Below, piece by piece: positions 1 to 64,000 of a DNA stretch of 64,000 nt. The translations under genes and the position numbers were made by a program. Position 1 is the stretch's first letter. The number at the start of each line of letters is the position of its first letter. The notes under the pieces are model-generated. The model had not been told where the DNA came from. It saw nothing but the letters and a program-made list of their open reading frames with translations, and did not search any database. The DNA is from Alistipes sp. (GTDB lineage Bacteria; Bacteroidota; Bacteroidia; Bacteroidales; Rikenellaceae): assembly GCA_020026335.1 (NCBI GenBank), contig JAHHQO010000009.1, forward strand, positions 35,286 through 99,285, given 5' to 3'.

Positions 1-1622
1 TTAAGATGCTTCATAAATTTTCGATTTAAATAGACATATTGTTTTGCATACTCTAATAAATTGTTAAATTCCTGAGTCTTTGTTTGATCTTCCTGACTTT
101 CTGTCCTTAACTGCATAGCATAATTATCTGAAGCATCTTTTATTTCTTTATATACCATAGCCTCCATTTCACTATAACGATAAACCTTCTGCAGCATAGT
201 AATAAGTTCTTCTATCGTTATATTCTGCTCTTTTACAAATGGATTTCGACTCAACACCTCTTTTATTTCGAGCAAAGCCGTGATGTGTGCATCTTTTTTG
301 TCTTTGCCATATCTGATTATATCACGGTTTTCTTCTTGAGGTACAAACCCTGTAATAATGTTTTGTTTAACGGCTTTAAAAACCAATAAACGTCCAATTT
401 GAGATGTAGCATTTAATTTATCTTCGATAGATTTAATATCTTCAACAGTTTGAATTAATTGTGTAATATCACTTTTTAATTTAGCCAAACTCGCATTTAC
501 TCTATTAACGACCTCTTTATTATCCGGAAATAAACTTCGGATAATATCAATATCTTCAATATTATGTCCTTCATCATCTCCTACCACTTTCATAATATAA
601 TTTTGTCCGAGATAATGAGGATGTATTCCCGATGGATTAACAACATTTAAATTCTCAACACCAAAACCATTATAATGAGAATCCTCAAAACTAGTATGAG
701 ACAATTTACGCCAAACCGAATCAACTAATAGAGTTTTACCGCTCGAAGAGCCTCCAATAACAACATTTAACCCAGAACAAAATTTTACATCTATATCAAG
801 TTTATCATTGGAATATTTTACACAATCAATATTCTCAGACCAAGATTCAGGTTTCTGTATACAATATACCAAACGCGATTTCTCTGATAATGAAAGACGG
901 AAACCTTCAAATGTCGGCTGAGAAAACATCCAAGTTGGAATAAGAGATTCTGCATCTTTCGATTTTGCGTTTGGATAGCAACTAGGCACATAATTATCGG
1001 AACAAGTAACAAGATTCACAAACCCACTAATTCCAAGACGTTTAAAATAGTTATCAGTTTCTTCACGACCACTATCGCTTCTTGCAGTAAAACCATCAAA
1101 TTGATTATAATAAACGCTACGCTCCATCATTGTGTCGAACTTCTTCCCTGTTGGTATAGCTTTATCGAATGTTGCATGCGACTGCCCACCATGAGGGAGA
1201 AGAACAAAATCGTATGAATCAAACTCATTGATTATTTTGTCTAGAGTGGGAATGTTTTTGTCTTTCTTTTCAACAGTCTTTCGTATATATAGACTATTAA
1301 GAATATTATTTATTTCATCTATTTTTTGTTCAGAGATGTCATCCTTGAAAAATATATGGCAATGATAAGCTTCTGTATCTATCGAATAATGGACATGTAG
1401 TTCCACACCAAGCAATAAATGTATATCCGTCCCACACTTCGCTATAGCATCAAGATATGCTTTCCTATTTATTGTATTGTGATCTGTAAGAGAAATAAGT
1501 GCATGTTGTCCCTGTGCATGTTCCCTTACTTTTGAAAACAATGTATCTATATCATAATTCTGATTTAGACTATCAGGATTCTCAGATGTATGAATATGTA
1601 CATCTAAATAAACTGGCTCCAT
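1..1622 (-). CDS. PHP-domain / P-loop (ABC-SMC-like) ATPase fusion, partial (C-terminus beyond left edge); Ppl(PplA)-like candidate anti-phage defence protein
   Basis: Not in the supplied ORF track because it runs off the edge. Hand translation of the minus strand from ATG 1622-1620 gives 540 sense codons with no stop down to nt 3; the upstream in-frame stop is at 1671-1673. N-terminal motifs MEPVYLDVHIHTSENPD, LTDHN and LPHGGQSH are PHP-type metal ligands. Walker A GGSSSGKT is at aa 290-297 (nt 732-755). A K/E/I/L-rich coiled-coil-like stretch follows (aa ~380-540). Confidence 0.75.
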   Translation of the reverse strand, partial: MEPVYLDVHIHTSENPDSLNQNYDIDTLFSKVREHAQGQHALISLTDHNTINRKAYLDAIAKCGTDIHLLLGVELHVHYSIDTEAYHCHIFFKDDISEQKIDEINNILNSLYIRKTVEKKDKNIPTLDKIINEFDSYDFVLLPHGGQSHATFDKAIPTGKKFDTMMERSVYYNQFDGFTARSDSGREETDNYFKRLGISGFVNLVTCSDNYVPSCYPNAKSKDAESLIPTWMFSQPTFEGFRLSLSEKSRLVYCIQKPESWSENIDCVKYSNDKLDIDVKFCSGLNVVIGGSSSGKTLLVDSVWRKLSHTSFEDSHYNGFGVENLNVVNPSGIHPHYLGQNYIMKVVGDDEGHNIEDIDIIRSLFPDNKEVVNRVNASLAKLKSDITQLIQTVEDIKSIEDKLNATSQIGRLLVFKAVKQNIITGFVPQEENRDIIRYGKDKKDAHITALLEIKEVLSRNPFVKEQNITIEELITMLQKVYRYSEMEAMVYKEIKDASDNYAMQLRTESQEDQTKTQEFNNLLEYAKQYVYLNRKFMKHL

Positions 1623-1722
1623 ATTATTGATTATTTCGTTACTTTTGAGTATAAAGATAGTGAAATAAGCCTATTTACGAATATAATTCACTATATATTG
1701 CGTAATATAATTGCATCTAAAA

Positions 1723-1944
1723 ATAAAATTAAATAGAATAAAGGTAGTTTTGTCGGAGAAAGGTATTTAACAGACTTGATTAGCGAAAAGACTGGATAAG
1801 AGTTTCAGTATGGTCAATGCGTATGCTTACAACAGGAACTAGCCTAACTTGAAGACTTTACAGCAAATTGCAGAAATTCTTTAGGTTGACCTGAAAGATT
1901 TGATAACAGATAAAACGAACGATAGAAGTAATGGTGATGGATAA
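1723..1944 (+). pseudogene. XRE-family HTH regulator relic (start codon lost, four in-frame stops, no frameshift)
   Basis: The frame reads (ATA)KLNRIKVVLSEKGI*QT*LAKRLDKSFSMVNAYAYNRN*PNLKTLQQIAEIL*VDLKDLITDKTNDRSNGDG*. This is a full-length small Bacteroidota HTH_3 protein of the 'NRIKVVL..MVNAY..NR.QP' type. Stops are at 1768 TAA, 1777 TGA, 1840 TAG and 1882 TAG. Confidence 0.7.
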
Positions 1945-2430
1945 AATGAAGTACGTAAATAATTCTTTTGTCGCTGATATCGCTGGACGCATTGAACGAT
2001 TAATCACCAATGCACGAACCAATGTTGTGCGAGCAGTCAACTTCACCGAAGTCATTACTAAATATGAAATAGGACATATCATTGTAAATGTCGTACAAGA
2101 AGGTGAAGAACGCGCAGCATATGGTAAACTGTTATTAAAAGGAGTATCTGAGATATTGACAGAACGATTAGGTAGTGGTTGGTCTGTAGATACTTTGAAG
2201 AAATGCTGAACTTTCTACCTCACCTATTCAAAATCCGCAACATCGTCGCGGAATTTAGCGAAGATATACCCTTTTACACTTTCATGGTCGCATTATCTAG
2301 TGCTAATGCGCATTGGATCTAACGAAGAGCACCGCTTCTATGAGATTGAGTGTCAGAAACAGAATTGGAATGGAAGGAATCTAAAGACAGTGAACCTAAA
2401 TGACAATATATTGACATGTTATTGTCAACG
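1931..2430 (+). pseudogene. YhcG/DUF1016 PD-(D/E)XK nuclease relic (in-frame TGA, C-terminal nuclease half missing)
   Basis: Track ORFs 1931-2209 and 2300-2485 share one frame, split by TGA 2207-2209. The sequence ..GWSVDTLKKC*TFYLTY..FTLSWSHYLVLMRIGSNEEHRFYEIECQKQNWNGRNLK matches the DUF1016 N-terminal region (NL..MR.FY, LSWSHY, FYE...NWS.R.L). Similarity fades at about nt 2390-2430. Confidence 0.65.
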
Positions 2431-2682
2431 AACCATGAATAAGAATAAACTCTTTCTCTTGATTCGTGAACCTGTATATTCATGAGCGAACTCTACCAAA
2501 CTGTTTGCGTCTATTAGTGAAACACATTTCAACTCAATTCAGAAGGATGAAACATCCTGAGCAAAAACTCTTTTTTATACTATTCCAGAGGATTTTCAAA
2601 CATGTTGTATTTTGCACAAACAAATCCAACATACCCCCTTCTGAAAGCACCAGAGAGGCACATACAAGACTACTTAAAACCA

Positions 2683-2729
2683 CAAAAAATCAGCGGGACA
2701 AACAAATAAACGTTGTCTGTCCCGCTGAT
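2683..2729 (-). terminator. rho-independent terminator of the DUF2795 gene
   Basis: Hairpin ATCAGCGGGACA..TGTCCCGCTGAT (12 bp, then one mismatch, then 4 bp) at 2689-2729. The plus-strand A-run 2684-2689 gives a T-run on the minus strand. Confidence 0.8.
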
Positions 2730-2758
2730 ACTTAATAACTTATCCTATTATTAGGCCA

Positions 2759-2980
2759 TTAATATTCTTCTTCATTGAAGAAGAAATCGTCTTTGGAAGG
2801 ATAGTCGGGCCAAATGTCCTCGATAGATTCGTAGATCTCACCTTCATCCTCAATTTCCTGCAAATTCTCGAGCACTTCGAGAGGTGCACCCGAACGAACA
2901 GCATAGTCAATAAGTTCGTCCTTTGAAGCAGGCCATGGTGCATCTTCAAGTTTCGATGCTAATTCAAGCGTCCAGTACAT
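2759..2980 (-). CDS. DUF2795 domain-containing protein
   Basis: 73 aa. WPASKDELIDYAVRSGAPLEVLENLQEI is typical of DUF2795. Confidence 0.8.
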   Translation of the reverse strand: MYWTLELASKLEDAPWPASKDELIDYAVRSGAPLEVLENLQEIEDEGEIYESIEDIWPDYPSKDDFFFNEEEY

Positions 2981-3139
2981 AGCTGTAATATAGGTTTAAA
3001 GTTGTTATTTTCAGTGTATTAAACTCGGTTGGGAGCTTAAATCACTCCTAAACGGACTGCAAAAATAAAAAGAATTATTAAATAAACAACTTTATTTCTA
3101 TAAAAAACGTATTGTAGAACAATTTTACGGCAATATACA

Positions 3140-3691
3140 TTAAGGTATCCAGAGCGTCTCCTCCACATGATAGTGGGCGGTGAGCTTGCGACTCAACACA
3201 TAGAGATAGTCCGAAAGACGATTAATCCACGCCATGGTATTACCGTCCACGGGGTGCTCGTCTTCGATACGAAGGGCGGCACGCTCGGCGCGGCGACATA
3301 CCGTACGACAGAGGTTGCAGTACGACACGCGAACATCTCCTCCCGGAATAGTGAACTTGTCGATGGTGGGGAGCTGAGCCTGCATGGCGTCAATCTTCTC
3401 CTCCAGCCATTTGACCGAAGCCGCATCCATGGGCTGGATTTTCTCCGAACCGCGCTCTCCACATGCCAAAATCGCCTGTACGTTCATCAGTCGCGATGCT
3501 ATGGTGTTCAACTCCTCGACACACTCTTTGAGGGTGTCGTCACCGCGCAGATAGTCGGTCAGCAGCGCAATGTGTGCCGACAATTCGTCTACCGTCCCAT
3601 AGGCTTCCACGCGCAAATCGGTCTTGAAAACACGTTCGCCACCGATGAGCGAGGTCATGCCTTTATCGCCTCCCTTGGTGTAGATTTTCAT
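3140..3691 (-). CDS. ATP:cob(I)alamin adenosyltransferase, PduO type
   Basis: MKIYTKGGDKGMTSL..EAYGTVDELSAHIALL is the PduO-type signature. A 4-nt overlap with the upstream gene suggests an operon. Confidence 0.9.
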   Translation of the reverse strand: MKIYTKGGDKGMTSLIGGERVFKTDLRVEAYGTVDELSAHIALLTDYLRGDDTLKECVEELNTIASRLMNVQAILACGERGSEKIQPMDAASVKWLEEKIDAMQAQLPTIDKFTIPGGDVRVSYCNLCRTVCRRAERAALRIEDEHPVDGNTMAWINRLSDYLYVLSRKLTAHYHVEETLWIP

Positions 3692-4200
3692 ATCTTGAAA
3701 TGTTGTTTGGGCAGATGATTGTTAAATATCAACAAGTATCCTCTGTTATCCACCGTCGTGCAGGTGTGCTCGCAGACAATCTGTCTGCACATCTGCTCGC
3801 GCTCGTTGTCCTGTGCCGGGTCCATGATGACCAGCGTCTTCTTCTCGTTGCGCGCCAGATTCACCTTTTCGAGGGTCTCCGCCGTGGAGAGTCGTCGGGT
3901 CAGCACACACATCTCGGCATTGCAGTCGTCGATGTCGAAGGTGGTGTAGCCGTTGTGGAGTGCCAGATTTTGCAGCTGTATGGCTCTTTTCTGATGCACA
4001 CCGCTTCGCAATAACTCCTCATAGAGACGGTGTTCGCCTTCCATGAGGGTCGAACGCATGAATACCTCCCTGACTATGGCATAGACAAAGGGGGAGTGTA
4101 CGCCGTGCCCTCTGAAATAGCGGGCTCGCGAGAGTCGGTCACCGAGGTGCGAGACTTTGTTTTTGAGTTCGTCCTTGATATGTATATTCGAAAAATCCAT
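3688..4200 (-). CDS. conserved hypothetical protein (methyltransferase-like N-terminal 'GVHSPFVY' motif)
   Basis: 170-aa ORF, translationally coupled between the oxidoreductase and the PduO-type gene. Function not recognisable. Confidence 0.6.
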   Translation of the reverse strand: MDFSNIHIKDELKNKVSHLGDRLSRARYFRGHGVHSPFVYAIVREVFMRSTLMEGEHRLYEELLRSGVHQKRAIQLQNLALHNGYTTFDIDDCNAEMCVLTRRLSTAETLEKVNLARNEKKTLVIMDPAQDNEREQMCRQIVCEHTCTTVDNRGYLLIFNNHLPKQHFKI

Positions 4201-4202
4201 TT

Positions 4203-5489
4203 TTACTTCTTCAACAAACCTGCCAAACGTCCGGTCGAGAAGGCAATTTGAAGATTGTATCCGCCGGTGTTGGCATCCAAATCCAATACCTCACCTGCAA
4301 AATAGAGACCTTTCACCTTGAGAGACTCCATGGTGTAGGGATTCACTTCGTTACAATTGACACCGCCGGCTGTGGTCACGGCATACTCGAAGGGTGCGTA
4401 ATCCACGATGGGGAAGGTCAGACCCTTCAGCGTGCGAATCAGTCGGGTGATTTCCGCCTCGGTTAGCTTCGAGATGTAGTTCTTCGAGTGGATGTCCAAC
4501 TCCTGAGCCAGAGGCATGACCAGAGGTTTCGGGACGAGCTTGCGCAGCAACTCGCCGAAGAACTCCGTCGGCTCCATCTCCGCCATTTCGCGGGCGATAC
4601 GGTCGCGGAGAATCTCCTCCGTGAGGGCGGGTTTGAGGTCGATGACCAGCTTTACCTTCTTGCCATCAATGAGTGCATCGACAGCATCACGACTCACACG
4701 CAGTGCCACGGCACCTTCGATACCGCGGTTCGAAAAGCCGATTTCACCGAACTCCTCTCTTACCGGCTCATTGTCGATATAGAGGGTGGCGCGGATGTTT
4801 CTCAACAGCAGACGCTCGAGATATTTCATCTGGGGATGTGAGGTCACCAGCGGAGTGAGCGAGGGACGCAGGGGTTCGATGGTGTGGCCCAGGTCGGCGG
4901 CAAAGGCATAGCCGTCACCTGTCGAACCCGTACCGGGGTACGACACACCGCCTGTGGCGAGGATAATCTGCGAGCACTCCTCCTTGCGCACGAATCCGCG
5001 CTTGTTGATGTAGTGGAGTCCGAAGATTTTGTCGCCGAGGGTCATGATGTCCTTTACGCGCGTATTATATAGTATCTTCACGCCGTTCTCCACGCAGTAG
5101 TCCAACAGGGCGTTGGCGATGTCCCACGCCTTGCCGCTCTTGGGGAATACGCGGTCACCGCGCTCGATGTCGAGTTTTACACCGCGACGCTCGAAGAAAC
5201 GGATGGTCGCCTTGTTGTTGAACTCGGCAAAGGCCTGCTTGAAAAAGTCGGCATTGGTTCTCACCTGTGATGCAAACTCCTCGGCAGGGCGGGCGTTGGT
5301 GACATTGCATCGACCCTTACCGGTGATGCGCACCTTGCGACCCGATTTCTCCATCTTTTCGAGCAGCAAAACCTTCTTTCCGCTCTGTGCGGCAGTACCG
5401 GCCGCCATCATGCCGGCAGCACCGGCTCCTATCACTATGACATCGTAAGCTACGGGCTCGACGATATCTTTTTCTTCTATTTGTTCCAT
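4203..5489 (-). CDS. NAD(P)/FAD-dependent oxidoreductase, HI0933/YhiN (BaiN-like) family
   Basis: YDVIVIGAGAAGMMAAG dinucleotide fold, GKGRCNVTN, and a C-terminal GGYNLQ.AF.TG motif. Confidence 0.88.
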   Translation of the reverse strand: MEQIEEKDIVEPVAYDVIVIGAGAAGMMAAGTAAQSGKKVLLLEKMEKSGRKVRITGKGRCNVTNARPAEEFASQVRTNADFFKQAFAEFNNKATIRFFERRGVKLDIERGDRVFPKSGKAWDIANALLDYCVENGVKILYNTRVKDIMTLGDKIFGLHYINKRGFVRKEECSQIILATGGVSYPGTGSTGDGYAFAADLGHTIEPLRPSLTPLVTSHPQMKYLERLLLRNIRATLYIDNEPVREEFGEIGFSNRGIEGAVALRVSRDAVDALIDGKKVKLVIDLKPALTEEILRDRIAREMAEMEPTEFFGELLRKLVPKPLVMPLAQELDIHSKNYISKLTEAEITRLIRTLKGLTFPIVDYAPFEYAVTTAGGVNCNEVNPYTMESLKVKGLYFAGEVLDLDANTGGYNLQIAFSTGRLAGLLKK

Positions 5490-5496
5490 ATGGGTG

Positions 5497-5504
5497 CAAA
5501 GATA
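5497..5504 (-). promoter_or_regulatory. Bacteroides-type -7 box (TATCTTTG on minus strand) for the 5489-3140 operon
   Basis: Plus-strand CAAAGATA. Only 7 nt separate the box from ATG 5489, so the mRNA would be near-leaderless. Confidence 0.4.
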
Positions 5505-5536
5505 GCTAAATATTTATTCTTTATAGAAATTTTTTC

Positions 5537-5544
5537 TATCTTTG
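5537..5544 (+). promoter_or_regulatory. -7 box TATCTTTG upstream of nusB
   Basis: Exact TAnnTTTG, 25 nt before ATG 5570. Confidence 0.5.
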
Positions 5545-5569
5545 CGACCGATAAAACGTTCTAAAAAAT

Positions 5570-6505
5570 ATGTTGAGCAGAAGATTACTTCGTACAAAGG
5601 TTATTAAGGCACTTTTTTCGCACATCAAGTCGGGTGCCGATAACATGATGGCATCGGAAAAGAACCTTATGGCATCGGTAGATAAGGCGTATGACCTCTA
5701 TTTCCAAATTTTAATCCTTCCCGTGGAGATTGTTAACTACGCCGTGCAGCGTCAGGAGCTGGCAAAAGCGAAGATACTGCCCACATTCGAGGATTTGAAC
5801 CCCAACACAAAATTTGTAGAAAACTCCGTGATTCGTGTCATTGCCAACAGTGACTCGGTCAACGACTATGTGGCAGCACGCAAGCTGGGCTGGGAGCAGC
5901 AGTCGGACTTCATCCGTGCGCTCTATACCCGTATGTGTGACAGCCAGTATTATAAGGATTACATGGCGCGTCAGGAGCGTTCGTTCGAGGACGACCGTCA
6001 CCTGCTGGAGGAGTTCTTCAAGGATATCCAGGACTTCGAGTTGCTGGACGAGGTGCTCGAGGAGATGTCTATCCTTTGGAACGACGATTTGTCGTATGCC
6101 GTGATGATGATTCTGCGCACCCTCTCGTCGCTGCGTCCCTCGCACACCGAGTTGAAGGTGATGTCGAAGTACAAGAGCCAGGAGGACCCCGAGTTTGTGA
6201 AGACCCTCTTCGAGAAGGCACTCGTGTCGTACAACGACAATCAGGAGTATATCGAGAAGTTCACATCGAACTGGGACGTAGAACGTATTGTCTTCATGGA
6301 TAACCTCATCATCGGCACCGCTATGGCAGAGTTGATTTCCTTCCCCTCGATTCCCGTGAAGGTAACCCTCGACGAGTGGATTGAGATTTCGAAGTATTAT
6401 TCGACTCCCGGAAGTAGCAACTTCATCAACGGCGTGCTCGACAAGATGGTGGATGCTCTGACCAAGGAGGGCCGCATCAAAAAGGCAGGTCGCGGTCTGA
6501 TTTAA
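5570..6505 (+). CDS. nusB: transcription antitermination factor NusB (long Bacteroidota form)
   Basis: LLR.KV..ALF at the N-terminus, C-terminal YSTPGSSNFINGVLDK, and nusB-DUF1573-yajC synteny. Confidence 0.9.
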   Translation: MLSRRLLRTKVIKALFSHIKSGADNMMASEKNLMASVDKAYDLYFQILILPVEIVNYAVQRQELAKAKILPTFEDLNPNTKFVENSVIRVIANSDSVNDYVAARKLGWEQQSDFIRALYTRMCDSQYYKDYMARQERSFEDDRHLLEEFFKDIQDFELLDEVLEEMSILWNDDLSYAVMMILRTLSSLRPSHTELKVMSKYKSQEDPEFVKTLFEKALVSYNDNQEYIEKFTSNWDVERIVFMDNLIIGTAMAELISFPSIPVKVTLDEWIEISKYYSTPGSSNFINGVLDKMVDALTKEGRIKKAGRGLI

Positions 6506-6517
6506 TTTCGCGTGACG

Positions 6518-6940
6518 ATGTGGCGGACAGGTGTGGCAGTGGCATTGGTGTTGCTGTCGGTGGCGTGCGGTGGCGGTAGAAAGACGACCCGCAACGGTGC
6601 GCATGGCGGTCGGGTGATTGCGCTGACGGACTCTGCGCTGATGACGGGTGTGATTGACACCCTGGGTTTTGGCAATATGTCGTCGGGCGAGATGGCTGTC
6701 AAGGAGGTGTGGTTGGAGAACCGCACTTCGCGTCCGTTGGTCATCTCGCAGTTGAAACGCAACTGCGGATGTGTGACGATGGACTACGAGACCCGTCCGT
6801 TCCTTCGGGGCGAACAACTCAAATTGCAGGTGACCTTCGACTCGCGTGGCGAGTGGGGTTGGCAATTGAAAGTGGCGGATGTCTATTTTGCAGGCTTTGA
6901 CAAGGCTTTGCGCCTCTATGTCGATGCAGATATCCGCTAA
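6518..6940 (+). CDS. DUF1573 domain-containing lipoprotein
   Basis: Signal peptide with LLSVAC lipobox. NCGCV motif. Conserved position between nusB and yajC. I prefer ATG 6518 over GTG 6512. Confidence 0.8.
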   Translation: MWRTGVAVALVLLSVACGGGRKTTRNGAHGGRVIALTDSALMTGVIDTLGFGNMSSGEMAVKEVWLENRTSRPLVISQLKRNCGCVTMDYETRPFLRGEQLKLQVTFDSRGEWGWQLKVADVYFAGFDKALRLYVDADIR

Positions 6941-6965
6941 AGGTTGCAGAATAATTTAAATTTAT

Positions 6966-6973
6966 TATCTTTG
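6966..6973 (+). promoter_or_regulatory. -7 box TATCTTTG upstream of yajC
   Basis: Exact TAnnTTTG, 33 nt before ATG 7007. Confidence 0.45.
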
Positions 6974-7006
6974 TAACCAAAATTAAATCCTAAAACAAAA
7001 AAGACT

Positions 7007-7330
7007 ATGTTTAATTTACTTCAAGCAGCAGATAGTGTTCCCGTAAATCCGGGTGAGCCTCAGGCAAACTACAGCTTTTTCATCATGATTGCACTCATGG
7101 TTTTGGTTTTGTGGTTGTTCATCTGGCGACCCGAATCGAAGCGCCGTAAGGAGATGCAGCAGTTCCGCGAGGGATTGAAGAAGGGTGACAAGATTATCAC
7201 CGCAGGTGGTATCTATGGTGTCGTAAAGGAGATTAAGGAGAAGACCCTCCTTATCGAGGTTGACGGCAATATCACTCTCCGTATCGACAAGAACATGGTG
7301 GTTGCCGACACTTCTGACCTTCAGAAATAA
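7007..7330 (+). CDS. yajC: preprotein translocase subunit YajC
   Basis: One transmembrane segment, then RPE.KRRKE...L.KGD.I.T.GGI.G.V. Confidence 0.92.
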   Translation: MFNLLQAADSVPVNPGEPQANYSFFIMIALMVLVLWLFIWRPESKRRKEMQQFREGLKKGDKIITAGGIYGVVKEIKEKTLLIEVDGNITLRIDKNMVVADTSDLQK

Positions 7331-7450
7331 AACGCTTTCTGACAGATGGGGCAATATGGCCCTGCACTGTTGAGTGAGATAGAGATAGTTTCTGTATTTT
7401 CGTAACACAGAAGCTATCTTTTTTATGGTACCTGACACCCATTGCCCGAT

Positions 7451-8515
7451 ATGAATATATGTTTTTTTGTTGCGGAATATGTCTCTCCGACAAGAGGAGG
7501 TGTCGAGAAGATGACCTGCGCTCTCTATGAGGCGTTGAGCCGTCAGGGACACGAGGTGTTTATTGTCTCCTACTTTCCTCCCAAAACGGAGGAGGAACGA
7601 AATGATGACCCTCATTTCATGGTATTGCCTTCCGATGATGTGCTGAGTGAGCAGAATTACAGCTTCTTGAAGGAGATACTGACAAAAAACGCCATTCAAA
7701 TTGTGGTGAACCAGACCCCCAATCGAGCGCTGCTGTCTCAGTTGTGGGCACTGAAGCAGGAAGTAGGGTATCAGGTGGTAACGGTGTGTCATACCGACCC
7801 CCAAGGTGAATTGAAGGGGTTGATCGACCGATACGACCACATTGCGTGGCAGACTGCCGATGTTGTACGGCGTACTGTTCGCCAACTCCTTTTCAGAGTG
7901 CAGTGGCCGGTGAAGAGTTTCTTGCGCCATCGCAAACTGCGCAAAATCTATCAATTCTTTGTCGGCCATTCCGACCGCTACGTTTTACTGTCCCCCTCCT
8001 ATGTCCAACTCGTGAAAAAAATGTTGGGGAGTAAGGTATACAGGGACAAGGTTTGTTGTATTCCCAACTTTTTGGAGGATGGTAATTTACCGGATGCGGA
8101 GACGCTGTCATGCAAGAAGAAACAGGTATTATTTGTCGGACGCATGGATTTTCAGAAGCGACTCGACCGTATGCTCCGTATTTGGAGTCGGGTAGAGTGC
8201 TCGGTGGAAGATTGGGAGTTGATTGTTGTGGGCGAGGGCGACTGCAAGGAGCAGATGGAGAGCTATGCCCGTCATCTGGGACTCTGCAATTGCCGTTTTG
8301 TCGGCAGGGTGCGCGCCACGGACTATATGCAGACTGCTTCGGCTGTTTGCCTGACCAGCTCCCACGAGGGTTTCGGCATGGTCCTGCTGGAAGCTTTGCG
8401 TCATGCCTGTGTGCCTTTTGCATTCGATAGTTTCGAGTCTGCACGCGATATAATTGAAAAGGACAGAAACGGAGTGCTGGTTCCTCCTTTCAGCGAGGAG
8501 GAGTATGCTGTGTAA
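7451..8515 (+). CDS. glycosyltransferase family 4 (GT-B); ends at a TAA after which the family-like C-terminus continues in frame to 8653
   Basis: N-terminal GGVEK, then SSHEGFGMVLLEA (E..G motif). The ATG is at 7451 (the track start 7442 is TTG). See the finding on the premature stop. Confidence 0.8.
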   Translation: MNICFFVAEYVSPTRGGVEKMTCALYEALSRQGHEVFIVSYFPPKTEEERNDDPHFMVLPSDDVLSEQNYSFLKEILTKNAIQIVVNQTPNRALLSQLWALKQEVGYQVVTVCHTDPQGELKGLIDRYDHIAWQTADVVRRTVRQLLFRVQWPVKSFLRHRKLRKIYQFFVGHSDRYVLLSPSYVQLVKKMLGSKVYRDKVCCIPNFLEDGNLPDAETLSCKKKQVLFVGRMDFQKRLDRMLRIWSRVECSVEDWELIVVGEGDCKEQMESYARHLGLCNCRFVGRVRATDYMQTASAVCLTSSHEGFGMVLLEALRHACVPFAFDSFESARDIIEKDRNGVLVPPFSEEEYAV

Positions 8516-8751
8516 CTGGTCAAATTCATGCAAGACGAAGCCCTGCAACAGCGAATGTTCCGCTACATTGTCGACCACCCTTCGGAGCGTTTTACGCAGA
8601 CCATTGTGGTGGAGCAGTGGCAGAGACTCTTCGGTGAACTGGCGAAGCTGTGATGTGCGGCAGAGAGTGTGGCATCAGGTGAAAACAGTGATTTATCCTT
8701 ATGAAATGATTAAGGATAATGGCCGTATTTTTTTTGTGAACGGCTTTTTAT

Positions 8752-8759
8752 TATCTTTG
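8752..8759 (+). promoter_or_regulatory. -7 box TATCTTTG upstream of obg
   Basis: Exact TAnnTTTG, 21 nt before ATG 8781. Confidence 0.5.
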
Positions 8760-8780
8760 CACCAAAATTAATACAGACTA

Positions 8781-9797
8781 ATGGCAGGTTCTAACTTCGT
8801 AGATTACGTTAAGATATTTGCCCGTTCGGGGCATGGCGGTGGTGGCTCGGCTCACTTCCGCAGAGAGAAATTTGTGGCATTCGGCGGTCCCGATGGTGGT
8901 GACGGCGGTAAAGGTGGCAGTATCATTTTGCAGGGTGACCGCCAGTATTGGACGCTCATCCACTTGAAGTATCAGCGTCACCAGTTTGCCGAGAACGGCC
9001 AGAATGGTTCGGGCGCACGTTCGTCGGGTAAGGATGCCAAGGATATTATCATTCCCGTGCCCCTCGGTACGGTCGCCAAGCGTGTGATTGAGAACGAGGA
9101 CGGCACAACAACCATCGAACCTGTTGGTGAGGTGACTGCCGACGGCGAGCAGCTCGTGCTGTTGCAGGGCGGTCGTGGCGGTTTGGGTAACTGGCATTTC
9201 AAGAGTGCCACCAACCAAACTCCCCGTTACGCACAGCCCGGTGAGGAGGGTGATGAGGGTGCTTTCATTCTGGAGTTGAAGGTGCTGGCCGATGTAGGTC
9301 TGGTGGGCTTCCCCAATGCAGGTAAGTCAACCCTGCTGTCGGTGGTATCGGCTGCGAAGCCCAAGATTGCCAACTACGCATTCACCACGCTGGAGCCTAA
9401 CCTTGGTATCGTGGAGACACGTAACCACAAATCGTTCGTCATGGCCGACATCCCCGGTATCATCGAGGGCGCACACGAGGGTAAGGGTCTCGGAACCCGT
9501 TTCCTGCGCCATATCGAGCGTAACTCGGTATTGCTGTTCATGGTGCCTGCCGACAGTGACGATGTGAAAAAGGATTACGAAATCCTGCTGGGCGAGCTGA
9601 CACAGTATAACCCCGAGTTGCTGGACAAGCAGCGTCTGCTGGCCATCACCAAGTGCGATATGCTGGACGACGAACTGATTGAGGCGATGAAGGAACACTT
9701 GCCGGAGGGAATTCCCGCCGTCTTCATTTCATCGGTTTCGGGCTTGGGTATCACCCAGCTCAAGGATATGTTGTGGAATGCACTTCAAGAGGAGTAA
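8781..9797 (+). CDS. obg: GTPase ObgE/CgtA
   Basis: FVDYVKI..RSGHGG.G..HFRREK. Glycine-rich Obg fold. [10 protein letters not shown]1 motif. Confidence 0.95.
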
Positions 9798-10563
9798 ATA
9801 ACTCGGTTTCGAAATTGGAGATACGTATGGTGTATCTGCCGTTGAAGAAATCCAAAATACCATAGAGAGAGCCGTTGCCTTCGGGTAGCGGCTCTTTTGC
9901 GTAATGACACGACCACAGGGTGCGAACGATGATGGAGTCTCCGCCACGCTCTTTCAATACGTGTTCCGTGGTGATGTGTCGTCCGCTTTCGGGGTCGATG
10001 GCACACCATTTGGCAGGGCTTGCGAAGTGCACATCGTCCAATGCAATGTAGGTATCTACATCGCGTGGTGTCAGCTCCGCAATTCTGCGGTGATGGGGTA
10101 TGCGGTGGTCTGTGGTGCTGTCGTCTACCTTGATGTGGAGGTCGAGTTCCGAGCGCGGAATGAAAAAATCATCTCCGTCTCCGACCTTACCCAACACTAC
10201 TTTGCCGCCGTAGTCCATCAGTGTGAGCCCGTTGCAGAGTACGGAAACCGTACTTCCGATTTTGTAACGGAGGGGCGATTTTGACGGATAGTCGGCATTG
10301 ATGGTGATGCCTGCCGTGGCGTCCTGTATGACCAGTGAACGGTAAAATTCGCCATAGCGGTTGTTACCCGTGACGGTGCCACGGACGATGATGTGCTCGG
10401 TGATGGGGTAGTGCGAGTCGGCGCACAACGATTTGAGATAGAGAATCGAGGAGATGGTTTCCTTGTCATTGTCGCCATCGCCGTGCAGGGTCGAGGTTTT
10501 GCTACAAGAGAGCAGAAGCAGTGCCGACAGCAGCGACACGAAGCGGTGAAAGTTGACAATCAT
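9760..10563 (-). CDS. DUF5689 domain-containing lipoprotein (paralog 2)
   Basis: Signal peptide with LLLSC lipobox. [28 protein letters not shown] matches the DUF5689 OB-like core. Confidence 0.8.
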
Positions 10564-11335
10564 TTTTATCTCTTAATTTTATGCTGAAACACTCCTCGCC
10601 TGCGATGTTCTCGTATTGCAGAATACCTGTCAGACTACATTGCCCTTCGGGAATCTCCTGCTGAGCAAAACGTGCGTAGCGGCGTACAAAAGTGTGAATG
10701 GAGCGACCATCCGTGTCTACGAAACGCTTGTCACCGACCCATGTGCGGTCGATCGCTTCTCCTTCAACGGGCGGAAGCGGCGAGAACCGTACTCCGCTGA
10801 CACGAACCAGCTGACCGCATAACCCTTCGTGAAGTTCCGCCACGGAGACCTCCAAAGGGGTGATTTCCTCGGCCTGCGTGGTCGCGCGACAGATGATTTT
10901 GTCGAGGGTGGCTGCCGTCGAAGCCAAATAATCCACCCTGTAACCACTGCCGCTCAACGGAGGTCGTCCGACCTGTATCGTTCCGCGACTCTTGCAGAGT
11001 TTCAGCCCTTGCAGACGGAGTGTGAGGTCGGTACCCTCGGGGTAGGAATTGTGCAGATGATTCAATCCTGCCATGACCTCCAACGCAGCGTCACCGTCCT
11101 GAATAAAGAGGGTGCGGTAGAAATTCTCTCCGCGGTCATCGGTCGAGACCCGTCCTCTGACGACAATGTCACCCTTTATCATCATCTCCTCGCTCACCAG
11201 CTCATCGCGCAGTTGTGCAAGGGTATAATTCACCACAGCATTCCCCTCGCCGGGTGTCCGCTCCGAAAAAGAGGTGTCATAACACCCTGCGAAGAGCAGT
11301 GTGGCAAGCAGGCCGAGACGAAGCGGAAGAAGCAT
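10502..11335 (-). CDS. DUF5689 domain-containing lipoprotein (paralog 1)
   Basis: LLFAGC lipobox. TLAQLR...I.VRGRVSTDDRGENFYRTLFIQDGDAAL. Its 3' end overlaps the next gene by 62 nt. Confidence 0.8.
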   Translation of the reverse strand: MLLPLRLGLLATLLFAGCYDTSFSERTPGEGNAVVNYTLAQLRDELVSEEMMIKGDIVVRGRVSTDDRGENFYRTLFIQDGDAALEVMAGLNHLHNSYPEGTDLTLRLQGLKLCKSRGTIQVGRPPLSGSGYRVDYLASTAATLDKIICRATTQAEEITPLEVSVAELHEGLCGQLVRVSGVRFSPLPPVEGEAIDRTWVGDKRFVDTDGRSIHTFVRRYARFAQQEIPEGQCSLTGILQYENIAGEECFSIKLRDKNDCQLSPLRVAAVGTASALL

Positions 11336-11336
11336 A

Positions 11337-12563
11337 CTATCGTTCTTCGATTCGTGAATCCTTCAATCCGAGGAAGTAGAGAATACCATCGAGACCGATG
11401 GTCGAAATCGACTGCTGGGCGGTGGCTTTCACCTTGGGTTTGGCGTGGAAGGCAATACCCAAACCTGCGAGGTTGAGCATCGGGAGGTCGTTTGCACCGT
11501 CACCCACGGCTACCGACTGTTCGATGTTGATGTTCTCAAACTGACACAGCAGGCGGAGCAGCTCTGCCTTGCGGCGTCCATCTACTACCTCGCCGAGATA
11601 GCGGCCTGTCAGATGTCCGTCCTCAATCTCCAATTCATTGGCGTAGACATAGTCAAATCCGTATTTGCGGCGCAGGTAGTTGCCGAAGTAGGTGAAACCA
11701 CCCGAAAGAATGGCGGTCTTGTAGCCCACACGCTTCAAGATGGTCATCATACGCTCCAGACCCTCGGTGATGGGCAACTTCTGTGCGATGTCCTCCATGA
11801 CCGAAACATCGAGACCCTTGAGCAGGGCGACACGCTGGGTGAAGCTCTCGCGGAAATCAATCTCGCCGCGCATGGCACTTGCCGTGATGGCTTTCACTTC
11901 GTCACCGACACCGGCACGCATGGCCAGCTCGTCAATGACTTCGGTCTCGATGAGCGTGGAGTCCATATCGAAGCAGATGAGTCGGCGGCTGCGGCGGTAG
12001 ATGTCGTCCTTCTGGAACGACACGTCGAGTCCCGTGTCGGAGAGGTTCATGAATCCCTCGTGCATGGTGTTACGCTCCTCCTGCGTCAGTGAACCGCGCA
12101 CCGAAAGTTCGATGCACGACTTGGTGGCACGATCCTCGTTTTCGAGGGGCATACGGCCGGTGAGTCGTTTGATGGCATCGATGTTGAGTCCGTGTTGTGC
12201 CACCACCTGTGTCACATCGGCGATATGGCGTGCCGTGACCTTGCGTCCCAGGAGGGTGATGATGTAGCGGTTCTTGCCCTGACTGGCCACCCACTGGTTG
12301 TACTTCTCCTCCGAAATGGGAGTGAAACGTATCATCACACCCAGCTCCGAAGCCTTGAAAAGCAACTCCTTCATGATGTTGCCCGACTTGTCGTCGGTGG
12401 TCTTTATCAGAATACCCAGCGTGAGTGACTGGTGAATGTTGGCCTGGCCGATATCGAGAATCGAGGCATCGTAGCGTGCCAGAATTTCGGTCAGCGAAGA
12501 GGTCATGCCGGGCTTGTCTTCACCCGATATGTTGATTTGTATAATTTCGACTCTGTTGTCCAT
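11337..12563 (-). CDS. serB: phosphoserine phosphatase SerB (N-terminal ACT domains)
   Basis: FDMDSTLI (DxDST) and GDGANDL motifs. I prefer ATG 12563, because the track start 12602 is GTG and lies upstream of the TSS predicted from the -7 box. Confidence 0.9.
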   Translation of the reverse strand: MDNRVEIIQINISGEDKPGMTSSLTEILARYDASILDIGQANIHQSLTLGILIKTTDDKSGNIMKELLFKASELGVMIRFTPISEEKYNQWVASQGKNRYIITLLGRKVTARHIADVTQVVAQHGLNIDAIKRLTGRMPLENEDRATKSCIELSVRGSLTQEERNTMHEGFMNLSDTGLDVSFQKDDIYRRSRRLICFDMDSTLIETEVIDELAMRAGVGDEVKAITASAMRGEIDFRESFTQRVALLKGLDVSVMEDIAQKLPITEGLERMMTILKRVGYKTAILSGGFTYFGNYLRRKYGFDYVYANELEIEDGHLTGRYLGEVVDGRRKAELLRLLCQFENINIEQSVAVGDGANDLPMLNLAGLGIAFHAKPKVKATAQQSISTIGLDGILYFLGLKDSRIEER

Positions 12564-12604
12564 TATAATAGGTTTTAGAAGTTCATCGGTAGAAAGAATC
12601 ACTA

Positions 12605-12612
12605 CAAAGTTA
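12605..12612 (-). promoter_or_regulatory. -7 box (TAACTTTG on minus strand) for the serB operon
   Basis: Plus-strand CAAAGTTA. Divergent from the mscS box 23 nt away. Confidence 0.45.
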
Positions 12613-12634
12613 ATAAACTTATCATTTTTTTAGC

Positions 12635-12642
12635 TATTTTTG
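12635..12642 (+). promoter_or_regulatory. -7 box TATTTTTG upstream of the MscS-family gene
   Basis: Exact TAnnTTTG, 13 nt before ATG 12656. Confidence 0.45.
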
Positions 12643-12655
12643 CAAACCAAAAATT

Positions 12656-13591
12656 ATGATTATGTTATTATCATTCCTTCAGACAACAAATGTCCCGGCG
12701 TTCGTTCCCGACAGCGTTCAGAAAGCGAATTTCGCCGAGAGCATTCACAGACTTGTGAATCTGGATATGGGAGAACTGCTCAAAAGCTTCCTCTCCGAGT
12801 CGATATGGATTCTCATCAAGCTGGCCATTGCGCTGGTGATCTATTTCATCGGACGCTGGATTCTCCACCGCATTATCCATATCCTCGACATTGCATTCGA
12901 ACGCCGTAAACTTGATGTTTCGCTCCGTTCGTTCATCCGCAATACGGTGAGTGTGGCGCTGACCGTCATTCTGGTGCTCATCGTGGTACAGACGCTGGGT
13001 GTCAATGTGACATCGCTGATTGCCATCTTCTCGGCAGGTACTCTTGCCATTGGTATGGCGTTGAGCGGTACGGCACAGAACTTTGCCGGCGGACTGATGA
13101 TTCTGCTCATGAAGCCCTACCGTGTGGGTGACTTCATCAATGCTCACGGACAGTCGGGTACCGTAAAGGAAATCAAACTCTTCTCTACGGTGATTATGAC
13201 CCCCGACAACCAGACCATCTATGTACCCAACAACTCCATCGCCACCGCCATCATCAACAACTATTCCACCGCCGAGCATCGCCGTGTGGATTGGAATGTC
13301 GGTATCTCATATGGCGATAACGTAGACACGGCACGTGAGGCTATCCTGAAGATTCTTTCGGAGGACAAGCGCGTTTTGGCAGACCCCGCGGCAGTGGTCT
13401 TTGTTAAGGATTTGGCAGACAGTGCCGTTGTGCTGGCCGTGCGTGCATGGGTGTTGAACAAGGACTATTGGGACGTCTTCTTCTTCAATAACGAGCGTTT
13501 CTACAAGGAGCTGCCCCAGCAGGGTATCAACTTCCCCTTCCCCCAGATGGATATTCATGTTCCCGAGAAGGTCAAGGTGGAGAAGATGTAA
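12656..13591 (+). CDS. mechanosensitive ion channel family protein (MscS-like)
   Basis: Three N-terminal transmembrane helices, then PYRVGDFI...G.V.EI.L..T beta-domain. Confidence 0.9.
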   Translation: MIMLLSFLQTTNVPAFVPDSVQKANFAESIHRLVNLDMGELLKSFLSESIWILIKLAIALVIYFIGRWILHRIIHILDIAFERRKLDVSLRSFIRNTVSVALTVILVLIVVQTLGVNVTSLIAIFSAGTLAIGMALSGTAQNFAGGLMILLMKPYRVGDFINAHGQSGTVKEIKLFSTVIMTPDNQTIYVPNNSIATAIINNYSTAEHRRVDWNVGISYGDNVDTAREAILKILSEDKRVLADPAAVVFVKDLADSAVVLAVRAWVLNKDYWDVFFFNNERFYKELPQQGINFPFPQMDIHVPEKVKVEKM

Positions 13592-13637
13592 AATCGTTAC
13601 CGAGTAATTATTCTATACTTAACTATACAAAACAACT

Positions 13638-14042
13638 ATGGAACTTAAAGAGATTATTGCTATTTCGGGTCAGCCCGGACTTTTCAAATATGTTGCACAG
13701 TCGAGCCGCGGCGTGATTGTCGAGTCTTTGGCCGACGGCAAGAGAATCAACGCAGCCATGAGCTCGAAGATGAGCCTGCTGACCGAGATTTCGATGTTCA
13801 CCGAGGGTGAGGATATCGCTTTGGCAGATGTGTTCACCAAGATTTACGAGAAGGCCGGTGGCAAGGAGTACATCAGCCACAAGGAGTCGCCCGAGAAGTT
13901 GAAGGAAGCATTTGCAGCCGTTCTTCCCGAGTACGACCGCGAGCGTGTCCACGTATCGGACATCAAGAAGTGCTTCTCGTGGTACAACATCCTCGTGGGT
14001 GCAGGCTTCACAGAGTTCAAACTCCCCGAAGATGAAGAGTAG
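13638..14042 (+). CDS. DUF5606 domain-containing protein
   Basis: LKEIIAISGQPGLFKYV.QS..G.IVESL.DGKR matches the family as I remember it. Confidence 0.7.
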   Translation: MELKEIIAISGQPGLFKYVAQSSRGVIVESLADGKRINAAMSSKMSLLTEISMFTEGEDIALADVFTKIYEKAGGKEYISHKESPEKLKEAFAAVLPEYDRERVHVSDIKKCFSWYNILVGAGFTEFKLPEDEE

Positions 14043-14068
14043 TCCCTTGGGATAATTCCATTTTTCAC

Positions 14069-14108
14069 AGCGGTGATGTGACGAAAGTCGCATCACCGCT
14101 TCTTTTTG
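14069..14108 (+). terminator. rho-independent terminator
   Basis: AGCGGTGATG / CATCACCGCT 10-bp stem, followed by TCTTTTTG. Confidence 0.75.
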
Positions 14109-14247
14109 CCCTGTCGGGCGACCTGCTTTTTTTGAGAAGGTCGGTTGTGGGGCGTCGGAGAACGGCAGTAGGAGAGCAGATGAAAAAAAATGTACCCGAG
14201 AGTGTGAATTAATCCAACGATGGAGTACAACGTATCGACTAAATTTT

Positions 14248-14255
14248 TATATTTG
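14248..14255 (+). promoter_or_regulatory. -7 box TATATTTG upstream of the NlpE-like gene
   Basis: Exact TAnnTTTG, 39 nt before ATG 14295. Confidence 0.45.
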
Positions 14256-14294
14256 TAATCATTATTTGGATTAACTCATTAAACTTTTTTTGTT

Positions 14295-14762
14295 ATGAAA
14301 ATGAAGATTGTTTGCATGTTCCTGTTGGCAGCTGCACTGACTGCCTGCAACGGAGCTTCACAGAAGAAAAACAATACCGCTGAGGCCGCTGCCGCTACCG
14401 AAACCGTAGCTGCTGAAACCACCAAAGCCGTAAGTGCAACCGATTACTTCGGTACTTACGAGGGCGTTATTCCCGCAGCCGACTGCGAGGGTATCAAGAC
14501 CGTATTGACCATCAACGAGGACACCACCTACAAACTCGTCAGCGAGGCTCTCGGTGAGAAAGAGGCTGAGGGCGAAGGTGCTGTTGAGACCAACGGTACA
14601 TACAATGTCATCGAGAATGGCCTTATCGAGTTGGTAAGACCTTCATCGGGCGACAAGACCTACTACAAGATTGTAGAGGGTAAGGGTCTGATGCTCTCTG
14701 ACGAGGCAGGCACAATCAACGAGGGTGAGCTGTCGGAGTACTACATCTTGAAGAGAAAGTAA
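14295..14762 (+). CDS. NlpE N-terminal-domain lipoprotein (copper-resistance NlpE-like)
   Basis: LTAC lipobox. Y.G..PAADC.GI...L.I..D.TY motif. Confidence 0.75.
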   Translation: MKMKIVCMFLLAAALTACNGASQKKNNTAEAAAATETVAAETTKAVSATDYFGTYEGVIPAADCEGIKTVLTINEDTTYKLVSEALGEKEAEGEGAVETNGTYNVIENGLIELVRPSSGDKTYYKIVEGKGLMLSDEAGTINEGELSEYYILKRK

Positions 14763-14804
14763 TCTCCCGGCGGAGTTGTCCGAGAGGGCAATACCCTAAA
14801 ATAA

Positions 14805-14836
14805 GAAAGCCGACGTTCTGATGAACGCCGGCTTTT
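14805..14836. terminator. bidirectional terminator between convergent NlpE-like gene and dusB
   Basis: GAAAGCCGACGTT / AACGCCGGCTTTC stem with one G-U pair, flanked by A- and T-rich runs. Confidence 0.7.
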
Positions 14837-14855
14837 CTTGTATCATGTCCGAAGA

Positions 14856-15878
14856 TTAAATATCGTGGGAGAGGGGAGCGGGAACAGCTCCGCTGAGGTC
14901 GTAGTCGCCCCATGTGGCTGCTACATAGTCGAGGGTGGAGAACAATTCGTCGATGTCGAGCGAGGTCACCAGCTTCATGCGTGTGGATTTGAAGTCGGGC
15001 AGTCCCTTGAAATAGTTGGTCAGATGACGGCGCATTTCGAGAATGCCGACATAGTCGCCCTTGATTTCCAGCGATTTCTTGAGGTGCTCCTTGGCGATGG
15101 CCACACGCTCCAACACCGAAGGCTGGGGCAGGGTCTCACCTGTTGCCAAATAGTGCTTTACCTCGCGGAAAATCCACGGACGGCCGTAGGTGGCACGACC
15201 AATCATGATGCCGTCCACACCGTATTTGTCGAACATCTCCTTGGCCTTGGCGCCCGAGTCCACATCTCCGTTGCCGATGATGGGAATATGAATCAGAGGG
15301 TTGTTCTTCACCTTGCCGATGAGTGTCCAATCCGCCTCACCGCGGTACATCTGTGCGCGTGTGCGACCGTGAATGGTCAGCGCGGCGATGCCCACATCCT
15401 GCAGACGGAGGGCAATCTCCTCGATGTTCTTGTTGTCGTCGTCCCAGCCCAAACGGGTCTTCACGGTGACGGGTTTCTTCACGGCCTGCACAATCTGGCG
15501 GGTCATCTCCACCATCAGAGGTACATCCTTCATCATGCCCGAACCGGCACCGCGTCCGGCAATCTTCTTCACCGGACAACCGAAGTTGATGTCGATGATG
15601 TCGGGATTGGCGGCATCGGCCATCTTGGCGGCCTCGACCATCGACTCCAGAATGTGACCGTAGATTTGTATACCCACGGGACGCTCCGCATCGTCAATCT
15701 GTAATTTCTTGAGCGATTTGGCGGCATCGCGAATCAGACCGTCCGAAGAGATGAACTCGGTGTAGACCACATCGGCACCGAATTTCTTGCACATGTATCT
15801 GAATGAGGGGTCGGTGACATCCTCCATGGGAGCGAGGAACAGGGGCTTGTCGCCCAACTCAATATCGGCTATTTTCAT
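14856..15878 (-). CDS. dusB: tRNA dihydrouridine synthase DusB
   Basis: LAPMEDVTD..FR, NFGCP and HGRTR motifs. Confidence 0.93.
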   Translation of the reverse strand: MKIADIELGDKPLFLAPMEDVTDPSFRYMCKKFGADVVYTEFISSDGLIRDAAKSLKKLQIDDAERPVGIQIYGHILESMVEAAKMADAANPDIIDINFGCPVKKIAGRGAGSGMMKDVPLMVEMTRQIVQAVKKPVTVKTRLGWDDDNKNIEEIALRLQDVGIAALTIHGRTRAQMYRGEADWTLIGKVKNNPLIHIPIIGNGDVDSGAKAKEMFDKYGVDGIMIGRATYGRPWIFREVKHYLATGETLPQPSVLERVAIAKEHLKKSLEIKGDYVGILEMRRHLTNYFKGLPDFKSTRMKLVTSLDIDELFSTLDYVAATWGDYDLSGAVPAPLSHDI

Positions 15879-15926
15879 TGAAAAATTATCGTTCTGTTAT
15901 GTGATTTTCTATTGTGAAATTCATCG

Positions 15927-15934
15927 CAAATATA
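15927..15934 (-). promoter_or_regulatory. -7 box (TATATTTG on minus strand) for dusB
   Basis: Plus-strand CAAATATA, 48 nt upstream of ATG 15878. Confidence 0.4.
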
Positions 15935-16018
15935 CGCAATGTTTTGCGTTTGGTGAAATGATGGGCATATAATGCATATAAATAGTGGCGTAAGGTTGAT
16001 TATTAGACGAAAAAAAGC

Positions 16019-16026
16019 TAAATTTG
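16019..16026 (+). promoter_or_regulatory. -7 box TAAATTTG upstream of argS
   Basis: Exact TAnnTTTG, 26 nt before ATG 16053. Confidence 0.5.
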
Positions 16027-16052
16027 CAACCAATTTAGTCATGATTTAGAAT

Positions 16053-17834
16053 ATGAATATTGAGAACTTTATTTCGGATGTAGTGCGCCAGTCTGTGGAG
16101 GCACTCTATGGACCTCTCGAAGGAGAGCAGTTACAGATTCAGAAAACCCGTAAAGAATTTGAGGGTGATTATACACTTGTAACCTTTCCCCTGTTGCGAC
16201 GAAGTCGAAAGTCGCCCGAGGCCACCGCAACCGAAATCGGTGAATATATGACTGCCAACGTTCCCGAAATCAAGTCGTTCAATGTCATCAAGGGCTTCTT
16301 GAACCTGGTGCTGGACGGCGCGTTCTGGGCAAAGCGTTTCGAGGAGATTTTCGCCGATGAGAAGTTTGGTGAGGCGGAGCCTACGGGTCGTACCATTATG
16401 ATTGAGTATTCGTCACCCAATACCAACAAGCCCCTTCACCTGGGTCATATTCGCAACAACCTGCTCGGTTATTCGGTGGCACAGATTCTTAAGGCCAACG
16501 GTCACAACGTGATGAAGGTGAACCTGGTCAATGACCGCGGTATTCACATCTGCAAGTCGATGCTGGCATGGAAACTCTACGGTAACGGTGAGACTCCCGA
16601 ATCGACAGGCATGAAGGGTGACCACCTCGTGGGTAAATACTACGTGGAGTTCGATAAGCACTACAAGGCTCAGATTAAGGAGCTGATGGCTGCCGGACAG
16701 AGCGAGGACGAGGCCAAGAAGAATGCTCCCGTCATGTTGCAGGCACAGGAGATGTTGCGCAAGTGGGAGGCCAAGGATCCTGAGGTATATGCTTTGTGGA
16801 AGACCATGAACGGCTGGGTATACAAAGGCTTCGATGTTACATATAAGGCACTCGGCGTTGATTTCGATAAGGTATATTACGAGTCTCAAACTTACCTGTT
16901 GGGTAAGTCGCTGGTCGAGGAGGGTCTCCAGAAGGGCGTCTTCTACCGCCGTGACGACAACTCGGTATGGATTGACCTTACCGGTGACGGACTGGACGAG
17001 AAGCTGCTCCTCCGCGGTGACGGCACCTCTGTATATATGACCCAGGATTTGGGTACTGCATATCGTCGTTTCGAGGACAACAAGCTCGATGATATGATTT
17101 ATGTAGTGGGTAACGAGCAGAACTACCACTTCCAGGTGCTGAAGCTCGTCCTCAAGAAGTTGGGCTATGCCGACTGGAGCGACCACATCACCCACCTTTC
17201 CTACGGTATGGTGGAGTTGCCCGAGGGTAAGATGAAGTCGCGAGAGGGTACCGTTGTCGATGCCGACGATTTGATTGCCGACATGGTGGCTACCGCACGC
17301 GAGATTTCCGATGAGATGGGCAAGCTCAACGACTGCTCGGAAGAGGAGGCACAGAGCATCTCGAACATGGTGGGTCTGGGTGCCTTGAAGTACTTCATCT
17401 TGAAGGTCGATCCCAAGAAGACCATGTTGTTCGACCCCAAGGAGTCCATCGACTTCAACGGCAACACCGGTCCGTTCATTCAGTACACCCACGCACGTAT
17501 CCGCTCGATTATGCGTAAGGCTGCCGAGGCGGGTATCGACTTCAGTGGTGCTGCAAATGTAGAGTTCCTGCCCGAGGAGATTGGGCTGGTGAAAGCCATC
17601 TCGGAGTATCCTGCCATCGTGAAGCTGGCCGGTGATACCTTCTCACCCTCGGTGATCTGTAACTACATCTACGAGCTGGCCAAGTCGTTCAACGGCTACT
17701 ACCACGACCACTCGATTCTCAAGGAGGAGAACGCCGAGGTACGCAAGATGCGTATCCAGTTGGCCGACGAGGTGTCGAGAGTTATCAGCAAGGGTATGAA
17801 ACTCATGGGTATCGACGTACCCGAACGAATGTAA
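16053..17834 (+). CDS. argS: arginine--tRNA ligase
   Basis: SPNTNKPLHLGHIRN (HIGH motif) and a C-terminal anticodon-binding DALR region. Confidence 0.95.
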   Translation: MNIENFISDVVRQSVEALYGPLEGEQLQIQKTRKEFEGDYTLVTFPLLRRSRKSPEATATEIGEYMTANVPEIKSFNVIKGFLNLVLDGAFWAKRFEEIFADEKFGEAEPTGRTIMIEYSSPNTNKPLHLGHIRNNLLGYSVAQILKANGHNVMKVNLVNDRGIHICKSMLAWKLYGNGETPESTGMKGDHLVGKYYVEFDKHYKAQIKELMAAGQSEDEAKKNAPVMLQAQEMLRKWEAKDPEVYALWKTMNGWVYKGFDVTYKALGVDFDKVYYESQTYLLGKSLVEEGLQKGVFYRRDDNSVWIDLTGDGLDEKLLLRGDGTSVYMTQDLGTAYRRFEDNKLDDMIYVVGNEQNYHFQVLKLVLKKLGYADWSDHITHLSYGMVELPEGKMKSREGTVVDADDLIADMVATAREISDEMGKLNDCSEEEAQSISNMVGLGALKYFILKVDPKKTMLFDPKESIDFNGNTGPFIQYTHARIRSIMRKAAEAGIDFSGAANVEFLPEEIGLVKAISEYPAIVKLAGDTFSPSVICNYIYELAKSFNGYYHDHSILKEENAEVRKMRIQLADEVSRVISKGMKLMGIDVPERM

Positions 17835-17845
17835 TAAACCATCTT

Positions 17846-17880
17846 AAACAGAGGAGTTACAACAACTCCTCTGTTTTTTT
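17846..17880 (+). terminator. rho-independent terminator of argS
   Basis: AAACAGAGGAGTT / AACTCCTCTGTTT 13-bp stem plus a T7 run. Confidence 0.85.
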
Positions 17881-18011
17881 GCGTACATCCCGGTGAGAGA
17901 GTCCGAAAAAACGATTTGCGACAGCGAAAAATATTCGGTTTTTTGTTGATAAAGTCTGATGTCAAATTGTGTTTTTACGAGATTATTTTCTAACTTTGGG
18001 TGCAAAAAATA

Positions 18012-18019
18012 TATTTTTG
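18012..18019 (+). promoter_or_regulatory. -7 box TATTTTTG upstream of purA
   Basis: Exact TAnnTTTG, 23 nt before ATG 18043. Confidence 0.5.
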
Positions 18020-18042
18020 AACTATAATTTAATCGAAAAATA

Positions 18043-19314
18043 ATGAAAAAGGTAGACGTTATCCTCGGCCTGCAATGGGGAGACGAGGGCAAAGGCAAAG
18101 TAGTTGATGTTTTGACACCCCACTATGAGGTGGTAGCACGTTTCCAGGGTGGTCCCAACGCGGGTCACACATTGGAGTTCGGCGGTGAGAAATATGTACT
18201 TCGCTCGATTCCCTCGGGTATTTTCCAGGGCGGAAAAATCAATATTATCGGTAACGGTGTCGTTCTCGATGCAATTTTGTTCCGCGGTGAGGCTGAAGAG
18301 TTGGCCAAGAGCGGTCACGATTTGACTCAGCGTCTTTACATCTCGAAGAAGGCACACCTCATTCTGCCTACTCACCGTATTCTCGATGCAGCATACGAGG
18401 CTGCAAAGGGTAGTGCCAAGATTGGTACCACCGGTAAGGGTATCGGCCCCACCTACACCGACAAAATCAGCCGTAACGGTATGCGCGTGGGTGACCTCCT
18501 GAGCCCCGACTTCGAGAAAATTTATGCCGCTCACAAGGCACGTCACGAGCAGATTCTCCACGACCTCCACTATGAGTACGACATCACCGAGCTGGAGAAG
18601 CAGTGGTTCGAGGCCGTAGAGTTCCTCAAGCGTTTCCACCTGGTGGACAGCGAGTACTTCATCAACGAGACCCTTCGCGATGACAAGAGCATCTTGGCAG
18701 AGGGCGCACAGGGTACACTGCTTGATGTGGACTTCGGTTCTTATCCCTTCGTTACTTCGTCAAATACCGTTTGTGCCGGAGCTTGTACAGGTCTGGGTAT
18801 TGCTCCCAACCGTGTGGGTGAGGTCTTCGGTATCTTCAAGGCATATTGCACCCGCGTGGGTAGCGGTCCGTTCCCCACAGAGTTGTTCGATGAGACAGGT
18901 GCCACACTGCGCCAGCTGGGTCACGAGTTCGGTGCCGTAACCGGTCGTGAGCGTCGTTGTGGTTGGTTGGATATGGTCGCTCTGAAGTATTCTATCATGA
19001 TTAACGGTGTTACACAGCTGATTATGATGAAGTCTGACGTGATGAACGACTTCGAGACCATCAAGGTGGCTACCGGTTACGAGATTGACGGCGAGAAGAC
19101 CAACTATTTCCCCTTCTCGGTCAATGACGAGAGCAGCATCAAGCCCATCTACACCGAGTTCGAGGGTTGGAAATGCGACCTGCGCAGCTGCAAGTCTTAT
19201 GACGAGTTCCCCGCAGCATTCAAGAATTATGTAGAATTTATCGAGCGCGAGACAGGTGTGCCTGTCAAGATTATCTCTGTCGGTCCCGACCGCAGCGAGA
19301 CTATCGTTCGATAA
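18043..19314 (+). CDS. purA: adenylosuccinate synthase
   Basis: GLQWGDEGKGK P-loop and GTTGKGIGP motif. Confidence 0.96.
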   Translation: MKKVDVILGLQWGDEGKGKVVDVLTPHYEVVARFQGGPNAGHTLEFGGEKYVLRSIPSGIFQGGKINIIGNGVVLDAILFRGEAEELAKSGHDLTQRLYISKKAHLILPTHRILDAAYEAAKGSAKIGTTGKGIGPTYTDKISRNGMRVGDLLSPDFEKIYAAHKARHEQILHDLHYEYDITELEKQWFEAVEFLKRFHLVDSEYFINETLRDDKSILAEGAQGTLLDVDFGSYPFVTSSNTVCAGACTGLGIAPNRVGEVFGIFKAYCTRVGSGPFPTELFDETGATLRQLGHEFGAVTGRERRCGWLDMVALKYSIMINGVTQLIMMKSDVMNDFETIKVATGYEIDGEKTNYFPFSVNDESSIKPIYTEFEGWKCDLRSCKSYDEFPAAFKNYVEFIERETGVPVKIISVGPDRSETIVR

Positions 19315-19350
19315 AAGAAACCTACCATAAGCTTCAAAACTAAACCTACT

Positions 19351-20229
19351 ATGAAAAAAGAACTGAAAATCGTTGTCTTGGCTAAGCAGGTGCCCGATAC
19401 CCGCAATGTGGGTAAGGATGCAATGACACCTGAAGGCACGGTAAACCGTGCGGCTTTGCCGGCTATTTTCAATCCCGAAGACCTCAATGCACTCGAAATG
19501 GCACTTTCGCTGAAAGACCGTGTGGAAGGTGCCGAGGTCAGAGTCCTGACCATGGGTCCGCAGCGTGCCGCCGATGTGATTCGTGACGCCATGTTCCGTG
19601 GTGCTGATGGCGGATATCTGCTTTCGGGACGTGAATTTGCCGGTTCTGATACCTTGGCAACATCTTATGCACTTTCATGCGCACTTCGAAAGATAGAACC
19701 CGATATTATTATCGCAGGTCGTCAGGCTATCGATGGTGATACCGCACAGGTAGGACCTCAGGTGGCCGAGAAGTTGTCGCTTCCTCAGATTACCTATGCC
19801 GAGGAGATTACCGAAATCAGAGAGGATTCGCTCGTCGTTCGCCGTCGTCTTGCAGGCGGTGTCGAATTGGTGGAGTGCCCCCTTCATTCGGTGATTACCG
19901 TCAATGCTTCGGCTCCGGCATGTCGTCCGCGCAATGCCAAGCGTGTGATGAAGTTCAAGTATGCATTGGCTACTTCGGAAAGAGCTGCCGCTCCCGAGTC
20001 GGTAGCCGCGAAGCGTGCCGCCGAGAAGGAGTATTTGCAGATTGTGGAGTTCTCTGCTGCCGATGTGAATCCCGACCCCGACCAGTTGGGTCTGAAGGGT
20101 TCGCCCACCAAGGTGAAGAGAATCGAAAACGTGGTCTTCCAGGCCAAGGAAGCCAAACGTCTGACGGCATCCGATGAGGATATTAATTCGCTGATGGTTG
20201 AACTTATTGCGAGCCACACGCTCGGTTAA
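19351..20229 (+). CDS. etfB: electron transfer flavoprotein subunit beta
   Basis: KIVVLAKQVPD and typical EtfB length. Directly upstream of etfA. Confidence 0.9.
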   Translation: MKKELKIVVLAKQVPDTRNVGKDAMTPEGTVNRAALPAIFNPEDLNALEMALSLKDRVEGAEVRVLTMGPQRAADVIRDAMFRGADGGYLLSGREFAGSDTLATSYALSCALRKIEPDIIIAGRQAIDGDTAQVGPQVAEKLSLPQITYAEEITEIREDSLVVRRRLAGGVELVECPLHSVITVNASAPACRPRNAKRVMKFKYALATSERAAAPESVAAKRAAEKEYLQIVEFSAADVNPDPDQLGLKGSPTKVKRIENVVFQAKEAKRLTASDEDINSLMVELIASHTLG

Positions 20230-20243
20230 TTACGCTTTTTGAG

Positions 20244-21263
20244 ATGAATAACATATTCGTATATATTGAGCTTGAAGGCGGAAAAATCGCCGATGTGAGT
20301 CTTGAATTGCTCACCAAGGGCCGTGAGTTGGCATCGACACTGGATGTCGAGTTGCACGCGGTGGCTTTGGGCGAGCAGCTTTCGGGCATTGAAACCGAAC
20401 TCGCAAAATATGGTGCCGATGTGGTATGGGTAGCCGACGACAAGGTCTTCGCACCTTTCCGCACACTTCCCCACACGGCAGTGATGTGTGGTCTGATTGA
20501 GGAGGAGAAGCCCCAGATTGTACTCTTTGGAGCAACCTGCATCGGTCGCGATTTCGCACCGCGTGTATCTTCTGCCCTGCACAGTGGTCTGACGGCCGAC
20601 TGTACACAGCTGGTTATTGGTGACCACACCGACCCCAAGACCAAAACCGAGTACAAGAACCTGCTCTACCAGATTCGTCCTGCATTTGGCGGTAACATCA
20701 TTGCCACCATCGTCAATCCCGACCACCGTCCCCAAATGGCTACGGTGCGTGAGGGTGTGATGCGCAAGGCGTATGCCGAGAAGGCAGGTCGTGGCGAGGT
20801 TCGTCAGATTGAATGGCATAAGTTTGTGAAGGACAGCGATTTGGTTGTCAAGATTATCGACAGAGAAATTGCCGAGAGTAAAATCGACATCAAGGGAGCT
20901 TCGGTAATTGTTGCCGGAGGTTACGGTATGGGCTCGAAGGAGAACTTCAAACTCGTCTATGACCTGGCCGAGGTGCTGGGTGCCGAGGTGGGTGCCAGCC
21001 GTGCTGCCGTCGATGCAGGCTTCACCGAACATGAGCGTCAAATCGGTCAGACCGGTGTTACCGTGCGCCCGAAGCTCTACATCGCGTGTGGTATTTCGGG
21101 ACAGATTCAGCATACGGCAGGTATGGACCAGTCTTCGATGATTATCTCCATCAACACCGACCCCGATGCCCCCATCAACAAGATTGCCGATTATGTCATC
21201 ACGGGCGATGTCAATGACATCATTCCCAAGATGATTAAGTTCTACAAACAAAATTCGAAGTAA
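20244..21263 (+). CDS. etfA: electron transfer flavoprotein subunit alpha
   Basis: C-terminal FAD-binding signature GASRAAVDAG....QIGQTG..V.P.LYIA.GISG.IQH. Confidence 0.92.
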   Translation: MNNIFVYIELEGGKIADVSLELLTKGRELASTLDVELHAVALGEQLSGIETELAKYGADVVWVADDKVFAPFRTLPHTAVMCGLIEEEKPQIVLFGATCIGRDFAPRVSSALHSGLTADCTQLVIGDHTDPKTKTEYKNLLYQIRPAFGGNIIATIVNPDHRPQMATVREGVMRKAYAEKAGRGEVRQIEWHKFVKDSDLVVKIIDREIAESKIDIKGASVIVAGGYGMGSKENFKLVYDLAEVLGAEVGASRAAVDAGFTEHERQIGQTGVTVRPKLYIACGISGQIQHTAGMDQSSMIISINTDPDAPINKIADYVITGDVNDIIPKMIKFYKQNSK

Positions 21264-22987
21264 TGGCTAATTTCTTTTCAGATAATAAAGATTTGCAATT
21301 CCACCTTCAGCATCCTGCGATGCGCAAGATTGTGGAGTTGAAGGAGCGCAACTTCCGTGAGAAGGATGTTTATGACTATGCACCCCACGATTTCGAAGAT
21401 GCGATGGATTCTTATCGTCGTGTTTTGGAGATTGCCGGTGAGGTGTGTGGTGATGTGATTGCTCCCAATGCCGAGGGTGTCGATAAAGAGGGCCCCAAGG
21501 TGGTCAACGACCATGTGCAGTACGCTTCGGGTACTGTGGAGAACATGAAGGCGGTGGTCGATGCCGGTCTGGGTGGTCTGACTCTTCCCAGAAAGTACAA
21601 CGGTCTGAACTTCCCGCTGATTTGCTTCGTGATGGCCAACGAGATGGTGGCACGTGCCGATGCAGGCTTCGAGAACATCTGGGGTTTGCAGGACTGCGCC
21701 GAGACCCTCAACGAGTTCGCCTCGGAGGAGTTGAAGGAGAAATTCCTGCCTCTGGTGTCTGAAGGTGCTACCTGCGCCATGGACCTGACCGAGCCGGATG
21801 CCGGTTCCGATTTGGGTGCCGTGATGTTGAAGGCCACCTGGTCGGAGGAGAAGCAGACCTGGTTGCTCAACGGTGTAAAACGCTTTATCACCAATGGTGA
21901 CGGCGACATCTCGCTGGTGCTGGCTCGTACCGAGGAGGGCACAACCGATGCACGTGGTCTGTCAATGCTGGTCTATGACAAGCGTGACGGCGGTATGAAG
22001 GTGCGCCGTATCGAGAATAAGATGGGTATCAAGGGTTCGCCTACCTGCGAGCTGGTATTCAACAATGCTCCCGCATATCTGGTCGGTGACCGCAAGATGG
22101 GTCTTATCAAGTATGTCATGTCGTTGATGAACGCTGCCCGTCTGGGTATCGGTGCGCAGTCGGTGGGTACTTGTGAGGCGGCTTATCGCGAGGCTTTGAA
22201 GTATGCCCACGAACGCCAGCAGTTCGGCAAACCTATCGTGCAGTTCGCTGCCGTGTCGGAGATGTTGTCGAACATGAAGGCCAAGTTGCAGGGTGCACGT
22301 GCATTGCTCTATGAGACAGCTCGTTTCGTGGAGATTTACAAGCAGTACTCCCACATCTCGCACGAGCGTCCGTTGGAGGGCGATGAGCGTAAGGAGATGA
22401 AGTTCTACACCCGTTTGGCTGATGGTTTCACTCCGCTGGTCAAGCTCTTCTCTTCGGAGTACGCCAACCAGCTGGCCTACGATGCCATTCAGATTCACGG
22501 TGGTTCGGGCTTCATGAAGGATTATCCCTGTGAGCGTCTCTACCGTGATGCACGTATCATGAATATTTACGAGGGTACATCGCAGTTGCAGGTGGTGGCT
22601 GCCATCAATGCTGTGACCAAGGGTACCTTCCTCGAGCAGATTGGCCGCTATGCCGAGGCGGAGTATGCCGACGCCGTGAAGCCCATCGTCGAGAAACTCA
22701 AGGCTTTGACCGAGCAGTTCCGCGAGATGGTCGATTACGTGGAGACCAACGACAAGGAGGTTGCCGGATTCAAGGAGTTCCATGCACGCCGTCTGGTCGA
22801 GACTGCCGGACACATCATCATCACCTACATTCTGTGCCGTCAGGCAGGCGAGTGCGAGGATTACCTCTCTTCGGCACGCGTATTCTGCAAGCTGGCCGTG
22901 GGTAAGATTGCCGAGGCTCACACCTACGTGATGAACTCAACGACCGATGATGTGGCACTCTTCAAGGCTGTCGAGCAGGAGTGCTAA
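21263..22987 (+). CDS. acyl-CoA dehydrogenase family protein (long, 574 aa)
   Basis: LTEP.AGSD and IYEGT.QLQ motifs. The start overlaps the etfA stop by 1 nt. Confidence 0.88.
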   Translation: MANFFSDNKDLQFHLQHPAMRKIVELKERNFREKDVYDYAPHDFEDAMDSYRRVLEIAGEVCGDVIAPNAEGVDKEGPKVVNDHVQYASGTVENMKAVVDAGLGGLTLPRKYNGLNFPLICFVMANEMVARADAGFENIWGLQDCAETLNEFASEELKEKFLPLVSEGATCAMDLTEPDAGSDLGAVMLKATWSEEKQTWLLNGVKRFITNGDGDISLVLARTEEGTTDARGLSMLVYDKRDGGMKVRRIENKMGIKGSPTCELVFNNAPAYLVGDRKMGLIKYVMSLMNAARLGIGAQSVGTCEAAYREALKYAHERQQFGKPIVQFAAVSEMLSNMKAKLQGARALLYETARFVEIYKQYSHISHERPLEGDERKEMKFYTRLADGFTPLVKLFSSEYANQLAYDAIQIHGGSGFMKDYPCERLYRDARIMNIYEGTSQLQVVAAINAVTKGTFLEQIGRYAEAEYADAVKPIVEKLKALTEQFREMVDYVETNDKEVAGFKEFHARRLVETAGHIIITYILCRQAGECEDYLSSARVFCKLAVGKIAEAHTYVMNSTTDDVALFKAVEQEC

Positions 22988-23167
22988 ACCGGGGAGGGGC
23001 GAAAAGAGCGAAAGAGAGAGCGGGCGAGCAAGTAAGCGAACGAACGCGAAAAGTCTAAAGCGAGAGACTGCAATTAGGGTCTGAAATCGCGAAGACAAAA
23101 TCGAAATAGCATCTTTCCTTCCTATATATATTGTGATGTTCCGGCACACGAAGTGTCGTAATATAGG

Positions 23168-23203
23168 CAGGTGTCAGAGTTTTGCTCTGATACCTGCTTT
23201 TAT
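23168..23203 (+). terminator. rho-independent terminator after the etf/acd operon
   Basis: GCAGGTGTCAGAG / CTCTGATACCTGC 13-bp stem with one G-U pair, then TTTTATT. Confidence 0.7.
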
Positions 23204-23283
23204 TCTGCCGATAGTGGGATATGTCGGCACAATTTTATAACTTTACATCACGTTATAGTCGTCAAACAGTAATTTTTAGCATT

Positions 23284-24219
23284 ATGTTTTCTCGTACACT
23301 TGTTATGTTGGCTGCGGTGGCACTGCTGACCTCGTGCGGCGGTCGTCAGACCTCCAAGGAGACTGCACAGCAGACAAAGGCGCAACCCGCGAGGGTCTTC
23401 CTGCCGCCCGTAGCTCCTGCGTCCCTCGATGCGGAGCAGACCTGCGACTATGTCAAGACCCACTATTGGGACAACTTCAATTTCGCGGATACGGTTTTCA
23501 TCCGCGAGATAGATACGGTGGATATGATTGAGGCCTTCGCCAAATATGTCATTTTGCTGACCGATGACCCGACAAACGGAGAGCCGATGCGCGAGATTGC
23601 CCAAAAGGCGGCGGTGTCGCGTCCCATGCTGGACTATTTCTATATGCTCTCGGAGAAGGTGCTGCATGACCCCAACTCGCCACTGCGCAACGATGAGATG
23701 TATATCCCCGTCTTGGAGACGGTCATCGCCAGCGGCTACTACGATGAGTACGAGTTGCTGTCGCCCGAGTATGACCTCAAAATCGCATCGCAGAACCGTC
23801 TGGGCGAGCGTGCCAACGATATAAAATACACCTTGTATTCTGGTAAGCAGGGTACATTGTACGGTATTCGTGCCGATTATGTGTTGTTGCTCATCAGCAA
23901 CCCCGAATGTCCGATGTGTGGCGATGTGGCTGAAGCCATTGCCACCTCTCCCATGATTTCGGAGATGGTTGAGCGCGGTTCGCTCAAGGTGTTGTACGTC
24001 TATCCCGATGAGGATATAGCAGCCTGGAAGGCGCATAGAGAGTCGATTCCGTCAAAATGGATTTACTCCTACGACAAGGAATGTGCCATGAAAGAGCAAT
24101 CTACGTACAATCTTTCGGCAATTCCCTCTATTTATTTGCTGGATAAGGATAAGAGGGTGTTGGTGAAGGACGCTTCAGATGTATCTGTAATTGAATTTGT
24201 TATAGATAATGCAGAGTAA
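23284..24219 (+). CDS. DUF5106 + thioredoxin-like (TlpA-like) domain lipoprotein
   Basis: LLTSC lipobox after ATG 23284. NPECPMC motif. IPSIYLLDKDKRVL is a thioredoxin-fold C-terminus. Confidence 0.75.
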   Translation: MFSRTLVMLAAVALLTSCGGRQTSKETAQQTKAQPARVFLPPVAPASLDAEQTCDYVKTHYWDNFNFADTVFIREIDTVDMIEAFAKYVILLTDDPTNGEPMREIAQKAAVSRPMLDYFYMLSEKVLHDPNSPLRNDEMYIPVLETVIASGYYDEYELLSPEYDLKIASQNRLGERANDIKYTLYSGKQGTLYGIRADYVLLLISNPECPMCGDVAEAIATSPMISEMVERGSLKVLYVYPDEDIAAWKAHRESIPSKWIYSYDKECAMKEQSTYNLSAIPSIYLLDKDKRVLVKDASDVSVIEFVIDNAE

Positions 24220-24301
24220 GAAAATTCATAAGTATAAATTTTGCTTATATGCCCATAAATAAAGACAATAGGCTTTTGCTTGTAAATTAAAATCTTATGA
24301 T

Positions 24302-24309
24302 TAATTTTG
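24302..24309 (+). promoter_or_regulatory. -7 box TAATTTTG upstream of the rubrerythrin gene
   Basis: Exact TAnnTTTG, 55 nt before ATG 24365. Confidence 0.4.
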
Positions 24310-24364
24310 CACCTGTAAACAAGAAACAATAACACACACACAAACAATTAAAAGTATAAAGACT

Positions 24365-24922
24365 ATGAACAAGAAATGGCGTTGCACCGTTTGTGGTTAT
24401 ATCCACGAAGGTCCCGAGGCACCCGAGCAGTGCCCCATGTGTAAGGTAGGTAAAGATAAGTTCGTTGAGATTGTAGAGCAGCAGGGTGACCTTGATTTCG
24501 TTACCGTTCACAAGATTGGTGATGGTAAGGGTGCCAGCAAGGAGCTCTGGGAGGGTCTTCAGAATCACTTCATGGGTGAGTGCACCGAGGTGGGTATGTA
24601 CCTGGCCATGAGCCGTCAGGCTGACCGTGAGGGTTATCCCGAGATTGCCGAGGCTTACAAGCGTTACGCTTGGGAGGAGGCAGAGCACGCTTCGAAGTTT
24701 GCCGAGTTGATTGGAGAGGTCGTTTGGGATACCAAGACCAACCTCATGAAGCGTATGAACGCTGAGTGCGGTGCTTGCGAGGACAAGATGCGTCTGGCTC
24801 GTTTGGCTAAGGAGGAGAATCTCGACGCTGTTCACGATACAGTTCACGAGATGGCTAAGGATGAGGCCCGCCACGGTAAGGGCTTTGAGGGTCTCTACAA
24901 GCGTTACTTCGGTAACAAGTAA
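24365..24922 (+). CDS. rbr: reverse rubrerythrin (N-terminal rubredoxin-like CxxC..CxxC, C-terminal diiron ferritin-like domain)
   Basis: CTVCGY...CPMC at the N-terminus. E..EH motifs EEAEHASKF and DEARHGK. Confidence 0.88.
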
Positions 24923-24946
24923 TCCTTAATACCATATAAACGAATA

Positions 24947-24976
24947 AAGGTGACCTTTGCGGGTCACCTTTTTTTG
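24947..24976 (+). terminator. rho-independent terminator of rbr
   Basis: AAGGTGACC / GGTCACCTT stem plus a T7 run. Confidence 0.85.
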
Positions 24977-25136
24977 TGTGCTTTTGTCGGAAGGTTACTT
25001 CACCTTTTGCGGGAACAGTATCTCCCAAAACGGGGAGAGGAGACTCCGTGTCCAGTCATTGATACTGCTCCAGAAGTGGCAAATTTGCCGTAAGTAGAAG
25101 GCCTGTTCCCCATTTCTTTGCAATGTTAGCGGTTGG

Positions 25137-25349
25137 TTATTCCTCCTGACATTGGCAGCACTGCTCCTCTTTGACCTCTTCGCGAAACTCCTCGATCGTG
25201 TCCTTCAACTTCGCAAGCTCTTTGTTGAGCGAGTCCTTGATTTTGTGGCGCATTTCGACACCGGTCTTGGGGGTGTAAAGCAGGGTGAAAGCTGCACCTA
25301 CGGCGATGCCTCCCGCCAATGAAGCGAGAATAATTCCTGTGTTTTTCAT
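25137..25349 (-). CDS. YtxH domain-containing protein
   Basis: 70 aa. GIILASLAGGIAVGAAFTLLYTPKTG is a YtxH-type transmembrane segment, followed by a charged helix. Confidence 0.8.
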   Translation of the reverse strand: MKNTGIILASLAGGIAVGAAFTLLYTPKTGVEMRHKIKDSLNKELAKLKDTIEEFREEVKEEQCCQCQEE

Positions 25350-25416
25350 GATAATGTGGTTTAAAATTCAAGGAGTAGTGTTGCAAACTTCGCGCCAAAA
25401 AGATTATCTTTACCCT

Positions 25417-25917
25417 ATGAATACATTTCCGCAGAGAACCGTCTCGTTCACGGGACATCGCAAATATCATGGTGAAGCACATAAGGAGCTGCGCGATACG
25501 ATTGTCGAGCTGTATCATCGCGGTTATACCACTTTTATGAGCGGTATGGCTGTGGGGTTTGATATGTACGCTGCCGAGTGTGTGCTGTCGCTGCGCAACG
25601 AATTGGAGGGGATAAGACTTGTCGCCGTTGTGCCATTCGAAGGGCATCAACTCAAATTCAGTGCGGCGGACAAGCAGCGTTTTGGGGAGATTTTGAAGCG
25701 TGCCGATGAGTGTGTGACCCTGTCGCAGGTCTATCATCAGGGCGTCTATTCCGTGCGCAATGACTATCTGGTGCGCCATGCGGACATCGTGGTGGCGTGC
25801 TATGATGGTTCGGCAGGAGGTACGCGCTACACTGTGCAGCGTGCCGAAAAGACGGGGCGCGAGGTCATCAACATCTCGCCCGATGCACCCCGACAGATTG
25901 ACCTTCTTCTGTTCTGA
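25417..25917 (+). CDS. SLOG-superfamily DUF1273 protein
   Basis: SFTGHR......I..L...GYTTF.SGMA.G.D. ATG 25417 avoids an overlap with the ytxH gene. Confidence 0.75.
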   Translation: MNTFPQRTVSFTGHRKYHGEAHKELRDTIVELYHRGYTTFMSGMAVGFDMYAAECVLSLRNELEGIRLVAVVPFEGHQLKFSAADKQRFGEILKRADECVTLSQVYHQGVYSVRNDYLVRHADIVVACYDGSAGGTRYTVQRAEKTGREVINISPDAPRQIDLLLF

Positions 25918-25937
25918 TGCACGTAGAGAAAATAAGA

Positions 25938-25968
25938 AAGGCCGCAGAGCAATCTGCGGCCTTCTTTT
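25938..25968. terminator. bidirectional terminator between convergent DUF1273 gene and pfp
   Basis: AAGGCCGCAG / CTGCGGCCTT 10-bp stem with a 6-nt loop, then CTTTT. Confidence 0.8.
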
Positions 25969-25991
25969 ATATAAGTTTTCAAACGGTAGGA

Positions 25992-27224
25992 CTACCAGTT
26001 CAAAATCTTAACGAAGTCGAACTCCTCGGGGTTGGGCACGTAAGCCTTTGCAGCCTCGTAGTCATCGGGAGTGATGAAGTTGATGATGTTCTCAACAACC
26101 GACTTGAACTTGTCAGAGTGGATATCAACCAATCTGGGAGGAATCTTGCCGGTAGTGGGATCCTGGAGATCCTTCAGGTACAGGGGCGATACGTTACCCT
26201 CTGTATCAACATATACCATACAACCTGTCTTACCCTCGTCGAACAACTTGTGAACGCCGATACCGAGCTCCGAGCAATAGGTCAAGTCGTAAGCGATAGG
26301 AGTCTGGCAACGGATTTCGTAACCCAACTCTACGGGACGGCTCTTTACCTTCATACCCAGCTCCTTGAGCTTCTTCTCAATCATCTCGTTGAAGATGTGA
26401 GCCTTCGATACCTTACCCAACTCGGGGTGACCGTGGTCGTCGTAAGTGAAGTGGATACCGCTCTTGCGAATCTCCTCATCGCTCAATGCGTGGAATACAC
26501 CCTCCGAGATAACGGCAGCACCGTAATCCATGCCCATAATCTTACGCTTGATGATAGACGAGATAACGAGGTTGACGATCTTCTCAACAGTGATTTCAGT
26601 CTTGTTGAACATCTCGGGGATAACAATCATGGGGTAGTGGCAAGCCTCACCGATACCGAATGCAAGGTGACCGGCCGAACGACCCATGGCAGCCAAAACG
26701 AACCAGTTGCCGCTTGTACGAGCGTCAACATAAACGGCACGTGCGATAACGGCACCCTTATCCTTTGCAGACTCGTAACCGAAGGTTGCGGTTCCCTTGG
26801 GCAGAGGAAGGTCGTTGTCGATGGTCTTGGGAACGTGGATGTTGGCGATGGGGTACTTCTTAGCCTCGAGGAACTTGGCGATACGGTTTGCAGTCGATGC
26901 AGTATCGTCACCACCTACGGTAACCAACAGCTTGATGTTGTTGTCGGTGAAGAACTTGAGGTTGAAGTTGTTCTCGAAATCCTCGGGAGTGGGCTTGAAA
27001 CGGCTCATCTGGAGGAACGAACCACCCTGGTTAAAAATACCGTCGGCCATGGGGTAGCTGATGTCAACGGTGCGGGGGGTGGGGTTGAAGAGACCCGAGT
27101 AGCCCTCATGCAAACCGATTACACGATAACCCTTGCGCAGGAAAGTCTTTGCTACGCTACCAACTACTGTGTTCATACCGGGAGCGGGACCACCACCGGT
27201 CAGAATTGCGATTGCTTCTTTCAT
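25992..27224 (-). CDS. pfp: pyrophosphate-dependent 6-phosphofructokinase
   Basis: ILTGGGPAPGMN. GGDDT rather than GGDGS, where the Asp is the PPi-specificity marker. Typical PFK fold motifs. Confidence 0.85.
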   Translation of the reverse strand: MKEAIAILTGGGPAPGMNTVVGSVAKTFLRKGYRVIGLHEGYSGLFNPTPRTVDISYPMADGIFNQGGSFLQMSRFKPTPEDFENNFNLKFFTDNNIKLLVTVGGDDTASTANRIAKFLEAKKYPIANIHVPKTIDNDLPLPKGTATFGYESAKDKGAVIARAVYVDARTSGNWFVLAAMGRSAGHLAFGIGEACHYPMIVIPEMFNKTEITVEKIVNLVISSIIKRKIMGMDYGAAVISEGVFHALSDEEIRKSGIHFTYDDHGHPELGKVSKAHIFNEMIEKKLKELGMKVKSRPVELGYEIRCQTPIAYDLTYCSELGIGVHKLFDEGKTGCMVYVDTEGNVSPLYLKDLQDPTTGKIPPRLVDIHSDKFKSVVENIINFITPDDYEAAKAYVPNPEEFDFVKILNW

Positions 27225-27277
27225 GATAATTACGTGGTTTTATATTTAACCTAAATGTTTAGTCGTTTTTAACAGCC

Positions 27278-27285
27278 CAAAATTA
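27278..27285 (-). promoter_or_regulatory. -7 box (TAATTTTG on minus strand) for pfp
   Basis: Plus-strand CAAAATTA, 53 nt upstream of ATG 27224. Confidence 0.4.
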
Positions 27286-27304
27286 CTAATATTTTTTCAA
27301 AACA

Positions 27305-27334
27305 ACAAAAAAAGAGAGACCATTGAGGTCTCTC
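27305..27334 (-). terminator. rho-independent terminator of the cold-shock gene
   Basis: GAGAGACC / GGTCTCTC stem. The plus-strand A-run 27305-27313 gives a T-run on the minus strand. Confidence 0.75.
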
Positions 27335-27359
27335 GATTAAAAAAATTGGTAATTATAGT

Positions 27360-27560
27360 CTATTCAACTACAGTTACGTTCACTGCCTGTTCGCCTTTGG
27401 CACCGTTGCCAATCTCGAACTCTACTTGTTGGCCTTCATTGAGCGATTTGAAGCCCTCGGCAACAATACCTGAGAAGTGTACGAAGATTTCCTTGCCACC
27501 CTCTGCTGTGATGAATCCGTAGCCTTTCTTGCTATCGAACCATTTCACTTGTCCTTTCAT
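27360..27560 (-). CDS. cold-shock protein (CspA family)
   Basis: [17 protein letters not shown]....G.EIFVHFS contains the RNP1 and RNP2 motifs. ATG at 27560. Confidence 0.93.
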
Positions 27561-27664
27561 AGAAAAAATGATTAAAGTGTTGTAATACAAGACGCAAATT
27601 AATGTAAAAAAAAGTCTATATCAAAACTTTTCCCCATGTTTTTTTGAATTACCAATAAAAATTG

Positions 27665-27672
27665 TATATTTG
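27665..27672 (+). promoter_or_regulatory. -7 box TATATTTG upstream of the lipoprotein/rSAM pair
   Basis: Exact TAnnTTTG. It lies downstream of the track's TTG start (27662), which supports ATG 27704. Confidence 0.45.
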
Positions 27673-27703
27673 TTGCATCTATAAACCCCTTAAGCAGACG
27701 GCT

Positions 27704-27970
27704 ATGGATAGACGAATGAAATTTGCGTTACTTGCCATTCTGGGCTTCTCGACAGCCTGCTCAACCGTTCGCAATACGGCTAAGGACAGCAAGAAATCGG
27801 ATCAAACCTCTGAAGCAGAGGCTACGCAACAACAACAGCGTCCGAGAATTAAAGTGATGTATGGTGTTCCCAATCCCCCGATGGTGGAGGAGAAAAGCTA
27901 CGAAATCGATCCCGTGATTGAGCAGCCTGACGAAGGGGACGAAGTAGTAATCGATAAGAAAAAGAAATAG
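27704..27970 (+). CDS. small lipoprotein (88 aa) of the rSAM/lipoprotein pair; putative rSAM substrate
   Basis: MDRRMKFALLAILGFSTA|C lipobox, a low-complexity linker, a KVMYGVPNPP motif, and an acidic tail ending KKKK. Confidence 0.7.
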   Translation: MDRRMKFALLAILGFSTACSTVRNTAKDSKKSDQTSEAEATQQQQRPRIKVMYGVPNPPMVEEKSYEIDPVIEQPDEGDEVVIDKKKK

Positions 27971-27982
27971 AATCAGAAAAAA

Positions 27983-29068
27983 GTGTTTTCGCATCGCAGA
28001 CTGGGGCTTCGCAAGTGGTGGGCTCTCAATATATTTTCCAATCTCTACAAAACGACTGTAAGTGAGCATCATCTCGATACGCTCTTTTGGGAGTGTACGC
28101 TCAGATGTAACCTCTCGTGCCGTCATTGTGGTAGCGATTGCAGGGTAGACCCCGGAGTGAAGGATATGCCGCTGGGCGATTTCCTCAAGGTGCTCGACGA
28201 GGAGGTGACACCTCATGTCAACCCCGAGGAGGTATTGATTATCTTCTCGGGCGGTGAGGTTTTGGTGCGTCCCGACTTGGAGGAGGCGGGGCGAGAGGTC
28301 TCGAAGCGCGGCTACCCGTGGGGTATGGTTACCAACGGTCTGGCACTCACCGAGGAGAAACTCGACCGACTGGTTGATGCCGGTCTGAGGAGCGTTTCGG
28401 TGAGCCTCGATGGCTTTGAACGCGAACACAACTATATCCGTGGTAATGCACGCAGCTACGAGAAGGCATTGGCGGCCGTGAGAATGGTGGCACGCCATCC
28501 CAATCTCTCCTACGATGTCATTACCTGCGTCACCGGCTCGATGGTACCCAAATTGGAAGCCTTCCGCTCGATGCTGATTTCCGAGGGCGTGCGTTCGTGG
28601 CGTCTGTTCTCCATCTTTCCCATGGGTAGGGCGAAGAACGACAGCACACTGACGATGACCGATGCCGAGTTCCGTGCCGTGCTGGAGTTTATCCGCAAGA
28701 CACGCAAAAGTAAGTTCGGCAAGCTGATTCACTGCGAATATGCGTGTGAGGGCTTCTTGGGGGGCTATGAGGCGGAGGTAAGGGACAATTTCTACCAATG
28801 TGTCGCCGGCATTTCCGTAGCTTCTATTCGTGTGGACGGTGCGATTTCGGGTTGCACCTCCATTCGTGCCAATTATCATCAGGGAAACATCTACCGCGAC
28901 AAGTTTTGGGACGTATGGCAAAACCGCTTCGAGCCGTTCCGCAATCGTGAATGGACGAAGAAGGAGGAGTGCGGCGACTGCAAAATGTGGCGGTATTGCA
29001 TGGGTGGCGGTATGCACCTGCGCGATGACGATGGGAAGTTGTTATACTGTCATTATAAGCGACTTTGA
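27983..29068 (+). CDS. radical SAM/SPASM domain protein (rSAM/lipoprotein system type)
   Basis: CNLSCRHC = CxxxCxxC. C-terminal CGDCKMWRYCMGGG is a SPASM-like cluster. GTG start 12 nt after the lipoprotein stop; there is no ATG upstream of the cluster motif. Confidence 0.85.
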   Translation: MFSHRRLGLRKWWALNIFSNLYKTTVSEHHLDTLFWECTLRCNLSCRHCGSDCRVDPGVKDMPLGDFLKVLDEEVTPHVNPEEVLIIFSGGEVLVRPDLEEAGREVSKRGYPWGMVTNGLALTEEKLDRLVDAGLRSVSVSLDGFEREHNYIRGNARSYEKALAAVRMVARHPNLSYDVITCVTGSMVPKLEAFRSMLISEGVRSWRLFSIFPMGRAKNDSTLTMTDAEFRAVLEFIRKTRKSKFGKLIHCEYACEGFLGGYEAEVRDNFYQCVAGISVASIRVDGAISGCTSIRANYHQGNIYRDKFWDVWQNRFEPFRNREWTKKEECGDCKMWRYCMGGGMHLRDDDGKLLYCHYKRL

Positions 29069-29178
29069 GACGAATAAATCGGCTTGAGGGTGTGCTGTGA
29101 GCGGCATGTGGTCTGAAGTGCCGAGAAAAATCAAATATCTTTTTTCTTAAAAAATTTTGCCAATTCGGAATTAAGAGT

Positions 29179-29186
29179 TATCTTTG
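29179..29186 (+). promoter_or_regulatory. -7 box TATCTTTG upstream of tRNA-Pro(CGG)
   Basis: Exact TAnnTTTG, 30 nt before the tRNA 5' end. Confidence 0.5.
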
Positions 29187-29216
29187 TGTGCTCTTAAGAA
29201 AAAGAGTCATATAGTT

Positions 29217-29291
29217 CGGGGTGTAGCGCAGTCCGGTTAGCGCGCCAGCTTCGGGAGTTGGAGGCCGCTGGTTCGAATCCAGTCTCCCCGA
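29217..29291 (+). tRNA. tRNA-Pro (anticodon CGG)
   Basis: The cloverleaf was folded by hand. Anticodon stem CCAGC/GTTGG, loop TTCGGGA (CGG at 29252-29254), T-loop GGTTCGAATCC. Acceptor stem has one T-T mismatch. No encoded CCA. Confidence 0.88.
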
Positions 29292-29296
29292 CTAAA

Positions 29297-29338
29297 AAAC
29301 AGAGGTATGATAATCAATGTCATACCTCTGTTTTTTTA
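29297..29338 (+). terminator. rho-independent terminator after tRNA-Pro(CGG)
   Basis: CAGAGGTATGA / TCATACCTCTG 11-bp stem plus a T7 run. Confidence 0.85.
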
Positions 29339-29349
29339 TTTAACACCTT

Positions 29350-29555
29350 TTATTGATCGCTATCATCATCCCTGTTGGCACTCAAACATCCGTATTTGTT
29401 AAAGTCTTCAGTAAAATCAATAAAGGTCTTGGGGTAGGTCTTCTTTATGAATATTCTGCCAATTGTAGTATTGGCCATTCCACATCTCTCGGCAAATTCC
29501 TTTTGAGTGATGCCTAATTTTTTGAATTTGCTTTTATTTTGGCTAAATCATCCAT
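29350..29555 (-). pseudogene. small HTH (XRE-type) regulator, frameshifted in a homopolymer run
   Basis: The minus strand reads ATG..MDDLAKIKANSKN* and, in the next frame, KLGITQKEFAERCGMANTTIGRIF...DDDSDQ*. The two frames join if the run at 29518-29523 (6 nt) had 7 nt. Confidence 0.6.
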
Positions 29556-29867
29556 AATGTATTGATTTAAGAGTCAATGGTTTGATATCACTGAAAATAA
29601 GAATTATTTTTGAGAAAAGCAATGTTTTTGAATGAATTACTATAGTAGGAAACAAGGATTGTAACAGATGTTTATTCCTTATTTTGACAATAGCTATAAA
29701 ATAGGAGAACGTCATTTCCAACATCGTTTATATTCAGTGCCCCAGCAATAGAAAAATTGGTGATATTTATTTTGATAATATTGCCAAATATATTCCAAAA
29801 AAGGATATAATTTATTAAATTTGATGTGAATTTGTTTTCCTCTAAGTACGTTAAATAACCAAAATAT

Positions 29868-30704
29868 ATGAAGCTCTTATTATTAATTTTCCAAATTATT
29901 CTGTCAATGCAATGTTTCGCACAAGAGAATTGGCAAAAAGCATTGGATAGGGTAAATGTGCCCTCGTATTTCGATTCACGATTATCTGTTTATTTTAAAT
30001 ACTCAGAATCTGTAGATGGTTATGTTGTAACAGGAAAGTTTTTCCCTTTTAACAAGACTGCTGAGACAGGCTATGTTATTCTTTCATTTATGGAGCAATA
30101 TACTAATAAGGTATATCTGTATATTAGTCCTCGCGATGATAAGTATACGAGTAACGACATATATAATTTAGTTTTTAGTGACTCTTTCCCAGGCTACAAA
30201 CAGGGCAACGTGTACTGTTTCAACTACGTTGCCCCCAATAGTTCGCTCAATAAAGAGAGTTGTTATTCGATGGATATTCTCCATCCTTTGGGATATTATA
30301 CTCCATTCCAATTCTTTGATGTGGATTTCGATGGTAAAAAAGAGCTGCTTATGAACAATTGGGATTTGTTACGGACAGGAAATACTTATACCGTATATAA
30401 ACTTAATGATAAAGGTTTAATCCCTGTCTCTGAAGCTCCATTTAACGAATTATGTAATGAAGATGAGATTGATTCTAAACGCAGAATGATTACAAGGATT
30501 TCTGTAGATGGTGCGTTTGAATATATCAAATTTTATTACTCGTTAAAGCACTATGGTAAAGCATTTAAACCTTATCCTAAGTTTGTTTCATGGATGTCAG
30601 AATCACAGGTTAATGAACCGATTCATCCAAGATTTCAATTAGATTCTGTCTATGAAAAGGTTAATGATAAGGAATATCATTGGAATATAAATACAGAAAA
30701 ATAA
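29868..30704 (+). CDS. hypothetical secreted protein (signal peptide; FG-GAP/DxDxDG-like FDVDFDGKKELL motif)
   Basis: 278-aa ORF with AT-rich codons. N-terminal MKLLLLIFQIILSMQCFAQ. No recognisable enzyme motifs. Confidence 0.65.
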   Translation: MKLLLLIFQIILSMQCFAQENWQKALDRVNVPSYFDSRLSVYFKYSESVDGYVVTGKFFPFNKTAETGYVILSFMEQYTNKVYLYISPRDDKYTSNDIYNLVFSDSFPGYKQGNVYCFNYVAPNSSLNKESCYSMDILHPLGYYTPFQFFDVDFDGKKELLMNNWDLLRTGNTYTVYKLNDKGLIPVSEAPFNELCNEDEIDSKRRMITRISVDGAFEYIKFYYSLKHYGKAFKPYPKFVSWMSESQVNEPIHPRFQLDSVYEKVNDKEYHWNINTEK

Positions 30705-30778
30705 TTCTTCCAATCTCGAGATTTATAGGCGCTGGGATTCACATATTAAAGACTCCTTTAATATGTGAATATAGAAAC

Positions 30779-30822
30779 AAAAAAAAGAGATGTATTTCAT
30801 CATCGAAATACATCTCTTTTGA
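30779..30822. terminator. bidirectional terminator (orphan ORF / tRNA-Pro(UGG))
   Basis: AAGAGATGTATTTC / GAAATACATCTCTT perfect 14-bp stem, flanked by A- and T-runs. Confidence 0.85.
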
Positions 30823-30827
30823 TTTAT

Positions 30828-30905
30828 TGGTCGGGGTAACAGGATTCGAACCTGTGACCCCCTGCTCCCAAAGCAGGTGCGCTAACCGGACTGCGCCACA
30901 CCCCG
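30828..30905 (-). tRNA. tRNA-Pro (anticodon UGG), CCA encoded
   Basis: The reverse complement is CGGGGTGTGGCGCAGTCCGGTTAGCGCACCTGCTTTGGGAGCAGGGGGTCACAGGTTCGAATCCTGTTACCCCGACCA. Anticodon loop TTTGGGA. Confidence 0.9.
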
Positions 30906-30920
30906 TTCGTTTTCGGTGTG

Positions 30921-30928
30921 CAAAGATA
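30921..30928 (-). promoter_or_regulatory. -7 box (TATCTTTG on minus strand) for tRNA-Pro(UGG)
   Basis: Plus-strand CAAAGATA, 15 nt upstream of the tRNA 5' end. Confidence 0.5.
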
Positions 30929-30996
30929 AGTGCTTTTTTCAAGATTACAAATTTTCGCGTCCCGAAAAAGCGGTTTTGGTGCGACTTTTGTGCGTC

Positions 30997-31623
30997 TTAG
31001 CCTATCATATCTGCGAAAAGATGGGAGAAATCTTCCCCTTCGGAAGGCATATAAACCCCGAATCCCAGACTGAGTGCCATATCCACATTGCGCTGTCCGT
31101 CGTCGATAAAAAGGCTCTCTTCGGGCTTCATGCCACTGTCGGCAATCATACGGCGGAAGACCACCTCGTTGGGCTTCAACTCCCTCAACTGATAGGAGAG
31201 GTAAATCTTGTCGAAGTAGTAGTCCATGTCGTGACCATCGGCCTTGAACATCTCCTTCACACACTTCATCGATATGGGGTTGTTGTTCGAGAGTACGTAG
31301 GTCTTGTAGCCCTTCTTGCGCAGCTGCTCCAACATTCTCAACTTCTCGACAGGAGTGTCGATGAGAAACTCGCCGTACGCCCACTCTATCTGTTCGTTGG
31401 TGATGTCGGGGGTGTGGGCGATGGCGCGCATCTTGTCGCACGCCTCCTGATAGTCGATGTCACCGCGCTCCAGCTGGCCGATCATCTCGGCAGGGTAGCA
31501 GGGATCTATGATGTCGGCAATGGCGTCCATGCCCAGGTGGCGGAATGCGCGTCGGCATCTTTCGGCATCGAGTCCCACCAGCACACCGCCGAGGTCGAAA
31601 ATTATATTCTTTATTTGCTCCAT
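30997..31623 (-). CDS. HAD-IA family hydrolase
   Basis: IIFDLGGVL (DxG motif I), LSNN and DD.. motifs. Confidence 0.85.
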   Translation of the reverse strand: MEQIKNIIFDLGGVLVGLDAERCRRAFRHLGMDAIADIIDPCYPAEMIGQLERGDIDYQEACDKMRAIAHTPDITNEQIEWAYGEFLIDTPVEKLRMLEQLRKKGYKTYVLSNNNPISMKCVKEMFKADGHDMDYYFDKIYLSYQLRELKPNEVVFRRMIADSGMKPEESLFIDDGQRNVDMALSLGFGVYMPSEGEDFSHLFADMIG

Positions 31624-31644
31624 GTTTTTGATTTAATGTGGTTG

Positions 31645-31652
31645 CAAAGATA
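31645..31652 (-). promoter_or_regulatory. -7 box (TATCTTTG on minus strand) for the HAD gene
   Basis: Plus-strand CAAAGATA, 21 nt upstream of ATG 31623. Confidence 0.5.
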
Positions 31653-31746
31653 CGAAAAGGATAAGGTCGCGACAAATGTAAAACATCGGTTTTTTACAAA
31701 TTGTCGCGACCTTGTCGCTTATTCTTCGTCTACAACGTGTGACTTC

Positions 31747-32559
31747 CTATTTCTGGAATTGCATCGTGTAGCGTCTGATGGGACGTATGATGAACATGGG
31801 CAGGAGCTTGCACAACGGAATCCACAATCGGTTCCACCAGTCGGGTACCGATGTGCGTTTGCCGCGCCACAGGGCACGCAGACCGCGTTTGGCACAGCTG
31901 TCTGCCGTGATGAGAATACCCAGATTGCGACCCAACTTCTGTAAGCCGGGGGCAAGACCGTAGAGGTCTGTGGCCACACCTGCCGGGCAGATGGCGGTCA
32001 CGATGATGCCCTTCTCGCGCACCTCCTTGGCAAAACATACCGAGAACTGACGCAGGTAGGCCTTCGATGCACTATATAGAGCCATGCCGGGGAAGGGCAT
32101 CCACATCGAGTAGGACGACATATTGAGAATATGTCCCTTCACACCGCGCCGAATCATCTCCTCGGCGTAGAACTTGCAGACCTTGGTGTTGGTCATGTCG
32201 TGCAACAGAAGCACCTCCTCGATGCGCTTCACGGGTGTCTGCGTGATGTCCAAAAACGAGAACATACCTGCATTATTGACCACGACATCGGGGTGAATAC
32301 CCTGTGCCGCGAGATGGCTTTGCAACTGCTCGGCAGCATCTATCTGTGCCAGATTGAGTACCAATGTATAGACCTCGGCACACTCCTCCTTTTCGAGCAG
32401 ACGAGCCGTCTCAGCGAGGGGTTCCTGCTTGTCGCCCACCAATGCCACCTTGTAGCCCAATCGCGAAAGACGCAGGGCATATTGTCGGCCTATTCCCGAA
32501 CCCGAACCTGTCACCAAAGCCCAGGCACTGCCTTTAAGCACTTCACCTCGTTTCATCAT
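31747..32559 (-). CDS. short-chain dehydrogenase/reductase (candidate hydroxysteroid dehydrogenase)
   Basis: ALVTGSGSGIG (TGxxxGxG) and YSASKAY (YxxxK). The start overlaps the stop of the OYE gene by 1 nt. Confidence 0.85.
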   Translation of the reverse strand: MMKRGEVLKGSAWALVTGSGSGIGRQYALRLSRLGYKVALVGDKQEPLAETARLLEKEECAEVYTLVLNLAQIDAAEQLQSHLAAQGIHPDVVVNNAGMFSFLDITQTPVKRIEEVLLLHDMTNTKVCKFYAEEMIRRGVKGHILNMSSYSMWMPFPGMALYSASKAYLRQFSVCFAKEVREKGIIVTAICPAGVATDLYGLAPGLQKLGRNLGILITADSCAKRGLRALWRGKRTSVPDWWNRLWIPLCKLLPMFIIRPIRRYTMQFQK

Positions 32560-33770
32560 CAGGGCAGTTTGGCAAGTTCTTCACGGATTTTGCGAGGCAG
32601 GTTTTCGCAATTATGACAGCACTTCATATCCTTGGAGTACATTCTTGCGATGCAGTAGTTGCGGTGGTCGCAGCCGCTGCGTGTAGCCTCGTCACCCTCT
32701 TTCAGCTTATTGACAAACGAGGGGTCGTTGACCAACGCACGTGCCATCTGCACCATCTCAAAACCTGCATCGAGGGCTTTGTCGATACCTTCGCGGCTGA
32801 CCAGACCGCCGACATAAATCAGCGGTGATTTCAGTGCCGCACGGAATTTCTTGGCGTCCTCGAGGAAGTAGCACTCCTTGAAGGGGAACTGCTTAATCAT
32901 CAGCGGTCCGCACCATCTGACGAAGTAGCGCAACCACAGGGGCGAGTAGTAACTCATCGTGTAGGTGGGGATAAGTCCGCGCATCACGGCCATGGGGGCT
33001 TTCGATACAAATCCGCCCGAGAGCACGATGCCGTCCACTCCGTACGATTCGATGACCTTGGCAATTTCGATGCTTTCGGGGATCTCTATACCGCCCTTGA
33101 AACCGTCATACATATTGTGCTTGACCACGATGGCCATATTGTCCTGACGTGCGGCATTGACTGCCTCATCGAGACACATACGCATGAATCGCATTCTGTT
33201 CTCCAGCGAACCTCCGTATTCGTCCTTGCGGTGGTTGGTGTAGGGCGAGAGGAACTGCGAAATGAGGTAGCCGTGACCGGCGTGCACCTCCACGGAGTCG
33301 AAACCTGCCGCGTGGGCATGGTGTACCGCACGGCCAAAATCCTTCGCCACACTCTCTATCTCGTCTTTGCGCATGGCTCTGACGGGGGTGTAGGCGTAGA
33401 GGTTGAATCCCGACGATGCACCGATGGGAATCTGTCCTGCCGTGGTATAGTGGGTCATGTTGCCACAGTGTCCAATCTGGATGCCTGCCGCGGCACCTTC
33501 GTTGTGAATGGCGTCGGTGATGTCGTGGAGGGCGGGTACTATTTCGGGGCGGAGCCAAAGCTGCTTGTTGAACGACAGACCGCTACGCGATACCGCCGCA
33601 TAGGCCAGCGTAGTCATTCCTACACCGCCACGGGCTACTGCCACATGATAATCTTTCAATTGTTGTGTCGGACCGAAATCCTTACCCATCGACTCAAACG
33701 CCGCCGAACGAATGGTGCGGTTGCGCAGGGTCACGGGACCTAATTGATAGGGCGTAAAAAGTTTTGACAT
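32559..33770 (-). CDS. NADH:flavin oxidoreductase, Old Yellow Enzyme family (candidate enoate/3-oxo-delta4-steroid reductase)
   Basis: L.NR...SA, HAGHGYLISQFLSPYTNHR.DEYGGSLENR. Cys-rich C-terminal tail. Confidence 0.85.
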   Translation of the reverse strand: MSKLFTPYQLGPVTLRNRTIRSAAFESMGKDFGPTQQLKDYHVAVARGGVGMTTLAYAAVSRSGLSFNKQLWLRPEIVPALHDITDAIHNEGAAAGIQIGHCGNMTHYTTAGQIPIGASSGFNLYAYTPVRAMRKDEIESVAKDFGRAVHHAHAAGFDSVEVHAGHGYLISQFLSPYTNHRKDEYGGSLENRMRFMRMCLDEAVNAARQDNMAIVVKHNMYDGFKGGIEIPESIEIAKVIESYGVDGIVLSGGFVSKAPMAVMRGLIPTYTMSYYSPLWLRYFVRWCGPLMIKQFPFKECYFLEDAKKFRAALKSPLIYVGGLVSREGIDKALDAGFEMVQMARALVNDPSFVNKLKEGDEATRSGCDHRNYCIARMYSKDMKCCHNCENLPRKIREELAKLP

Positions 33771-33776
33771 GGCTTA

Positions 33777-34538
33777 TTAATAGATAAATGGAATTATTTT
33801 CTTGCGTTTGAGTGCGGTGAACTCCTCGCCGAACTCCTGCTCGTAGCGTTTGTAGAGCGAGAAGGCACGGGGTGCGAGGTTGGCAAATGTCCACCATGCG
33901 AAGACCACTCCTGCCCACGACCACGAGGCGATGGCGAAGCCCACCCACTCGGTGAACTCACCGAAATAGTTGGCCGAGGAGACATAACGGAACATACCGC
34001 CACGGGGAATGTAGTGGCGCGAGTCGCCAGGTTTTCTCAAATGGCGGATGATGTAGTCGGAGTGGATATTGACAATCATTCCCAAGATGAAGATGGTACC
34101 GCCAATCCAGATGTATGGCTTCGAGAACCAGTCGGCGTAGTAGTCGGCTGGCGATACCCAGAATATCCAACCGCCCTGCATCAGTGCATTCAACGTGTTG
34201 AATACCATACCCATGAAGACAATGCCGAGTGGCATCTTCGAGTTACCGCGAATGAGCAGCGGAAAGATGAAAGAACGCTGGAAGTAGTGGCTCTGGAAGA
34301 TGAGAAACAGGGCGAGGGGAGCGGCTTCCCACATTCGGGGACTTGTCGCCCACAGCACGCACATGAGTATGAATACGGGGGATTCCATCATCACCCAGCC
34401 GATTCTGTTGGGTACCGGAAGACCATACTTGCGGTTGAACAGGTATCCGTACCCTGCCTCGAAATAGTGGAGGGCGATGAATACGAAAAGTGCCAACACC
34501 GACATGACGATTAAAAAAATATCAAAAGTCTCTTTCAT
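33777..34538 (-). CDS. 3-oxo-5-alpha-steroid 4-dehydrogenase (steroid 5-alpha-reductase) family membrane protein
   Basis: Polytopic. C-terminal GG.F.YVS.ANYFGEFTEWVGFA motif. I prefer ATG 34538, because the track's TTG 34571 lies inside the -7 box. Confidence 0.82.
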   Translation of the reverse strand: MKETFDIFLIVMSVLALFVFIALHYFEAGYGYLFNRKYGLPVPNRIGWVMMESPVFILMCVLWATSPRMWEAAPLALFLIFQSHYFQRSFIFPLLIRGNSKMPLGIVFMGMVFNTLNALMQGGWIFWVSPADYYADWFSKPYIWIGGTIFILGMIVNIHSDYIIRHLRKPGDSRHYIPRGGMFRYVSSANYFGEFTEWVGFAIASWSWAGVVFAWWTFANLAPRAFSLYKRYEQEFGEEFTALKRKKIIPFIY

Positions 34539-34568
34539 CTGTCTGATTTTTAGGATAAATATATCAAA

Positions 34569-34576
34569 CAAAAGTA
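34569..34576 (-). promoter_or_regulatory. -7 box (TACTTTTG on minus strand) for the 5AR-OYE-SDR operon
   Basis: Plus-strand CAAAAGTA, 30 nt upstream of ATG 34538. Confidence 0.45.
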
Positions 34577-34786
34577 CACATAATATTCCGACCGCGAAAC
34601 TTCTTTAGGGTGTTTATATTCCCCGAAATGTCCGATATTTTCTGTGTTTGAACCAAATATGGGGGCGGTGGGGTGTTTTGTTGGTCGGAGGTCGGGAAGA
34701 GCGAAACGAGTGATTCTTCCTCGAAAAATGATTTCCGAAATTGGAAAATTTTAATTATTTTTGAAAATGCTAAAACACTAACAGAA

Positions 34787-35485
34787 ATGAAAAAAATAGT
34801 TGTATTCACAGGTGCAGGAGTCAGTGCCGACAGCGGATTGGCGACCTTCCGCGATTCCGACGGATTGTGGGCTTCGCACCGTATAGAAGACGTATGTACC
34901 CCCGAGGCTCTGGTCAATAACCGTAAAGAGGTGATTGATTTCTACAACGAGCGCCGCCGCGAGATGCTGGCCGCCCAGCCCAATGCAGGCCACCGTGCCA
35001 TTGCCGAACTCGAAAAGTGGTTCGATGTGGAGGTGGTGACCCAGAATGTGGATAACCTCCACGAGAGAGCCGGTTCTTCGAGTGTGATTCACCTCCACGG
35101 CGAATTGACCAAACTGCGTTCGATGCGCGATGACGAACTGATTCAGCCCATCGAGGGTTGGGAGCAGAAACTCGATGCCTGTGCTTCCGATGGCGCACTG
35201 TTGCGTCCCCACATCGTCTTTTTCGGCGAGTCGGTACCGATGTTCGACCGTGCGGCAAGGACGGCGGCAACGGCCGATATTATGGTGGTGGTCGGCACTT
35301 CGCTGGCGGTCTATCCGGCTGCCTCGCTGGTGCGATATATCGACCTCGACATCCCGATTTATGTGGTCGATTCCGGCAATCCCGATTTATCGTGGATTCG
35401 TAATCCGCTGACCCACATTCACAAGCGTGCCGCAGAGGGTATGCCCGAGCTGGTGGATTTTTTGCGAGAAAAATATGCCGAATAA
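34787..35485 (+). CDS. cobB: NAD-dependent protein deacylase (sirtuin, CobB type)
   Basis: FTGAGVSA.SG...FR, TQNVD.LHE.AG, HG motifs. ATG at 34787. Confidence 0.88.
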   Translation: MKKIVVFTGAGVSADSGLATFRDSDGLWASHRIEDVCTPEALVNNRKEVIDFYNERRREMLAAQPNAGHRAIAELEKWFDVEVVTQNVDNLHERAGSSSVIHLHGELTKLRSMRDDELIQPIEGWEQKLDACASDGALLRPHIVFFGESVPMFDRAARTAATADIMVVVGTSLAVYPAASLVRYIDLDIPIYVVDSGNPDLSWIRNPLTHIHKRAAEGMPELVDFLREKYAE

Positions 35486-35574
35486 CTCGCCGCGGAGGGG
35501 ATAAATTGCGCGATTTACGCTATATTTGCAGCCTGAATTTAAAAATCCGGTTTTCGGACAGGTATAATAAGAAA

Positions 35575-36174
35575 ATGAGTTTTTTTACATTTATTGAAAT
35601 TCTGGGTACCATTGCCTTTGCGATAAGTGGTATTCGTCTTGCATCGGCCAAGCAGTTCGACTGGTTCGGCGCTTATGTCGTCGGTTTCACCACCGCTATC
35701 GGAGGTGGTACGTTGCGCGATTTAATGTTGTCGCTCACGCCCTTCTGGATGTTGGATCCCTCCTATCTGGTGATGACGGCCTTTGCCATGATTCTGGTGA
35801 TGTTTATGGGACGATTGCTCATCCGCCTCAACAACACCTTCTATCTCTTCGATGCCATCGGTCTGGGACTGTTCACCGTGGTGGGCGTAGAGAAGACCCT
35901 GGGTGAGGGGTTCCCTCTGTGGGTGGCCATCATCATGGGTATGATTACGGGTGCTGCCGGAGGTATCCTGCGTGATATTATGATTAACGAGGTGCCGCTG
36001 ATTTTCCGCAAGGAGATTTACGCGCTGGCGTGTGTCATCGGTGGTGTGGCGTTCGGTATCTGCGACTATATCGGAGTATCGACGAGTGCCAATGAAGTCA
36101 TTACTTCGCTGGTAGTCATTGCAGTGAGATATATTGCCGTGAAATACGAGTTGAAACTCCCCGTGCTGAAGTAG
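35575..36174 (+). CDS. trimeric intracellular cation channel (TRIC/UPF0126) family protein
   Basis: The GGG(T/I)LRD motif occurs twice in a 7-TM-like protein. ATG at 35575. Confidence 0.85.
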   Translation: MSFFTFIEILGTIAFAISGIRLASAKQFDWFGAYVVGFTTAIGGGTLRDLMLSLTPFWMLDPSYLVMTAFAMILVMFMGRLLIRLNNTFYLFDAIGLGLFTVVGVEKTLGEGFPLWVAIIMGMITGAAGGILRDIMINEVPLIFRKEIYALACVIGGVAFGICDYIGVSTSANEVITSLVVIAVRYIAVKYELKLPVLK

Positions 36175-36191
36175 AACCTTCAAAGCAAAAT

Positions 36192-36228
36192 AAAAAACCG
36201 TGGTAATTGATGTTACCACGGTTTTTTT
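36192..36228. terminator. bidirectional terminator
   Basis: ACCGTGGTAA / TTACCACGGT stem flanked by A6 and T7 runs. Confidence 0.85.
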
Positions 36229-36247
36229 GTGCCTTGTGTGGCTGGAT

Positions 36248-36892
36248 TTATTTGTTGAGTCCCAGCTTCTTTTTGTAGTAGGAGGTGGCGGTGTAGAGTG
36301 CCGCCGCAGGGTTGTTGCCCGTAACGCGGTCTTTGGTGACCAGCGTGGTGACATAGGCATCGGAGTATTTGTAGAACAGGCTGTCGTGTCCGACACACAG
36401 ACCGATGACCACATTCAAATCCGTGTGGGCGTTGTTCAGCAGACGTGCCTGAAGAATGGGGTTGCACATTGCCGCTCCGATATTCTCGCACTCCTTGGGA
36501 ATGCCGATGGACGACTTGGCCTTGCCTGCCACCTTGCAGATGACCGAGAAAGGCTCGAAGCCGTTGGCACGCAGAATACGCGCAAAGATGCGAGCCTCGT
36601 TAATCAGACCGATGCAGTTGGCGATGCCGATTTTGTGAGCATTGATTTTGCGTGCGAATTTCATAATCTCCTCCACACGTGTCAGCTGGCAATAGCCTTC
36701 ATATTCCACCTCGGCACTCGCCACCATGATTTCGTGGTTGCGCTGCTCATCGTAACGTTCCAAAGCCCATTCCATGTCGGCAGGGTCGAGATGGGTGGTG
36801 GGGCAAAAATCGGGATAGGTGCGTGTCTTGAACTTGCAGTTCTGTGTGCCGCAATCCACACAACTCGGTTGGTATTCTTTTTCGTTTTCCAT
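36248..36892 (-). CDS. DUF1847 domain-containing (Cys-rich, metal-binding) protein
   Basis: CVDCGTQNC N-terminal cluster and ..GLCVGHD.. core, as in DUF1847. The start overlaps the sulfatase stop (TAATG). Confidence 0.75.
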   Translation of the reverse strand: MENEKEYQPSCVDCGTQNCKFKTRTYPDFCPTTHLDPADMEWALERYDEQRNHEIMVASAEVEYEGYCQLTRVEEIMKFARKINAHKIGIANCIGLINEARIFARILRANGFEPFSVICKVAGKAKSSIGIPKECENIGAAMCNPILQARLLNNAHTDLNVVIGLCVGHDSLFYKYSDAYVTTLVTKDRVTGNNPAAALYTATSYYKKKLGLNK

Positions 36893-38361
36893 TATTTCGA
36901 GACCTCCTTTTTCTCGCTGTGGAGCAACGGCCAGTTGGGGTCGAAGGTGTGCTCCTGATTGATGATACGTTCCAGCTCCTTCACCTTCTCGGGGAATTCG
37001 CCGGCCAGATTATGATTTTCCGACGGGTCGGCTGCCAGATTGTACAACTCGGTGATGTGTTGTTCGGCAGGCTGCGATACATTCAGCCTGATGAGCTTCC
37101 AGTCGCCCTGCCGCACGGCCTGTCGTCCGCCACCCTCGTGAAACTCGAAGTAGATGTGCGGATGCTGTTGCTGTTTGCCCTTGCCCGTGAGTGTGGGCAG
37201 TATGCTGATGCCGTCACTGCACTTGTTCTGCGCAGGGCTGTCGGTCAGTGCCGCAAAGGTGGGCATCATGTCCCAGAAGGTAAAGAGGGTATGATTCTCT
37301 CCCGGAGTGATGTGATGCGGCCAGCTGGCGATGAACGGCACTCTGATGCCACCCTCGTAGAGGTCGCGCTTGTAGCCGCGGAAAACACCGTTGCTGTTGA
37401 AGAAATCGGGGTCGGCACCTCCCTCGCAGTGAGGACCGTTGTCGCTGCAAAAGATGATGAGGGTATTGTCATATACGCCCAACTGCTTCAGCTTATCGAC
37501 TACTTCACCCACATACTTGTCCAGTCGCATAACCATCGCTGCAAAAGTGGCGTGGGGCTCTTTCTGCGAGCAGTAGCCGCCCTTGCGGAAATAGGGACCC
37601 GAATCGCAACCGTTGTAGGGCGTTTCGGGATATTTGCCCCTAACGCTCTGTATGATTTCGTCCTCGGGGACAATCAGCTCGGCGTGTGGGAGTACGTAGG
37701 GCAGAAAGAGGAAGAAAGGCTCATCGGCATATTTGTCGAGGAAGTCGAGCCCCTTCTGCTGAATCAAGTCCTGAGTATAGGTGCCGTAAGCTCCGTTGGC
37801 GTTGTCCGTCAAATCCACTCGTGTGTCGTTCTCCCACAGATGGTCGGCGTAGTAGTTGTGGGCAAGGAGCTGGCAGTTGTAGCCGAAAAACTCATCAACT
37901 CCCTGCTTATCCGGTGCGCCCTCCGTACCGGGTGCACCCAATCCCCATTTGCCGAAGCAACCCGTGGTGTAGCCTGCCGCCTTGAAGATACGGAACAGAT
38001 TCTGTGAGCCTTCGGGCAGAGACATCTGACCCTCGGGTTGCACCTCCTTGTTACCTCTGATGGGGGTGTGTCCCGAATGAAAACCTGTCATCAACGAGGT
38101 GCGTGACGGTGCGCTGACCGTAGTGCCCGAATAACAACTTGTGAAGCGGATGCCCGACAGCGCCAGACGGTCGATGTTGGGTGTGGAGAATTTCTCCTGT
38201 CCGTAGCAACTCAAATCGCCATAGCCCAAATCATCGGCAATGATGAATACCACATTGGGATTCTGCTTGTTGGGGCGGTGTTGCTTGGCGGCTGTGGCGG
38301 TTGACGTCCCGCAACATATTCCGGTGGCGAAAACTCCGGTGAGCACCTGTTTTGTAGTCAT
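36892..38361 (-). CDS. arylsulfatase-family sulfatase, Ser-type (SAPSR)
   Basis: Signal peptide. IIADDLGYGD. The formylglycine motif is S-A-P-S-R followed by TSLMTG. Confidence 0.9.
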   Translation of the reverse strand: MTTKQVLTGVFATGICCGTSTATAAKQHRPNKQNPNVVFIIADDLGYGDLSCYGQEKFSTPNIDRLALSGIRFTSCYSGTTVSAPSRTSLMTGFHSGHTPIRGNKEVQPEGQMSLPEGSQNLFRIFKAAGYTTGCFGKWGLGAPGTEGAPDKQGVDEFFGYNCQLLAHNYYADHLWENDTRVDLTDNANGAYGTYTQDLIQQKGLDFLDKYADEPFFLFLPYVLPHAELIVPEDEIIQSVRGKYPETPYNGCDSGPYFRKGGYCSQKEPHATFAAMVMRLDKYVGEVVDKLKQLGVYDNTLIIFCSDNGPHCEGGADPDFFNSNGVFRGYKRDLYEGGIRVPFIASWPHHITPGENHTLFTFWDMMPTFAALTDSPAQNKCSDGISILPTLTGKGKQQQHPHIYFEFHEGGGRQAVRQGDWKLIRLNVSQPAEQHITELYNLAADPSENHNLAGEFPEKVKELERIINQEHTFDPNWPLLHSEKKEVSK

Positions 38362-38516
38362 GATGAAATCTGTTTGGATTTATTCGTGGTAAAATTACAC
38401 ATAAAAATCCTTACGGCCAATTTTTGAGAATTATTTTACAATCTGATGCGCCACGGGGAAATAAGAAAGGGACACCCTGTCGGATGCCCCTTCCCTTTGG
38501 AAATTGTGATACGGGT

Positions 38517-41417
38517 TTAGTAACCGAAAATCTCCTCCTGTGAGAGGGTCTTGATTTGTCCCAGTGTCTTCAGATAATTGAGGTCGATGTCCTGAATGTC
38601 GCCCAAAATACCGTAGTTGTAGGTCAAATCCTTTGCCCATTTCTGCTGTGTGGCTTTCACATCCTCCAGCGTCATGTTCTGCACCTTCTCGAAGAGCTGG
38701 CGGTCGCGGTCCTCGCTGAGCCCCATACGCTGCAAACCGTAGTACTCCATCAGCACGTTGAGCTTCACGGTGCGTGCGGTTCTCAGTCTCGAAATCAGAC
38801 CCTCCTTGGCAATCTTGAAGGCGGTCTCCGATGCGGGCATATTGTTGATAATCTCGTCGAAGGCCTCGATGGCATTCTTCATCTTGTCGTTCTGTGTGGC
38901 GATGAAGGCCATGTAAGCGTAGTGATTGTCCTTGGTGGCGGGCTGCACGATGTTAGCCAGGGCAGAATATGCCAGACCGCGCGACTCTCTCAACTCCTGG
39001 AAGACGATAGAGTTCATACCGTTGCCGAAGTATTCGTTGTAGAGAATAATCTCGGGGTCGTTCTTCACATCAAAGAGCTTCGAAGTGGTGTGGCTCTGAA
39101 TGTAGTAGAGCTGCTTGGAGGTGTACTGCGAGAGGTAAACAACGCTCTTGTCGCTCTGTGCCACCTCGGGAGCGTACTCCTTGGTCAGCGGTTCGGGCTG
39201 CTCGGCCATGTAGTGGTGTTCGGTGAGTGCCTGCTTCAGCTCCTCCTCCGACATGGGGCCGTAGTAGATAATGGTGTGCGCCTTATCCTTCAAATCGCGA
39301 ATGGCACCCAACAGCTCGTCGGAGGTCTTCGCCATCAGCTCCTTGTCCGAAGGTGTGGTGCGTTTAATCCACTCCTCGCCGTGAGCCATGTAGTTTCTCA
39401 GAGCGGCGAAGCATCCGGCCTGACGCAGTTTGTTGTCACTACGGAACTTCAGCATGTCCTGCTTGAGGTTCTTGAGAATCTCATCGTTGCCCTGTGCATT
39501 GAACAGACGCTCCTCGGTGATGTCCATCGCCTGTGTCATGTTCTCGCTCAGACCCGAAATCTTGACATTGCACGAAGTGTCGAAGGTCTCGAAGCCCGAC
39601 GAGCAGGCCAAACCATACATCTTGCCGGCAATCTCACCTGCCGACATCTTCTCTGTACCGAGATATTCGATGTAGCTGTCCGACATGTAGAGGTTGTGGT
39701 TCTGTGCCACACCCTTGTTGTAGATATATACCAAATCGAAGAGGTCGGTAGTCTCGTTCTTCTTGTAGAGTACCTCCACACCGTCCTTCAACTCAAATTT
39801 CGACATATCCTTCTCGAAATCCACGAACATCGGCTCGATGGGCTTCACCTCTGTCGATTTAATCTCCTTGAGGAAGTCGCTCTCGGCATCGCGGTTCATC
39901 ATGATGGGGGTAATCTTGGGAGCGGCAATCTTCTGCTCGTTGGGGTCTACACCCGTGTGCTTCTTGATGATGGCGTAGGCTTCGGGCTTGAGGTATTCGT
40001 TGGCCCATGCCACGATGTCCTCCTTGGTAATCTTCGAGATGCGGTCGATGGTGTGAACGGCATCAGCGAGCTCGCCACCCGAGATGAAGTTCTCCACGTA
40101 GAAGTCGGTTCTCTCCTCGTAGTTGTCCATCATCTTAATCATCTGGGTCTTGTAGTTGTTGATGGTCGCCTGAATCAGCTCCTCGTCAAACTCACCCTTT
40201 CTCAATTTCTCGACCTCTGTGAGCAACAGATTGCTCAACTCGTCCATCGACTGACCCTTCAGCGGCTGGCCGGCAACGACAAAACGGCCGTAGTCGGGCT
40301 GTGTCATCTGGAAGGCGAAGGCGAAGGCTGCCTTCTGCTCCTGATTGAGGTTGAGGTCAATCATACCTGCATTGCCGTTGTAGAGAATGCTGGCTGCAAT
40401 CTGAGCCACATCGTTCGACGGGTCGATGCTCTTGGGCAGTCGCCATGCCAGATATACGCTCTCGGCCTCGGGACCATAGACGTCCTTCACGATGGGCGAG
40501 GTGATGGGCTGCTCGGGTTCGAACTGCAACTTGGGCAGATTGTTGTTGGGCACCATGTCACCGAAATACTTCTCTATGGCTGCAATCATCTCCTGCGGGT
40601 CGAAATCACCCGACACGCAGATGGCGATGTTGTTGGGCACATAGTAGGTCTTGTAGTAATTCTTGATGTTGGTAATCGAGGGGTTCTTCAACTGCTCCTG
40701 TGTACCCAACACTGTCTGTGTGCCATAGGGGTGGTGGGGGAAGAGGGCCTCGTCGATGGAGGTGAGAATCTTGCGCGAGTCCTGTGTCAGCGACATGTTC
40801 TTCTCCTCGTAGACAGCCTCCAGCTCGGTGTGGAATCCGCGGATGACGGGGTCACGGAAACGGTCGGCCTGAATCTTGGCCCAGTTGTCAATCTGATTCG
40901 AAGGGATATCCTCCACAAACACGGTCATATCCTGCGAGGTGTAGGCGTTGGTTCCGGTGGCACCAATCAGCGCCATGAGCTTGTCATACTCGTTGGGAAT
41001 GGCATATTTCGAAGCCTCGTAGCTTACCGAGTCGATGACGTGATAGAGGGCTTCGCGCTCCTTCTCGTCGGTGGTCTTTCGATAGACCTCGAACAGACGC
41101 TCGATTTCGTCCAGCAGGGGTTTCTCGGCTTCGTAGTTCGATGTGCCGAACTTGCTGGTTCCCTTGAACATCAGATGCTCGAAGTAGTGGGCCAGACCGG
41201 TGGTCTCTTTGGGATCATTCTTGCCGCCCACCTTCACGGCAATGGCCGTCTGGATACGGGGTTGCTCCTTCATGACACTCATGTAGACCTTCATACCGTT
41301 GTTGAGGGTGTAAATCTGGGTCTTGAGGGGGTCATTGGGGATAGTTTCCGTCTTGTAGCCTGTACAAGCGGAGAGCATCAGAGAGAGTGATGCTGCAAAA
41401 AACAGGAGTTTTTTCAT
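38517..41417 (-). CDS. M16-family (insulinase/pitrilysin-like) zinc peptidase lipoprotein, 966 aa
   Basis: LSAC lipobox. Inverted zinc motif HYFEHLMFKGT (HxxEH). Confidence 0.9.
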   Translation of the reverse strand: MKKLLFFAASLSLMLSACTGYKTETIPNDPLKTQIYTLNNGMKVYMSVMKEQPRIQTAIAVKVGGKNDPKETTGLAHYFEHLMFKGTSKFGTSNYEAEKPLLDEIERLFEVYRKTTDEKEREALYHVIDSVSYEASKYAIPNEYDKLMALIGATGTNAYTSQDMTVFVEDIPSNQIDNWAKIQADRFRDPVIRGFHTELEAVYEEKNMSLTQDSRKILTSIDEALFPHHPYGTQTVLGTQEQLKNPSITNIKNYYKTYYVPNNIAICVSGDFDPQEMIAAIEKYFGDMVPNNNLPKLQFEPEQPITSPIVKDVYGPEAESVYLAWRLPKSIDPSNDVAQIAASILYNGNAGMIDLNLNQEQKAAFAFAFQMTQPDYGRFVVAGQPLKGQSMDELSNLLLTEVEKLRKGEFDEELIQATINNYKTQMIKMMDNYEERTDFYVENFISGGELADAVHTIDRISKITKEDIVAWANEYLKPEAYAIIKKHTGVDPNEQKIAAPKITPIMMNRDAESDFLKEIKSTEVKPIEPMFVDFEKDMSKFELKDGVEVLYKKNETTDLFDLVYIYNKGVAQNHNLYMSDSYIEYLGTEKMSAGEIAGKMYGLACSSGFETFDTSCNVKISGLSENMTQAMDITEERLFNAQGNDEILKNLKQDMLKFRSDNKLRQAGCFAALRNYMAHGEEWIKRTTPSDKELMAKTSDELLGAIRDLKDKAHTIIYYGPMSEEELKQALTEHHYMAEQPEPLTKEYAPEVAQSDKSVVYLSQYTSKQLYYIQSHTTSKLFDVKNDPEIILYNEYFGNGMNSIVFQELRESRGLAYSALANIVQPATKDNHYAYMAFIATQNDKMKNAIEAFDEIINNMPASETAFKIAKEGLISRLRTARTVKLNVLMEYYGLQRMGLSEDRDRQLFEKVQNMTLEDVKATQQKWAKDLTYNYGILGDIQDIDLNYLKTLGQIKTLSQEEIFGY

Positions 41418-41613
41418 ATTTCCTGGGTTTAATAGGTTTTCAAGAGGTAAATATAAGAATTATTATGCAATATCGTCCTTTTGTGTGGGAGAATATGCCG
41501 TGGAAGGGTACTTCATCGGTTTTTTATGAGTATATTTGTTCTCGATAAAAAGGTGTGGGGCGAGAGGTGACGACTCATTTCATGCCTCCCTTTTTTTAGA
41601 ACTGTCTAGTATC

Positions 41614-42276
41614 ATGGAGGTTAAAATAGAACAAAGCTGGAAGTCGCGACTTTGTGAGGAGTTCGACAAACCCTATTTCCGCGACTTGGTCACGTTTGTC
41701 AAGAACGAATATCGCACCCATCAGGTTTTGCCCCATGGCCGTCAGATATTCTATCTTTTCGATGCGTGCCCTTTTGATAAGGTGAAGGTGGTTATCTTGG
41801 GACAGGACCCCTATCCCACGCCGGGACAATACTATGGGGTCTGCTTTTCGGTGGCGGAGGGTATGGCCGTTCCGGCATCGCTGCGCAATATCTTTCGGGA
41901 GATACACGACGATATGGGAACGCCTGTCCCCACATCGGGAAATCTCGACAGATGGGTACGACAGGGTGTGTTTCCGATGAACTCGGTACTGACGGTACGC
42001 GCCTATGAGTCGGGCTCTCACCGTCACCACGGCTGGGAAACCTTCACCGATGCCGTGATTAAGAAACTCAGTGACGAGCGCGAACATCTGGTTTTCATGC
42101 TGTGGGGCAGCTACGCCAAAGAGAAGTTGCCGCTCATCGATGCCCGGCGTCATCTGGTGCTGACAGCCGCGCACCCCTCGCCCAAATCTGCCGACCGCGG
42201 CTTCTTCGGCTGCCGTCATTTCAGTCGGGCGAATGCCTACCTCATGGAGCATGGAATTGCGCCCGTAGAGTGGTAG
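41614..42276 (+). CDS. ung: uracil-DNA glycosylase
   Basis: GQDPYP and HPSPKSA motifs. ATG at 41614. Confidence 0.93.
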   Translation: MEVKIEQSWKSRLCEEFDKPYFRDLVTFVKNEYRTHQVLPHGRQIFYLFDACPFDKVKVVILGQDPYPTPGQYYGVCFSVAEGMAVPASLRNIFREIHDDMGTPVPTSGNLDRWVRQGVFPMNSVLTVRAYESGSHRHHGWETFTDAVIKKLSDEREHLVFMLWGSYAKEKLPLIDARRHLVLTAAHPSPKSADRGFFGCRHFSRANAYLMEHGIAPVEW

Positions 42277-42311
42277 AACAATGATAAAACGATAAACTAA
42301 AATTCCATATC

Positions 42312-43118
42312 ATGAAAAAATTTCTTTACCCCGTATTATGTCTGACGCTGTTGAGTGCAGTTTCGTGCGGAACAAAAAACAACAGCGACGAGTGGCAGGT
42401 GGTCTGGGAGGACGACTTCAATCAGACGGAGCATTTCGATGAGTCGAAGTGGAGCAAAATCTCGCGCGGAACACCCGATTGGCGCGACTGTATGTCGTTC
42501 AACGACAACTGCTTTGCCATGCGTGACGGCAATTTGGTGTTGCGTGGAATAGTCAATGATGTAGACCCTGCCGACACCTCAAAGTACCTCACCGGAGGCG
42601 TCTATACCAAGGGCAAGGTGGCTTTCAGCAACGGCCGTATCGACATTCGTGCGCGTTTCTCATCGGCAAAGGGTGCATGGCCTGCACTGTGGATGAAACC
42701 CGTGAAACCCGATAGTATCAAGTGGCCGATGGCGGGCGAAATTGACATCATGGAGCACCTCAACTACGACACGATTGCCTATCAGACCGTCCACTCCAAC
42801 TACACCCACCACCTCGGCATCAAAGAGCCGGTGAATGGTGCAACGGGTGCGATTTGCCGTGACGACTATAATATTTACAGTGTGGAGATGTACCGCGACA
42901 GTCTGGTATTCTTCATCAACAATCAGAAGACCTTCTTCTATCCCCGTATCGAGACCGACAAGGAGGGACAGTTCCCCTTTGCCGACCGTCCGTTCTACCT
43001 CCTGCTGGATATGCAGCTGGGAGGTGCGTGGGTAGGCGAGGTGAATCCCGAGGATTTGCCTGCCGAGATGGAGATTGACTGGGTACGTTTCTCACAAAAG
43101 AAAAAAGATATACGATAA
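42312..43118 (+). CDS. glycoside hydrolase family 16 lipoprotein (beta-glucanase-like)
   Basis: VSC lipobox. Catalytic GEIDIME (ExDxxE). Confidence 0.85.
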   Translation: MKKFLYPVLCLTLLSAVSCGTKNNSDEWQVVWEDDFNQTEHFDESKWSKISRGTPDWRDCMSFNDNCFAMRDGNLVLRGIVNDVDPADTSKYLTGGVYTKGKVAFSNGRIDIRARFSSAKGAWPALWMKPVKPDSIKWPMAGEIDIMEHLNYDTIAYQTVHSNYTHHLGIKEPVNGATGAICRDDYNIYSVEMYRDSLVFFINNQKTFFYPRIETDKEGQFPFADRPFYLLLDMQLGGAWVGEVNPEDLPAEMEIDWVRFSQKKKDIR

Positions 43119-43627
43119 TGATGAAAGAGGAGATGATGTCCGGCAGCTGTGAGACAGCCTATTTCGCCGGAGGATGTTTTTGGGGCGTGGAGCATATGCT
43201 CTCCAAACAGGAGGGGGTGATGGACGTGGTGTCCGGCTTCATGGGCGGTTATGTAGATGCCCCCACCTACGAGGAGGTCTATCGCGACAATACAGGTCAT
43301 GCCGAGACCGTGCGCGTGGTGTTCGACAGCGACAAGGTGTCGTATGAGACACTGGTCAAGTTGTTCTTCGAGATTCACGATCCCACGCAGAAGGACGGTC
43401 AGGGACCCGACATCGGCACACGCTACCGCTCGGAGATTTTCTATGTCAGCGAGGAGCAGCGCACAACGGCCGAGAAGGTCATTGCCCTGCTGCGCGAGAA
43501 GGGTTACGATGTGGTTACACGTGTGACACCTGCCTCCCATTTCTGGCCGGCAGAGGAGTACCATCAGGACTACTACGACCGCAAGGGAACAACTCCCTAT
43601 TGCCATGTCCGTGTAAAGCGATTCTAA
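43118..43627 (+). CDS. msrA: peptide-methionine (S)-S-oxide reductase
   Basis: FAGGCFWGVE motif. The start overlaps the GH16 stop by 1 nt. Confidence 0.93.
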   Translation: MMKEEMMSGSCETAYFAGGCFWGVEHMLSKQEGVMDVVSGFMGGYVDAPTYEEVYRDNTGHAETVRVVFDSDKVSYETLVKLFFEIHDPTQKDGQGPDIGTRYRSEIFYVSEEQRTTAEKVIALLREKGYDVVTRVTPASHFWPAEEYHQDYYDRKGTTPYCHVRVKRF

Positions 43628-43687
43628 TTAATTTTTTGAGGGAGACCGTGCCGTGTGGCGGGGACTCCCTTTTTATTTTACAGACAT

Positions 43688-45763
43688 ATGAAAAAGTTTG
43701 TCTTACTGTTGGTATTTCTTGTGGGCGTCATCGGCGGATGTCAAGCCCGAAAGATAAAGGTGGCGTGTGTGGGCAATAGCGTGACCTACGGCTATCTGAT
43801 AGAAAACAGAAGCCGTGATGCCTATCCGTCGCAGTTACAGCGGATGCTGGGCGAGGAGTATGAGGTGGTCAATTTCGGACACAGCGGAGCAACTCTGCTG
43901 CGCCACGGTCACCGTCCCTACAACACCCTGCCCGAATATGACGCGGCACTGAAATATGCCGCCGATGTGGTGGTTATCCATTTGGGATTGAACGATACCG
44001 ACCCTCGCGATTGGCCGAACTACCGCGATGAGTTCCTGGGGGACTACCTGTCGCTGATTGGCGATTTCAGAGCGGCAAATCCCCAAAGTCGGATATTCAT
44101 CTGCCGTCTGACCCCGATTTTCCATGCACATCCGCGCTTCAAGTCGGGCACAAGGGATTGGTTTTGGATGATTCAGGCAGAGATAGAGAAGGTGGCTGAT
44201 GTGGCCAATGTGGAACTTATTGACTTGCATACGCCCCTCTATTCGCGTCCCGACCTTTTCCCCGATGCCCTGCATCCCAATGCGGAGGGCGCAGGAATAT
44301 TGGCAAAAACCGTATGTCAGAGCCTGACGGGAGATTTCGGCGGTCTGCAACTCTCGCCGATGTATTCCGATAACATGGTGTTGCAGCGCGAGCGCGAACT
44401 CCTCATTTCGGGGCAGGCAGACAGAGGTGAGGAGGTGACGGTGACTTTTGCCCGTGAGAAGCACCAGACGGTGGCGGACGATTACGGCAGGTGGTCGGTG
44501 ACGCTCGCTCCGATGAAAGCCGATGGAAAGTCCCATACCTTGAAGATTGCGACTCGCAGACGGGCATTGACCTTCCGCAATGTTGCGGTGGGTGAGGTGT
44601 GGCTCTGTTCGGGTCAGTCGAATATGGCTTTCCGTGTGAATGAGAGCGTGGAGAGCGAGCAGGTCGCCGAACGTGACTATGCTGCCCGTTCGCCGCAGAT
44701 TCGTCTTTACAACATGAAGCCATGTCGGGCGACCAATAACGAGAAGTGGAGTCGTGAGGTGCTGGACTCGGTCAATGCCCTGCACTATTTCAGACCTTCT
44801 CGCTGGGAGACGGTCAATCCCGAAAATGCAGCCGAATTTTCAGCCATCGCCTTTGCCTTTGGTCGTACCCTTGCCGACTCTCTGAAAGTCCCTGTGGGAC
44901 TTGTTCTCAATGCCGTGGGTGGCTCTTGCACCGAGTCGTGGATAGACCGCAAGACCATGGAGTTCGAGTTCTCCGACCTGCTGATGAACTGGTCGGCGAA
45001 TGATTTTGTGCAGGAGTGGGCGAGAGGTCGTGCCGACTTGAATACGGCGTTGCGCAGTAACGCCCTCCAGCGACACCCTTATCACACCTGTTACCTCTAT
45101 GAGGCGGGTATCTTGCCCGTGAAAGATTATACTTTCAGCGGTGTAATCTGGTATCAGGGCGAGTCCAATGCCCACAACATCGAGACCCACGAAAAACTCT
45201 TCCCTCTGTTGGTCAAGAGCTGGCGAAAGACCTTCGGTGAGCAGTTGCCGTTCTACTATGTCCAGCTGTCGAGTTTGAATCGTCCCTCGTGGTGCTGGTT
45301 CAGAGACAGCCAGCGCCGTATGATGGGGGAGATTCCCCATTGCGGTATGGCGGTCTCCAGCGATTTGGGCAACCGAGACAATGTCCACCCCACGCAAAAG
45401 ATGGCGGTGGGTGAGCGTCTTGCCCGTTGGGCATTGGTGCGCGACTTCGGTTGGGGATGTCTGCCCTCCGGCCCTCTCTGTCGCATGGCAGAAAGAACAG
45501 GTAAATATGCCTTTGTGTCGTTTGATTGTGGCGAGCAGATGCGCAGTGCCGATGGTGAGGCCTTGCGCACATTCGAGGTGGCAGGCAAGGAGGGTATCTT
45601 CTATCCTGCCCGTGCCGAGGTCGATGGCAATCGTGTGAAGGTTTGGGCGGATGAGGTCGATACTCCCTGTCGGGTAAGATACGGCTGGCAACCCTACACG
45701 ACCGCCAATCTCATCAATCGTGACGGTCTGCCGGCATCAACTTTCCAATGTGAGGTCGAGTAA
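43688..45763 (+). CDS. GDSL/SGNH esterase fused to sialate O-acetylesterase-like domain
   Basis: Signal peptide after ATG 43688. ACVGNSVTYG (GDS-like block I). CSGQSNM in the C-terminal half. Confidence 0.8.
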   Translation: MKKFVLLLVFLVGVIGGCQARKIKVACVGNSVTYGYLIENRSRDAYPSQLQRMLGEEYEVVNFGHSGATLLRHGHRPYNTLPEYDAALKYAADVVVIHLGLNDTDPRDWPNYRDEFLGDYLSLIGDFRAANPQSRIFICRLTPIFHAHPRFKSGTRDWFWMIQAEIEKVADVANVELIDLHTPLYSRPDLFPDALHPNAEGAGILAKTVCQSLTGDFGGLQLSPMYSDNMVLQRERELLISGQADRGEEVTVTFAREKHQTVADDYGRWSVTLAPMKADGKSHTLKIATRRRALTFRNVAVGEVWLCSGQSNMAFRVNESVESEQVAERDYAARSPQIRLYNMKPCRATNNEKWSREVLDSVNALHYFRPSRWETVNPENAAEFSAIAFAFGRTLADSLKVPVGLVLNAVGGSCTESWIDRKTMEFEFSDLLMNWSANDFVQEWARGRADLNTALRSNALQRHPYHTCYLYEAGILPVKDYTFSGVIWYQGESNAHNIETHEKLFPLLVKSWRKTFGEQLPFYYVQLSSLNRPSWCWFRDSQRRMMGEIPHCGMAVSSDLGNRDNVHPTQKMAVGERLARWALVRDFGWGCLPSGPLCRMAERTGKYAFVSFDCGEQMRSADGEALRTFEVAGKEGIFYPARAEVDGNRVKVWADEVDTPCRVRYGWQPYTTANLINRDGLPASTFQCEVE

Positions 45764-45784
45764 CGGCGAACTTATCTAACTAGA

Positions 45785-45828
45785 AATAGCGGCGCGAATA
45801 CTAATCATTCGCGCCGCTATTATTTTGT
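45785..45828 (+). terminator. rho-independent terminator of the esterase gene
   Basis: AATAGCGGCGCGAAT / ATTCGCGCCGCTATT perfect 15-bp stem, then ATTTTG. Confidence 0.85.
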
Positions 45829-45838
45829 CGGCAGGGTA

Positions 45839-45874
45839 CAAAAAAGCTCCGCTTCCTTTTCGGGAAGCGGAGCT
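45839..45874 (-). terminator. rho-independent terminator of the TBDT-lipoprotein operon
   Basis: AGCTCCGCTTCC / GGAAGCGGAGCT 12-bp stem. The plus-strand A-run gives a T-run on the minus strand. Confidence 0.85.
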
Positions 45875-45896
45875 GAAAGTGTTTACCTGTGAGGTA

Positions 45897-48578
45897 TTAC
45901 ATCTGGAAGTTGGCAGGATTTGCGAAGTCGAACTCATCGCTGAGGGGCTTCATATCCATGTACTCGAACTGGCCGTCAGCAACCAACTTGAAGCGGAATG
46001 CGTGGGTTGCGCTCTTGACAGTTCTGCCAATGTAAATCTTGATGTTGAAGGTGTAGATGGTCTCGATACCGTCAATCATCTTGACATCGGCGTGCTTGGT
46101 GTTGACTGCAATCTGCATCAACTCTGCAAACTGATGCTCAATCTTCTCGTAGAATGCTGCGTGTGCGGCAGCCTTCTCCTCTGCTGAACCCTCCTTATAT
46201 TTCTCGAATGCGGAGATATCCTCACCGGCCTTCTGCCATGCGGTGATGGTCTTACCGATACGCCAGTCGAGGTTGTGCTTGTAAATCGAGCAACCACCAT
46301 ATCTCTCGGTCTCGATCTTACCGTTGTAGTCCTCCTTGTACTGGGGCTTGTTCTTCACGATGTAGTCGATACACATGTTGAAATACTCGTCGGCGAGATC
46401 CTCAGCCTCCTGAGTACCCAACTCGATGACCATGCTGGGGTCAAATACCCACTTGCCGTCCTTCTTGTTGAAGGGAGCCGAGTTCTCGACCTTGTCACCA
46501 CTCTGGTTAGCCCACTCGGTACCGTTGTAAGTGTAAACATCGGCACGCAACGAAGTCTCCTTGTTTGCATAGAAGTGATAACCTACGGTGATGGTGAAAT
46601 CGGGCTGTGCATAGGGGTACTTCAGTGTGAGGAAGGTGGGAATATAGGTCTCGGGCTTGAACGAGGTGCTGAAGTTAGCGTGCGATGAACCCATCTGCTC
46701 GTAGTCAGCGGGATTAACCATGATAACCTCGTCATCTGCCTGCCATGCCGAACCGTTGAACTTGTAAGCTGCGAAGCGAGAAGTGGTCACTGCTGCTGCA
46801 CGAGTCGAGAAGAGCGCCAGCGATGCTGCCGAAGCCTCCTTGATGTCGAGAACAACGGTGTTGATGAACTTACCACCCGAAACTCCGGTGAGGTAACCTG
46901 TAACCACTACGTTCTTCTGATCCATGTCTGCGGGAATGAGACCCTCTGCCATATCCTTGAGGCTGCCCTGTGCGGTAACGGCATCATCGACCATCACATT
47001 GTAGTAATGACCCGAGATAACCAGCTTACCGGTGTAGGTAGCATAGAGACAAGCCGAATTCTCGATGTAAGCATCGAGGTCGGCACCTGTCAATGCGCGG
47101 GGAGCTGCAGGCTTGAACGACATGTCGGCAGTGTTGAGTTTGGTGACATTAGCCTTGTCAATCTTGTTGACCTTGTGGTAGTCGTCAATCTCACCCTCTA
47201 CGCTGACAACATCACCGACCTTCAAAGAAGCGTCGAACGATGCGGGACGAACGTAGATGTTGCCGGTGCAGTCGTTGAGTACATAGATATTACCGGATAC
47301 GGCTGCCAACTGACCCTGTACCTTCACCATTGTGGCATCGGCTGCTGCCATTGCCTCGGCAACGGTCGATACATTCTCGGCAGCTGCACCGTCGATGCTC
47401 AGCACGTCGGTAACCATCATGTTGATGTACGAAACTTGGCCGTCACGACCGCTGTAAGAGTAAACGTAAGCCTTGACCTTGAGGGTCTTGTTGTTCAGTG
47501 TCTCATTGACGAGACCGAGGTTGGCGAAAGGAATGCTGCCCTTAATCGAAGAGCCTTCAACCTCGAAGTTGTGGTACTTGCCCGAGAAGGTGTACTTACC
47601 GGTCAGCTCTGCATACTTCACTGTGGGGGTCGAACCGTAGTTCTGGAACTCCTCACCTGTCATTGCAACGGCTGCGGGAGCCTTGAAATTGGCGTTCTTC
47701 TCTACGAATGCAATTTCGGCGTTCGAGAACTGCAAGCCGCCGCGCTCGCCGACAGTACCTGCAACGGTGATGACATCACCCACTGCATAGCTTGCCGAAG
47801 CACCGAGGAATACGAAGACACGGTCCTTGTCGGTATCGCCGTCAGCGATAACCATACCGCCGTTGTTGCATGCCAAAACGGTAGCTTTGACAGTGACATC
47901 CTGACCCACGCTCAACTTGTTGATGGGGGTGTAAGCCGAAGGAGTCTCACCTCCGCCGTTGCCCTCGCCTTCGCCACCGCCGATGGCAGGCTCCTGCTCC
48001 GAGAACTTGTACGAAGCAATCACATAGTCACCCTCCTGTGCGCTGGCCTGGGTGTTCTTCAGAATTTCGGGAATAAAACGCTCTGCGGGCTTGGCTGGAG
48101 TGAAGTAAGCGGCCGAAATTCCGTCCTCTGCCCATGCCTTCTCGTAGTCGGCATTGGCGAGCTTATACTCCTTGGCACCCGATACACCGGTTACGGTCTC
48201 GGGATACTCCGTGCGCAACGAGTTGTAGGTGATAACCACCGACGAACCGTTGGAGAGGTGGTAAGCGAAATCCTCCTGCAGGAAGGCGGGAAGATAATCC
48301 TTGGCCAAAATCTTGTCGGAGAAAGCCTTGTCCGAAGCTACTCGCTTCAACTCGTCGGAGAGGTTGTTGTTCTCGGCGAGTTTCTTGTTGATGCGATTGT
48401 TGGCAATCTTGGCGTATTCCTCATCGGTCAGGGTGTGCTTGAATGTCTGTACATCGGCAAACTCCATGTCGGGGTTGTAACCGTCAAAGTGCTCGCTGTT
48501 GTATTCATCAACTTCACACGCTGTAATAAAAGCCATGGGGACAAGCGCCAGAAGATACTTTAATATATGCTTATTCAT
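45897..48578 (-). CDS. 893-aa surface lipoprotein with an internally duplicated OB-like/DUF5689-like module; partner of the upstream TonB-dependent transporter
   Basis: FITAC lipobox. Two ~190-aa repeats: V.VKATVLA..VITVAGTV..YAELTGKYTFSGKYHNFEV and MVKVQGQLAAV..VVSVEGEI..YATYTGKLVISGHYYNVMV. No SusD-like TPR features. Confidence 0.8.
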   Translation of the reverse strand: MNKHILKYLLALVPMAFITACEVDEYNSEHFDGYNPDMEFADVQTFKHTLTDEEYAKIANNRINKKLAENNNLSDELKRVASDKAFSDKILAKDYLPAFLQEDFAYHLSNGSSVVITYNSLRTEYPETVTGVSGAKEYKLANADYEKAWAEDGISAAYFTPAKPAERFIPEILKNTQASAQEGDYVIASYKFSEQEPAIGGGEGEGNGGGETPSAYTPINKLSVGQDVTVKATVLACNNGGMVIADGDTDKDRVFVFLGASASYAVGDVITVAGTVGERGGLQFSNAEIAFVEKNANFKAPAAVAMTGEEFQNYGSTPTVKYAELTGKYTFSGKYHNFEVEGSSIKGSIPFANLGLVNETLNNKTLKVKAYVYSYSGRDGQVSYINMMVTDVLSIDGAAAENVSTVAEAMAAADATMVKVQGQLAAVSGNIYVLNDCTGNIYVRPASFDASLKVGDVVSVEGEIDDYHKVNKIDKANVTKLNTADMSFKPAAPRALTGADLDAYIENSACLYATYTGKLVISGHYYNVMVDDAVTAQGSLKDMAEGLIPADMDQKNVVVTGYLTGVSGGKFINTVVLDIKEASAASLALFSTRAAAVTTSRFAAYKFNGSAWQADDEVIMVNPADYEQMGSSHANFSTSFKPETYIPTFLTLKYPYAQPDFTITVGYHFYANKETSLRADVYTYNGTEWANQSGDKVENSAPFNKKDGKWVFDPSMVIELGTQEAEDLADEYFNMCIDYIVKNKPQYKEDYNGKIETERYGGCSIYKHNLDWRIGKTITAWQKAGEDISAFEKYKEGSAEEKAAAHAAFYEKIEHQFAELMQIAVNTKHADVKMIDGIETIYTFNIKIYIGRTVKSATHAFRFKLVADGQFEYMDMKPLSDEFDFANPANFQM

Positions 48579-48589
48579 GGTTGTTGCAA

Positions 48590-51304
48590 TTAGAAGTTAA
48601 TTTTAAATCTTACAGTGTAAGTACGGCCGAATGCGTAGAACACGTTGCTGATGTTCTGCCATGTGCTGTTCAGGTCGGTCATGTTGGTTGCATCCATGAT
48701 GTAGTGGTAATCATATACGTTGTTGATGTTACCGTAGAGTGTAGCACGTATGTTACCAATCTTGAATGCGTAGCTGGCCGAGAAGTCCAACTGGTGACCC
48801 CAGGGCAACTTGTAAGGCTGGTTGACAACGATGGTCTTGTTAGCCTCGAGTCGGGGAAGACGATAATCGGTGTAGTTGTTGGCATAGACGTTCCAGTCTG
48901 CGCTGAAACGGAAACCCTTCATGGGGCGAACCGTAACACCGAGAGCCGAGGTAATCTGTGCCGAACCACCGACCTTGATGCCCTTCTGCTTCAACTCAAC
49001 CCAACCATGGTCCTCGCCCATGATTTCGCTGGCTACGCCGACGATGTTGCCCTTGTTGTCTACCTTTGCGGGCTGACCCTCCGAGTCATAGATATAACCC
49101 TTCGAGTTGCTGTCCCACTGCCAGTCGCCGAGAGAGAGCATACCGGTGATGTCCAACCAACGGGTGGGGGTGTAACGGAAGTCCATCTCGATACCCATGT
49201 GGCGTGCATCCACACCCGACAGGTTGACGGTACCGTAGTTGCCGTTATCCATGTTGAAGGTCTTGACAACGGCCTTATCCATCCACATGGTGTAGTAACC
49301 GTTGAGATTCAATACGAAGTTCGAAGTCTTGAAACCGTAACCCAACTCAACCGAAGCAACGTGCTCGTTGATGGGGTTGGGGTTGGTCTTGTGGTTGTTC
49401 GAGCAGCTCAGGAAGACACCGTTCTCGAGGAAGGGGGCACGGCTGATGTAACCGGTGTTGAAGAAGATGTTGTTCTTCTCGTTGATGTTGTAGTTCATAC
49501 CTGCCTTGACAACACCACCCAGGTAGTTTTTGTGCTCCGACTCTGCGTGAGCGGCATCGTAGTACATACGGTCGTAACGCCAGTAACCGGTGTTCGAGAT
49601 AGAACCCGATACGAAAGCGGTCAAATCCTTGTGTGACCACTCCAACTGTGCGAAGACACCCTCCGAGTGAATGTGGCTGTCGTAGTCACGATAAATCTTA
49701 TCGCCTACGGTCAGGTGCTGGTACTTCCAGTTGGGGTCGGCAGCAGCTGCGTTGTTCAGCGGGTTGACATTCTTACGGTTCTTGTTATCCATGTAGTACT
49801 GACCGTCGTAGAGGTCGATAATCTCGTTGTTGTGCTCACCGATGTAGTAACGAACATCGACACCGGCAGACAACTCAATCGACTTGGAAATCTGATTGGT
49901 GTAAGTCGAGAGCAAACCGTACCACATGTGGCTGTTTGACGACTTGGCCATAATCATCTTCGAACCTCTGTCGCTCTGGGCGTTCAGCTCCTGAATGGCA
50001 GCGTAGTTGAATGTACCGTCGGGATTACGATATTTCCAGTTCAGAGTACCGTCCTGTGCAGTCGAGAACCAGTCGTAACGCAAGTCGGCAGAACCGTCCT
50101 TGATACCGTCACCCGAGTAACCGCCACCACGACCGATAGACATGTACAATGCAGTAGAGAGTGACGACTTCTCGTCAATCTGCCATTGGTGGTTCAACGA
50201 AATCTGAGGCTTGTGATACTCGTTGAAGTTGGTGGTGCGTACACGACCGTACTTGTCGCGACCATAGTTGGGGTTGTAGCGATACTTCATCTTCTCGCCC
50301 ACGATGTGCCCCATCTTGGTGTAGTCGTCGATAGTCAGACCGTTCGAACGCTGTGCGTGCTTCTGAGGAGCACCGAAAGCGGTCAGTGACAACTGGTGAT
50401 GAACGTTGATACGCTTCGAGATGTTTACAAACCAGTTGTAACCCTCGAATTCGGTACCCTGGATGTAACCGTCTCCCCAACGCTTTGCGCCGAGGATAGA
50501 CAATGCCCAACCCTTCTCGCTCAGACCAGTCGAGAGGCTGAATGAAAGATTGTAGGCGTTGTCGTTACCCACACCGAAAGAGAAGGTACCGCCGCGCTTT
50601 GCATCGATGCTGTTGGTTACGACATTAATCGAACCACCGACCGAAGGCGAAGCCACCTTCTGGGCACCCATACCACGCTGAGTCTGCATCGAACGAGTCA
50701 CATCGGAAAGACCCGACCAGTTCGACCAGTAAACCTTACCGTTCTCCATACCGTTGACGGGCACACCGTTAATCATCACAGCCACGTTTTCGGGTTTGAA
50801 ACCACGCATGTTGATTTTGGAGTCACCATAACCACCACCGCTCTTGGTTACATACACACCGGGAGTCGATTTAAGAATCTCGGGGAACTCCTGACCACCG
50901 AGTTTGTAGCTGATGTGCTCTGCATTGACAGTTGAGAGCGCAACGGGAGTCTTACGCTGCACGGCGATAGACTGAGTGATGACGACATCCTGCAATGCCA
51001 CGGCATCGGGATCGAGCTGGATAGTACCCAGCGAGGTCTTCGAGCCTTTCAACTGCTTGCTTACCGAAACGTAACCAATATAGTTGATTTGAATCTCTTT
51101 GGCATCGGTCTTCAGTGTAAAGTTACCGTCGATGTCGGTACTGGTACCCTGCGAAGTTCCGGGGACGATGATGGAGGCGCCGATAAGCGGTTCGCCGTTC
51201 TCATCAACAATCTTACCCGAGATGAGGCTCTGTGCAAAAGCCGTTGTCGCACAGAGGGCCGTCAGGGATGCAGTCATGAGGAAATGTAGTAAATGTTTCT
51301 TCAT
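48590..51304 (-). CDS. TonB-dependent receptor with N-terminal carboxypeptidase-regulatory-like domain
   Basis: Signal peptide. SGKIVDENGEPLIGASI (CarboxypepD_reg). Plug motif INMRGF. C-terminal ..RFKINF. Confidence 0.9.
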   Translation of the reverse strand: MKKHLLHFLMTASLTALCATTAFAQSLISGKIVDENGEPLIGASIIVPGTSQGTSTDIDGNFTLKTDAKEIQINYIGYVSVSKQLKGSKTSLGTIQLDPDAVALQDVVITQSIAVQRKTPVALSTVNAEHISYKLGGQEFPEILKSTPGVYVTKSGGGYGDSKINMRGFKPENVAVMINGVPVNGMENGKVYWSNWSGLSDVTRSMQTQRGMGAQKVASPSVGGSINVVTNSIDAKRGGTFSFGVGNDNAYNLSFSLSTGLSEKGWALSILGAKRWGDGYIQGTEFEGYNWFVNISKRINVHHQLSLTAFGAPQKHAQRSNGLTIDDYTKMGHIVGEKMKYRYNPNYGRDKYGRVRTTNFNEYHKPQISLNHQWQIDEKSSLSTALYMSIGRGGGYSGDGIKDGSADLRYDWFSTAQDGTLNWKYRNPDGTFNYAAIQELNAQSDRGSKMIMAKSSNSHMWYGLLSTYTNQISKSIELSAGVDVRYYIGEHNNEIIDLYDGQYYMDNKNRKNVNPLNNAAAADPNWKYQHLTVGDKIYRDYDSHIHSEGVFAQLEWSHKDLTAFVSGSISNTGYWRYDRMYYDAAHAESEHKNYLGGVVKAGMNYNINEKNNIFFNTGYISRAPFLENGVFLSCSNNHKTNPNPINEHVASVELGYGFKTSNFVLNLNGYYTMWMDKAVVKTFNMDNGNYGTVNLSGVDARHMGIEMDFRYTPTRWLDITGMLSLGDWQWDSNSKGYIYDSEGQPAKVDNKGNIVGVASEIMGEDHGWVELKQKGIKVGGSAQITSALGVTVRPMKGFRFSADWNVYANNYTDYRLPRLEANKTIVVNQPYKLPWGHQLDFSASYAFKIGNIRATLYGNINNVYDYHYIMDATNMTDLNSTWQNISNVFYAFGRTYTVRFKINF

Positions 51305-51915
51305 ACTTTTGATAATTAATAAATTTGTTGATTAGGTTTTTCTTGAATGTTTCTTTTCTCTGTCGCTTGAATTATTTTTATATTGTTTATACTCTATGAA
51401 ATGTCTTGGTAGTTTTTCTTAAAATTTACAAATTGAGTGATAAATTTTAAAATAAATTCTTGTTTCTGGAGGTGGTTTTTAATAGCCTTTACCCCTGAAA
51501 AAACACCTTACAAATATACGCCAAATATTCCATGCGTGCAACTAAAAGTGCTCAAACATAGGGCATGAACATATATTTATAAAGCTTTTTTCACGTTTTT
51601 TTCAGATAATCGCACTTCTGCTTTCTAAGGGTTTTCTATCTCGGAAAGAAAACCTCAGCACCAAGAATATTTTGTAATTTTTTAATTATTTTTTTGGTGA
51701 CTCTGTCATGGTTTTCTGTAACAGGTGTGAAATATGGTTGATGTGTGATAAAAACGTGGGGATATAATCAAGATAGTGGCACCGGGGTGGCTTTCCTTCG
51801 CCAGATTTTGTGATAGCAAATGTATTATTATAATATTTTAAAAACTATCAGGCGTGTGACCCGAAACCGACTAATTCGGTGAACCATTTGACTAATAACC
51901 CGATAGCCAATTTTT

Positions 51916-51925
51916 AGGGGTGGAA
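51916..51925 (+). repeat. direct repeat copy 1 AGGGGTGGAA
   Basis: Identical 10-mer, 65 nt upstream of copy 2, inside an otherwise AT-rich ORF-free region. Confidence 0.6.
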
Positions 51926-51980
51926 ATGCCTGTTGTGCGTGTTGTAGGAGCGATGGAAGACAGATTTCATGGTTCGCGGC

Positions 51981-51990
51981 AGGGGTGGAA
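51981..51990 (+). repeat. direct repeat copy 2 AGGGGTGGAA
   Basis: Identical to 51916-51925. Related GG(G/A)GGTGG cores occur at 51468-51475, 51784-51790 and 52070-52078. Confidence 0.6.
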
Positions 51991-52174
51991 GGATATAGTA
52001 TTTAATAAATTTTAAAAACTTAAGCTGTTTGAATTGCCCGACAGCAATAAACGGCTTCTGTTTTTAATCGGGAGGTGGCGTAGGGCGGATTTCCTTTTAG
52101 GATAGGGTAGAACGCGCTCGTAGGAGAAAAGACAAGACAGAAGCGCGGATTGGAAAGGGATAAAAACAATCATA

Positions 52175-52212
52175 TAAAAAAGAGGACCCGATTCGCAAAT
52201 CAAGTCCTCTTT
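52175..52212 (-). terminator. rho-independent terminator of the cvfB-methyltransferase operon
   Basis: AAGAGGAC / GTCCTCTT stem. The plus-strand A-run 52175-52181 gives a T-run on the minus strand. Confidence 0.65.
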
Positions 52213-52229
52213 TTTCGTTTTGTAACTTC

Positions 52230-52997
52230 TTACGCCTTGTGCACCACGTAGAACAAATCGAAGCAATTATCTGCCACGGGAGCGAGAAAATAGTCGTCCA
52301 TCTTGATGGAGGTGGTCAGCTCGGTGGCCTGACTCAACAACTTGCGGCGATTGATGCGGTTGAGTATGTCGTAGGGCAGTTGCAGCAGGCAGCGGGGCAG
52401 ACGGTGCTGGAGGTCAAAGATGTCGAAGCGGGTGATGCGGCGCACACCCTCGCGGTTCTTCTCGTAGTATTCCATGATTTTCTCGTTGCCGAAGACACCC
52501 GATTTCTCTATCTTGGTAAAGCTGGCCGAGAGTAACTGCTCCAGCTCATCGGCGGTATATTCTCTCACGTGCCACGGATTGCGTGTCAGTGACATGGGGG
52601 CGTTGGGTGTGGTGACGATAAAGCGGCCGCCGGGGCGGAGTACACGCTCTATTTCGCGTACAAATTCGGCATCGCGGCGTATGTGCTCAATCACTTGGAA
52701 GGAGATGACACAATCGAAGCTCTCCGAGGGGAAGGGTAGCGGAGGTACGGTGGCCTGTCGGAAGGTCACGTGGGGAACCTGTGTCAGTTTCGGTGAGGGG
52801 GCGTGTTTGTCGATGGTGACAAAATGGGAGGCATGGGGTGCGATGACCTCTATGCCGTAACCCGACCCCGTGCCGATTTCCAGCACATTACCCGATATGA
52901 GTTGTGCTGCCGTGTGATAGGCCAAAAGTGAACGCTGGAACACAAAGTTGTCCGATGCTTCCACCGATACTCGCTCTGCGGTCTTTATCGTAGCCAT
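52230..52997 (-). CDS. class I SAM-dependent methyltransferase
   Basis: VLEIGTGSGYG (motif I). The start overlaps the stop of the upstream gene by 1 nt. Confidence 0.85.
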   Translation of the reverse strand: MATIKTAERVSVEASDNFVFQRSLLAYHTAAQLISGNVLEIGTGSGYGIEVIAPHASHFVTIDKHAPSPKLTQVPHVTFRQATVPPLPFPSESFDCVISFQVIEHIRRDAEFVREIERVLRPGGRFIVTTPNAPMSLTRNPWHVREYTADELEQLLSASFTKIEKSGVFGNEKIMEYYEKNREGVRRITRFDIFDLQHRLPRCLLQLPYDILNRINRRKLLSQATELTTSIKMDDYFLAPVADNCFDLFYVVHKA

Positions 52998-53833
52998 TAC
53001 TTGCGGAGTTTAATACCTTTGTCGGTCATTTCAATCTCACCGCGCTTCAAGAGCATACCCACCGAACGCTTGAACACCTTTTTACTCATGTGGGTAAGAC
53101 GGGTCACCTCCTCGGGTGATGAGTTGTCGTTGAGCGGCAGAAAACCCTCGTTGGCCTTCAGCAGGTCGGACAGTACGACTGCCGAGTCCTTCACCTGTGC
53201 GTAACCCTCCTGCTGGAGACTTACGTCGATGCGGTTGTCCTCGGTGATGCGGCGGATGTAGCCTTTCAGCTTCTCGCCGATTTCCACCTTGCGGAACAGC
53301 TGGTTGCGGTAAATCATACCCCAGTGGCGGTTGTTGATGATGACGCGGTAGCCGATGGGGCTCTCCGATGCCACCAGAATATCCACCTCCTGACGGGGTG
53401 CAACGGTAATCAGGTCGTTGTTGATGAAGCTCTTGAGCTTGTTGGTGGCCACACATCGACCCGTGATGCTGTCCTCATAGAGATAGACGATGTAGCTGTG
53501 GCCGATAAGGATACCGCCCTGCTGGTTGCGGTTGGGGAGGAAGAGGTCCTTGCCGTGGAGTCCCCAGTCGAGGAATGCTCCGTGGAGGGTCTTGTCCACC
53601 ACCTTGAGGAATCCGGCCTCGTTGGCACGCAACAGAGGAGTCTCGGTGGTAGCCACCAGACGGTCCTCGGAGTCGTGATAGACGAATACCTCTTTCTCGT
53701 CACCTACCTGGTCGGTGAGTGATACATATCTGTTGGGCAGCAGCACCTCGTTCTGCTCATCGTCTTCGAGATAGAGACCGTAGTCTGAAATGCGGCTGAC
53801 TTTAAGTCGTTGTGTATGTCCTGCTCTAAGCAT
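52997..53833 (-). CDS. S1-like RNA-binding protein, CvfB/YitL family
   Basis: Repeated S1-like segments (G.FL.D....E.LLP) plus a C-terminal winged-helix tail. Confidence 0.8.
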   Translation of the reverse strand: MLRAGHTQRLKVSRISDYGLYLEDDEQNEVLLPNRYVSLTDQVGDEKEVFVYHDSEDRLVATTETPLLRANEAGFLKVVDKTLHGAFLDWGLHGKDLFLPNRNQQGGILIGHSYIVYLYEDSITGRCVATNKLKSFINNDLITVAPRQEVDILVASESPIGYRVIINNRHWGMIYRNQLFRKVEIGEKLKGYIRRITEDNRIDVSLQQEGYAQVKDSAVVLSDLLKANEGFLPLNDNSSPEEVTRLTHMSKKVFKRSVGMLLKRGEIEMTDKGIKLRK

Positions 53834-53857
53834 ATAAATTGATTATGAAATGGTCTG

Positions 53858-53865
53858 CAAAAGTA
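53858..53865 (-). promoter_or_regulatory. -7 box (TACTTTTG on minus strand) for the cvfB operon
   Basis: Plus-strand CAAAAGTA, 24 nt upstream of ATG 53833. Confidence 0.5.
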
Positions 53866-54121
53866 CGTTTATTTTCGTTGTATTGCAACTTTCCGCACCA
53901 AGTTTCCGTGCCACGAGGGAGTGATTTCTCCTTCCGTGACCCCATTTGGGGAAATTCTTTGTGCGGGGCTTCTTCCTTCGGGTGATTGGCAAGGAAAATG
54001 AAAATCACCACCATGGGGCGTAAAATGTGAAAATTTGTCCTTTCCGGGCTAATATTTTCGGGAATATATAACCGCTGTATCGGAATATTTTTTACCTTCG
54101 CAGACTAATGTATTTTTAACT

Positions 54122-54883
54122 ATGAAAATCAAGGTTGCAATTTGTCAAGTTGACATGGAATGGGAGAAGACCTCGTCGAACATCGAGCGTCTCGGTTCTA
54201 TTGTGGCAGGAGCAGAAGCCGACATTGTCGTCCTTCCGGAGATGTTTGCTACGGGTTTCAAGCTCAAGCCCTCGATCGTGGCAGAAACAGAAGATGGTTT
54301 GGTGCTCAGCTCCATGAAACGTTGGGCACAGGTATATCATAAAGCAGTAGTGGGTAGCGTGGTCATCTCGGAAGACGGTGTCTACCGCAACCGAATGTAT
54401 TTCGTGAAGCCCTCGGGCGAGGTGGTTCACTACGACAAACACCACCTGTTCCGTCCCGGCGGTGAAGCCCGTGACTACAAGCCGGGTCGCGAGCGTGTGA
54501 TTGTCGAGTATATGGGTTGGAGATTCCTCCTCCTGGTGTGCTACGATATGCGCTTCCCCGTGTGGAGTCGTAACCGTGGCGACTATGATGCCATCATTTG
54601 CAGTGCTTCGTGGGCGGACGACCGCCGTGATGTGTGGTGTACACTGCTGCGTGCGCGTGCCATCGAGAACCAGTGCTATCTGGCAGGCGTAAACCGTGTG
54701 GGCAAGGACCCCGACGGCAACTATGTCGGCGAGTCGGCCATCATCGATTTCGAGGGTCACACCATTGCCGATGCCGGCACGGTGGAGTGTACCCGTGTGG
54801 CAGAGCTGGACAGCGACTTGCAGGAGGACTACAAACAGCGTTTCCCTGCATGGATGGATGCCGACAAATTCACATTGGAATAG
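54122..54883 (+). CDS. nitrilase-superfamily amidohydrolase (omega-amidase YafV-like)
   Basis: VVLPEMF (catalytic Glu), K.HLF, and LVCYD.RFP (catalytic Cys). Confidence 0.85.
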
Positions 54884-54963
54884 ACTTTTTTTGAAGAAAT
54901 AAATCAGAGGAGGGGCTCATGCAGGAGAACCCCTCTTCTTGAAAATTGCGTTGTATCAGGTAA

Positions 54964-57783
54964 ATGAAAGAGGATAAGATAAAGATAGTAGGAGCGAGAG
55001 TCCATAATTTGAAGAATGTCGATTTGGAGATTCCACGTCGGCAGCTGGTTGTCATCACGGGATTGAGTGGTTCGGGTAAGTCGTCACTGGCTTTCGACAC
55101 CATCTATGCCGAGGGACAGCGGCGCTATATGGAGACGCTTTCGACCTACGCGCGTCAGTTTGTGGGAACTATGGAACGACCCGATGTCGATAAGATTACG
55201 GGTCTGAGTCCTGTGGTTGCCATCGAACAGAAGACCACCAACAAGAATCCTCGTTCGACGGTGGGTACCGTCACCGAAATCAACGACTTCCTGCGATTGC
55301 TCTACGCGCGAGCCTCGAGAGCCTATTCGCCCATCACAGGCGAGGAGATGGTGCACTACTCCGACGACAAGATTCTGGAGATGATTCTCTCGGGATTCGA
55401 GGACAGGAGAATTGCCGTCATGGCGCCTATCGTCAAGGGCCGTAAGGGTCACTATCGCGAATTGTTCGAGTCGCTGGCCAAGAAGGGCTACATCTACGCA
55501 CGTATCGACGGCGAGATTCGCGAAATATCGGTGGGCATGAAGCTCGACAGATATAAGATTCACACCATTGATTTGGTGGTTGATCGCCTGCGTGTCACCA
55601 AGGAGGGTGCCGACCGTCTGATGACCTCGCTCAAGGAGGCCATGCGACAGGGCAAGGGCACCATGGCCATCTACGACTACGGCACCGAGCAACAACGCTT
55701 CTACTCGCGACACCTCATGTGTCCCTCGACGGGTGTGGCTTTCGAAGAGCCTGCACCCCACACCTTCTCGTTCAACTCGCCGAAGGGTGCTTGTCCCCAC
55801 TGCAACGGTTTGGGAGAGGAGGCGGTCTTCGATATGGACAAGATTATCCCGCAGAAACATCTCTCCCTGAGAGAAGGTGCTGTCGAGCCGCTGGGCAAGT
55901 ATCACAATAATATGCTTTTCGCCATTCTCGAGATGCTGGGACGCCGCTACGACTTCACGTTGGACGACCCCATGGACACCTTTTCAGAGGAGGCGCTCAA
56001 TGCCGTGTTGTATGGCGATTCCGAACCTCTGACCATCGACCTCTCGGAGTTCGGCGGTTCGGGTGGTCGTCAGCTCCACCAGTGGGAGGGCGTGGCGGAA
56101 TACATTACCCACACCTATGATGAGGAGTCGGCACGCGGTCGCAAATGGAGGGAGCAGTTCCTCGCCTATCGCAAGTGTTCGGTCTGTGGCGGTTCGCGTC
56201 TCAAAAAGGAGGCACTGCAATTCCGCATCGGTGGTAAGAGCATTGCCGATGTCTCGGCGATGTCGATTAGCGAGTTCTCGGAGTGGATGTCCCACATCGA
56301 GGAGCACCTCTCGGAAAAGGAGAGCAAGATTGCACAGGAGGTGGTCAAGGAGATTCGCGAACGCCTCGGTTTCCTGATGGATGTGGGTTTGGGTTACCTC
56401 TCGCTGGCACGTGCCTCGCGCTCGTTGTCGGGCGGTGAGAGCCAGCGCATCCGACTTGCCACACAGATTGGTTCGAAATTGGTCAATGTATTATATATCC
56501 TCGATGAGCCCTCCATCGGCCTACATCAGCGCGACAATGAGCGTCTGATTCACTCGCTGGAGGAACTGCGCGATGCCGGTAACTCGGTCATCGTGGTGGA
56601 GCATGACGAGGAGATGATGCGTGCGGCGGATTTCATTGTCGATGTCGGCCCCAAGGCTGGTCGCCGCGGTGGTCAGATTGTGGCTGCCGGAACGTATGAT
56701 GAAATCCTCAAAAGCGGTACGATTACAGCCGATTACCTCACGGGTAAGCGAAGCATCACCATTCCCGAAACCCTGCGCAAGGGTACGGGCAAGAGCATCG
56801 TGCTCCACGGTGCACGCGGTAACAACCTCAAGGGTATAGATGTGGAGTTCCCGTTGGGCAAACTCATCTGCGTGACGGGTGTCAGCGGTTCGGGTAAATC
56901 GACACTCATTAACGAGACCCTGCGCCCCATCTTGTCGCGTACGCTCTACCACTCCTACGACCAGCCGCTGGACTACGATTCGATAGAGGGCATCGAGCAT
57001 ATCGACAAATTGGTGGTGGTCGATCAGTCGCCCATCGGACGCTCGCCGAGAAGCAATCCGGCGACCTATTCCAATGTCTTTGGCGACATCCGCAAACTCT
57101 TTGAGATGACCCCCGATGCTCAAATCCGCGGTTTCAAGGCGGGACGCTTCTCGTTCAATGTCAAGGGTGGTCGCTGCGAGGAGTGTCGTGGTGCCGGTGT
57201 GCAGACCATCGAGATGAATTTCCTGCCCGATGTCTATGTGCGTTGCAAGGCGTGTGGCGGTAACCGTTACAACCGCGAGACGCTGGAGGTGAAATATAAG
57301 GGACGCTCCATCAACGATGTGCTCAACATGACGGTGAACATGGCGGTGGAGTTCTTCGAGAATATTCCCTCCATTCATCAGAAACTGAAAGCCATTCAGG
57401 ATGTGGGCTTGGGTTATCTCACTTTGGGCCAGCCCTGTACCACGCTGTCGGGTGGTGAGAGCCAGCGCATCAAACTCTCCTCGGAGCTGTCGAAGCGCGA
57501 CACGGGAAGCACACTTTATATCCTCGATGAGCCGACAACGGGTCTTCACTTCGAGGATATTCGCCTGCTGCTCGATGTATTATATAAGTTGGTGGACAGG
57601 GGTAACACGGTCATTGTCATTGAGCACAACCTCGATGTGATAAAGGTGGCCGACCATATCCTCGACATCGGCCCCGAGGGCGGTAAGGCCGGAGGTGAGG
57701 TGCTTGTTGCCGGAACACCCCACGAGGTGGCACAATGCGAACGCAGCTACACGGGTAAGTTCCTCAAGAAAATGGGACTCTGA
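54964..57783 (+). CDS. uvrA: excinuclease ABC subunit UvrA
   Basis: Two ABC modules ([22 protein letters not shown]), zinc-finger Cys pairs, 939 aa. Confidence 0.97.
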
Positions 57784-57799
57784 CCCGAGGATAATTACA

Positions 57800-57836
57800 A
57801 GGGAGGAAGATTTCGATTCTTCCTCCCTTTTTTTTG
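57800..57836 (+). terminator. rho-independent terminator of uvrA
   Basis: GGGAGGAAGA / TCTTCCTCCC 10-bp stem, 7-nt loop, T8 run. Confidence 0.88.
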
Positions 57837-57942
57837 TGATGTTAGACACGGATTTTAGGCATTGATTTTGCAAGAAGATAGTTCAGTAATCAAAATCTGT
57901 GTGCCATGAAAAAATCAATCCTGTTTTGCCTTTCTGCTGGGT

Positions 57943-58356
57943 GTGCTGACCGTGATGACCACCGTGTCGGTTATCGGTCAGAAGAAAATCCTTTCACCCA
58001 GGGAGGAGCGGCGCGAGGCGCGTGAAAAACGCCGTGCGGAACGTATCGCCAGCTTCGAGCGCTACATCGACTCGCTGGTGGAGTCTCACAATTTCGAGTT
58101 CAACCCCCAGACTATGCAACGCCAGCCGGCAGGCATCTTGCGTCAGATTATGAACCCTGCGTTCAATGTCAGCGACTACACCACCCAACGCACCCACGAG
58201 GGGTGGCGAGTGACCTTCTCCTCCTCGCTTTTCTCGGCGGCGAACTACACTTTCTCCTTCAAGATCTACTCGCGCACGGACGGTGCGAACCTCACCATCT
58301 CCAATCCGTGGTACAGCCCCGTGGAGGATTTCGGTTCGATAGCCGAAATCTATTGA
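57943..58356 (+). CDS. hypothetical secreted protein (DUF4251-like?); its signal-peptide start (ATG 57906) is out of frame
   Basis: The track ORF starts at GTG 57943. ATG 57906 followed by an A6 run encodes MKK.., and one A fewer would give MKNQSCFAFLLGVLTVMTTVSVIGQ.., a normal signal peptide. Confidence 0.55.
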   Translation: MLTVMTTVSVIGQKKILSPREERREAREKRRAERIASFERYIDSLVESHNFEFNPQTMQRQPAGILRQIMNPAFNVSDYTTQRTHEGWRVTFSSSLFSAANYTFSFKIYSRTDGANLTISNPWYSPVEDFGSIAEIY

Positions 58357-58377
58357 CGGCAACGCGACACGAAAAAA

Positions 58378-58411
58378 AAGGCGGACATCTTCAACGAATG
58401 TCCGCCTTTTC
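58378..58411. terminator. bidirectional terminator between the 57943-58356 gene and ispF
   Basis: AAGGCGGACAT / ATGTCCGCCTT 11-bp stem flanked by A8 and T4 runs. Confidence 0.85.
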
Positions 58412-58430
58412 TGTGTCCGATAGGGTGGTC

Positions 58431-58910
58431 TTACTCCTTGTAAATCAGTGCTACGGCCGAAACCGACACGCCCTCCTCTCGACCTTCGAAGCCCAGCTTC
58501 TCGGTGGTGGTGGCTTTCACCGACATGGCGTCCTTGTCGATACCCATCGTGGCGGCCAGCACCTCGCGCATCTTGTCGATGTGGGGGCGCAACTTGGGGC
58601 GTTGCGCACGAATGGTGCAATCAACATTTCCGATTTTGTAGCCGTATTCGGTCAGCAACGAGCAGGTGCGGCGCAGAAGAATCTTCGAGTCCATGTTCTC
58701 GAACTCCGAAGCCGTGTCGGGGAAGTGGAGTCCTATGTCGCCCAGAGCTGCCGCTCCGAGCAGTGCATCGCAGATGGCATGAATGGCCACATCGCCGTCG
58801 GAGTGGGCGACAAAACCTTTCGAGTGCTCGATTTCCACACCGCCCAGCACAAAGCGCAAACCCTCCTTCAGGGCGTGTACATCATATCCGTGTCCTATTC
58901 TGAAATTCAT
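58431..58910 (-). CDS. ispF: 2-C-methyl-D-erythritol 2,4-cyclodiphosphate synthase
   Basis: [21 protein letters not shown]. Confidence 0.96.
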
Positions 58911-58933
58911 GATTTGAGATGTTATATTTTTGT

Positions 58934-58941
58934 CAAAGTTA
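58934..58941 (-). promoter_or_regulatory. -7 box (TAACTTTG on minus strand) for ispF
   Basis: Plus-strand CAAAGTTA, 23 nt upstream of ATG 58910. Confidence 0.5.
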
Positions 58942-58952
58942 TGAAATTTTTA

Positions 58953-58960
58953 TATATTTG
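58953..58960 (+). promoter_or_regulatory. -7 box TATATTTG upstream of pepD
   Basis: Exact TAnnTTTG, 20 nt before ATG 58981. Confidence 0.5.
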
Positions 58961-58980
58961 CGAATAAACATTTTCAAATT

Positions 58981-60432
58981 ATGTCAGAAATAACATCTTT
59001 GAAACCGCGCCTGATATGGGAGCAGTTTGATGCAATTACCAAAGTTCCCCGTCCTTCGAAGAAGGAAGGCAAAATCATCGAATATCTGTTGGCTTTTGCC
59101 CGCGAACATCATATAGAGCATCAGAAGGATGCCATTGGCAATGTCGTGATGCGCAAGCCGGCAACCCCCGGTTACGAGAACCATCCTGCCGTGATTCTTC
59201 AGGCACATATGGATATGGTGTGCGAGAAGAATTCCGATGTGGAGTTCGACTTCGAGAACGACCCCATCCGCACCCGTATCGACGGTGAGTGGGTGAAAGC
59301 CGAGGGGACAACGCTGGGTGCCGACTGTGGTATCGGTATGGCTGCCGGACTGGCTGTCCTGCTGGACGAGGAGGCTGTTCACGGACCTCTGGAGGTGCTC
59401 TTCACCGTTGACGAGGAGACCGGTCTGACAGGTGCTTTCGAGCTGGGCGAGGATATGCTCCACGGCAAGTACCTCATCAACCTCGACTCCGAGGACGAGG
59501 GCGAGCTATTCATCGGCTGTGCCGGTGGTATCGACACCGTGGCTACTTTCCACTACACCATGGAGGAGGCTCCCAAGAACTATCACTTCTTCCGTGTCGA
59601 TGTTTCGGATTTGATGGGCGGTCACTCGGGTGACGATATCGATAAGGGTCGTGTGAACTCCAACAAGACGGTAGCCCGTCTGTTGTGGGACGCCATGCAC
59701 GCCTATGACCTCCGACTGAGCTACTTCTCGGGCGGTAACCTCCGCAATGCCATTCCGCGTGAGGCGTATGCCGTATTCGGTATTCCCATCCGCTTTGTTG
59801 ATGAGTTCAAGAAACACTACGAGATGTTCGCTGCCGACTTGAAGAGCGAGTTCCACTTCCGTGAGCCCAACTTCAAGATGACACTCAACGATATGCCTCA
59901 GGTGGATGAGGTACTGGACGAGAAGACCCAGCGCGCGCTGATTAACGCCATCGTGGGTGTGCCCAACGGTGTCATCGCCATGTCGTTTGCCGTTCCCGGT
60001 CTGGTGGAGACCTCTACCAACCTCGCTTCGGTGAAGTTCGAGGAGGGCAACCGCATCGTCATCACTTCGTCACAGCGTTCGTCTGTCGAGAGTGCCAAGA
60101 CTTATGTCATGCAGATGGTTGAGTCGGTATTCACATTGGCAGGTGCCGATGTTGTACACTCCGACGGTTATCCCGGCTGGACTCCCAACCCCGAGTCGAA
60201 GTTGTTGGAGATTACCGTGGAGAGCTACCGCCGTCTGTTCCACACCGAGCCGAAGGTGAGAGCCATTCACGCAGGTCTGGAGTGCGGTCTCTTCCTGGAG
60301 AAGTACCCCGATTTGGAGATGGTGTCGTTCGGACCTACATTGCGCGGAGTTCACTCGCCCGACGAGCGTCTGGAGATTGCCACAGTTCCCAAGTTCTGGG
60401 ATTTGCTGCTCGACACCCTCAAGAATTTGTAG
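58981..60432 (+). CDS. pepD: aminoacyl-histidine dipeptidase (Xaa-His dipeptidase, M20 family)
   Basis: L.P..IW..F..I...PRPS..E, QAHMDMV, TVDEE.G motifs. Confidence 0.93.
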   Translation: MSEITSLKPRLIWEQFDAITKVPRPSKKEGKIIEYLLAFAREHHIEHQKDAIGNVVMRKPATPGYENHPAVILQAHMDMVCEKNSDVEFDFENDPIRTRIDGEWVKAEGTTLGADCGIGMAAGLAVLLDEEAVHGPLEVLFTVDEETGLTGAFELGEDMLHGKYLINLDSEDEGELFIGCAGGIDTVATFHYTMEEAPKNYHFFRVDVSDLMGGHSGDDIDKGRVNSNKTVARLLWDAMHAYDLRLSYFSGGNLRNAIPREAYAVFGIPIRFVDEFKKHYEMFAADLKSEFHFREPNFKMTLNDMPQVDEVLDEKTQRALINAIVGVPNGVIAMSFAVPGLVETSTNLASVKFEEGNRIVITSSQRSSVESAKTYVMQMVESVFTLAGADVVHSDGYPGWTPNPESKLLEITVESYRRLFHTEPKVRAIHAGLECGLFLEKYPDLEMVSFGPTLRGVHSPDERLEIATVPKFWDLLLDTLKNL

Positions 60433-60453
60433 TCAATCCTTCATTGACCATAC

Positions 60454-60490
60454 GACTGACAACCTCATACGGGGTTGTCGGTCTTTTTTT
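60454..60490 (+). terminator. rho-independent terminator of pepD
   Basis: GACTGACAACC / GGTTGTCGGTC stem with one G-U pair plus a T7 run. Confidence 0.8.
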
Positions 60491-60588
60491 ACGCATAAGG
60501 ACAGGCTCGGTATGGGTAAATCATCGTTTTACAAGGGGTTGGAGAGGAGAAATTTGAGACAATATGACGGAATTTCGAGACTATTTCT

Positions 60589-60596
60589 TATATTTG
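60589..60596 (+). promoter_or_regulatory. -7 box TATATTTG upstream of the 805-aa OMP gene
   Basis: Exact TAnnTTTG, 30 nt before ATG 60627. Confidence 0.5.
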
Positions 60597-60626
60597 TAGA
60601 AGCACCAATCATCGGATATATATCGT

Positions 60627-63044
60627 ATGAAGAGCCTTTTCACCCTGCTTGTTTTGTTCCTCTCCCTGGAGGTCGCGGCACAGACCTATGATGACGAATA
60701 TCGTCCGTATGACTATCCCGAGGAGGAGCAGCCGATGATTGAAACCGATTCCGCATTGTTCTACCGTGCCATTCAGAATACCGATGACCAGTATGCACGC
60801 CTTTCGCTGTTCAACCTCCCCGATGTGGCGATTCGCCGACGGGGTTTGGACTACGAAGACGACTACTCCGTGCTGGGCGGTATGCACCTCAATTACCGTT
60901 ATTCGGATATCCTGCGCCGCATGGGTGCCGAGGAACTGAAGGTGACGGGTAGCTCCTCATTGGCGGATGTGGCCATTGGGGTGGGGAGTGTCCGCCGTTG
61001 GAGATTTACTGATGCCCTGCCTTTGAGAATGTATCGCGCTTCGGTGAATTTCTCGGGACGCAATTACCTCACGGGAGCGAATTTCTCGCTGCAACGTGAA
61101 ATCGGACGGTCGATGAACTGTTCCTTTGCCGTGGATGCTCGCACGGGACGCGACCTTTATATCGACGGGGTTTTCTCCAATTCGGTAACGGCAGGCTTCC
61201 GTCTGAAAAAATCGCTGTCACGCAGGCACTCGCTGTCACTGCTGTGCATCTTGCCCCCGATGATGAGGGGAACGCGTTTGGCATCGGTGGAGGAAGCTTT
61301 CACGCTGACGAACAACCGCCTTTATAACCCTGCATGGGGTTTCCAGAACGGCAAGGTGCGCAATTCGAGGGTGTGGCGCGAGTTCGTGCCACTGGTGATG
61401 GGCGGTTACAGTGCCGAACTTTCCGAACTTACCCATCTCGATGTCACCGTGGGTGCGGAGGTCGGCATCCGCAAGTACAGCATGCTGGGCTGGTACGATG
61501 CACGCACACCCATGCCCGACAATTACAGATACCTCCCTTCGTTCGGTCGCGAGTTGGAGACCGAGCAGGCGTGGTTGCAGGGCGATGCGCGCTACACGCA
61601 AATTAACTGGGACGAGATGATTCTGCAAAACCGTATGGCAGGCGGACACGCGGTCTATGCGCTGGAGGACAAGGTCGAGCGCGTGACCCATCTCTATACG
61701 GGCGTGGATTTCTCCACCCGTATTGACAAGAAGCTGACGCTGAACTACGGTGTGAAATACACCCTCCGTGCTTCGCGCAACTATAAAAATATGCGTGACC
61801 TGTTGGGTGCTGACCACATTATCGACATTGACCAATTCCTCATCGATGATGCCACCTACTCCTCAAAGTTGGAGAACGATGTTCGCCATCTGCACCGCAA
61901 AATCCGCGAGGGCGACCGCTTTGGCTATGATTATCGCTTGCAGCGGAGCAGTGTGGCGGCCTATGTCGCTGCTGCATATCGTTCCAATCGCTTGCGAGCC
62001 GATGTGTCGGCACTCTTGGGTGGTGATGCGGTTTCCCGCAAAGGATACATGGAGAAAGAACTCTTTCCCGGGAAAGGTTCGTGGGGGCGTTCGCGCAAGA
62101 TGAAGTTCACACCCTACACACTGAAAATGGCAGTGGGCTGGGCTTTCTCTCCGCGTAACTATCTCGAATTCAGTGGTGCGGCAGGTCGCCGTACTCCCTC
62201 TATGGAGCATCTGTTCGTGCAACCGCTCTACAACCACCGCACGGTGGAGCGACCCCAAGAGGAACACTTCTACGGGGCGGAAATTAACTATAAATATGTG
62301 GGACGCATGGCGGACATACGACTGACCGCCTATGCAACGGCACTCTATGACGGTACGCAGACGCGCCGCTATTTCGATGATTTGTCCTCCCAATTTTGTG
62401 ATATGGAGGTGTCGGGGATTTCGCGTTCCTCGTTGGGTGTCGAAGTTGCCGCACATCTCTATCTGTCGTACCGCTGGCATATAGATATGACGGTGGCTGG
62501 CTGTGTGAGCGACTATCTGCGCGATCCCGTGGTCACGGTGCTCTCCGATGTGGATAATGCCGTGATAGACAAGCATGCCGTGAGCCACTTGGGCGATTGT
62601 CGCCCCGCTGATGTGCCACAGCTGGCAGCTTCTGCCGAGTTGAGCCATTTCGCCCGTCACGGCTGGGGCTTCCGCCTGTCGGCAGGTTATGTGTCGGGGC
62701 GTTATGTCGAGCCTTCGATGGTACGGCGTACCGACCGCGTTGCCCGTGAATGCAGCGATGCTCCCGAAATACTGGAGCAGTTTATGCATCAGGAGCGTTT
62801 GGAAGATGTCTTCACCTCGCGTGTCTCGGTCTTCAAGAGCTTCTATTTCCGACGTTCGCGCTTGACGGCCTACGCCATGATAAACAATCTGTTGGGTGGA
62901 AAAGATGCTGTTTATCACGGTTTTGAGTCGATGCGCGTGCAGCGTCTGCGTGCCGGCAATCTCAACCTGTGGCGACCGCAGGCCACACGTTACACCTACT
63001 CCTATCCCCGAATGTTCTACGTGTCGGTCTCCTATCAGTTTTAG
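60627..63044 (+). CDS. TonB-dependent-receptor-like outer-membrane beta-barrel protein
   Basis: Signal peptide ..LEVAAQ. Alternating beta-strand pattern throughout. C-terminal ..YVSVSYQF. Only a short plug-like region (..PDVAIRRRG...VLGGMHLN). Confidence 0.7.
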   Translation: MKSLFTLLVLFLSLEVAAQTYDDEYRPYDYPEEEQPMIETDSALFYRAIQNTDDQYARLSLFNLPDVAIRRRGLDYEDDYSVLGGMHLNYRYSDILRRMGAEELKVTGSSSLADVAIGVGSVRRWRFTDALPLRMYRASVNFSGRNYLTGANFSLQREIGRSMNCSFAVDARTGRDLYIDGVFSNSVTAGFRLKKSLSRRHSLSLLCILPPMMRGTRLASVEEAFTLTNNRLYNPAWGFQNGKVRNSRVWREFVPLVMGGYSAELSELTHLDVTVGAEVGIRKYSMLGWYDARTPMPDNYRYLPSFGRELETEQAWLQGDARYTQINWDEMILQNRMAGGHAVYALEDKVERVTHLYTGVDFSTRIDKKLTLNYGVKYTLRASRNYKNMRDLLGADHIIDIDQFLIDDATYSSKLENDVRHLHRKIREGDRFGYDYRLQRSSVAAYVAAAYRSNRLRADVSALLGGDAVSRKGYMEKELFPGKGSWGRSRKMKFTPYTLKMAVGWAFSPRNYLEFSGAAGRRTPSMEHLFVQPLYNHRTVERPQEEHFYGAEINYKYVGRMADIRLTAYATALYDGTQTRRYFDDLSSQFCDMEVSGISRSSLGVEVAAHLYLSYRWHIDMTVAGCVSDYLRDPVVTVLSDVDNAVIDKHAVSHLGDCRPADVPQLAASAELSHFARHGWGFRLSAGYVSGRYVEPSMVRRTDRVARECSDAPEILEQFMHQERLEDVFTSRVSVFKSFYFRRSRLTAYAMINNLLGGKDAVYHGFESMRVQRLRAGNLNLWRPQATRYTYSYPRMFYVSVSYQF

Positions 63045-63128
63045 TGGTGGCGAGAGGGGGACTTTGGCATTATTTCCCGTCGTGTTGGCCTTTTAGCCCT
63101 GCGATTTGCGCGGTGCGGAATATCGGAT

Positions 63129-63136
63129 TATCTTTG
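63129..63136 (+). promoter_or_regulatory. -7 box TATCTTTG upstream of the TSCPD gene
   Basis: Exact TAnnTTTG, 25 nt before ATG 63162. Confidence 0.5.
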
Positions 63137-63161
63137 CACCGCACAAACAATCACATACATT

Positions 63162-63410
63162 ATGATACAGAAAATTTCACACACGTGCGTAGGCACGTGT
63201 TCGCGTCAGATTGACGTCGAGGTTGAAAACGGCGTAATTCTCAATGTCGTATTTACAGGCGGCTGCCACGGTAACACCCAGGGTATTTCGGCTTTGACCC
63301 GTGGTATGAAGGTCGAGGAGGTTATTGCTCGTTGCGAGGGCATCAACTGCCGCAACAAGGGTACTTCGTGTCCCGACCAGCTGGCACAGGCATTGAAGAA
63401 AGCGATATAA
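63162..63410 (+). CDS. TIGR03905-type TSCPD domain protein
   Basis: 82 aa. C.GTCS..I......I..V.F.GGC.GN.......G......I....G..C..KGTSCPDQLA. Confidence 0.85.
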   Translation: MIQKISHTCVGTCSRQIDVEVENGVILNVVFTGGCHGNTQGISALTRGMKVEEVIARCEGINCRNKGTSCPDQLAQALKKAI

Positions 63411-63426
63411 GTTTCTGTCAGTAGAA

Positions 63427-63475
63427 AAAGCGAGGAGTCGAACTTGAGATATTCGACTCCTCGCTTTTTTTTTTG
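63427..63475. terminator. bidirectional terminator
   Basis: AAAGCGAGGAGTCGAA / TTCGACTCCTCGCTTT perfect 16-bp stem plus a T10 run. Confidence 0.88.
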
Positions 63476-63487
63476 TTTCTATGGCAT

Positions 63488-64000
63488 TTATTCACCCAAC
63501 AGCGTGACAGGCTCTTTTCTTATTCCGAAATTCTCGGAGAGTGCCTTAGCAAAGGGCGTATAGAATTGTCTAGCTCCCGTTCGGCAGACCTTGACGCAGG
63601 CGCAACAACGTATGCACCGCGTGGGGTCGGTCTTCATCACATCGTCGGCATCGATGGCCTGCGTGGGGCATACATCGACACAAGCTCCGCAGCCGGCGCA
63701 CATATCCCCATAGGTCTGGGGCAGGAACACCACGGGGTGTTCGGCCTGCTGTTGGCGGTACTGCATGATGAATTCTCCGAAACGCTGTAACGACTCCTGC
63801 GGGGAGGGTACATCTTTTAATCGGCTGACATCAACGGGTGCAAGACTGTCGGATGTCAGCTTCGCGGCAATCTCTTGTCCGAATTGCTCGGCACGGGCGA
63901 TGTCCTCTTCATCGGGGCGGTCGGTGGCTATCGGGAACTCCTCGCTGCAATAGGAGTGTTCGCCGATGAAAGCTCCGGCGGCAACGGGTACAAATCCGCG
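63488..64000 (-). CDS. flavodoxin-like + 2x[4Fe-4S] ferredoxin-domain protein (EFR1-like), partial (N-terminus beyond right edge)
   Basis: The track lists only 63488-63766. The same minus frame stays open to nt 64000 (..GFVPVAAGAFIGEHSYCSEEFPIATDRPDEEDIARAEQFG..). C-terminal CAGCGACVDVCP and CIRCCACVKVCR. Confidence 0.8.
   Translation of the reverse strand, partial: RGFVPVAAGAFIGEHSYCSEEFPIATDRPDEEDIARAEQFGQEIAAKLTSDSLAPVDVSRLKDVPSPQESLQRFGEFIMQYRQQQAEHPVVFLPQTYGDMCAGCGACVDVCPTQAIDADDVMKTDPTRCIRCCACVKVCRTGARQFYTPFAKALSENFGIRKEPVTLLGE

What the first reader, a model, noticed from the sequence alone, without database searches (positions are those of the whole stretch)
1..1622. Unlisted 540-codon ORF at the left edge: PHP + P-loop/coiled-coil ATPase, a Ppl-like defence candidate
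The minus strand is open from ATG 1622 to the window edge, and the ORF track omits it. Its domain order is as follows: PHP phosphoesterase ligand motifs (DVHIHT, LTDHN, HGG.SH), then a Walker A loop (GGSSSGKT) about 290 aa in, then a long charged heptad-like stretch typical of the coiled-coil insertion in SMC/Rad50/OLD-type ABC ATPases. From memory, this is the architecture reported for the single-gene Ppl system (Gao et al. 2020; 'Gao_Ppl' in DefenseFinder) and for proteins RefSeq labels TrlF-family AAA-like ATPases. The gene sits in an AT-rich block beside two dead genes (an XRE regulator and a YhcG nuclease), which is a defence-island-like context. The C-terminal half and any partner genes lie outside the window, so the system may be larger than what is visible.
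Basis: partly seen in the sequence, partly recalled or inferred. Interest (0 to 1): 0.7.

Follow-up and report, generated by a model that had tools for sequence, protein, structure and literature searches.

The report
PHP–ABC ATPase defence-island gene fragment
The left edge of the window holds the first 70% of a real gene for a metal-dependent nuclease-type domain fused to a Rad50/SMC-like ATPase; it is a distant cousin of the known anti-phage protein Ppl, always travels with a tiny uncharacterised partner gene, and sits in a horizontally acquired defence island of a gut Bacteroidales bacterium.

Summary
Window 1622→1 (minus strand) is an open 540-codon frame in a 31–39% GC block, next to a dead XRE gene and a truncated YhcG gene.

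The architecture call is also right. The N-terminal 262 aa fold as a PHP phosphoesterase, and the rest is an SMC/Rad50-type ABC head with a helical coiled-coil insert.

The family label is only partly right. Full-length relatives are 774 aa and form a discrete Bacteroidales clade. They score below the curated cut-offs of all three named families:
- TrlF: 189–212 bits against 350.
- Spaf_1101: 96–114 bits against 475.
- Ppl: 61–77 bits against 1000, over the C-terminal ~130 aa only.

The system is not single-gene. An orphan acidic 76-aa ORF follows the ATPase stop, usually after 1 nt, in 14 of 14 related loci.

The neighbourhoods are mobile defence islands carrying R-M systems, GmrSD, an Hhe-like gene, relaxases and integrases. 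In one related element a CBASS cassette occupies the same slot.

The visible part of the window's copy looks functional: dN/dS is about 0.1 and 118 of 118 invariant residues are kept. Codons 541–690 were not recovered.

The most likely function is a nucleotide-gated, DNA-end-directed nuclease used in defence, working like Ppl. This is a new variant of a known kind and of moderate interest.

The parts
1..1622 (-). First 540 of about 774 codons of the PHP–ABC ATPase gene. The ATG is at 1620–1622 and the 3' part lies off the window.
   Evidence: Open frame. Homologues of 774 aa at up to 90% identity. dN/dS 0.09–0.13. All 118 family-invariant columns covered by the fragment are kept.
837..1622 (-). 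PHP-fold phosphoesterase domain (aa 1–262). Ligand motifs are D7/H9/H11, D47/H48, E74(/H76), H87(/H89), H144(/H149) and D209-N-Y211.
   Evidence: AlphaFold model of this stretch has pLDDT 81 and pTM 0.83. The top 11 Foldseek PDB hits are all PHP enzymes, E 8.5e-7 to 6e-4. The profile against PDB sequences gives 9etk at 1.7e-4 and PolC 3f2b at 7e-4.
576..836 (-). N-terminal lobe of the ABC ATPase head (aa 263–349). Contains Walker A GGSSSGKT (aa 290–297, nt 732–755) and the Q-loop Q340.
   Evidence: Sequence. Invariant columns. Alignment to Rad50 Walker A. Foldseek matches to SMC, Rad50 and RecN heads.
1..575 (-). Helical coiled-coil insert of the ABC head (aa ~350–540 of an insert that runs to ~545). 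The C-terminal lobe with the signature, Walker B and H-loop motifs is off the window.
   Evidence: The model of P0001 (90% identical) shows long helices at 369–405 and 466–544. Relatives carry S648-A-G-W, I-D673-Q-P-E-D and H706.
1623..1722 (.). Divergent intergenic region between the ATPase gene and the XRE pseudogene. It presumably holds the promoters and operators. It contains short imperfect inverted repeats.
   Evidence: Repeats found. Similarity to most related loci ends at about 1624, so the regulatory region and regulator are exchangeable. A functional role was not tested.
1723..1929 (+). XRE/HTH_3 regulator pseudogene: start codon lost and four in-frame stops.
   Evidence: Translation. 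86% identical to the intact 67-aa HTH of L002, which matches HTH_3 and HTH_26. An intact copy sits in L028.
1931..2660 (+). YhcG/DUF1016 nuclease pseudogene: a 92-aa N-terminal ORF at 1931–2209 followed by out-of-frame, truncated remains. It marks the right-hand end of the island.
   Evidence: DUF1016_N 47 bits. PADLOC PDC-S02 75 bits. The identical 92-aa ORF occurs in L028. The core-genome match to island-free strains stops at window ~2660–2673.

Best explanation
**What it is.** The ORF is the 5' 70% of a gene for a ~774-aa enzyme with two parts. The first is an N-terminal PHP-fold, metal-dependent phosphoesterase, probably a nuclease. The second is an SMC/Rad50-type ABC ATPase head split by a ~200-aa antiparallel coiled coil.

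**Where it belongs.** It falls in a discrete clade restricted to Bacteroidales within the TrlF/Spaf_1101/Ppl superfamily. The hallmark of that superfamily is the Walker B motif I-D-Q-P-E-D, in which Gln replaces the usual catalytic Glu.

**What it travels with.** A tightly abutting, orphan, acidic 76-aa protein gene follows it, so the unit is a two-gene cassette. An exchangeable XRE regulator usually sits upstream and faces the other way. The cassette rides in horizontally transferred defence islands and mobilisable elements. Here it sits in an Alistipes-like genome, at a junction where other strains carry different DNA.

**Proposed mechanism (inferred by analogy with E. coli Ppl).**
1. The ABC head binds NTP and, lacking the catalytic Glu, holds it instead of cycling quickly. 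It therefore reports nucleotide levels and keeps the enzyme closed.
2. When infection depletes NTPs and exposes DNA ends, the coiled-coil head engages the DNA.
3. The PHP domain then degrades the DNA from its ends.
4. The 76-aa partner is most likely a stoichiometric regulator, either an inhibitor acting as a safety catch or a sensor adaptor.

**Shown versus inferred.** Shown: the folds, the motifs, the clade, the partner linkage, the context and the purifying selection. Inferred: the defence role (about 0.7), Ppl-like nucleotide gating and exonuclease activity (about 0.4), and the partner's role (a guess).
For: **Architecture**
- PHP fold for the window's own N-terminal domain.
- SMC/Rad50/RecN/JetC/AriA-type head for the rest.
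- Invariant ligand, Walker A, signature, Walker B and H-loop residues.

**Superfamily and clade**
- The TrlF, Spaf_1101 and Ppl models all hit, but all below their cut-offs.
- The representative search shows a tight clade of about 15 full-length 50%-identity clusters at 740–940 bits, then a gap to 180 bits or less.
- Bona fide TrlF proteins score 542–617 bits on the TrlF model.
- IDQPED is invariant across the sampled superfamily.

**Partner gene**
- Present immediately downstream in all 13 related loci, plus L111.
- dN/dS 0.09–0.21, pI 4.5–5.2, and a stop–1 nt–ATG junction in most loci.
- No Pfam, PADLOC or PDB relative.

**Defence and mobile context**
- DpnII and type I R-M, GmrSD, integrase, Mob_Pre and DUF3987.
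- PIN_12, relaxase, Fic and a type II restriction enzyme.
- An Hhe-like 1832-aa gene 1.5 kb beyond the partner in L111.
- A type I CBASS cassette in the same XRE–YhcG slot in L028.
- A distant relative sits directly after BrxL, and TrlF sits inside a type I R-M operon.

**Foreign origin**
- 31–39% GC against 50–55% in the host.
- The host's Obg is 90% identical to the Alistipes finegoldii protein, while the cassette's relatives are in Prevotella, Hoylesella, Parabacteroides and Bacteroidaceae.
- The flanking site is variable between strains.

**Integrity of this copy**
- dN/dS about 0.1 and 118 of 118 invariant residues kept.
- An intact 3' end and partner gene in a contig from the same sample.
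- The partner variant P0279 and the window's Obg and 428-aa protein are each listed on a 104,673-nt contig.

**Ppl mechanism**
- The review PMC12904381 and PMC13434339, which cites Xu et al., Mol Cell 2026.
Against: - There is no experimental datum for this clade.
- Similarity to Ppl itself is confined to the conserved C-terminal ABC lobe.
- The last PHP metal-ligand motif is SDNY here instead of SDNH as in TrlF and other relatives. The active site is therefore altered and could be weakened or have a different specificity.
- Pfam's PHP model does not detect the domain at all.
- In Photorhabdus, no phenotype mapped to TrlF itself, so even the nearest named family has no demonstrated activity.
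- In this genome the regulator and the adjacent nuclease gene are dead, and codons 541–690 were not seen. This particular copy may be silent or broken.
- Relatives are often inactivated, by frameshift in L004–L006 and by IS insertion in L014.
Confidence: 0.6

Rival explanations
1. It is a bona fide single-gene Ppl system (Gao_Ppl).
For: The domain order is the same, PHP then an NTPase with a helical insert. The PADLOC and NCBIfam Ppl models give significant E-values (1e-17 to 1e-22) on full-length relatives.
Against: Scores are 58–77 bits against an NCBIfam cut-off of 1000 and cover only the last ~130 aa. The PHP domain and coiled coil do not align to the Ppl models. The protein is about 110 aa shorter (774 aa against model lengths of 882–894). 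A conserved second gene is always present. TrlF is the better hit.
Confidence: 0.04
2. It is a TrlF-type component of a 'temperature restriction locus'-like growth-arrest module, working with a TrlG (AlbA_2 + HATPase_c_4) partner.
For: TrlF is the best-scoring named family. The IDQPED motif and PHP motifs are shared with bona fide TrlF. One locus, L011, has an AlbA_2 + HATPase_c_4 gene two genes upstream.
Against: Scores are below the TrlF cut-off (189–212 bits against 350). The protein is about 170 aa shorter than the 944-position TrlF model. No TrlG-like gene is adjacent in any of the clade's loci, and none is present at all in 13 of the 14. The conserved neighbour is instead the 76-aa orphan. 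In Photorhabdus the phenotype mapped to TrlG, not TrlF.
Confidence: 0.07
3. It is primarily a toxin–antitoxin or addiction module that stabilises the mobile element. The PHP-ATPase is a DNA-damaging toxin and the acidic 76-aa protein is its antitoxin. Any phage defence would be secondary, through abortive infection.
For: There is a small, acidic, tightly abutting partner. The cassette sits on mobilisable elements with relaxase, integrase and Mob genes. An XRE regulator lies upstream. The large gene is often inactivated, as expected for a costly or toxic gene. There are weak AAA_21 hits ('AbiEii toxin'; 25–27 bits against a cut-off of 27, one relative just reaching it).
Against: The small gene lies downstream, not upstream as is usual for type II antitoxins. 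In the frameshifted and IS-disrupted alleles the partner is still intact, so nothing points to the antitoxin being the selected part. The slot is shared with CBASS and surrounded by R-M, GmrSD and Hhe-like genes, which points to defence cargo. This rival overlaps with the best explanation and is not exclusive of it.
Confidence: 0.15
4. In this particular genome the gene is an inactive remnant of a decaying island, either silent or truncated beyond the window.
For: Both right-hand neighbours are pseudogenes, including the presumed regulator. The 234 C-terminal codons are off the window, and codons 541–690 could not be recovered. Decay is common in relatives.
Against: 540 codons remain open in 32% GC DNA. 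dN/dS is about 0.1 against nine relatives, and none of the 118 invariant residues is lost. A contig from the same sample carries an intact 3' end (last 84 codons with the H-loop) and an intact partner gene at the same allele divergence. Loss of a repressor would de-repress the operon, not silence it.
Confidence: 0.15
5. It is a housekeeping SbcCD/Rad50–Mre11-like DNA repair nuclease with PHP replacing Mre11.
For: The head is Rad50/SMC-like with a coiled coil. PHP domains serve as proofreading exonucleases in DnaE1, PolC and PolX, and these enzymes are among the structural matches.
Against: Distribution is patchy and strain-variable, composition is foreign, the context is always a mobile element or defence island, the slot is exchangeable with CBASS, and the gene is often pseudogenised. 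There is no conserved synteny with repair genes.
Confidence: 0.03

Closest known systems
TrlF family AAA-like ATPase (NCBIfam NF045780), named after trlF of the Photorhabdus laumondii temperature restriction locus trlR–trlF–trlG
   Same: Best-scoring named family. End-to-end collinear architecture of PHP, ABC head and coiled-coil insert. Shares the PHP ligands D/H-x-H, DH, E, H, H and SDN-, the Walker A motif, the invariant I-D-Q-P-E-D Walker B and the H-loop. Found in defence contexts, for example inside a type I R-M operon on an IncC plasmid.
   Different: About 22% identity. Scores 189–212 bits against a cut-off of 350, while true TrlF proteins score 542–617. About 170 aa shorter than the 944-position model. 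No adjacent TrlG (AlbA_2 + HATPase_c_4) partner, and a 76-aa orphan partner instead. The last PHP motif is SDNY, not SDNH. Restricted to Bacteroidales, whereas TrlF is mostly proteobacterial.
Ppl, the single-gene anti-phage system (Gao et al. 2020; mechanism in Xu et al., Mol Cell 2026, as summarised in PMC12904381 and cited in PMC13434339)
   Same: The same two-domain logic: a PHP exonuclease plus an NTPase. The C-terminal ABC lobe is recognisably homologous (58–77 bits). Defence-island setting. It is the only member of the superfamily with a published mechanism: an NTP-inhibited ssDNA 3'–5' exonuclease that senses 3'-OH ends.
   Different: The Ppl models match only the last ~130 aa and reach under 8% of the curated cut-off (1000 bits). 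About 110 aa shorter. A two-gene rather than a single-gene unit. No experimental data exist for this clade. Whether Ppl itself carries DQPED could not be checked here because no Ppl sequence was in hand.
Spaf_1101 family AAA-like ATPase (NCBIfam NF045781)
   Same: A third named branch of the same superfamily. It aligns over nearly the full length (for example residues 45–768 to profile positions 111–833).
   Different: Scores 96–114 bits against a cut-off of 475, so the relationship is more distant than to TrlF.
Unnamed ~790–860-aa PHP–ABC ATPases (for example P0177 and P0180, and the viral-contig loci L037, L091 and L095)
   Same: The next-nearest relatives, at 120–180 bits to the clade profile and collinear end to end. 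They are also below the TrlF cut-off (219–293 bits). Three of the nine loci examined have a 96–100-aa ORF abutting or overlapping the ATPase stop codon. One sits directly after BrxL.
   Different: About 21–24% identity. Their small downstream ORFs show no detectable homology to the 76-aa partner (hhalign probability 0.4%). They keep the SDNH motif.
Rad50–Mre11 / SbcCD, and SMC-like defence ATPases (Wadjet JetC, Lamassu LmuB, PARIS AriA, Gabija GajA)
   Same: The ABC head with a coiled-coil insert is the best structural match (E 5e-8 to 1e-4). The general logic is an ABC/SMC-like sensor coupled to a nuclease.
   Different: Here the nuclease is a PHP domain fused in cis, instead of a separate Mre11, Toprim or Cap4 subunit. 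The coiled coil is short (~200 aa) with no CxxC zinc hook among the invariant residues. Walker B has Gln in place of the catalytic Glu. Sequence matches to GajA and LmuB are limited to the P-loop.

Membership tests
Ppl (NCBIfam NF042955 'anti-phage protein Ppl'; PADLOC PDLC02208) | Full-length match to the family model above the curated cut-off (1000 bits for NF042955) | tested here: not met
   Six full-length relatives score 61.6–77.4 bits. The matched stretch is only residues ~634–765 against profile positions 754–880 of 882. PADLOC Ppl scores 58.7–68.3 bits, also C-terminal only. The window fragment itself gives no Ppl hit.
Ppl (NCBIfam NF042955 'anti-phage protein Ppl'; PADLOC PDLC02208) | Single-gene system | tested here: not met
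   A conserved 76-aa ORF follows the ATPase stop, after 1 nt in most loci, in 14 of 14 loci of the clade.
Ppl (NCBIfam NF042955 'anti-phage protein Ppl'; PADLOC PDLC02208) | PHP domain with ssDNA 3'–5' exonuclease activity inhibited by NTPs, and protection against phage | not testable with these tools
   This needs biochemistry and phage assays. Only the PHP fold and the ligand motifs were shown.
TrlF family (NCBIfam NF045780, equivalog) | Score at or above the curated cut-off of 350 bits | tested here: not met
   The window fragment scores 76.9 bits and full-length relatives score 189–212 bits. Positive controls P0256 and P0269 score 617 and 542 bits.
TrlF family (NCBIfam NF045780, equivalog) | Operon partner TrlG (AlbA_2 + HATPase_c_4), as in Photorhabdus and on enterobacterial plasmids | tested here: not met
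   tblastn with the plasmid TrlG against L001–L028 gives one weak hit, in L011 two genes upstream, and none in the other loci. The Pfam calls for the neighbours agree.
Spaf_1101 family (NCBIfam NF045781) | Score at or above the curated cut-off of 475 bits | tested here: not met
   96–114 bits.
TrlF/Spaf_1101/Ppl superfamily of PHP–ABC ATPases (informal grouping) | Collinear PHP domain and ABC head with a helical insert, plus the invariant I-D-Q-P-E-D Walker B and conserved C-terminal lobe | tested here: met
   The end-to-end alignment with TrlF and intermediate proteins has D7, H9, H11, D47, H48, E74, H87, H144, D209, N210, G290, K296, S648, G650, I672–D677 and H706 invariant. All three family models give significant sub-threshold hits. 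For the window's own copy only the first 540 residues could be checked.
PHP (polymerase and histidinol phosphatase) fold superfamily | Distorted (βα)7 barrel fold | tested here: met
   The model of window aa 1–262 (pLDDT 81, pTM 0.83) matches only PHP enzymes at E ≤ 6e-4: 3e0f, 7ug9, 4iqj, 7pu7, 9etk, 7rty, 2yb1 and 3f2b, with TM 0.42–0.58.
PHP (polymerase and histidinol phosphatase) fold superfamily | Complete set of metal ligands (HxH, DH, E, H, H, DxH) | tested here: inconclusive
   HxH, DH, E, H87, H144 and D209 are invariant, but the final His of the DxH motif is Tyr (SDNY) throughout the clade. The clade-specific H76, H89 and H149 are invariant and might compensate. Mapping to the canonical ligands rests on the alignments and on my recollection of the PolX ligand set.
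PHP (polymerase and histidinol phosphatase) fold superfamily | Match to Pfam PF02811 above its gathering score | tested here: not met
   No PF02811 hit at E ≤ 1 on the fragment or at E ≤ 0.1 on six full-length relatives. There are only weak CehA/McbA metallohydrolase hits (E about 1e-3).
SMC/Rad50/RecN-type ABC ATPases | Bipartite head (Walker A in the N-lobe; signature, Walker B, D-loop and H-loop in the C-lobe) separated by an antiparallel coiled coil | tested here: met
   Foldseek gives 51 PDB hits at E ≤ 1e-3, nearly all of them SMC, Rad50, RecN, RecF, JetC or AriA heads. The motifs are and the helices. Pfam SMC_N spans 276–721 but at 17–28 bits, below its cut-off of 40. The C-lobe was seen only in relatives and in L111, not in the window.
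SMC/Rad50/RecN-type ABC ATPases | Catalytic Glu directly after the Walker B Asp | tested here: not met
   Invariant Gln674 aligns with the Glu of Rad50's 'DE'. This holds for every member of the PHP–ABC superfamily sampled.
Defence-island cargo (operational criterion) | Recurrent linkage to known defence and mobility genes, in variable genomic positions, with foreign composition | tested here: met
   The neighbours include R-M systems, GmrSD, PIN_12, an Hhe-like gene, integrases, relaxases and Mob genes. A CBASS cassette occupies the same slot in L028. GC is 31–39% against 50–55%. The flanking site differs between strains.

The most novel reading that the evidence does not exclude
The cassette is an undescribed two-component defence system of gut Bacteroidales. 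A PHP nuclease is fused to an SMC-like head that is naturally 'E→Q locked' (Walker B DQPED), so it reads nucleotide levels or DNA ends instead of working as a motor. It is gated by a dedicated orphan 76-aa acidic protein, which acts as an inhibitor or DNA mimic, or as an infection sensor. The altered PHP site (SDNY plus three extra invariant His) gives it a substrate or metal specificity different from Ppl and TrlF.
Probability: 0.3. Interest if true: 0.6.

Novelty: new variant of a known kind. Interest (0 to 1): 0.42.

Why it matters
PHP–ABC ATPases are a large class of defence-island proteins that has been little studied. The representative search found 6,255 clusters at E ≤ 1e-3, though many of the weaker ones may match only the ABC ATPase part. 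Only Ppl has a published mechanism.

This Bacteroidales clade matters for three reasons.
- It shows the scaffold has diversified into discrete lineages with different partners: none for Ppl, TrlG for TrlF, and a 76-aa orphan here.
- It is invisible to the current PADLOC and NCBIfam thresholds, so defence inventories of gut Bacteroidales under-count it.
- It offers a compact two-gene unit for testing how a small protein controls a nuclease–ATPase fusion.

For annotating this window, the practical result is that the left edge belongs to a horizontally acquired defence island at a strain-variable junction. The gene should be named as a TrlF/Ppl-superfamily PHP–ABC ATPase, not as Ppl.

Tried and rejected
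- **Pfam and single-sequence PDB searches on the fragment.** There were no PHP or ABC hits. The PHP call needed a superfamily profile and a domain-only model. The first full-length model was poor over aa 145–262.
- **Recovering the missing C-terminus.**
  - Exact look-ups of the window's neighbouring proteins returned contigs that break just past the DUF2795 gene.
  - One metagenome scan found nothing.
  - The second scan found L028, which turned out to carry a CBASS cassette instead of the ATPase.
  - Only the last 84 codons and the partner were recovered, through P0279.
  - The 104,673-nt source contig itself could not be fetched.
- **tRNA as integration target.** No tRNA gene lies in 1–8000.
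- **TrlG-type partner in the clade.** None is adjacent.
- **Homology of the 76-aa partner.** It shows no detectable relationship to the small ORFs downstream of distant relatives (hhalign probability 0.4%). It also has no match in Pfam, PADLOC or PDB chains.
- **Phase variation as the cause of the common frameshifted allele.** Rejected, because the change is a TT→TTT insertion and not a long homopolymer.
- **Clade members on sequenced plasmids, phages or viral contigs.** None were found. Only TrlF-like or more distant relatives appeared.
- **Literature.** Nothing in the held library describes this clade or its partner. The ABC ATPase classification of Krishnan et al. 2020 is not held, so a prior mention there cannot be excluded.
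- **Walker B Gln as a clade novelty.** Rejected, because it is shared by every superfamily member sampled, including TrlF.


Full report
**1. Observation**

The minus strand from 1622 to the window edge translates into 540 codons without a stop. The ORF lister skips it only because it ignores frames that run off an end of the source.

The first 3 kb are 31–39% GC. The remaining 61 kb are mostly 50–55%, with a few stretches down to about 44%. In DNA this AT-rich, about 7.5% of random codons are stops, so an open run of 540 codons cannot be chance (my arithmetic).

- The XRE gene at 1723–1929 has ATA in place of ATG and four in-frame stops. It is 86% identical to an intact 67-aa HTH_3 protein in L002.
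- The YhcG gene survives as a 92-aa DUF1016_N fragment at 1931–2209 with out-of-frame remains behind it.

**2. What the protein is**

Homologues are abundant. 1,366 clusters have E ≤ 1e-3, the best is 90% identical, and almost all full-length ones are 770–794 aa. The window therefore shows about 70% of the protein.

In an alignment of 34 full-length relatives the invariant columns fall into clear groups:
- a PHP-type ligand set: D7, H9, H11, D47, H48, E74, H76, H87, H89, H144, H149, D209;
- Walker A: G290–T297;
- a Q-loop: Q340;
- a signature motif: S648-A-G-W;
- the Walker B region: I-D673-Q-P-E-D;
- an H-loop: H706.

Pfam does not see a PHP domain at all, and the SMC_N, AAA_21 and AAA_23 hits are marginal. 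I therefore tested the folds directly.

A full-length model (pLDDT 75.7) matches SMC, Rad50, RecN, JetC and AriA heads with their coiled-coil inserts, with a best E of 5e-8 and 51 hits at E ≤ 1e-3.

For the window's own first 262 residues I built a model with a superfamily-wide alignment (pLDDT 81, pTM 0.83). Its 11 significant PDB matches are all PHP enzymes:
- BAD_1165;
- RNase AM;
- the Pol III α and DnaE1 PHP domains;
- PsfC;
- Cv1693;
- PolC.

A sequence profile of the domain also finds PHP proteins first (9etk at 1.7e-4, PolC at 7e-4). The architecture call is correct.

**3. Family placement**

NCBIfam gives three related hits on full-length relatives:
- TrlF: 189–212 bits (cut-off 350);
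- Spaf_1101: 96–114 bits (cut-off 475);
- Ppl: 61–77 bits (cut-off 1000).

The Ppl match covers only the last ~130 residues, and PADLOC's Ppl model behaves the same way. The fragment alone gives 76.9 bits to TrlF and nothing to Ppl.

A profile search of 1.84 billion representatives shows a tight clade of about 15 full-length 50%-identity clusters, 769–788 aa long, at 740–940 bits. There is then a gap to 180 bits or less for other collinear PHP–ABC ATPases of 775–950 aa. Those next-tier proteins are themselves below the TrlF cut-off, while true TrlF controls score 542–617 bits.

The gene therefore belongs to the TrlF/Spaf_1101/Ppl superfamily but to none of its named families.

Two sequence details stand out.
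- The Walker B motif is I-D-Q-P-E-D in every sampled member of the superfamily. Gln sits where Rad50 and SMC proteins have the catalytic Glu. This is the natural equivalent of the E→Q mutants used to trap ABC heads in the nucleotide-bound state (established knowledge).
- The last PHP ligand motif is SDNH in TrlF and the intermediate group but SDNY throughout this clade. The clade also has three extra invariant histidines.

**4. It is a two-gene cassette**

A 76-aa ORF follows the ATPase gene in all 13 related loci (54–100% identity) and in L111. In most loci it starts 1 nt after the ATPase stop, as 'TAG T ATG'. It is acidic (pI 4.5–5.2) and under purifying selection (dN/dS 0.09–0.21).

It has only 52 clusters of homologues, nearly all 76 aa long and unnamed. 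It has no Pfam, PADLOC or PDB relative. Its HMM hits nothing outside the clade's loci.

Bona fide TrlF is paired with TrlG, an AlbA_2 + HATPase_c_4 protein. No such gene is adjacent here.

Three of nine distant relatives have a 96–100-aa ORF in the same position, but without detectable homology.

The upstream divergent HTH gene comes in at least two unrelated types. Similarity between the window and most loci stops at the start codon, so the regulator is exchangeable.

**5. Context**

Related loci carry these genes:
- DpnII-type and type I R-M systems, GmrSD, a tyrosine integrase, Mob_Pre and a DUF3987 protein;
- PIN_12, a relaxase, Fic and a type II restriction enzyme.

The cassette occurs in Prevotella, Hoylesella, Parabacteroides and Bacteroidaceae genomes. 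The window's own Obg is 90% identical to that of Alistipes finegoldii, which implies transfer across families.

The core-genome match to strains lacking the island ends at window ~2660–2673. At that junction other strains carry an integrase element or ordinary genes.

In L028 the same XRE–YhcG flank, with the same 92-aa YhcG stump, is joined to a type I CBASS cassette. Its cyclase scores 430 bits and its SLATT_6 effector 222 bits, and the cassette sits exactly where the ATPase cassette sits here. This is the strongest positional argument for a defence role.

More distantly, a relative sits directly after BrxL (1117 bits). TrlF–TrlG sit inside a type I R-M operon on an IncC plasmid.

**6. State of this copy**

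dN/dS against nine relatives is 0.09–0.13, the same range as between intact relatives. All 118 invariant columns covered by the fragment are kept.

The rest of the gene could not be read from the window. However, sample SRR14298104, whose core contig is 100% identical to the window, also contains a second contig, L111. That contig has several informative features.
- It holds the last 84 codons of an ATPase allele, intact and including the H-loop, at about 92% nucleotide identity to the other alleles. The window's own allele is about 90% identical to them.
- It holds an intact partner gene, P0279.
- It holds an Hhe-like 1832-aa gene (PADLOC Hhe 640 bits, PDC-S37 1489 bits).
- Its GC is 30–40% over 10 kb.

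P0279 and the window's Obg and 428-aa protein are each recorded on a 104,673-nt contig. The cassette is therefore probably complete in the source genome. Codons 541–690, which carry the signature and Walker B motifs, remain unseen.

Inactivated copies exist elsewhere. A +1 T frameshift allele is represented by 122 sequences, and an IS element is inserted in the copy in Prevotella ihumii.

**7. Mechanism**

The only characterised relative is E. coli Ppl. The review PMC12904381 describes it as a ssDNA 3'–5' exonuclease with two key properties.
- NTPs bound to both its PHP and NTPase domains inhibit it.
- It is triggered by NTP depletion together with 3'-OH ends.

PMC13434339 cites the primary paper, Xu et al., Mol Cell 2026.

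The shared scaffold and the Gln-for-Glu Walker B fit a head that senses nucleotide instead of turning it over. I therefore propose the same logic here, with the 76-aa acidic protein as an added regulator.

My estimates are about 0.95 for the architecture and superfamily, about 0.7 for a defence role, and about 0.4 for Ppl-like nucleotide gating with exonuclease activity. The partner's role is a guess.

The main rivals are these:
- an addiction or toxin–antitoxin role for the pair, which overlaps with the best explanation;
- a silent or broken copy in this genome;
- a TrlF/TrlG-type module;
- true Ppl membership, which is effectively refuted;
- housekeeping DNA repair, which is unlikely.

**8. 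Novelty and verdict**

I found no description of this clade or its partner in the held literature. One relevant classification paper could not be read.

This is a new variant of a known kind. It is useful for defence-system inventories of gut Bacteroidales and as a compact test case, but a specialist would not find it surprising. Interest is about 0.4.

Noticed in passing
L028 (RCNI01013029.1) 1–2350; corresponds to window 1650–2218: A related element has the same XRE gene (intact there) and the same 92-aa YhcG stump, 90% identical to the window. It carries a type I CBASS cassette (SMODS cyclase plus SLATT_6 2TM effector) in the slot where the window has the PHP-ATPase cassette. This is a clear case of defence-cassette exchange next to a shared regulator.
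   Followed up: yes
window ~2660–2760 (downstream of the DUF2795 gene at 2759–2980); L016–L027: This junction varies between strains. Several assemblies break within 15–520 nt of the DUF2795 gene. Five contigs have a tyrosine-integrase element there, and two have ordinary genes. No tRNA gene is nearby, so the attachment site is unknown.
   Followed up: partly
L111 2047–7545 (Logan SRR14298104_9549), probably the continuation of the island to the left of the window: An 1832-aa DUF4011 / AAA_11 / AAA_12 / MTES_1575 protein matches PADLOC Hhe (640 bits) and PDC-S37 (1489 bits). It lies 1.5 kb beyond the 76-aa partner, in 30–40% GC DNA that runs for at least 10 kb.
   Followed up: partly
L004–L006 (codon ~389 of the ATPase gene); L014 8633–10001: Inactivated alleles are common. 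A +1 T frameshift (TT→TTT) splits the gene into 396-aa and 391-aa ORFs, and the 396-aa product stands for 122 database sequences. L006 has a further internal rearrangement. In Prevotella ihumii a DDE-transposase IS element interrupts the gene after codon ~51. The partner gene stays intact in all of these.
   Followed up: yes
window 986–994 (codons 210–212 of the ORF, within the C-S-D-N-Y motif); alignments A1 and A2: The final PHP metal-ligand motif is SDNY in all 34 aligned members of the clade, plus three further clade representatives, but SDNH in TrlF and the ~800-aa relatives. H76, H89 and H149 are invariant only in this clade. The consequence for metal binding or substrate is unknown.
   Followed up: partly
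L091 1721–6445 and L095 1129–5874 (IMG/VR contigs); L037 5902–8782: Distant PHP–ABC ATPases (795–858 aa) sit directly after a BrxL gene (1117 bits in L091; the same N-terminus in L095). They are followed by an overlapping or abutting 96–100-aa acidic ORF that is not detectably related to the 76-aa partner. A small downstream ORF may be a recurring but non-homologous feature of this superfamily.
   Followed up: partly
L029 (E. coli IncC plasmid pNDM102337, NC_019045.2 137538–141325): Bona fide TrlF and its TrlG-like 'RNA-binding domain' partner are inserted between hsdR and hsdS/hsdM of a type I R-M operon. tblastn matches to the ATPase occur on 1,022 plasmid records, mostly conjugative Klebsiella and Escherichia plasmids, and nearly all the top-ranked ones are annotated as TrlF.
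   Followed up: partly
L011 (Bacteroidales UBA6851) 2160–12557: The most divergent clade member (70% identical) lies behind two cytosine methyltransferase-like genes (not domain-scanned), a type II restriction-enzyme-like AAA_5 protein, an AlbA_2 + HATPase_c_4 protein with the same architecture as TrlG, and an unknown 718-aa protein. This is the only locus of the clade with a TrlG-like gene nearby.
   Followed up: partly
L008 (UQAQ01000056.1, labelled 'uncultured Roseburia sp.'): A 13.8-kb contig binned as Roseburia (Firmicutes) carries a cassette 99% identical to the Bacteroidales allele P0001, together with a DpnII-type R-M system. This is probably a binning error and not inter-phylum transfer.
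   Followed up: no
window 1723–1929: The XRE pseudogene has accumulated five inactivating changes, a lost start and four nonsense codons, in 69 codons. It is more diverged from L002 (76% nucleotide identity) than the adjacent ATPase gene is (85%). This fits long-standing neutral decay of the regulator while the ATPase gene stayed under selection.
   Followed up: partly
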